A model generated the notes under the pieces. The model saw nothing but the letters and a program-made list of their open reading frames with translations, was not told the origin of the DNA and made no database searches. The translations under genes were made by a program, and so were the position numbers. This document shows, in pieces, positions 1 to 25,791 of a DNA stretch of 25,791 nt (the first letter of the stretch is position 1; the number at the start of each line of letters is the position of its first letter). The DNA is from Atribacterota bacterium (lineage in GTDB: Bacteria; Atribacterota; Phoenicimicrobiia; Phoenicimicrobiales; Phoenicimicrobiaceae), in NCBI GenBank assembly GCA_038203565.1, contig JBBRDV010000016.1, forward strand, positions 1-25,791, in the 5' to 3' direction.

Positions 1-487
1 TTAAATCTTTATCCCACAGACTCAATATCCCTTCTTTTACTTGCCCATCTTTCTCGATTGAATCTATTACTTTAGTTAAACCTCCTCCGGGAGATAACAT
101 CTTAGTGCTAAAGGTTTTTATATCTGGCTTTACGGTTCTAAGTTCATCGACATCTTTTAAATTATTTTCTCTGGCTTTCATCAGGTAAAACAGAACGACT
201 GCTGAAGTTAAATCCCAATCATTATTAAAGCCCCCGGCTATTTTAAAATATTCAGTTTCTTCCGTGTTTATTAAATTTTGTGAACCTTGAAATCCTAATA
301 TCTTTTTAAAATAAAATTGAACTGTTTGGCATACAGCTTTCCTAAAAGAATCCCGCACATCAATTAAGACACCATCAATATCAAAGACCAGAGTATCTAT
401 CTGAGGAATTTTATCCAAAATCTTTTTATTTAAAATACTGTCTTCGCTAAATAAATAATTTAAATTTAATTTTTCTGAAATTAACAT
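1..487 (-). CDS. HAD-superfamily hydrolase (TIGR01548-like, his-operon associated, possible histidinol-phosphatase); 3' end runs off the window
   Basis: Hand translation from ATG at 487: MLISEKLNL...LVFDIDGVLIDVRDSFRKAV...AGGFNNDWDLT. HAD motif I (DxDGV) is present and the gene is co-oriented downstream of hisD. Not in the ORF track because it has no stop in the window. Confidence 0.8.
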   Translation of the reverse strand, partial: MLISEKLNLNYLFSEDSILNKKILDKIPQIDTLVFDIDGVLIDVRDSFRKAVCQTVQFYFKKILGFQGSQNLINTEETEYFKIAGGFNNDWDLTSAVVLFYLMKARENNLKDVDELRTVKPDIKTFSTKMLSPGGGLTKVIDSIEKDGQVKEGILSLWDKDL

Positions 488-513
488 TAATTAATCAACT
501 CTTTCTTCACCTA

Positions 514-596
514 GGGGTCAGGTCTCAACATTTGACATAACATTTTTAGCTATTTTATTTAGGAGCGAGTTATGTCAAATGTTGAGACCTGACCCC
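514..596. repeat. Palindromic REP/MITE-like element A (perfect 28-bp inverted repeat, 27-bp spacer)
   Basis: GGGGTCAGGTCTCAACATTTGACATAAC (514-541) and its exact reverse complement at 569-596, between hisD and the HAD gene. Confidence 0.9.
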
Positions 597-602
597 ACTT
601 GG

Positions 603-1904
603 TTATTCTAAATTTCTTATTTCTATAGAACGGGCATGGGCTTCCAATCCTTCTAATCTGGCAAAACTGGCGATCTTTTCGCTGGCTTGTCCTAATCTTT
701 CTTTATCATAGAAAATGATGCTACTCCTCTTGGTAAAGTCTTTTACCGATAAGGGCGAAAAACATCTTGCTCCGCCGGAAGTAGGAAGAATATGATTGGG
801 CCCTGCCCAATAATCCCCTAAAGCCTCCGGAGAATAAGCACCCACAAATATTGCCCCGGCATTTTTTATTTCTCCCAATATCTGCCAGGGGTTTTCTATT
901 TGTAATTCTAAATGTTCAGGTGCAAAACCATTGACAAAATCTAAAATCATCTCTTTATCCTCGGCAACAATTAGCTTCCCTTTTTTCTTTAAAGACTCTT
1001 GAATGATTTCCTTTCTATTTAAATTCTTTAACTCCTGTTCAATCTCTTTCCTCACTTTATCAGCCAACGAGGAAGAAGCAGTAATTAAAATTGCCGAGGC
1101 TTCCACATCGTGCTCAGCTTGAGAAAGTAAATCACAGGCTAAATATCGGGGATTAGCCTTTTCATCAGCCCAGATAAGGATTTCACTCGGTCCCGCCAGC
1201 ATATCTATATCTACCTCTCCAAATACCATCTTTTTTGCCAGAGTTACATAGATGTTCCCTGGACCCACAATTTTATCTACTTTCTTTACAGTTTCTGTTC
1301 CATAGGTTAAAGCAGCGACGGCCTGGGCTCCTCCTATCTTATAAATCTCTGATATATTTAATTCTTTAGCAGTAGATAATAAGTAAGGATTTATTTTACC
1401 ATCAGAAGAAGGAGGAGTTACCACCACAATCTCTTTAACCCCTGCAATCATTGCTGGTACTGCTGCCATAATAAGAGAAGAAGGATAGGCAGCCGTTCCT
1501 CCCGGGACATACAAACCCACTCTCTTAATGGGATTCACTACTTGCCCCAAAATAATACCCTTTTCTTCTGTCGTAAACCAGGAATTTTCTTTCTGATGCA
1601 GGTGGTAATTTTTAATCTTTTTTATCGCCTCTTTTATTACTTCCAATAAATCAGCACTTACTTCTTGACTAACCTTACCCCATTCCTCTTTGCCTACCAG
1701 TATTTCTGAGGGATTCAGTCTTATGCCATCATACTTTTCCGTAAACTCAAGAAGGGCGTTATCTCCTTCCTTTTTCACTCTTAATATAATTTCTCTCACC
1801 TTATCTTTAATATCCTCTACCAGGTTATCTTCAGAATGCTTATGTATGCAGGTCTCTTTTATTTTTTCCTTATTTTCTCTGTTTAAAAAAATGGTCTCTA
1901 TCAA
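603..1904 (-). CDS. hisD: Histidinol dehydrogenase
   Basis: Motifs GLYVPGG, GGAQAVAA, KIVGPGNIYV, DMLAGPSE, DLLSQAEHD, APEHLE, GPNHILPT, EGLEAHA. Confidence 0.98.
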   Translation of the reverse strand: MIETIFLNRENKEKIKETCIHKHSEDNLVEDIKDKVREIILRVKKEGDNALLEFTEKYDGIRLNPSEILVGKEEWGKVSQEVSADLLEVIKEAIKKIKNYHLHQKENSWFTTEEKGIILGQVVNPIKRVGLYVPGGTAAYPSSLIMAAVPAMIAGVKEIVVVTPPSSDGKINPYLLSTAKELNISEIYKIGGAQAVAALTYGTETVKKVDKIVGPGNIYVTLAKKMVFGEVDIDMLAGPSEILIWADEKANPRYLACDLLSQAEHDVEASAILITASSSLADKVRKEIEQELKNLNRKEIIQESLKKKGKLIVAEDKEMILDFVNGFAPEHLELQIENPWQILGEIKNAGAIFVGAYSPEALGDYWAGPNHILPTSGGARCFSPLSVKDFTKRSSIIFYDKERLGQASEKIASFARLEGLEAHARSIEIRNLE

Positions 1905-1999
1905 TTTTTAATCAATCCCTTCTTTTGCAATATTTCAGATATTTTTTTAGAAATTTATTTTAGACAATCATTCTATTTATCTCTATATGCTCTATGCCC

Positions 2000-2686
2000 T
2001 TACCATTCTGCAATTTTATCTGATTCTAAGGATATAAATTTTTTAATGTCCTGCGAAAGGCTGGTAACTCTTTTATGTTTAGTCTTATAACTAATTCGGT
2101 TAACGATAAGCTGAGCGCTAATAGGAATTATTTCATCAATGATGGTAAGCTTATTTTCCTCTAAGGTACGTCCGGTAGAGACTATATCAACAATCATATC
2201 TGCTAAACCTACCTGAGGGGCCAATTCTACAGAGCCATAGAGCTTTATTAATTCCACATATATTCCTTTTTTCTTAAAGTATTCTCCAGCAATATGAGGA
2301 TATTTAGTAGCCACTTTTAAACGGTGTCCGTTATTTTTATAATATTTTTCTTGCTTCCCTCCCTCTAAAGCAGCTACTACCATTTTGCACCTTCCAAACT
2401 TTAAATCTAAGAGTCTATAAACATCTTTTTTTTCTTCTAATAACACATCCTCCCCCACTATCCCGATATCTGCTGCTCCACATTCAACATAGGTGGGGTT
2501 ATCTTTGGGTCTGGTAATAATAAATTTAATCTCCTCTTCCTCGTTAAAAAATGTTAGCTTCCTGCTTATCTCTTTTCCACCCTTTAAATCTATCCCTATC
2601 CTCTCAAATAATTGGATAGAAGGTTTGAATAATTTCCCGCCGGATAAAGCAATAACCAAATAATTAGTATTATTTTCTCTATTCAT
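2000..2686 (-). CDS. hisG: ATP phosphoribosyltransferase, short form
   Basis: Motifs ADIGIVGEDVLLE, VATKYP, KLYGSVELAPQVGLADMIVDIVSTGRTLEEN; 228 aa; adjacent to hisZ. Confidence 0.97.
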   Translation of the reverse strand: MNRENNTNYLVIALSGGKLFKPSIQLFERIGIDLKGGKEISRKLTFFNEEEEIKFIITRPKDNPTYVECGAADIGIVGEDVLLEEKKDVYRLLDLKFGRCKMVVAALEGGKQEKYYKNNGHRLKVATKYPHIAGEYFKKKGIYVELIKLYGSVELAPQVGLADMIVDIVSTGRTLEENKLTIIDEIIPISAQLIVNRISYKTKHKRVTSLSQDIKKFISLESDKIAEW

Positions 2687-3920
2687 AATTTATGATTTCC
2701 TCTTTTTCGGATACTACTTCAACTCTTTTGATTTTATTTAATCGCTTATCATCTACTATCAATATATATTTTATTCCTTTAGAGCGAGCATATTTCAACA
2801 CCTCGGTAAACTTTCTCTTTCCTACTTCCAGCTCTACAATCAGCCCCTTTTTTCTCAAATCTTTAGCTACCACCAGGGCTTTTTTAAAATTGTCTTCATT
2901 ATTTTGGTAATATAGCAAATACTGCTCAGTTCTTTCTAAATTTAGTGAATTTATATCCTCTCTCTCTAAGGCCATTATCAATCTTTCTAATCCGATGGCA
3001 AAACCAGTAGAAGGTATATTTTCTCCAAATTTTGAGCACAGGTTATCATATCTCCCTCCACCACAGACCGGAAACCCTAAGTAGTCAGTATAGCCTTCGA
3101 ATATAATCCCGGTATAATAATCAAAATCACGAATAATTCCTAAATCTATTAGAATATATTCTTCTAATTTATAATTTCTTAAAAGATTATATACTCCTCT
3201 TATCTCCTTTAAGGCAGACATCGATAATTCATTGTTTATTATCTTCTCCACCTCTTCTAATACTTCTTCTTTCCCCCTTAAGGTGGGCATCTTCAAAATA
3301 AATTCTTTTTCCTCATCTTTAATATCGGAAAAATATAATATCTTTTCCAGTAATACAAAATTTTTATTTAAAATTGCTTCTTTTATTTCCTGTTTTCTTT
3401 TTTCTTCAATTTTTATCGATTGCATAATTCCATTAAATAAATTGATATGACCTATGTCTATAATAAATTTCCTAAGCCCACTATTCTTCAAACTCTCCAC
3501 CGCCAAAGCAATAACCTCTGCATCCGCTTCTTTGCTATTGACCCCTATTAGTTCTACCCCTGCCTGGCAAAACTCTCTTTGGTTTCCCACTTTATCATCA
3601 TACCTAAATACATTACCTATGTAATACAATCTCGATGGTTTTGGCTCCAGTTGCATTTTAGTCGAAGCTACTCTGGCGATAGAAGTAGTCATCTCAGGGC
3701 GAAAGGCAATAATATTTCCTTCTCGGTCAAAAAACTTAATCATCTCCTTTTGCATCATTGACCCTGCACCCTTTGCCAGTGTTTCATAAAATTCAAAAGT
3801 AGGAGTAATGATCTCTTGATAACCCCATTGGGTAAAAATCTTACTTATTCTATTTTCTAATAATCTCCTCTTCAAAACTTCTCCTGGCAACAAATCATTT
3901 AAACCTTTAGGAATATTCAT
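2679..3920 (-). CDS. hisZ: ATP phosphoribosyltransferase regulatory subunit
   Basis: HisRS-like paralog (RPEMTTSIAR, REFCQAGVELIG, DYYTGIIFEGY, GGGRYDNL) overlapping short hisG. Confidence 0.95.
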   Translation of the reverse strand: MNIPKGLNDLLPGEVLKRRLLENRISKIFTQWGYQEIITPTFEFYETLAKGAGSMMQKEMIKFFDREGNIIAFRPEMTTSIARVASTKMQLEPKPSRLYYIGNVFRYDDKVGNQREFCQAGVELIGVNSKEADAEVIALAVESLKNSGLRKFIIDIGHINLFNGIMQSIKIEEKRKQEIKEAILNKNFVLLEKILYFSDIKDEEKEFILKMPTLRGKEEVLEEVEKIINNELSMSALKEIRGVYNLLRNYKLEEYILIDLGIIRDFDYYTGIIFEGYTDYLGFPVCGGGRYDNLCSKFGENIPSTGFAIGLERLIMALEREDINSLNLERTEQYLLYYQNNEDNFKKALVVAKDLRKKGLIVELEVGKRKFTEVLKYARSKGIKYILIVDDKRLNKIKRVEVVSEKEEIINYE

Positions 3921-3970
3921 CGACTATACCTCTTCCCTAACCCTTGTCTCTTTCAAAATTTTATTTTCAT

Positions 3971-4002
3971 TCTTTAATACGTTAAATAATTAACGAGTGA
4001 AA
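3971..4002. promoter_or_regulatory. Candidate HisR (YerC/TrpR-family) operator, possibly tandem
   Basis: CTTTA-atacgt-TAAA (3972-3986) fits the recalled TTTA-N6-TAAA core. A weaker second copy, ATTA-acgagt-GAAA, lies 16 bp along. Both sit between the his promoter and hisZ. Confidence 0.5.
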
Positions 4003-4011
4003 TTTAGAGAA

Positions 4012-4040
4012 ATTTTAACATTGTTTTAAAATTTTGTCAA
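4012..4040 (-). promoter_or_regulatory. Sigma70/SigA promoter of the his operon
   Basis: Minus strand TTGACA-17 bp-TAAAAT with an extended -10 TG. Confidence 0.8.
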
Positions 4041-4071
4041 ATATTTCCCCTTCCCCCACATTAGCGCTTTA

Positions 4072-4080
4072 TGATATAAT
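4072..4080 (+). promoter_or_regulatory. Extended -10 promoter element for the SWIM-SNF2 gene
   Basis: TGaTATAAT about 40 bp upstream of the ATG; RBS AAGGAG before 4122. Confidence 0.6.
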
Positions 4081-4121
4081 CGTTTAATGAAAAAATCAAT
4101 GAATTGCGGTAAGGAGTACTG

Positions 4122-7100
4122 ATGGTTACCAGAAATAAATTCGGGCGTACCTGGTGGGGAAATGCCTGGTTAGAAGCAATGGCACGAATTGATTATGACA
4201 CCAACCGCTTACCCAGGGGAAGAAGTTATGCCGACGGTGGTAGGGTACAAGAGATTCAGATTTGTAAGGGTATTGTGAAAGCAAAAGTAAAAGGTAGACA
4301 ACCAAAACCTTATCAAGTAACAATTTACTTGCAAAAATTTTCCCCGGAACAGTTCGCGAAAATACAATCCTGTATCGCCGAAGATCCGTCCTTGGCCTCC
4401 GAATTGGCTTTGGGAAAACTACCGGAAGAGATGTTAGACCGGCTTGCTCAAGAAAATATCTTTCTTTTACCGACTACCTGGCAAGAACTTAACGCAAATT
4501 GTTCCTGCCCCGACTGGGCTAACCCCTGCAAGCACCTCGCTGCAGTCTATTACCTTATCGCTAATGAAGTGGACAAAAACCCCTTTATTTTATTTCACCT
4601 ACGAGGAGTGAAAACCAACACGCTGATGCAGGCCGCCGGTTTTGCAGAACCTGCCGCGGCTGCTGAAAACAAAGAAACTTTTATCCCTTATACACAAATA
4701 AAAGTTCCCATTAAAGACAATAAAGTCGAACCCGAGTTTTCTTCAATTTTAAGTTCTCTTTCTCAAGAAAAGGATAGTAGTGCCGTTTTTGCCCTCCTGG
4801 AGGAATCCCCTTTGTTTTACCCCGAGGGTAATTTTACACAGCTCCTCTTTAAAGCTTATCGTAATATAGCAAACCATATAAAACAGCTACAGCTACTGGA
4901 AGAGTCCCCCAGTTGGTTAAAGTCAAATATTTGCCTGCTCGATCCGGGAATTAAGGTGCGCCAGCCCTTGTCCGAAACTTCTTTTTTTATCTTTCTCCCA
5001 AAAAAAATCCCGGAAGGTTTGGAAGTCCCATCAAAAATGATTTCCGTTCCCGAAACCGTGGATGAAAAACTGGTTCTAAAAAGGAAAAAAGGAAGACTAT
5101 TGCCTGCAGCAATCCTAATTGATTACTTTATAAGACTACCACTGCGGCTTTCTTCTGAAGAAAACTCCCCCGAGGTAAGACTTATCAGCATCGCAACCAC
5201 TATAGCCCTGGCCCTGGCCCGAGCATCAGCATTTGTACCACAGATCAAAAATGACCAAAAAGGCAACTTTTTTGTGCGTTATATGCCCCTCTACCAGGCG
5301 AAAGTCACTGAAAAAGCCCTGGACTTTCTGGCGAACCTCATCCCGGCAACTTTTTTTTATCGAAAAAAAGAAAAATCTATTTTTATGGGGCGAGATGCCG
5401 CCAAGTCTCTTTTATCACTTATCCTGACTCATATTGTGCATCGCTTTGCCGGGATCAAAGAAAGTAATAAACTTTGTAACACTTTTTTTAATGGGGACTA
5501 TTACCCGGTTCAGGACTTTACCGAAAAGCAGACCGCTAATGTAATTAAAAACTGGTTAAGTATACTAAACTTAAGTGGAAATGATATTTCTCCGGCAATT
5601 AGGATCGAAATACTCCCGGGGAAGAAAACTTATTTTCAGTTACAGGTAGAGGTAGAAAACAAAAAAGATCCCCTTTCCCCACTTCTCCCTTTAGCGGATG
5701 TATTTACGACAAAAAAAACTATTTTCTCGCGTCCCATTGAAATGGTGCGCTTTACCGTAGCCCACCAAATTTCTGCAGCTTCTACTTATTTCCCACCTCT
5801 AAAAACGGTTCTCAGTAGTAAAGGAAAGAAGTCACCCCTTATCGACCCCCTGGAAATGGCCAAATTTATCCAAAATGGTCAACATATCTTTAATATGCTT
5901 GGCATACGTGTGATCGTACCCAAAGAATTAAAAATACTTAGCTCACCTCAGCTGTCTCTGGGAGCTAAGCTCAAAGCCAGCGAGAAGCAAAACATTTCTT
6001 ATTTTAACCTGGAAGAAATGTTAACATTCTCCTGGGAGGTGGCTCTGGGTGATCTTAAGCTAACGCGAAAAGAATTTCTCCAGCTGGTCAAATCTGCAGT
6101 AGGGGTAGTAAAGTTCAAAGAGCACTATCTGCTACTGCAGCCTGAAGAAGTAGCGCGAATAGTTAAAAAACTAAACCAACCTTTGCCTAAATTATCTTCT
6201 GCGGAAATAATGCAAGCATCACTAACCGGACAGACCGCCAGTATTTTTTTTCATTCTGATAATGAACTCCGTAAAATGATAGATGGGCTTACCAAATTCA
6301 AACTGATCAAAATCCCAAAAACCCTAAAAACAGTACTTCGACCCTACCAGAAGCGAGGTTTTCAGTGGCTTTATTCTAACGCTGACAAAGGGCTCGGTTC
6401 CTGCCTGGCCGATGATATGGGATTGGGTAAAACCATCCAGGCGATTGCTCTTATTTTAAAGCTCAAAGAAGAGAAAAAACTGGAGCACCCTGCACTGGTA
6501 ATCTGCCCGACTACCCTGGTCGGTAACTGGCTGAAGGAATGCAACAAATTTGCCCCATCTTTAAGAGCTTTGACATATCACGGACCAGAACGTCGACTTA
6601 TTACCGCTCACGCCGATTTAGTCATTACCACATATGGGTTAATGCGCCAGGAAGTTGAAAAATTTGCAAAAAGAAAATGGAACCTTATCATTATTGATGA
6701 AGCTCAAAATATAAAAAATGCAGATAGTAAGCAGACCAAAGCGGTTAAAACATTAAAAGCCATTGGCTCTATCGCTTTAAGCGGAACGCCGGTAGAAAAC
6801 CGCCTGAGTGAGCTCTGGAGTATTTTTGATTATTTGAACCCAGGCTACCTGGGAACCCGACAGAATTTTGAGCAACGTTTTGCCATGCCCATCGAAAAGT
6901 ACCGTGATCAGAAAAAAATCGCCTTATTGCAAAAATCCACCGCCCCATTCATTATGCGTCGTATGAAGACAGATCGTTCTATTATACAGGATTTACCGGA
7001 TAAAATAGTAAAAAATGAATACTGTTACCTGAGCAAAGAACAGACTGCTATCTATCAGCGTGTTGTAGATGCCAATATACAGGAGATTTCGGAAAGCGAA

Positions 7101-7727
7101 GGAATCGCGCGCCGGGGACTTGTTTTCAAGTTAATGACCTCTCTAAAACAGATCTGCAACCACCCGGTTCAGTATACCAAAAAAGGAACTGTCATTAAAG
7201 AGCACTCGGGCAAAGCAGAGATGACTATTTCTCTACTAAAAAAGATTGTTTCTACCGGAGAAAAAGTTCTCTTGTTCACCCAATACAAAGAGATGGGGAA
7301 TCTACTGGTACAACTAATCCAGACAGAACTTCGAATAGTGCCTCTCTTTTTTCACGGCAGCCTCACCAGGAAAAAGCGGGAAATGATGATCGAGGATTTC
7401 CAGAATGGCAATACCTCCCCAATTATGATCATCTCACTGAAAGCAGGAGGTACAGGCCTTAACCTGACCGCCGCAACCAACGTCATCCACTATGACCTCT
7501 GGTGGAACCCTGCCGTAGAAGCACAAGCAACTGACCGAACTTACCGTATCGGCCAAAGCAGGAATGTATTTGTACACCGACTTATTACCATCGGTACATT
7601 CGAAGAAAAAATTGATGAAATAATCAGCGCCAAAAAAGAGTTGGTTAATTTAACTGTTTCTGCCGGTGAAAAATGGCTCAGTGAACTCTCCAACCAGGAA
7701 CTAAAAGAAATATTTAAGCTAAGCTAA
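4122..7727 (+). CDS. SWIM zinc finger + SNF2-family helicase
   Basis: N-terminal NRLPRGRSYA and CSCPDWANPCKHLAA (SWIM). C-terminal LRPYQ, LADDMGLGKT, DEAQNIKN, LSGTPVENRL, SLKAGGTGLNLT, WWNPAVEAQATDRTYRIGQ. Confidence 0.95.
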   Translation: MVTRNKFGRTWWGNAWLEAMARIDYDTNRLPRGRSYADGGRVQEIQICKGIVKAKVKGRQPKPYQVTIYLQKFSPEQFAKIQSCIAEDPSLASELALGKLPEEMLDRLAQENIFLLPTTWQELNANCSCPDWANPCKHLAAVYYLIANEVDKNPFILFHLRGVKTNTLMQAAGFAEPAAAAENKETFIPYTQIKVPIKDNKVEPEFSSILSSLSQEKDSSAVFALLEESPLFYPEGNFTQLLFKAYRNIANHIKQLQLLEESPSWLKSNICLLDPGIKVRQPLSETSFFIFLPKKIPEGLEVPSKMISVPETVDEKLVLKRKKGRLLPAAILIDYFIRLPLRLSSEENSPEVRLISIATTIALALARASAFVPQIKNDQKGNFFVRYMPLYQAKVTEKALDFLANLIPATFFYRKKEKSIFMGRDAAKSLLSLILTHIVHRFAGIKESNKLCNTFFNGDYYPVQDFTEKQTANVIKNWLSILNLSGNDISPAIRIEILPGKKTYFQLQVEVENKKDPLSPLLPLADVFTTKKTIFSRPIEMVRFTVAHQISAASTYFPPLKTVLSSKGKKSPLIDPLEMAKFIQNGQHIFNMLGIRVIVPKELKILSSPQLSLGAKLKASEKQNISYFNLEEMLTFSWEVALGDLKLTRKEFLQLVKSAVGVVKFKEHYLLLQPEEVARIVKKLNQPLPKLSSAEIMQASLTGQTASIFFHSDNELRKMIDGLTKFKLIKIPKTLKTVLRPYQKRGFQWLYSNADKGLGSCLADDMGLGKTIQAIALILKLKEEKKLEHPALVICPTTLVGNWLKECNKFAPSLRALTYHGPERRLITAHADLVITTYGLMRQEVEKFAKRKWNLIIIDEAQNIKNADSKQTKAVKTLKAIGSIALSGTPVENRLSELWSIFDYLNPGYLGTRQNFEQRFAMPIEKYRDQKKIALLQKSTAPFIMRRMKTDRSIIQDLPDKIVKNEYCYLSKEQTAIYQRVVDANIQEISESEGIARRGLVFKLMTSLKQICNHPVQYTKKGTVIKEHSGKAEMTISLLKKIVSTGEKVLLFTQYKEMGNLLVQLIQTELRIVPLFFHGSLTRKKREMMIEDFQNGNTSPIMIISLKAGGTGLNLTAATNVIHYDLWWNPAVEAQATDRTYRIGQSRNVFVHRLITIGTFEEKIDEIISAKKELVNLTVSAGEKWLSELSNQELKEIFKLS

Positions 7728-7862
7728 TTCTTCTACCAGGATTTCTCTGGATAACTCTATCATTGTTTTATGTTGTTGACCATTTCACGAGGTACACCTT
7801 CCCTGTTTATCTAATTTAAAATAAAATATTAATCACCTGAGAAAATAGGACCTATCTCTATA

Positions 7863-7922
7863 TTATCTACCGAAGAGCTATAATTCATCAAAGGTCTTGA
7901 ATTTAAATTCAGTATGTTTCAT
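7863..7922 (-). pseudogene. 5' remnant resembling the start of an alpha/beta hydrolase (lysophospholipase-like)
   Basis: GAGG RBS, then MKHTEFKFKTFDEL*LFGR*, which resembles typical monoacylglycerol-lipase N-termini. It ends next to the short palindrome remnant AATAGGACCTAT (~7844). Confidence 0.4.
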
Positions 7923-7963
7923 TTCTTTGCCTCTTTGCCTTTTTTTTTATTAGAATACTATAC

Positions 7964-8509
7964 TAATGATTGTAAACAAAAAGTCATAATTTGCTATAAA
8001 ATTACCTGCAGTGTACTATATACATAACCTTCCTTCTTATACTACAACAAAAGGCTTATAAAACCCTTCTTTTTCAAGAAAAAAACTGGATTCCCGCACT
8101 TTCTTCGAAATTTCGTAATGACAGAGAGAGTAAAACTAACAATATTTACTTACAAATGGGGAAAATGTGTAAAACCTGTGGGGAAATACCTTCTTGAAAG
8201 CCTTATTTTACAAGGCTTTCAAGAGAATAACGCCAGAACTGCTTGTACGAGTATATTTTGCCTTAACTTATACTTTACCCCTCAAAAATGGCACTTTTTT
8301 GACTAAAATTCCATCATCTAAAAATCTGAAAGTGGCTTTTTATAAGGGTTTCCTAATTTTAGGGAGGTAAAAATAGGCTAAAAATGGGGGTCGTAATTGC
8401 CGTTTTTTTGAAAATTGAGGTGCGTTTAAAGGCACTCTACGTGCGTTAAAAGGGCATTCCTGAAGGGGGTATGAAAGCCTTGTAAATAAAGGCTTTATGG
8501 GGGGTAATT
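7964..8509 (+). repeat. Long dispersed non-coding repeat, copy 1 (core 8117-~8509; 5' extension 7964-8116 shared with copy 2)
   Basis: Aligns by eye to 17562-18141 and 21309-21726; 27-bp palindromic sites at 8195, 8327 and 8472. Confidence 0.93.
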
Positions 8510-8526
8510 AAAAATATATGTTGCTT

Positions 8527-8968
8527 CTATTTCAAACTCATTGTGGTTAGGATAAGCTCCTTAATTTCTGATGGTAATTGTTCAGTTTGCCATTTTCTTT
8601 CTACATCTACTGATTTACCAGCAATTTTTACGGCCTTCAAAGCATACAAGGCTGCTCCCAATGAATGGTCAGCCATACCAATTCCTCTCAGCAACCTTTT
8701 TCCCCGCAACAGTGAATAAATTTTCCCAGTATCTTTTCCTGGTTCCTGAGCGGCAATATCTGCACACGCTTTCCCCACTTCTTCGATGGGCACACTAAAA
8801 GCTTCCAATGCATAAGGTAAATTCTTTAAATCTTTATTTAACTTGGGGCTTGTCTTGATATCATGATAAAAATCGGTTTCGACCATGCCGGGGATTAGCA
8901 TATGAATGGAAATAGGATGTCCTTTATATTCTTCGGCTAAATTCCTGAACTTTGTCTTTCAGTTTCAT
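8527..8968 (-). pseudogene. Deleted/chimeric gene: SDR start + SDR C-terminal part + Imm5-like C-terminal fragment
   Basis: GGAG RBS + MKLKDKV (8968) jumps out of frame to LAEEYKGHPISIHMLIPGMVETDF (SDR C-terminus; TGxxxGxG and YxxxK are missing). At ~8676 it switches to MADHSLGAALYALKAVK...ERKWQ, which resembles Imm5-like proteins. Confidence 0.65.
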
Positions 8969-8995
8969 AGTTATTCTCCATTCGTATGAATCCAT

Positions 8996-9020
8996 GTGTC
9001 AAATCTCAACATTTGGCATA
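8996..9020 (+). repeat. Degenerate half-copy of palindromic element A
   Basis: GTGTCAAATCTCAACATTTGGCATA matches GGGTCAGGTCTCAACATTTGACATA at 21/25 positions. Confidence 0.65.
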
Positions 9021-9072
9021 CACTACTATTAAGAAATTGAAAATGAGATGTAAATGGGGTTAGATATACTCG

Positions 9073-9501
9073 CTATTTACCACCAAAATGTATCATCTTA
9101 ATCTTAATAATCATTTTGTCTTCATTAACTTGCATTTTTAATTTTTTGTATGGCCCAGGAATTCCTTTTTTGAAATAATTCGTTAACCCTATTGGCTCTT
9201 TAGGTATGTTGAAAATGTAAGTATCAAGTTTCCCATTTCCATTTTTATCCTGAAACATAGATATAACATATTCTCCATTTGGTAGTACTTCATCTATCAA
9301 TAGAGTAGCGGAAGTAGAATCAATCGTTAGTGCTTTGTAAGGAATATTATTTTTATATCCATCTTTGGAATTAAAAATTGCCATAATTATTTTACCTTGA
9401 TTGGGTAATACTTCACTAATCTCGATAGTCACGTTTAATGGTTCAGCAAAAATACTAGTAGAATATAGCAAAAAGATGATTAGAAATAGTATTTTTTTCA
9501 T
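9073..9501 (-). CDS. DUF2141-family exported protein
   Basis: Signal peptide; GEYVISMFQDKNGNGKLD...PKEPIGLTN motif. Confidence 0.85.
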   Translation of the reverse strand: MKKILFLIIFLLYSTSIFAEPLNVTIEISEVLPNQGKIIMAIFNSKDGYKNNIPYKALTIDSTSATLLIDEVLPNGEYVISMFQDKNGNGKLDTYIFNIPKEPIGLTNYFKKGIPGPYKKLKMQVNEDKMIIKIKMIHFGGK

Positions 9502-9627
9502 GAAGTTACTCCTTTCTATCTTAGATAATTATCTTCTTTTTTCCAGAATCTCACATCATAAGCGCACTATTTCATTTACACTAGCAAACTAATCTATCAA
9601 CATATGCTTAATGTTTTTTCTCATTTA

Positions 9628-9996
9628 TTAATTGTATTTTTGTAGGCAATAACACAGATTGCCTATATAAAATAAGAGAATATGAGCTTGGCAAATATAT
9701 AATTTATAAAGAACATAGGGTAGCAAGGCAATAAATCCCAAAAGAACTCTAAAGGCATCTTCTTCAACTGTTCTATCTTTTGGTTTTAAAAGGGTAAAGA
9801 TCGTGAAAGTAATCCCAAGAATGGTCGGCGCTTCCCATTTTGTTAATACGGTCCATGCGCCAAAAGTAGTGGCAACTGCTTTTCCACCATTGAACCTTAA
9901 CATTGGAGAAAAGGCGTGTCCTAAAATGCCAAAACTGAACCAGATAGAAACTGTAAAAAAATTGCCAGAGAGTATATACCACCAAACCATAAACAT
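9628..9996 (-). pseudogene. PlsY-like acyltransferase, N-terminally deleted fragment
   Basis: GHAFSP..FNGGKAVATTFG is PlsY motif 2; motif 1 (GSGNxGxTN) is absent. Overlaps the truncated end of the GT2 gene. Confidence 0.7.
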
Positions 9997-10817
9997 AATA
10001 TTAAAAAATTTATCATACCAATTTGAATTGCACCGAAAGCCATATTTTTACTAAGACCCTCAAAAAGCTGTTTTAGCCCTTTTGGATACATACGAAACTT
10101 TATTATTTCGCCGCCCAATATATTGGTAACACCTATCCCCTTTTTTAAGAAAATCTTCCCAATTTTTAAATCCTCAACAACCTGGTCCTTTACTGCAAGA
10201 TGCCCGCCAGTTTTCTCATAGCCGCTCCTTGAAGTCAAAATCACGGGTCCAAAAACCCCAAGGGGATTAGATTTTTGAAAAAGAGAAAAAGAATTTATCG
10301 AAGAGATGGCGATTAAATTAAAAGGCATAATAAGATGTTCGTAGAATTTTTTAAATCTCTGATATGGCCAAACAGAGATCAATCCACCATGTTTTATATA
10401 TTCTGTGACCAGACTCTCTAAAGCCTCTCCAGAAAGTTCAACATCTGCATCCAGAAAGAGTAATAAATCACCTGTAGATTTAAGATATCCATTCCAGCAC
10501 GACCAGGGTTTTCCAATCCAGCCTTTTGGTGGTTCTTTTTTTAAAGATATAATATCAATGTCTACATAAGAAGATGCTACAGATTCAGTTTTGTCTGTAG
10601 AATGGTCATTGACTACAATTATTTCGTAGGGTTTATAATTTTGAGTTTTTAAAGTATTTAATATTTTACCTATATTGTGTTCCTCATTCATTGCTGGTAT
10701 GATCACCGAAATGCGAATACTTTTATTTTGAAGACTTTTTGCCTCTAAAAATCTTGTCCTTCTTAATAACAGTATCCATCCAATAATCCAGGAAAGAATT
10801 AGTATAAAATGTTTCAT
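9921..10817 (-). CDS. Glycosyltransferase family 2 (CrtQ/CruC-like), probably C-terminally truncated
   Basis: SVIIPAMNEE, VVNDHSTD, PPKGWIGKPWSC, FLDADV, VEDL, FRMYP motifs. Confidence 0.85.
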   Translation of the reverse strand: MKHFILILSWIIGWILLLRRTRFLEAKSLQNKSIRISVIIPAMNEEHNIGKILNTLKTQNYKPYEIIVVNDHSTDKTESVASSYVDIDIISLKKEPPKGWIGKPWSCWNGYLKSTGDLLLFLDADVELSGEALESLVTEYIKHGGLISVWPYQRFKKFYEHLIMPFNLIAISSINSFSLFQKSNPLGVFGPVILTSRSGYEKTGGHLAVKDQVVEDLKIGKIFLKKGIGVTNILGGEIIKFRMYPKGLKQLFEGLSKNMAFGAIQIGMINFLILCLWFGGIYSLAIFLQFLSGSVLAF

Positions 10818-10850
10818 ATGATAAAGCCCTTATAATTATTTTTTTTAACT

Positions 10851-12470
10851 TTATTTTCTCTTTTTTAATTGTGAAATAACCCGGTCTGCAGCCAATTTTC
10901 CTGTTAATATGGCAATTGGCAGACCTGAAGGACTATAGGTCCACTGTCCTGCCTGGAAAATATCGCTCATTGGTGTTAACACTGATTTCGAAACATTTTG
11001 CATTTTATTTACTGCTGGCATGCCCTTATTTGTAAAAGCCCATCCGGTAATAGCACCTTCAGAACTTCCAGTTTTTTTTGCAATTGATAATGGTGAGTAC
11101 GAAAAGCGATCCATAATGGCTGAACGGATTGGGGGATAGATTGAATTTGAAAGAGTGTCAATCATGCAGTTTTCGATATATATTTTAATTTCATTGTACA
11201 ATCCCTGTTCATCAAGTATTTTACACAAATTATAATCAAATAAAACACTTAATATCAAACCGGTTTTTCCTGCAGGTGCAAGGTTTTTATCTTTAAGCAC
11301 CGGAATGGATATTTCAAGTGTTGTATAACTGATGTATTTTGAAATCCAAAATTTTATCTCTTCCAGGTTTTTTTCAGTGGGGGTCTTGGACTGTATGGAA
11401 AGGAGCTGGTTAAGATCTGAATATATTTTTTCGCCCAATCCCGTTTTCAGGGGTGAATAAAAAAAATGTCCATTTGATATTTTCGAGAAATATGACGGAG
11501 CTAAGTCAACAGAAAGATAAAGCGTAAAAACACTGTCGCCTCCAATTTTTTCTTCTATTTCGTTCTTCCTTGCAATGGTCTTTTGTTTTGTCTTTCGGTC
11601 TAAAATTTTATTAGTGTCTATGCACTGATACAGGTATTTTTGGTCAGATGCCCAAATTAACTTTTTATAAAAGTACGCTTTCCCCTGTTCATCTGTAATC
11701 GAGTGATTATCGGGATCAAGGGCTACAATTTTGGTGTTCTTCGCTATTTCTGCTTTTCTATTGACGCAAAATTCTTCCATTCTGCGGGGAATCATCCCCG
11801 TGCCTCCAAGGGGATAATTATAATCCAGATAGAGACTGAAATAACTCATGGCAAAAAAAGCGGGGGTTTTTTTAAAAAAATGCTGGCTGATGATATCCAT
11901 AAGTGATTGGTTTCCGGTAAACATTTGCAAATGTTTTTCCACTGGCATATTCATGTGATTGATCTTGCCAATGGTAAAGAAAAATTTTCCTATCCAGGGC
12001 AGGAGTACCTTAAACAGATAATTCCGGTCATGTTTCAAATCCTTAAAGATGGGATTCTCTATACCATATAAGACTTTCATATATTTCATAACTGTTTTGA
12101 TATTATTGATTATTCTTTTTATATCATCGCTGTTTTCAGGGTAAAAACTGATTAGAAGCTCAAAATAATTCTTAAGGTTTTCTTCTGAAATTATGTCTAT
12201 TACCTTGTCTTCAATTCCCACAGAAACCCGGCTCTCCACAAATTCAATTTCGATGCCCAGACTCGAAAGCATGGGAAATACAATGCCTGAATTCTCTATG
12301 GCCCGAATTCCGCTGTCAAAAGTAAAACCCTTCTTATCGAAAGAATTAATCAAACCCCCGAGTTGGTTTTCCTTTTCGCAGATTAGAACAGAATATCCGG
12401 CATCTGCCGCAAATGCACCAGCAGTAAGTCCTGCCATTCCCCCTCCTACGATAATTACATCATATTTCAA
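10851..12470 (-). CDS. Phytoene dehydrogenase-like FAD-dependent oxidoreductase
   Basis: GGGMAGL Rossmann motif, GFTFDSG, YPLGG, LAPAGK, AGQW...GLP. Confidence 0.88.
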   Translation of the reverse strand: MKYDVIIVGGGMAGLTAGAFAADAGYSVLICEKENQLGGLINSFDKKGFTFDSGIRAIENSGIVFPMLSSLGIEIEFVESRVSVGIEDKVIDIISEENLKNYFELLISFYPENSDDIKRIINNIKTVMKYMKVLYGIENPIFKDLKHDRNYLFKVLLPWIGKFFFTIGKINHMNMPVEKHLQMFTGNQSLMDIISQHFFKKTPAFFAMSYFSLYLDYNYPLGGTGMIPRRMEEFCVNRKAEIAKNTKIVALDPDNHSITDEQGKAYFYKKLIWASDQKYLYQCIDTNKILDRKTKQKTIARKNEIEEKIGGDSVFTLYLSVDLAPSYFSKISNGHFFYSPLKTGLGEKIYSDLNQLLSIQSKTPTEKNLEEIKFWISKYISYTTLEISIPVLKDKNLAPAGKTGLILSVLFDYNLCKILDEQGLYNEIKIYIENCMIDTLSNSIYPPIRSAIMDRFSYSPLSIAKKTGSSEGAITGWAFTNKGMPAVNKMQNVSKSVLTPMSDIFQAGQWTYSPSGLPIAILTGKLAADRVISQLKKRK

Positions 12471-12550
12471 TTGATTCTCTCCTTAAAATTGTTATACAAA
12501 AAAATTTGCTGATTAATCTTTAAATATCAGTCCTTTTGAAAAATCCTGAT

Positions 12551-13483
12551 TTACAATAAGCCTGTCATCTTTTTACTAATCGCCCATATTTCTTTACCTA
12601 TTTCCCGATCCAAGGCATGTGGCGAAGATTTTTCAACAAGTGTCAGATTGAAATACTGCCCGGTGACATCGGACAATTCCGGTGCTGCCGCAAGATAGTG
12701 AAGGGCTTGCCCTGAAATAGAAGGATCCGCTAAAAATTTCGTTATGAAATTGTGTTTGTACCATCGATACAGAGGGCCGTTGTTCTCTCCAATACCGCTC
12801 TTTACCGATCCGGGATGCATGGCATTAATTGTGACTCCCGAGCCTTTCAGTAAATCGGCAAATTCCCAGACTGTTAGCAGTTGTGCAGTTTTGGAAGCCC
12901 CATAACCACGTAATCCGGTGTAATATCTTTTCTCCCAATTTAGGTCATTTATATTCAAGCCATTAAAGCGGTGTCCCTGGGAATTGACCTGAATGATTCG
13001 TGCTGAAGCATTTTTTTTAAGCTTTTCCATCAGCTTGTAGGTTAGTATAAAAGACGCAAGGTGGTTAACACAAAATACTGTTTCTAAATTGTCTTTGGTA
13101 TATGTTTTCCTGGTGCAATACATGCCGGCATTATTAATGAGAATATCTATCCGCCGGTCTAAATTGTTCAAATAATCCGCTGCCTGATGCACTTCTTCTA
13201 AATTTGCAAAATCAGCGATAAGATAATCGCATTCGACATGGTAAGTAGAGCGAATGTTCTCACAAGCTTTTTCTGATTTTTCCTGATTACGGTTAATCAT
13301 TACAATAGAGGCTTCATGAGCAGCCAATGCTTTCGCGGCTTCCCAGCCTACCCCGGAAGTAGCACCGCTTAAAACACACCATTTTCCTTTCAAGTTTACA
13401 TCACTATAATGCTGATCAGCACGGTTATTGGCTATCATCTGTTTCATGTCGGCCCATTTATACTGTTTTAAATATTTAAACAA
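12551..13483 (-). CDS. SDR oxidoreductase (retinol dehydrogenase-like)
   Basis: SGATSGVG, LINNAG, VNHL, YGASK, MHPG. Confidence 0.92.
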   Translation of the reverse strand: MFKYLKQYKWADMKQMIANNRADQHYSDVNLKGKWCVLSGATSGVGWEAAKALAAHEASIVMINRNQEKSEKACENIRSTYHVECDYLIADFANLEEVHQAADYLNNLDRRIDILINNAGMYCTRKTYTKDNLETVFCVNHLASFILTYKLMEKLKKNASARIIQVNSQGHRFNGLNINDLNWEKRYYTGLRGYGASKTAQLLTVWEFADLLKGSGVTINAMHPGSVKSGIGENNGPLYRWYKHNFITKFLADPSISGQALHYLAAAPELSDVTGQYFNLTLVEKSSPHALDREIGKEIWAISKKMTGLL

Positions 13484-13495
13484 GATAAAACCTCC

Positions 13496-13948
13496 CTAAC
13501 CGAATTTCTTTTTCATAAATTTTCTATATGGTTTTGCAAACCAGGGAATATTATCGAATATATCTCCCCATAAATCAAAATAATCCCTTTGCTCAATGAT
13601 TCTTCCGTCTTGATGAAGGGTAAGTTTCGTAGATCCGTAAATTGTAGAACTGGGAAATTTTTTGAAAATCATAGTCATTTCCCATTCCATAAAAATAATG
13701 TTATTTTCCTTTACAATTGAAGAGATATTCATCTTGAGCTGTTGACATCTGGATGTTAGTCTGTCACAAAGATTTTTGAATTCCTCAATCCCCACTATTT
13801 TTTGAATCGAATCCTTGAATACTATTTCTTCGTGGTAATAAGGAAATATATGAGACCAATCTGGCTTACCATCCCTGTTATAAGTCTTGGACCACAATTC
13901 TTTTATCTGAATTGTGCTTAAACTGGATAAGTTAAAGTGATTATTCAT
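13496..13948 (-). CDS. NTF2/SnoaL-like protein
   Basis: YHEEIVFKD...GRIIEQRDYFD; GGAG RBS. Confidence 0.85.
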   Translation of the reverse strand: MNNHFNLSSLSTIQIKELWSKTYNRDGKPDWSHIFPYYHEEIVFKDSIQKIVGIEEFKNLCDRLTSRCQQLKMNISSIVKENNIIFMEWEMTMIFKKFPSSTIYGSTKLTLHQDGRIIEQRDYFDLWGDIFDNIPWFAKPYRKFMKKKFG

Positions 13949-13987
13949 AGCTCCCTTTTATTGACTTTTTTAAAAAATCCATTGAGT

Positions 13988-14019
13988 TATCATCATCAAT
14001 CCGATGATCAATGATGATA
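13988..14019. promoter_or_regulatory. Candidate repressor operator upstream of the SnoaL-SDR-desaturase operon
   Basis: TATCATCAT-N14-ATGATGATA inverted repeat with an internal CATC/GATG, overlapping a possible minus-strand -10 TATCAT. Confidence 0.5.
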
Positions 14020-14178
14020 TTCTTACTACTTTTATTGTCTGATATCTCCTTAAAGAAAGAATGAAAGAGTGGAGGTCATCCTGCACAAATTCATAGATCA
14101 TAGGCTTCATAGAAGTGATATCAAAATAAATAGATGTCTGTCTCAATTTTATCTATACGACTTCTATATGACTTCCCG

Positions 14179-14508
14179 TCAATCATCATATTTGAATGCA
14201 ATGTACTCAATAATAATACCGTATACGACACCTGCCAGGAAACTTACAACATCAGTAAAGCCTGTAGAGCTATAAAAAGCAAAAGAAACGACTAACCCAA
14301 AAAGTGCACCTCGGACAATTATTTTCGGCCATCCCAGGTTTCCACCAGCCAATCCAATCACCAAACCCATAATCAATCGATTGTACCATAAAGCAAACAA
14401 CAAGTAAGCATCACTCTGAAAACCTGACCTTACCCAGGCTCCAACAATACACATCACCCCCAAAACAGCTCCTGAAGCAATACATATTTTCATTCTTTTT
14501 GTCAACAT
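14179..14508 (-). CDS. Small hypothetical membrane protein (about 4 TM)
   Basis: Hydrophobic 109-aa ORF; strong RBS GGAGGTG. Confidence 0.8.
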   Translation of the reverse strand: MLTKRMKICIASGAVLGVMCIVGAWVRSGFQSDAYLLFALWYNRLIMGLVIGLAGGNLGWPKIIVRGALFGLVVSFAFYSSTGFTDVVSFLAGVVYGIIIEYIAFKYDD

Positions 14509-14526
14509 ACTTATTCACCTCCTCAT

Positions 14527-14676
14527 CTAATATTTATGAATCCAATCTAAAAACTTCGTTGAATAACCCAGTGTTTCTGTAGGACAGCTATCTACACAAT
14601 GACCACAACCAACGCAACGCAAGTCGGTGACTATGTTGCCAATTTGAGCCATACTCTTAATATCAATTGACATAGG
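14527..14676 (-). pseudogene. C-terminal remnant of a 4Fe-4S binding protein
   Basis: Hand translation PMSIDIKSMAQIGNIVTDLRCVGCGHCVDSCPTETLGYSTKFLDWIHKY*, containing CxxCxxCxxxCP. The first cluster motif is cut just before PM. Confidence 0.7.
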
Positions 14677-14700
14677 ATTATTCCATTATTTGATATTTAC

Positions 14701-14723
14701 TGAATTATTCAAATCTGACACCT
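14701..14723 (-). repeat. Degenerate half-copy of the GGGTCAGGTCTTG element
   Basis: Minus strand AGGTGTCAGATTTGAATAAT versus AGGGTCAGGTCTTGAAATAT. Confidence 0.45.
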
Positions 14724-14861
14724 TAATAATAATAGGAACAGACACCTATTTATCAATTTTCTTCTTAGATCTTTTTTTATAGATGTTCCTCTAAAGATTG
14801 CCGAATTATTGGGCTTATACAACCCCCGTCCCTGTCACAAATTTGAATTGGTCTGTGGTAT

Positions 14862-15320
14862 CTACTCCTCATCCCAGCGGTACTTTTTATTCTGGCGCAG
14901 CTTATCGAGATCGCAATTCAAGCACAGTCCGTTATGACAGCAAATCACTTCCCCACATTCAGGGCAGCGCCACTTTGCCTCTTCCTTTTCTAGGAACCTC
15001 TCGATGCCATGCTCTTTGATGAATTCGAGGTTTTCTATCATGCTCATATGGTACTTGGTGCGGTATCGCATATCGAGGACTTTCAGCCGACTACAGGGAA
15101 AATTTTCGCACTCATAGCAAAACCGAACAAGTCCTTTCCCGAGCAGATCGCACTGACTTTTCATGAAGGTACAGTTCTTACCGCGTGGCAGGCAGCCGCT
15201 GCAGTATTTCTTTCTAAGTCCCTCCTTCTTAAGGTCATATTTCATCGCCAGATCACTAACACAGAGTCCGCAGTTCATGCCACAGGGAGCGATAAGTGAA
15301 ATTTTATTTAAGGATTCCAT
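14862..15320 (-). CDS. DUF3795-family Cys-rich protein
   Basis: IAPCGMNCGLC, CSGC, FCYECENFPC, CPECG...C. Confidence 0.85.
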   Translation of the reverse strand: MESLNKISLIAPCGMNCGLCVSDLAMKYDLKKEGLRKKYCSGCLPRGKNCTFMKSQCDLLGKGLVRFCYECENFPCSRLKVLDMRYRTKYHMSMIENLEFIKEHGIERFLEKEEAKWRCPECGEVICCHNGLCLNCDLDKLRQNKKYRWDEE

Positions 15321-15448
15321 AACTTCTTCCTACTTTTTATTTGCTAAAGATGCTCCAACCATAATACTCATTACAGACATTATAAGATATCTTAATCCTA
15401 TCTGCCTAAACAATATCTGACGTCCCACTGTCTTTCCTCTTATTTTTA

Positions 15449-15763
15449 CTACCAATCTATGTCGGCTGGAAAGAGACTGTAATGCTTTACGCCCTGACGG
15501 GGTTGAGCCATCCAATCTGCTACAGTCTCTTTCCATTTCAGATAATGTTCAGTTTTTTGGTGGTTCTGAAATCCTTCTGGAGACTTATAAACCTCATATA
15601 AGAAGAATTGCGAAGGATCATTTTCCGCCTGCAAGACATTGAAGTGGATATTGTCCGGTTCTTTGCGAGTGTTCCGAGCATTTTCAAAGGTTTCTTCTTT
15701 AAAGTCCTTAATTTTTTCTGGTTTAATAAAGACAGTTACACATACAACATACATATTTTTCAC
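15449..15763 (-). CDS. Antibiotic biosynthesis monooxygenase (LsrG-like)
   Basis: FFLYEVY...HQKTEHYLKWKETVADWMAQPR; RBS AGGAGGTG. Confidence 0.88.
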   Translation of the reverse strand: MKNMYVVCVTVFIKPEKIKDFKEETFENARNTRKEPDNIHFNVLQAENDPSQFFLYEVYKSPEGFQNHQKTEHYLKWKETVADWMAQPRQGVKHYSLFPADIDW

Positions 15764-15861
15764 CTCCTTATTAGCTAACTCTACAAAGCGATCGGCGCTT
15801 TGCTTTTTAGATTCATTTTAAAAATTTTTTGCGTAGTTCCCCTTCCTGTTCCTGGTGTTCA

Positions 15862-15940
15862 TGGGGTCAGGCTTTACAACTTCACATTTCCTTCTTCTGT
15901 TCTCGCTTTACATTTTGTGAAGTTGTGAAGCCTGACCCCA
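15862..15940. repeat. Palindromic REP/MITE-like element B (25-bp arms, 1 mismatch)
   Basis: TGGGGTCAGGCTTTACAACTTCACA (15862-15886) / TGTGAAGTTGTGAAGCCTGACCCCA (15916-15940). Confidence 0.9.
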
Positions 15941-16250
15941 GTTTATCCCTAAACACTATTGACCTTGCACATCTTAACATTGCTAAATATACATAATTAT
16001 AAGTAACTTCTTCATCAATTTCTAACTTTGCTTATGATTGATTTAAATAATAATAAACCAGATTCCCTTTATTCTCAATAAGAAAAAGCCCTGTATTTTT
16101 TAATTTAATCAACTCACGGCGAATATTTCCTACTGAAAAATTAAGTATCCTCTCTAACTCTCTTAAATAGTATTTTTTATTTGGATTGGTAAAATAGAGC
16201 GCTAAAAGTTCTTCTCTTAATTTAGATTTGGTAATACGAAACATATCCAT
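15941..16250 (-). pseudogene. Collapsed wHTH-nucleotidyltransferase / HEPN toxin-antitoxin remnant
   Basis: wHTH (SKLREELLALYFTNPNKKYYLRELER...RREL..L...GL) stops at 16032. The same frame continues AKLEIDEEVTYNYVYLAMLRCARSIVFRDK (HEPN-like helix) and ends at element B. Confidence 0.6.
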
Positions 16251-16251
16251 A

Positions 16252-16297
16252 ATTGTAGTCCTTTCTGAATACAATTGTAGTATTTATTGACTACAAT
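16252..16297. promoter_or_regulatory. Tandem palindromic operators (ATTGTAGT-N8-A(A/C)TACAAT x2)
   Basis: 16252-16275 and 16274-16297, 22-bp period, directly upstream of the wHTH ATG at 16250. Confidence 0.7.
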
Positions 16298-16298
16298 A

Positions 16299-16628
16299 TC
16301 AAGGTGTATCTGTACCGTATAAATCGGCGGTATGAAATAACATCGTTCCAAAGTGAACGATGTGTTTCTTTTCTTGTAATTCCTTTACTAATTCCCGGGG
16401 GAAGGGATTCCCTCCATCCTTCTTAAAGCCAAACTGCCAGGGAATGACCACTAAATTAATACCCTTCCCCTCAACCGCATCCGAGAATGATTTGGCAGTA
16501 AGCCCTTCGGTTGATGCCAGAACAATCCTGTTGATATTTCTTGATTTTGCCCTTTCTAGAATTAATTTGATCGCCTCTGTAGTATTTTTCTTGCCTGGTC
16601 TTTCGAAATAAACAATTTTTTCTTCCAT
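16299..16628 (-). pseudogene. Pyruvate-kinase alpha/beta (MTH1675-like) protein, C-terminally truncated
   Basis: MEEKIVYFERPGKKNT...IVLASTEGLTA; ends abruptly at YGTDTP* exactly at the tandem operator. Confidence 0.65.
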
Positions 16629-16790
16629 TTTTTTCCCTTTCACATTATTGATATAAAACATTATAATTTTACCATAAGGGGGCTTCTAATAAAAAGCTAA
16701 TTGCAGTAATTTTCATTCCTTGGCTGGCTTAAGTAGAAAAAATATTTTAAAAAAAATTGAAAGTTATTCACTAAATGTTTTTGCCATTCT

Positions 16791-17348
16791 TCAAGTTAAG
16801 TGATCAATTAATATTCTTATTCCGATACCGATTAAAATTAGACCGCCAACTATTTCAATTTTCCTTTCAAAATAATGCCCAAATCGATTACCAAAATAAA
16901 CCCCAAAAATTGATAGTAAAAATGTTATAATTCCAATTATTACTGCCGGTAGCATGATAGAAAGGTTTAAGAATGACAGGCTTAGACCAATGGCCAAAGC
17001 ATCTATGCTTGTGGCAATGGACAACATCAGTAAAACATAAACATTCAGTGGATCTATTTTCTTGTTGTTTGCTCTCATTTTAGATGATTCATAAATCATT
17101 TTACAGCCTACTATACTTAGAAGTCCAAAAGCGATCCAATGATCAATACCAGAAATATAATTTCGAAAACCCAGCCCTGCTGACCATCCGATTAATGGCA
17201 TAATAGCCTGAAATGATCCGAAAAATATTGCGATCTTTAAGGCATGATTAATTCTTAGGTGTTTTATGGTTAATCCGCTGGTGATAGATACAGCAAAAGC
17301 ATCCATTGCTAATCCAAATGCTATAAATATAATTGAAATAATATCCAT
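16791..17348 (-). CDS. mntP: Manganese efflux pump MntP family
   Basis: LAMDAFAVS, FQAIMP, IDHWIAF, ATSIDALAIG. Confidence 0.93.
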   Translation of the reverse strand: MDIISIIFIAFGLAMDAFAVSITSGLTIKHLRINHALKIAIFFGSFQAIMPLIGWSAGLGFRNYISGIDHWIAFGLLSIVGCKMIYESSKMRANNKKIDPLNVYVLLMLSIATSIDALAIGLSLSFLNLSIMLPAVIIGIITFLLSIFGVYFGNRFGHYFERKIEIVGGLILIGIGIRILIDHLT

Positions 17349-17407
17349 TTAACCCTCTTTTATCCGGCTTCTAAAATCCAAGTCAATTCCTTCTTCATCA
17401 ACAGTAA

Positions 17408-17535
17408 AGGGTTCAGGTCTTGAAATATCTCTTTTTTTCTTCTCGCTTAAATTTTTTAAATCTTCCTGCTCCCTGTACTATATTCATGCCCATATATTCT
17501 GCTATCTATTTTGTTATATTGCAAAACCTGACCTT
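17408..17535. repeat. MITE-like palindromic element C (diverged copy of D)
   Basis: AGGGTTCAGGTCTTGAAATAT...ATATTGCAAAACCTGACCTT; the internal ~87 bp is nearly identical to 24901-25027. Confidence 0.88.
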
Positions 17536-17561
17536 ATATGATTTTTCTTAGGTCGCTAAAA

Positions 17562-18141
17562 TAATGACTATAACCAAAAAATCATAACTTGCTATAAAAT
17601 ATCTGCAACTACTATATAACATAATCTTCCTTTTTATACTACAACAAGAGCCTTATAAAATCCTTCTTTTTCAAGGGAAAAGTTATTAGTCACTCAATGG
17701 AAGGGAAAAGACTGGATTCCCGTAATGACAAAGAGATTATAACTAACAATATTTAGTTATAAATGGGGAAAATGTGTAAAATCTGTGGGAAAATAACTTC
17801 TTGAAAGCCTTTTATAATAATGGTTTCAAGAGAATAATGCGAGAATTGCTTATACGATCAAATTTTGCCTTAACTGATACTTTATCCCTCAAAAATGGCA
17901 CTTTTTTAACTAAAATTCCATCATCTCAAAATCTGAAAGTGGCTATTCATAAGGGTTTCGTAATTTGAGGGAGGTAAAAATAGGCTAAAAATAGGGGTCG
18001 TAATTGTTGATTTTTCGAAAATTGGAATGCGCTTAAAGGCACTCTCCGTGCGTTTTTAGGGCATTCCTGAAGGGGGCCTGAAATCCCTGTAAATAAAGGG
18101 TTTTTAAGGAAATAAATGGGAACGAAAAACCGTCTCCTGTT
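17562..18141 (+). repeat. Long dispersed non-coding repeat, copy 2 (core from 17724)
   Basis: 27-bp sites at 17802, 17934 and 18079; shares the 5' extension with copy 1 and the 3' GGGAACG..AACCGTC.CCTGTT tail with copy 3. Confidence 0.93.
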
Positions 18142-18283
18142 ATATCCCCTGCTCTACAAACTCATCGATTCCCATGATAGATTGATTAAACGCAAGTATA
18201 TTATTTATTTTCATTAATACCGATTATAATTTATAATAAATAAATAAAACCTGGGATTTGATTCTATTCTATTTATTTGATAG

Positions 18284-18970
18284 GTGATTAAAAATATGTT
18301 TGATATCAAAAGCGCCTTAAGCAAGAATAAATTATTCATTCATTTTAATGATAAGGAAATCACAGATTTTATTATATCCTCTCACTATAAAATCCATGAT
18401 TATCAATCCGGCCAAGTCATCGCTATTAAAGGCGAATTATTAACACAAATTGGCCTGATATTAAGTGGGGAAGTGGAAATTCAAAAAACCTATCCTGCAG
18501 GGAAGATGATTGTAATTAACCAAATCTCCGTTGGCGGTGTTTTTGGTGAAGTTGCCATATTTTCTTCTAAAAAAACTTTCCCCTCTACTGTAGTAGCTTC
18601 TCTTGACTCAAAAGTTATGTTTCTTAATAAAATTAATATTTTGCAGATATGTTTTCAAAACAAAAAATTTCTCACTAACTTACTCCACCTGTTATCGGAA
18701 AAAATATTAATTCTTGATCACAAATTACACTTTTTATCTGGTGAAACCATCCGCCAAAAATTATGCCTGTACCTTATTGAATGCTATCAAACTCAAAATA
18801 AGCTAACCATTCAACTGGATATTTCCAAACGAAAAATGGCTGAACAATTTGGCGTTACCCGACCTTCACTATCACGGGAATTGATTCAGATGAAAAAAGA
18901 GGGTTTAATTGACTATGTCAGCAATCAAATTATCATTAAAAACCTACAAGCATTAGAAGGTTATTTGTAA
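18284..18970 (+). CDS. Crp/Fnr-family regulator (HcpR-like)
   Basis: cNMP-binding fold (GGVFGEVAIFS) and HTH GVTRPSLSREL; adjacent to hcp. Confidence 0.9.
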   Translation: MIKNMFDIKSALSKNKLFIHFNDKEITDFIISSHYKIHDYQSGQVIAIKGELLTQIGLILSGEVEIQKTYPAGKMIVINQISVGGVFGEVAIFSSKKTFPSTVVASLDSKVMFLNKINILQICFQNKKFLTNLLHLLSEKILILDHKLHFLSGETIRQKLCLYLIECYQTQNKLTIQLDISKRKMAEQFGVTRPSLSRELIQMKKEGLIDYVSNQIIIKNLQALEGYL

Positions 18971-18995
18971 AAAAAGTTTATCCGTTCCCAGACAT

Positions 18996-19289
18996 TTAAC
19001 TTTTTCTATTCTTGATGATCTTTATATAATAAGGATAAAAAAACATATATACACCGGTAAAAGCAAGTGCCAGCATGAAAATACGTTGCAGCCGAAAAAA
19101 TAGACCATTAATAAGCATATCCTTAGTAAAAACCATTACCAAGAGAGTTAGAATCACAAAAGGAATAGTTAAATAGCGGTGTATCTTTCTGAATAATATA
19201 GCCATTTTTTTTATAATTTTTTCCTCCACTTTTTTATTTAAGGTTTTTTCCGACAACTTATGCATAAATTGTCGGAAAATTTTAGTCAT
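18996..19289 (-). CDS. Small hypothetical membrane protein (true start possibly 19205)
   Basis: Two hydrophobic segments after RKIHRYL; the ORF's 5' part overlaps a 34-bp palindrome. Confidence 0.55.
   Translation of the reverse strand: MTKIFRQFMHKLSEKTLNKKVEEKIIKKMAILFRKIHRYLTIPFVILTLLVMVFTKDMLINGLFFRLQRIFMLALAFTGVYMFFYPYYIKIIKNRKS
19246..19279. other. Near-perfect 34-bp palindrome just downstream of hcp (terminator, stabilising hairpin or operator)
   Basis: TTTTCCGACAACTTATG|CATAAATTGTCGGAAAA, 1 mismatch. Confidence 0.7.
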
Positions 19290-19297
19290 TAAGCATT

Positions 19298-20950
19298 TTA
19301 ACTAAAAAACATTTTTATATCATCATCAACCTTGCCAATTCCGGCGATATTAAATTTTTCCACTAAAACATTGGCAACATTAGGAGATAAAAAAGCAGGT
19401 AATGTTGGTCCTAAATGAATATTCTTAACGCCAAGATAGAGTAAAGCCAATAAAACAATCACCGCTTTTTGCTCATACCAGGCAATATTGTAAGAAATGG
19501 GAAGTTGATTGATATCATCCAGGCCAAATACTTCTTTTAATTTTAAAGCGATTACCGCCAGGGAATAAGAGTCGTTACATTGTCCGGCATCAAGCACCCT
19601 GGGAATACCGCCTATATCGCCCAAATTAAGTTTATTATAACGGTACTTAGCACAACCTGCTGTTAAAATAACCGTGTCCTTGGGTAATTTTTGGGCAAAT
19701 TCAGTGTAATAATCCCGGCTCTTCATCCTGCCGTCACAACCAGCCATCACAAAAAATCTTTTAATAGCTCCACTTTTGACTGCCTCTACCACCTTGTCGG
19801 CTAACGCAATCACTTGATGATGAGCAAATCCGCCTACAATTTTTCCTTTTTCAATTTCTTCGGGAGGAGAACATTTTTTTGCTAACTCAATGATCTCAAC
19901 AAAATCTTTTGCTTTTCCATTTTCTCTGTCCGGTACATGCCGCATACCTGGATATCCTGCTGACCCAGTTGTAAACACTTTATCTTTGTAGCTGTCCCGG
20001 GGAGGAATGATGCAGTTGGTGGTCATTAGTACGGGACCATTAAATTTTTCAAACTCTTCATTCTGTTTCCACCAGGAATTTCCATAATTTCCCACAAAAT
20101 GTTCGTACTTCTTAAAGGCGGGATAATAATTTGCCGGTAACATTTCTCCATGAGTATAAACATCAATCCCGGTCCCTTTGGTCTGTTCTAACAATTCTTC
20201 CATATCTTTCATGTCATGACCGCTGATTAATATTCCGGGATTATTCCTGGTCCCTATATTCACTTCAGTCACCTCAGGATTTCCATAAGTTTCAGTATTT
20301 GCTTTATCCAACAAAGCCATGGCATCCACGCCATACTTACCGCATTCCAATACCAGGGCAACTAAATCATCAACCGTTAAGCTATCATCGGTTGTCGCGG
20401 CTAAGCCCTTTTGAATAAAGGCGTCCAGGGATTCAGTCTCGTAACCTAAATTAAACGAATGTTCCGTGTAAGCTGCAATCCCCTTGATACCATAGATCAA
20501 CAGTTCCCTTAGTGAACGCAAATCCTCATTTTCAGTAGCAAGCACTGTAACTTCAGGTGAATTCACTTTCATTTCAAAATCTTCTTCTTTTTCTGCTTTC
20601 CAGGTAGCACATCCAGGTAAATTTTCGGGTATTATCCCTCCTGCATCTAGAAATTGTTTTTTAATTTCTTCTCTTAGTTTTAAACCTTCTTTTATCTTTT
20701 CCATAAAAACAGGATAATTAAAATTAACATTGGTAATAGTCATAAACATTGAATTAACAATAAATTGATTGACTTTTTTATTTTCTACTCCTAATTTTCG
20801 TGCTCCGGTACTATATACTGAAATGCCTTTAGCTAAATAAACCAGCAAATCCTGTACATTAGCGAGATTTGCACTTTTACCACAAACACCCCTGATGGTG
20901 CAGCCACTTCCTTTAGATGTCTCCTGACATTGATAACAAAACATATTCAT
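19298..20950 (-). CDS. hcp: Hydroxylamine reductase (hybrid cluster protein); start corrected to 20950
   Basis: MFCYQCQE...[57 protein letters not shown] precedes ATG 20950. Confidence 0.97.
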
Positions 20951-20997
20951 CTTGATATTCCTCCTAAATTTATTAGTTATAAACGATTCTAAAAGCA

Positions 20998-21039
20998 ATA
21001 TTATCATAAGCATATGGTTTAATCCGTACCAAATGGTAC
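20998..21039 (-). promoter_or_regulatory. hcp promoter: extended -10 plus candidate HcpR box
   Basis: Minus strand TGaTAATAT (-10 at 21003-20998); palindrome GTACC-N4-GGTAC (21026-21039) centred at about -41.5. Confidence 0.6.
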
Positions 21040-21308
21040 CATTCATTCATTTTTTATGGAATATTTTTAGAATAGAGAACAAATCTTAATAATCAAAACA
21101 AACAGTTTAATTAAATTTTGGATGATTGATCATTAGTTTACCTTTTTGGAGCTTTCTCGGTGTATCCTTTTACAATATAGAAGACCAGGGGACGTCAGGC
21201 TTTTTACTAGAAAGAGAATTCCTTCCAAAAATTAAAACAATTTTAGTTATTTTTATTACCACCTTGCAACCTCAAGGAGTGTTATAAAGAACCCCCTGTC
21301 ACATTTAC

Positions 21309-21726
21309 AATGGAAGAGAGATTAAAATTAACCATATTGACTTAAAAATAGGGAAAATGTGGAAAACTTGTGGGAAAATACCTTCTTGAAAGCCTTATAT
21401 GATAAGGGTTTCAAGAGAATATTGCGAGGATTGCTTCTACGAGCAAATTTTGCCTTAACCTGTACTTTATCCCTCAAAAATGGCACTTTTTTTGCTAAAA
21501 TTCCATCATCACAAAATCTGAAAGTGGCAATTTATAAGGGTTTCGTAATTTGAGGGAGGTAAAAATAGGCTAAAAATAGGGGTCGTAATTGTTGATTTTT
21601 CGAAAATTGAAGTGCGTTTAAAGGCACTCTCCGTGCGTTTTTAGGGTATTCCTGAAGGGGGCCTGAAAGCCCTGTAAATAAAGGGTTTCAAAGGAGGTAA
21701 ATGGGAACGGAGAACCGTCCCCTGTT
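21309..21726 (+). repeat. Long dispersed non-coding repeat, copy 3
   Basis: 27-bp sites at 21387, 21519 and 21664; collinear with copies 1 and 2. Confidence 0.93.
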
Positions 21727-21812
21727 CTATTATTTAATTTGATTTTTGAAAGTTTTTCTTTTTTTTAGGAAAAAATCTTAAAAATGATATATTTTATATG
21801 AATATATATTTC

Positions 21813-23165
21813 TTATCCCATCATACCTCCACCACCCTTATCACGATAAGCGTAAGAATTTGTCCAGCTTGTTTGCCCTTTTATAGAAATAGATTTAGGT
21901 GGATTTAAAGCGATAAATATTTCTGCTTTTGACTGACAAACATCTTCAAATATACAAATTCCATTAAAAGTTTTTAATAGATTATCACCTCTTAAAAAAA
22001 TCTCTCCGTTATGACGTGGTAATTGTGATGAATTTAATTGACAAGGTAGCAATTTATACTTAGGTATTGCTTGTTTATTTATTCCTTTCTCGCCACATTC
22101 AGGACATTTTTTTAATCTTGCACCAAAATGGTAGAAGGTATGACCGTTTTCACATTCATACATTACTACATTTGGTTTACAATATTCTCTGCCAATCCGA
22201 TAAATTGAATAATCCATCTGGCAAGGAGATAAAGGAGCAGTAGTACTATCTAATTTTGTCCATTTTTCCCAAACTACTCTCCATGCTTTAGAACTCATTT
22301 CATCAATATAGCTATATTGATAACAAAATATATCTAAAAAACTAGAAAGCAATTGCATGTCGGTTTTCAAAATTCCGGTTCTTAAAGCTAATTTTATAGT
22401 ATTGATATCACTTGCAACATCGATTTTATCTAAATTATTCAACCCAGGCCAAATATTCCATTCGTACATATCTCTTAAATACATATTTGCTTTTTTAAAT
22501 CCATAACCGATATTAGAAGCATTTACTAATCCTTCCCTTACCCGTACAGCATCATTATTATAATATCGTGCTATTTCAAATGCCGTAATATTATTGTCTA
22601 ATAAAAATTTTGCAGCATTTTTAGCAAAATCAATACGTTTATCAGTTTGAGACAAACGAGTCATTCCTAAAAACTTTAAAAAACTCTCTGGGTCCTCTGC
22701 AATCTCTTGAGCTTTAAATCTATTAGGATCATCAAAATATTTGTCAAATTGATTTTCTGGTGGTTCTCGAAAATCCTGATTAGCTGTAAAAAATCTAACC
22801 TGCGCAACAGCTTCAGGTGATAAACCTTGAGGTTGATTTACTACTCCGAGTATATTATTGCCATACTGTTTTATTGCCTTTGATAAAGCCTCTGCAGCTA
22901 ATTGTGCTTTTTCACTATCAATTTTTACATTTAATATTTCCTTATGATTAGCTTCCCAAAATTTATGAAACTTAGAAAAGTATTGAATTTCTTGCCCATT
23001 AAAAGTAGTAGTTCCAATTTTTTCATACGTTTGGAAAAAATACTCATTTAATTTTTCTAAAAAACGTTGAGCAAGACAAACTTCAGACAAACTAGTCCAA
23101 GAAGCGGGTAATGATATGCCTATTTTTTGATTTATTTCCTTAATAAATTCTACAAAATTACCTAT
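21813..23165 (-). CDS. HhH-GPD/endonuclease III-superfamily glycosylase-like protein with Zn ribbon
   Basis: NIGYGFKKANMYLRDM (HhH-like), DVASDINTIKLALRTG (catalytic Asp region), MDYSIYRIGREYC, CENGH...CPEC, CIFEDVC. The frame is open upstream of the track start (23090) to an ATA at 23165 preceded by GAGAGG. Confidence 0.6.
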   Translation of the reverse strand: MGNFVEFIKEINQKIGISLPASWTSLSEVCLAQRFLEKLNEYFFQTYEKIGTTTFNGQEIQYFSKFHKFWEANHKEILNVKIDSEKAQLAAEALSKAIKQYGNNILGVVNQPQGLSPEAVAQVRFFTANQDFREPPENQFDKYFDDPNRFKAQEIAEDPESFLKFLGMTRLSQTDKRIDFAKNAAKFLLDNNITAFEIARYYNNDAVRVREGLVNASNIGYGFKKANMYLRDMYEWNIWPGLNNLDKIDVASDINTIKLALRTGILKTDMQLLSSFLDIFCYQYSYIDEMSSKAWRVVWEKWTKLDSTTAPLSPCQMDYSIYRIGREYCKPNVVMYECENGHTFYHFGARLKKCPECGEKGINKQAIPKYKLLPCQLNSSQLPRHNGEIFLRGDNLLKTFNGICIFEDVCQSKAEIFIALNPPKSISIKGQTSWTNSYAYRDKGGGGMMG

Positions 23166-23242
23166 CTTATTTACCTCTCTTCATTAACTTAAATATCAAG
23201 AATAAAGACCCCATTTTTTCCCTTTATGATAGTTAATTAGAG

Positions 23243-23850
23243 TTATGATTTTATAAATTTTTCTAAAAATCTTGGTCTTGCATAAAACGCTCTAGATGTA
23301 GTACCATGGCCTGCCCCTTTTGTCCTTGGTTGAATGTATAATCCCATTTTCCCAGTCAAAGAACCAAACCCTTTTTGTGGATCAAAAAGGGTTTGCCTAA
23401 CAAGATCATAATCAGCCTTTACTGCATTATATAACTCTCCCTGCAAATCAAATCCGACAACAGAATAAATATAACTAGGCTCGTCAATAGAACATCCAAC
23501 AATTCTCGCAATTACTACTGCCTTCCTAAGCTTTGCTAATAAATGGCTATCTCTAAATTCTTTTTGGTAAACGTTAACCGGATCGATCATTGTAATAGCC
23601 ATAGTTTCTTTGAATGTAAGTTTACCATTTTTTTTATATTTCAACGGAATTGATTTTAATTCCCATGAACCAAAATTAGGAGACTGCGCTGAATTTAACG
23701 GAAGTTCCAAATATCTTTCAAATACATGTCCTGCCCATCCCTTATTTACTCTACCATTACGATATATAGTAACCTTGTGTTCATGTGCTAATTCATGTAA
23801 CTCTTTTCCAACAAGTTTTTTTAATTTTTCAATAGCTTCTTTTCTTCCAT
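23243..23850 (-). pseudogene. MutH/Sau3AI-like (PD-(D/E)xK; MvaI/BcnI-like alternative) endonuclease with a 1-bp frameshift right after the start codon
   Basis: The open frame upstream of 23710 reads RKEAIEKLKKLVGKEL...NKGWAGHVFERYLELPLNSAQSPNFGSWELKS, with C-terminal QPRTKG...RAFY. The AAGGA-RBS ATG at 23850 gives 608 nt, one base short of in-frame. Confidence 0.75.
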
Positions 23851-23868
23851 TATTAAATTCCTTATAGA

Positions 23869-24729
23869 TTAAGGCAGCAATCCGTACTCGGACTTTTTTT
23901 CACTGACATGACGATACCCATCTTTAAATAAAGACGAATTTTTTTGGAAAAACTCATCTTTTAACCTAGGGATTGAATATTTATCTAAGTATTCCTTTTC
24001 TGAATCAACCCCAATAAATTTACGGTTGTGTCTTAATGCTGCAACTCCTGTTGTCGCACTTCCACAAAACGGGTCAAGTACAATATCGCCTTCATTGCTG
24101 CTAGCTAAGATAATACGTTCTAATAAGGCTTCTGGCTTTTGTGTTGGATGTTTACCGTATTTTTTTTCTCCATTTTTTGGAGTATTAATTGCCCAAATAC
24201 TCCTCATCTGTTTTTCTGGTTTTTTTATAAAATCCTCATTCCAAATGCCTTTTTTCATCGCCTGATAATGGAATGTATGCTTAGAATATTTATTTTTTCT
24301 CACCCAGAGTAAGGTTTCATGACTCGCTGTAAACATTCTACAAGAAAGATTAGGAGAAGCATTGGGTTTAAACCAACAAATATCATTAATAATGTGCCAA
24401 CCTTGTTTTTGAAGTGCAAAACCACACGAATAAATTGAATGATATGTCCCGGAAATCCATAATGAACCATTTGGTTTTAACACTCTTTTGCAAGCCTCGA
24501 TCCAGTTATAATAAAACTTAAAATCCTCTTCTATTCCTTTACTTTTATCCCATTTTCCCTTATTTACGCTAACTTGTTTACCGGCATAACAAGTAAACCC
24601 ACCATTTGATAAATTATATGGTGGATCGGCAAATATTAAATCTATACTTGCTTCGGGTAATTTACTTAATACTTCAATTACATCTCCTAAATACAATCTT
24701 ATTCCTATTTCTTTAAAATATGCTTCCAA
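23869..24729 (-). CDS. Beta-class N6-adenine/N4-cytosine DNA methyltransferase (DpnA-like)
   Basis: FADPPYNLSNGG...VSVNKGKWD, HPTQKP, LDPFCGSATTG; motif IV precedes motif I. Confidence 0.93.
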   Translation of the reverse strand: MEAYFKEIGIRLYLGDVIEVLSKLPEASIDLIFADPPYNLSNGGFTCYAGKQVSVNKGKWDKSKGIEEDFKFYYNWIEACKRVLKPNGSLWISGTYHSIYSCGFALQKQGWHIINDICWFKPNASPNLSCRMFTASHETLLWVRKNKYSKHTFHYQAMKKGIWNEDFIKKPEKQMRSIWAINTPKNGEKKYGKHPTQKPEALLERIILASSNEGDIVLDPFCGSATTGVAALRHNRKFIGVDSEKEYLDKYSIPRLKDEFFQKNSSLFKDGYRHVSEKKSEYGLLP

Positions 24730-24900
24730 TTTATGGCATCTCCAAATTGTTTATTTTATAATTTTAGTTCAATAAGTTCATCTGTGCGAATTACATCATA
24801 ATCATATCTTTTTTCAACTATACAACTTTCATTCTTTTATTAATCTTTATCAATTATACAAGTACCTGCTAAGCTAAGTAATTCAATAAAGAACAATAAA

Positions 24901-25027
24901 AGGGTCAGGTCTTGAAATATCACTTTTTTTCTTCTCGCTTAAATTTTTTAAATCTTCCTGTTCGCTGTACTATATTCATGCCAATATATTCTGCTATCTA
25001 TTTTGTTATATTGCAAGACCTGACCCT
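24901..25027. repeat. MITE-like palindromic element D (20-bp terminal IR, 1 mismatch)
   Basis: AGGGTCAGGTCTTGAAATAT (24901-24920) / ATATTGCAAGACCTGACCCT (25008-25027). Confidence 0.9.
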
Positions 25028-25060
25028 ATATGCCTCCGCTAAGATCATTTTATTCGAAAT

Positions 25061-25087
25061 TGCCTGCCCTCCTTTGGAGGGGAGGCA
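25061..25087. terminator. GC-rich hairpin downstream of the type III Res-like gene
   Basis: TGCCT-G-CCCTCC-TTT-GGAGGG-G-AGGCA; poor U-tract, so it may instead be a REP-like hairpin. Confidence 0.4.
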
Positions 25088-25140
25088 TTGCCAACATCAT
25101 TGGCTCACCGCCAAAAACTTTAAACTCGTCTTTACAATAA

Positions 25141-25791
25141 TTACAATTCCAGATCTGTCCAATTACCAAATTCACCTTTTTTAAATGTGACACTGCTTTC
25201 GGCAAAATAAACCCATCTGCCGTTGCTCGTTGCGTTGCCGGTATTAGCGACTAAGCCGCCAAATAATTTTTTATCTTTTTTATTCTCATTTTTAATATAT
25301 TTTTGTAGTCCGTCAGATTTAGCGCCAAAATCAGAAAATTGAGTACCGTGCGGATCAAATAAACCAATTCTTCCGTCTTTAAATTTAACTACAAAATCAA
25401 CATAAAATGGAGTTTTATCCTCATCATAGGAGACGGCAAAAAATGTTGCGTCTCTGTCACCATTTTTAAACCACCATTCAACCTTTCCCGAATTGTCCAA
25501 AAATTCCGTAAAGGATTTTTCCAGTTCGGATAAATATTTTACATAAAACGGTTTCATTACTGACTTATTTTTTGCTTCCTCGACATAGTCACTGCCAAAA
25601 GACAAAACTTCAGGGACATTCCAATTTTCTGACTTGGCGAGTTCGCCTTCCCTTATTTCGGTTTCATTTTTATACTCGATTTGTGCTTTATCTAAAACAT
25701 TCACAAAATGCTGTATATTATTTTCACCCAAAACTATTTTTACGATTTCTTCCCACTTTTCCGAATAGTCCATTTTCAACTCTTTTTCAAA
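25141..25791 (-). CDS. Type III restriction enzyme Res-like subunit, C-terminal nuclease domain (5' part outside the window)
   Basis: SELEKSFTEFLD...VEWWFKNG...FAVSY...FYVDFVV...GLFDPHG; the frame is open to the window edge. Confidence 0.75.
   Translation of the reverse strand, partial: FEKELKMDYSEKWEEIVKIVLGENNIQHFVNVLDKAQIEYKNETEIREGELAKSENWNVPEVLSFGSDYVEEAKNKSVMKPFYVKYLSELEKSFTEFLDNSGKVEWWFKNGDRDATFFAVSYDEDKTPFYVDFVVKFKDGRIGLFDPHGTQFSDFGAKSDGLQKYIKNENKKDKKLFGGLVANTGNATSNGRWVYFAESSVTFKKGEFGNWTDLEL

Follow-up and report, generated by a model that had tools for sequence, protein, structure and literature searches.

Escherichia coli carries RIB (RIP) elements, reportedly described by Boccard and Prentki in 1993. 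According to a later source, these BIME-1/RIB elements are intergenic mosaic repeats with tandem and chimeric forms, in which two inverted RAYT-associated REPs flank a conserved linker with bending-protein-type sites, and they lie after gene 3' ends (PMC3333891). The Atribacterota element described here is alike in its intergenic mosaic make-up, conserved linker, tandem and chimeric forms and position after gene 3' ends, and some of its copies have REP hairpins of a RAYT-associated family at one or both ends. The BIME-1/RIB linker, however, is short and has one IHF site, whereas our element is about 750 bp long and has six dyads at 115-250-bp intervals. Its symmetric site is off the E. coli IHF consensus, its host has no IHF pair, its REP ends are inconstant, and it shows strong strand polarity and a DnaA-box-like pair. 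Three other systems share some of its features. IHF-folded scaffolds (lambda att arms, type I-F CRISPR leaders and the CAST left end) have several bending-type sites at held distances (10.1101/2023.05.26.542337, PMC10201428), and the Atribacterota dyad is also found at tRNA/tmRNA ends, but our element has no linked integrase, Cas1 or transposase and no fixed crossover. E. coli datA/DARS have co-oriented DnaA-box-like 9-mers beside a bending-type site (PMC5742627); in contrast, our element is multicopy and variable, and its boxes are one-sided and absent from many copies. The multicopy putative IHF/HU-binding elements of Geobacter metallireducens are likewise lineage-specific intergenic DNA with proposed nucleoid-protein sites, but they consist of paired short tandem 5-8-mers at variable distance rather than a long phased dyad array (PMC2700814).

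The window, which is the whole 25,791-nt stretch of Atribacterota DNA analysed (genome G000), has the following features:

8037..8084, minus strand: promoter-like motif pointing away from copy 1, in common with copy 2
8087..8122, plus strand: short hairpin repeat adjoining copy 1, which we take to be REP-like
8117..8496, plus strand: copy 1, left module and Y core (sites 1-2-3)
8166..8185, plus strand: in copy 1, tandem 9-mers repeating every 11 bp, which resemble DnaA boxes or else arm-type repeats
8195..8220, strand not applicable: copy 1 site 1, dyad
8327..8352, strand not applicable: copy 1 site 2, left half degenerate
8472..8496, strand not applicable: copy 1 site 3, dyad
17634..17690, minus strand: promoter-like motif upstream of copy 2, pointing to mntP
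17724..18103, plus strand: copy 2, left module and Y core; sites start at 17802, 17934 and 18079; box pair 17773-17792
18118..18141, strand not applicable: degenerate RAYT-type REP hairpin at the end of copy 2
18284..20950, strand not applicable: crp-like gene, small gene and hcp, between copies 2 and 3
21309..21688, plus strand: copy 3, left module and Y core; sites start at 21387, 21519 and 21664; box pair 21358-21377
21703..21727, strand not applicable: RAYT-type REP hairpin at the end of copy 3

The three same-orientation copies of the original prediction, at 8117, 17724 and 21309, are real. Their ungapped pairwise identities are 87.6, 87.1 and 91.1% over 380 bp, BLAST pairs involving copy 3 had 0 gaps over 380-422 bp, and the landmark spacing of 78/132/145 bp, measured between site starts, is identical in all three, as had been claimed. 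Stop-free frames do not exceed 70 codons, no conserved ORF was seen, as had been claimed, and a coding remnant was rejected. No transposase, again as predicted, and no recombinase was found among the 14 window proteins scanned against Pfam; the remaining ORFs were read by eye. Target duplications and terminal inverted repeats had both been denied. No duplication was seen, but sites 1 and 3, both being dyads, also match one another as imperfect inverted repeats (38 nt, 79%). Assembly collapse is unlikely because unique contigs enter each copy from both sides and the depth of run X1 is flat (12-23), although this run may be the assembly's source and its depth thus not independent. The hairpin repeat type adjoining copy 1 was also found on its own in the genome. 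The motif type at 8037..8084 is common upstream of genes there, with 35 of 36 upstream genes reading away from it, and a promoter role is probable for both window motifs.

The predicted unit of about 390 bp was wrongly bounded, since the window copies are the right half (Y) of an element of about 750 bp with six sites, X (sites a-b-c) followed by Y (sites 1-2-3). The spacings of this six-site master are ~135 or ~125 bp (a-b), ~117 (b-c), ~155-250 (c-1), ~132 (1-2) and ~145 (2-3). In 60 copies, the site 1-2 distance was 132 (30 copies), 133 (19), 135 (6), 134 (3), 131 (1) or 136 (1), and the site 2-3 distance was mainly 145 (36), 144 (11), 146 (4), 143 (3) or 134 (2), with single copies at 139, 140, 147 and 171. 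Only 20 of the 60 have exactly 132 and 145, so that "indel-free" is true for the window copies but false across the larger set. Length variants differ by about one helical turn of 10-11 bp: 124-126 vs 133-136 for a-b, 134 vs 145 for sites 2-3, and 276 vs 286 in a-3 hybrids. AA/TT/AT periodicity has its power peak at 10.5-11 bp. Compared with 1000 composition-matched genome windows, the median of A/T phasing was above 99.5% of them for Y and above 98.3% for X, with weak phasing in the individual window copies (null fractions 0.02-0.07). The tight spacing, helical-turn variants and ~10.5-bp phasing of A/T tracts support the predicted constraint on DNA geometry. Identity of the element at orthologous loci (mostly 0.79-0.90) is not above that of adjacent promoter DNA (0.76-0.98), and extra selection on the element is therefore not demonstrated.

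The element matches 27 of 29 genomes of the host family (uncultured sediment Atribacterota) and strongly just two other genomes; its copy number varies widely, and it is often found at assembly breaks. Searches of phage and plasmid collections gave no match, and three pattern searches of IMG/VR gave 0, 3 and 0 loci, all 3 without the element. No description was found in the openly accessible literature covered. The claim of an undescribed family stands as far as these searches reach, although the general type, a REP-bounded intergenic mosaic repeat with bending-protein sites, is already known.

Our best reading, with a probability of about 0.5, is that this is a lineage-restricted, strand-polarised mosaic repeat, a previously undescribed and enlarged architectural element of the BIME-1/RIB kind, whose palindromes are likely bent by protein and whose copies are likely spread by a RAYT and reshuffled by recombination. 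Polarity was measured over 114 distinct elements. The gene next to the site-3 end lies on the other strand in 74 of 81 cases, and the element opposes co-oriented flanking genes 39 vs 3, a bias absent in two REP families and weaker in a third. A symmetric DNA-bending protein would bind the regularly spaced palindromes and bend the DNA sharply, so folding the element like an enlarged BIME-1/RIB. In site 1, positions 9-10 are TT (59 and 60 of 60 copies) and positions 18-19, 9 bp further on, are AA (60/60), the same geometry as the kink steps of IHF (PMC1874591, 10.1101/382655). With 2-3 mismatches to the E. coli consensus WATCARnnnnTTR, the dyads have only this 9-bp geometry in common with it. 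G000 has one HU-like gene and no IHF alpha/beta pair, and HU/IHF-family matches occur in 76 of 86 genomes of the phylum, as a single gene in most. A homodimer from a single HU-family gene agrees with a symmetric site and is the best candidate for the likely binding and bending. However, HU is described as binding without sequence specificity (PMC5742627), and the dyads depart from the E. coli IHF consensus, so that a different protein may do the binding. The element supplies more than 100 natural sequence variants of a phased scaffold with many sites, and its phylum has a single HU gene and lacks an IHF pair. This makes it testable which protein performs IHF-type site-specific bending in such bacteria, because the same palindrome recurs at tRNA/tmRNA ends. 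By eye, the same dyad lies beside tRNA 3' ends in 4 of 11 non-element loci, one of them adjoining an integrase-like ORF, beside a tRNA-like fragment in a fifth, and in a ~129-bp repeat adjoining a dnaN-like ORF; in G000 it follows the tmRNA 3' end, 1 of 41 tRNA/tmRNA genes. At four outside loci (L174, L179, L186 and L191), this dyad resembles an ordinary terminator.

The element's ends suggest that a REP-associated Y1 transposase (RAYT) spreads it. RAYT-type REPs follow site 3 in 25 of 66 cases (background 1.2%) and precede site a in 6 of 43, or 13 of 43 with 7 degenerate ones; copies 2 and 3 of the window have a REP at the right end alone. In relatives (loci L375 and L354), an intact RAYT-like ORF of ~253 aa lies between two inverted copies of the same REP, as in a REPtron, although its score of 71 bits is under the NCBIfam cut-off of 80; the cognate RAYT in G000 is broken. 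The REPs may instead be secondary insertions, since 41 of 66 right ends and 30 of 43 left contexts lack one and these REPs also stand alone in the genome.

Copies are mosaic: a PHI-like test gave 0 of 1000 permutations, and contiguous thirds had rho values of 0.25-0.32 vs 0.65 for random thirds. The alleles include seven without a core, X with a fused 1/3 site, tandem Y copies with a site in common (L054), X-to-Y hybrids at the AKR and polX loci, garK-XY vs garK-X-cargo-XY, and X-ATPase-Y-glpK (L175). Copies are not independent, however, and assembly can produce chimeric joins across a long repeat. Hybrids were counted by reading loci, since a regex census misassigned some c sites. Junctions lie at varying places, including inside spacers, and homology-driven recombination between copies likely did the reshuffling. 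No base-precise filled/empty pair or clean pre-insertion site was found; relative G024 has the same crp-hcp block without the element within the 9 kb examined, and the seemingly empty L157 has a half site interrupted by another element. In an abundant uncultured subsurface lineage, the element marks the places at which gene content shifts. The genes bracketed by copies may be exchanged, and the element may benefit the cell. If it is only a selfish REP-borne repeat, it would be one more lineage-specific mosaic element, of unusual size.

A bolder version of this reading, which we consider unlikely, is a recombinase-free cassette platform. A sequence-specific HU homodimer would fold up to six phased sites of a replichore-oriented scaffold and promote exchange between copies, and a dozen fixed hot spots on the chromosome would thereby take up, stack and swap accessory genes. 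If true, this would be an integron-like system that lacks an integrase, and the protein that reads the palindrome recurring at attachment sites of IHF-less bacteria would be identified.

It is also possible, though we doubt it, that X and Y are orphan att-like arms, with bending sites and arm-type repeats, served in trans by XerC/D or by a lost integrase, the loci being cassette-exchange platforms. Folded multi-IHF scaffolds are known from lambda and CRISPR leaders, as noted above. By eye, the same dyad lies beside tRNA 3' ends in 4 of 11 non-element loci, one of them adjoining an integrase-like ORF, beside a tRNA-like fragment in a fifth, and in a ~129-bp repeat adjoining a dnaN-like ORF; in G000 it follows the tmRNA 3' end, 1 of 41 tRNA/tmRNA genes. 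Direct copies bracket small gene blocks (L175, L277, L167, L027, L059 and the window), fixed core genes (garK, glpK, nadE, polX, AKR and pilin) carry the element with differing neighbours beyond, and the same cargo is found at different loci. Against this, 135 flanking proteins included no tyrosine or serine recombinase (one DDE transposase and one reverse transcriptase were present), and G000 has just XerD, a XerC-like gene and a fragment; flanks of the relatives' other tyrosine recombinases were examined in part. Tyrosine-integrase att sites have a fixed crossover within a common 6-8-bp overlap. Here sites 1 and 3 have unlike 7-bp centres, either of which may occur in a fused site, and two hybrids cross inside a spacer motif, which fits homology rather than fixed cuts. 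Nor did the phage, plasmid or viral collections searched give a match, and defence cargo was not significantly enriched: defence or toxin-antitoxin genes (our own classification) made up 22 of 135 flanks vs 6 of 65 control flanks, the latter from 20 contigs of G000 only (p=0.20). Of the original prediction, the constraint on DNA geometry is supported, but a dedicated site-specific recombination site is not shown, given variable junctions and no linked recombinase. An integron was rejected, as G000 has no integron integrase; read by eye, the left module has an attC-like word, which reads against the genes. A linked CRISPR array had been suggested; none was seen beside copies whose flanks were read, and cas1 occurs in 2 of 30 family genomes. 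A CRISPR leader was rejected too, the single array seen having no such dyad site in its leader.

Less likely again is a role in punctuating transcription or supercoiling. Here a hairpin with its bent array behind one gene, together with a promoter ahead of the following gene, would serve as terminator, topological insulator or gyrase site, and its single orientation would be preserved by selection. REPs/BIMEs are described as all three (PMC3333891, PMC1475751). In the 74 of 81 cases given above, the site-3 end faces a gene 3' end, which, judged from gene orientation and confounded with strand bias, places the element at 3' ends of transcription units. Convergent and divergent gaps holding it number 12:3 vs 20:45 for long gaps in G000 (p=0.0008; p~0.035 by hand against 1:1), and a promoter-like motif adjoins site a in 15 of 43. 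However, a terminator scan of the region around copy 2 gave 0 sites, and 47 of 50 copies have an unpaired position in site 1. The regional majority strand (51 of 55 HMM hits) is also no worse a predictor of orientation than the nearest gene (40 of 46).

That orientation also fits a datA/DARS- or origin-like element with replichore-set polarity, whose tandem DnaA boxes beside a bending site would titrate or regulate DnaA; we regard this as doubtful indeed. The 9-mers were scored against a relaxed DnaA-box consensus. Tandem pairs with 11-bp period and at most one mismatch number only 4 in G000, 2 in window copies and 2 after mnmE beside a parS-like palindrome; the copy 1 pair departs from the relaxed consensus at 2 positions. 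Of 64 left modules, 43 have an exact box 1 and 21 an exact box 2, with 31 more one mismatch away. Yet the boxes lie on one side of the bending-type site only, whereas datA/oriC have the IHF site between co-oriented boxes (PMC5742627). The common variants do not include the strong box seen near dnaA, X stands alone in 35 of 114 elements, genus-g4 copies have no left module, and copy number varies widely.

A non-autonomous transposon (MITE) or IS-end remnant is improbable. The left edge is sharp and lies a few bases outside site a, the terminal dyads can serve as imperfect inverted repeats, and the loci are many. However, no transposase was seen by eye in or beside 53 metagenome X loci, just one was present among the 135 scanned flanks, no G000 transposase locus matched, no target duplication, empty target or autonomous partner was found, and the strong polarity is left unexplained.

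The predicted option of a large structured non-coding RNA is very improbable. In its favour, folding of single sequences gave z = -2.7 and -2.0, the consensus fold lies below those of column shuffles, and some measures put named hairpins at 5-9 of 500 shuffles. Such shuffle counts, however, are within the tool's range for unstructured related sequences, dyads are by their nature able to pair, A/T swaps are frequent (522 of 2442 changes), and the 50-copy consensus fold is tiny (-8.75 kcal/mol, covariation -0.33, double change in 1 of 18 pairs; minus strand -5.25). Rfam, proposed as a check, gave 0 family matches, the 4 by E-value being at chance level and far under the gathering score. The near-absent consensus fold and lack of Rfam matches, with the 10.5-bp phasing and IHF-type TT-N7-AA dyads, point to an element that acts as DNA rather than RNA.

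The repeat in the window belongs to a real repeat family and resembles an enlarged, polar version of BIME-1/RIB, the REP/IHF repeats of E. coli. As originally predicted, three copies were found in one orientation, each 380 bp long, 87-91% identical to one another and without gaps:

Copy 1, starting at position 8117
Copy 2, starting at position 17724
Copy 3, starting at position 21309

The landmark spacing was identical in all three (78/132/145) and no conserved ORF was found in them, both as predicted. The prediction had also named assembly collapse as a result that would count against it. Collapse is unlikely since, in run X1, which may be the window's own source, read depth was flat and each copy was entered by unique contigs from both sides.

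The predicted boundaries of about 390 bp did not hold. Relatives carry a master element of about 750 bp, in which a left half, X (sites a-b-c and a tail), is joined to a right half, Y (sites 1-2-3), by a linker whose last part is the 78-bp left module. Among 114 distinct elements, 61 were Y only, 35 were X only and 18 contained both. X and Y have a spacer motif in common and look like old paralogues. The host genome has further copies: contigs C117 and C94 hold near-full Y cores, C52 holds the one full X, and several fragments also occur. Each site is built as a 9-7-9 dyad, in which a TT and an AA step spaced by 9 bp hardly vary. The claim that the element is free of indels was true of the window copies and failed across 60 copies, where spacing was tight but exactly 132/145 in only 20. 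At least two sites were present in 50 of 53 metagenome X loci, and their first spacing was 133-136 in 45 and 124-126 in 3; the other two were X-to-Y hybrids, with spacings of 276 or 286. Another five variants of 124-125 were found elsewhere. Several spacing variants therefore differ by about one helical turn, although the same pattern could arise by slippage within a 10-bp repeat.

The Y query matched 21 of 24 genomes of the host family, Phoenicimicrobiaceae. The XY query matched 27 of 29 family genomes; in the sister family it hit 6 of 22, two of them strongly, and in the rest of the phylum 1 of 34 (E 6e-4). A profile search matched 24, 4 and 1 of the same sets, respectively; the genomes are fragmented, so a miss in any one is not equal to absence. 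No element match was found in the phage and plasmid collections, and pattern searches of IMG/VR gave no real match. Searching the genome contig collection for paired dyads gave 22 loci, of which 11 were unrelated and 11 bore the element (9 Atribacterota, 1 bin labelled Aminicenantes and 1 other bacterium). The Aminicenantes contig (L180) has the same upstream context as the Atribacterota copies and is probably mis-binned.

The prediction that this is not a recognised family agrees with the literature searched, which gives no description of the element. BIME-1 is described as a conserved linker, bearing an IHF site, between REPs in inverted orientation (PMC3333891), and this REP-bounded plan was matched in only part of the copies. 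Of 66 copies, 25 have a REP hairpin after site 3 (background 1.2%) and 9 have another short hairpin repeat there. Before site a (n = 43), a REP was found in 6, a degenerate REP in 7 and a promoter-like motif in 15. We did not file the element as a BIME-1/RIB member because the IHF part of that definition was not borne out and the REP ends are inconstant. The end REP flanks an intact gene resembling RAYT, the REP-associated transposase, in relatives (such as G015) and a broken one in the host. Neither the 135 flanking proteins scanned (150 listed minus 15 near-duplicate flanks) nor the surroundings of the element in 53 metagenome loci, read by eye, contained a recombinase, and no precise pre-insertion site was found among the loci compared. 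A second REP family forms inverted, REPIN-like pairs at 17400-17540 and 24892-25032, and also at 514-596 and 15862-15940; its REP also flanks RAYT genes on host contigs C131 and C11. At 8037-8084 and 17634-17690, beside copies 1 and 2, lies an upstream-of-gene motif common genome-wide; in 35 of 36 cases it points towards the gene next to it. It is likely the main promoter class of the lineage, of a sigma-H-like type.

A large structured ncRNA, another option in the original prediction, was rejected: an Rfam search of the element found nothing, the consensus fold from 50 copies had 18 pairs with a double change in one (weaker still on the opposite strand), and the dyad hairpins carry persistent mismatches, with one position of site 1 unpaired in 47 of 50. 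A/T tracts showed a power peak at 10.5-11 bp that exceeded 99.5% of matched windows for Y and 98.3% for X, and phasing was weaker in single window copies (null fractions 0.02-0.07). Together, this evidence points to DNA shape rather than RNA.

IHF introduces its kinks into DNA at two AA steps that lie 9 bp from each other (PMC1874591; 10.1101/382655). The dyad has the same 9-bp geometry, symmetrically, but mismatches the E. coli IHF consensus at 2-3 positions. One HU-like gene is present in the host (contig C8), as in most genomes of the phylum. A putative HU-family homodimer would explain the symmetry of the site; HU being reported as a non-specific binder (PMC5742627) counts against it. That the element is a recombinase-free cassette platform read by sequence-specific HU is an unlikely, though not negligible, reading. 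Among the 11 unrelated dyad loci, read by eye, tRNA 3' ends were flanked in four, one of these beside an integrase-like ORF, and some dyads resembled plain terminators. Only 1 of 41 host tRNA/tmRNA genes, the tmRNA, has an element-type dyad, directly after its 3' end (C105:3880-3905). In one of the unrelated loci, from an Epulonipiscioides genome (L190:2750-3480), tandem repeats of about 129 bp, each with one dyad and a DnaA-box-like 9-mer, lie next to a dnaN-like ORF, and in a Saccharibacteria locus (L188:1-500) the dyad is separated by arrays of 10-11-bp repeats. The same foreign sequence splits the dyad at its centre in L004:1880-1900 and L157:10530-10610; in L157 it is followed by a hairpin similar to an IS200/IS605 end.

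The left module contains tandem 9-mers with an 11-bp period, which are DnaA-box-like; they could equally be arm-type repeats. The host has four such tandem pairs, one each in copies 2 and 3 and two downstream of mnmE, and the boxes are absent from many copies. The mnmE locus (C202:1476-1765) holds a parS-like palindrome followed by the two tandem DnaA-box pairs. On contig C37, more boxes and trio-like repeats lie between dnaA and dnaN, likely the origin region. In the element, boxes flank the site on a single side, which differs from the layout described for datA (PMC5742627).

The element opposes the strand of the gene at its site-3 end in 74 of 81 cases and that of the gene at its far end in 67 of 83; between co-oriented genes, the opposing orientation predominated by 39 to 3, and since the copies are related, these counts are not independent events. 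Control REP families showed no orientation bias or a weaker one. Orientation was predicted by the regional majority strand in 51 of 55 profile hits and by the nearest gene in 40 of 46. Host genes are themselves strongly strand-biased (519 of 619), and polarity by replication and polarity by transcription are confounded and cannot be separated in these data.

The copies are mosaic by our own PHI-like test, the result of which could also be affected by rate variation along the element. Between orthologous loci, X copies were about 0.8-0.9 identical, compared to an identity of 0.42-0.86 at fourfold sites of the neighbouring gene. Adjacent promoter DNA was as conserved as X, and thus X identity reflects exchange or saturation and not extra selection. 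Seven core-less alleles were found, along with an X that carries a fused 1/3 site, a tandem whose units have one site in common, left-module-to-X fusions and X-to-Y hybrids with the crossover inside a spacer. At garK, present in several genera, the alleles were garK-XY, garK-X and garK-X-cargo-XY, and at glpK, X-ATPase-Y. Junctions this varied fit homology better than a fixed cut, and some joins, notably L265 compared to L266, may be chimeric assembly through the repeat. Defence cargo made up 22 of 135 flanking proteins and 6 of 65 in control flanks, which is no significant enrichment. In the window, a restriction-modification-like block follows copy 3 (21813-25779), with a 425-aa ORF of no assigned function, a MutH-like fragment and an N6/N4 methylase, perhaps broken up into overlapping ORFs. 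A SNF2 helicase gene (4122-7727) is inserted against the his genes, and a variable hot spot lies on its 3' side in four relatives (G002, G003, G004 and G075). In several assemblies (loci L249, L257, L261, L270, L286, L295 and L067), X precedes variable type IV pilin-like genes, and a prophage-like lysis module with peptidase M15 and holin-like genes (L010:813-2674) has a Y copy at its end.
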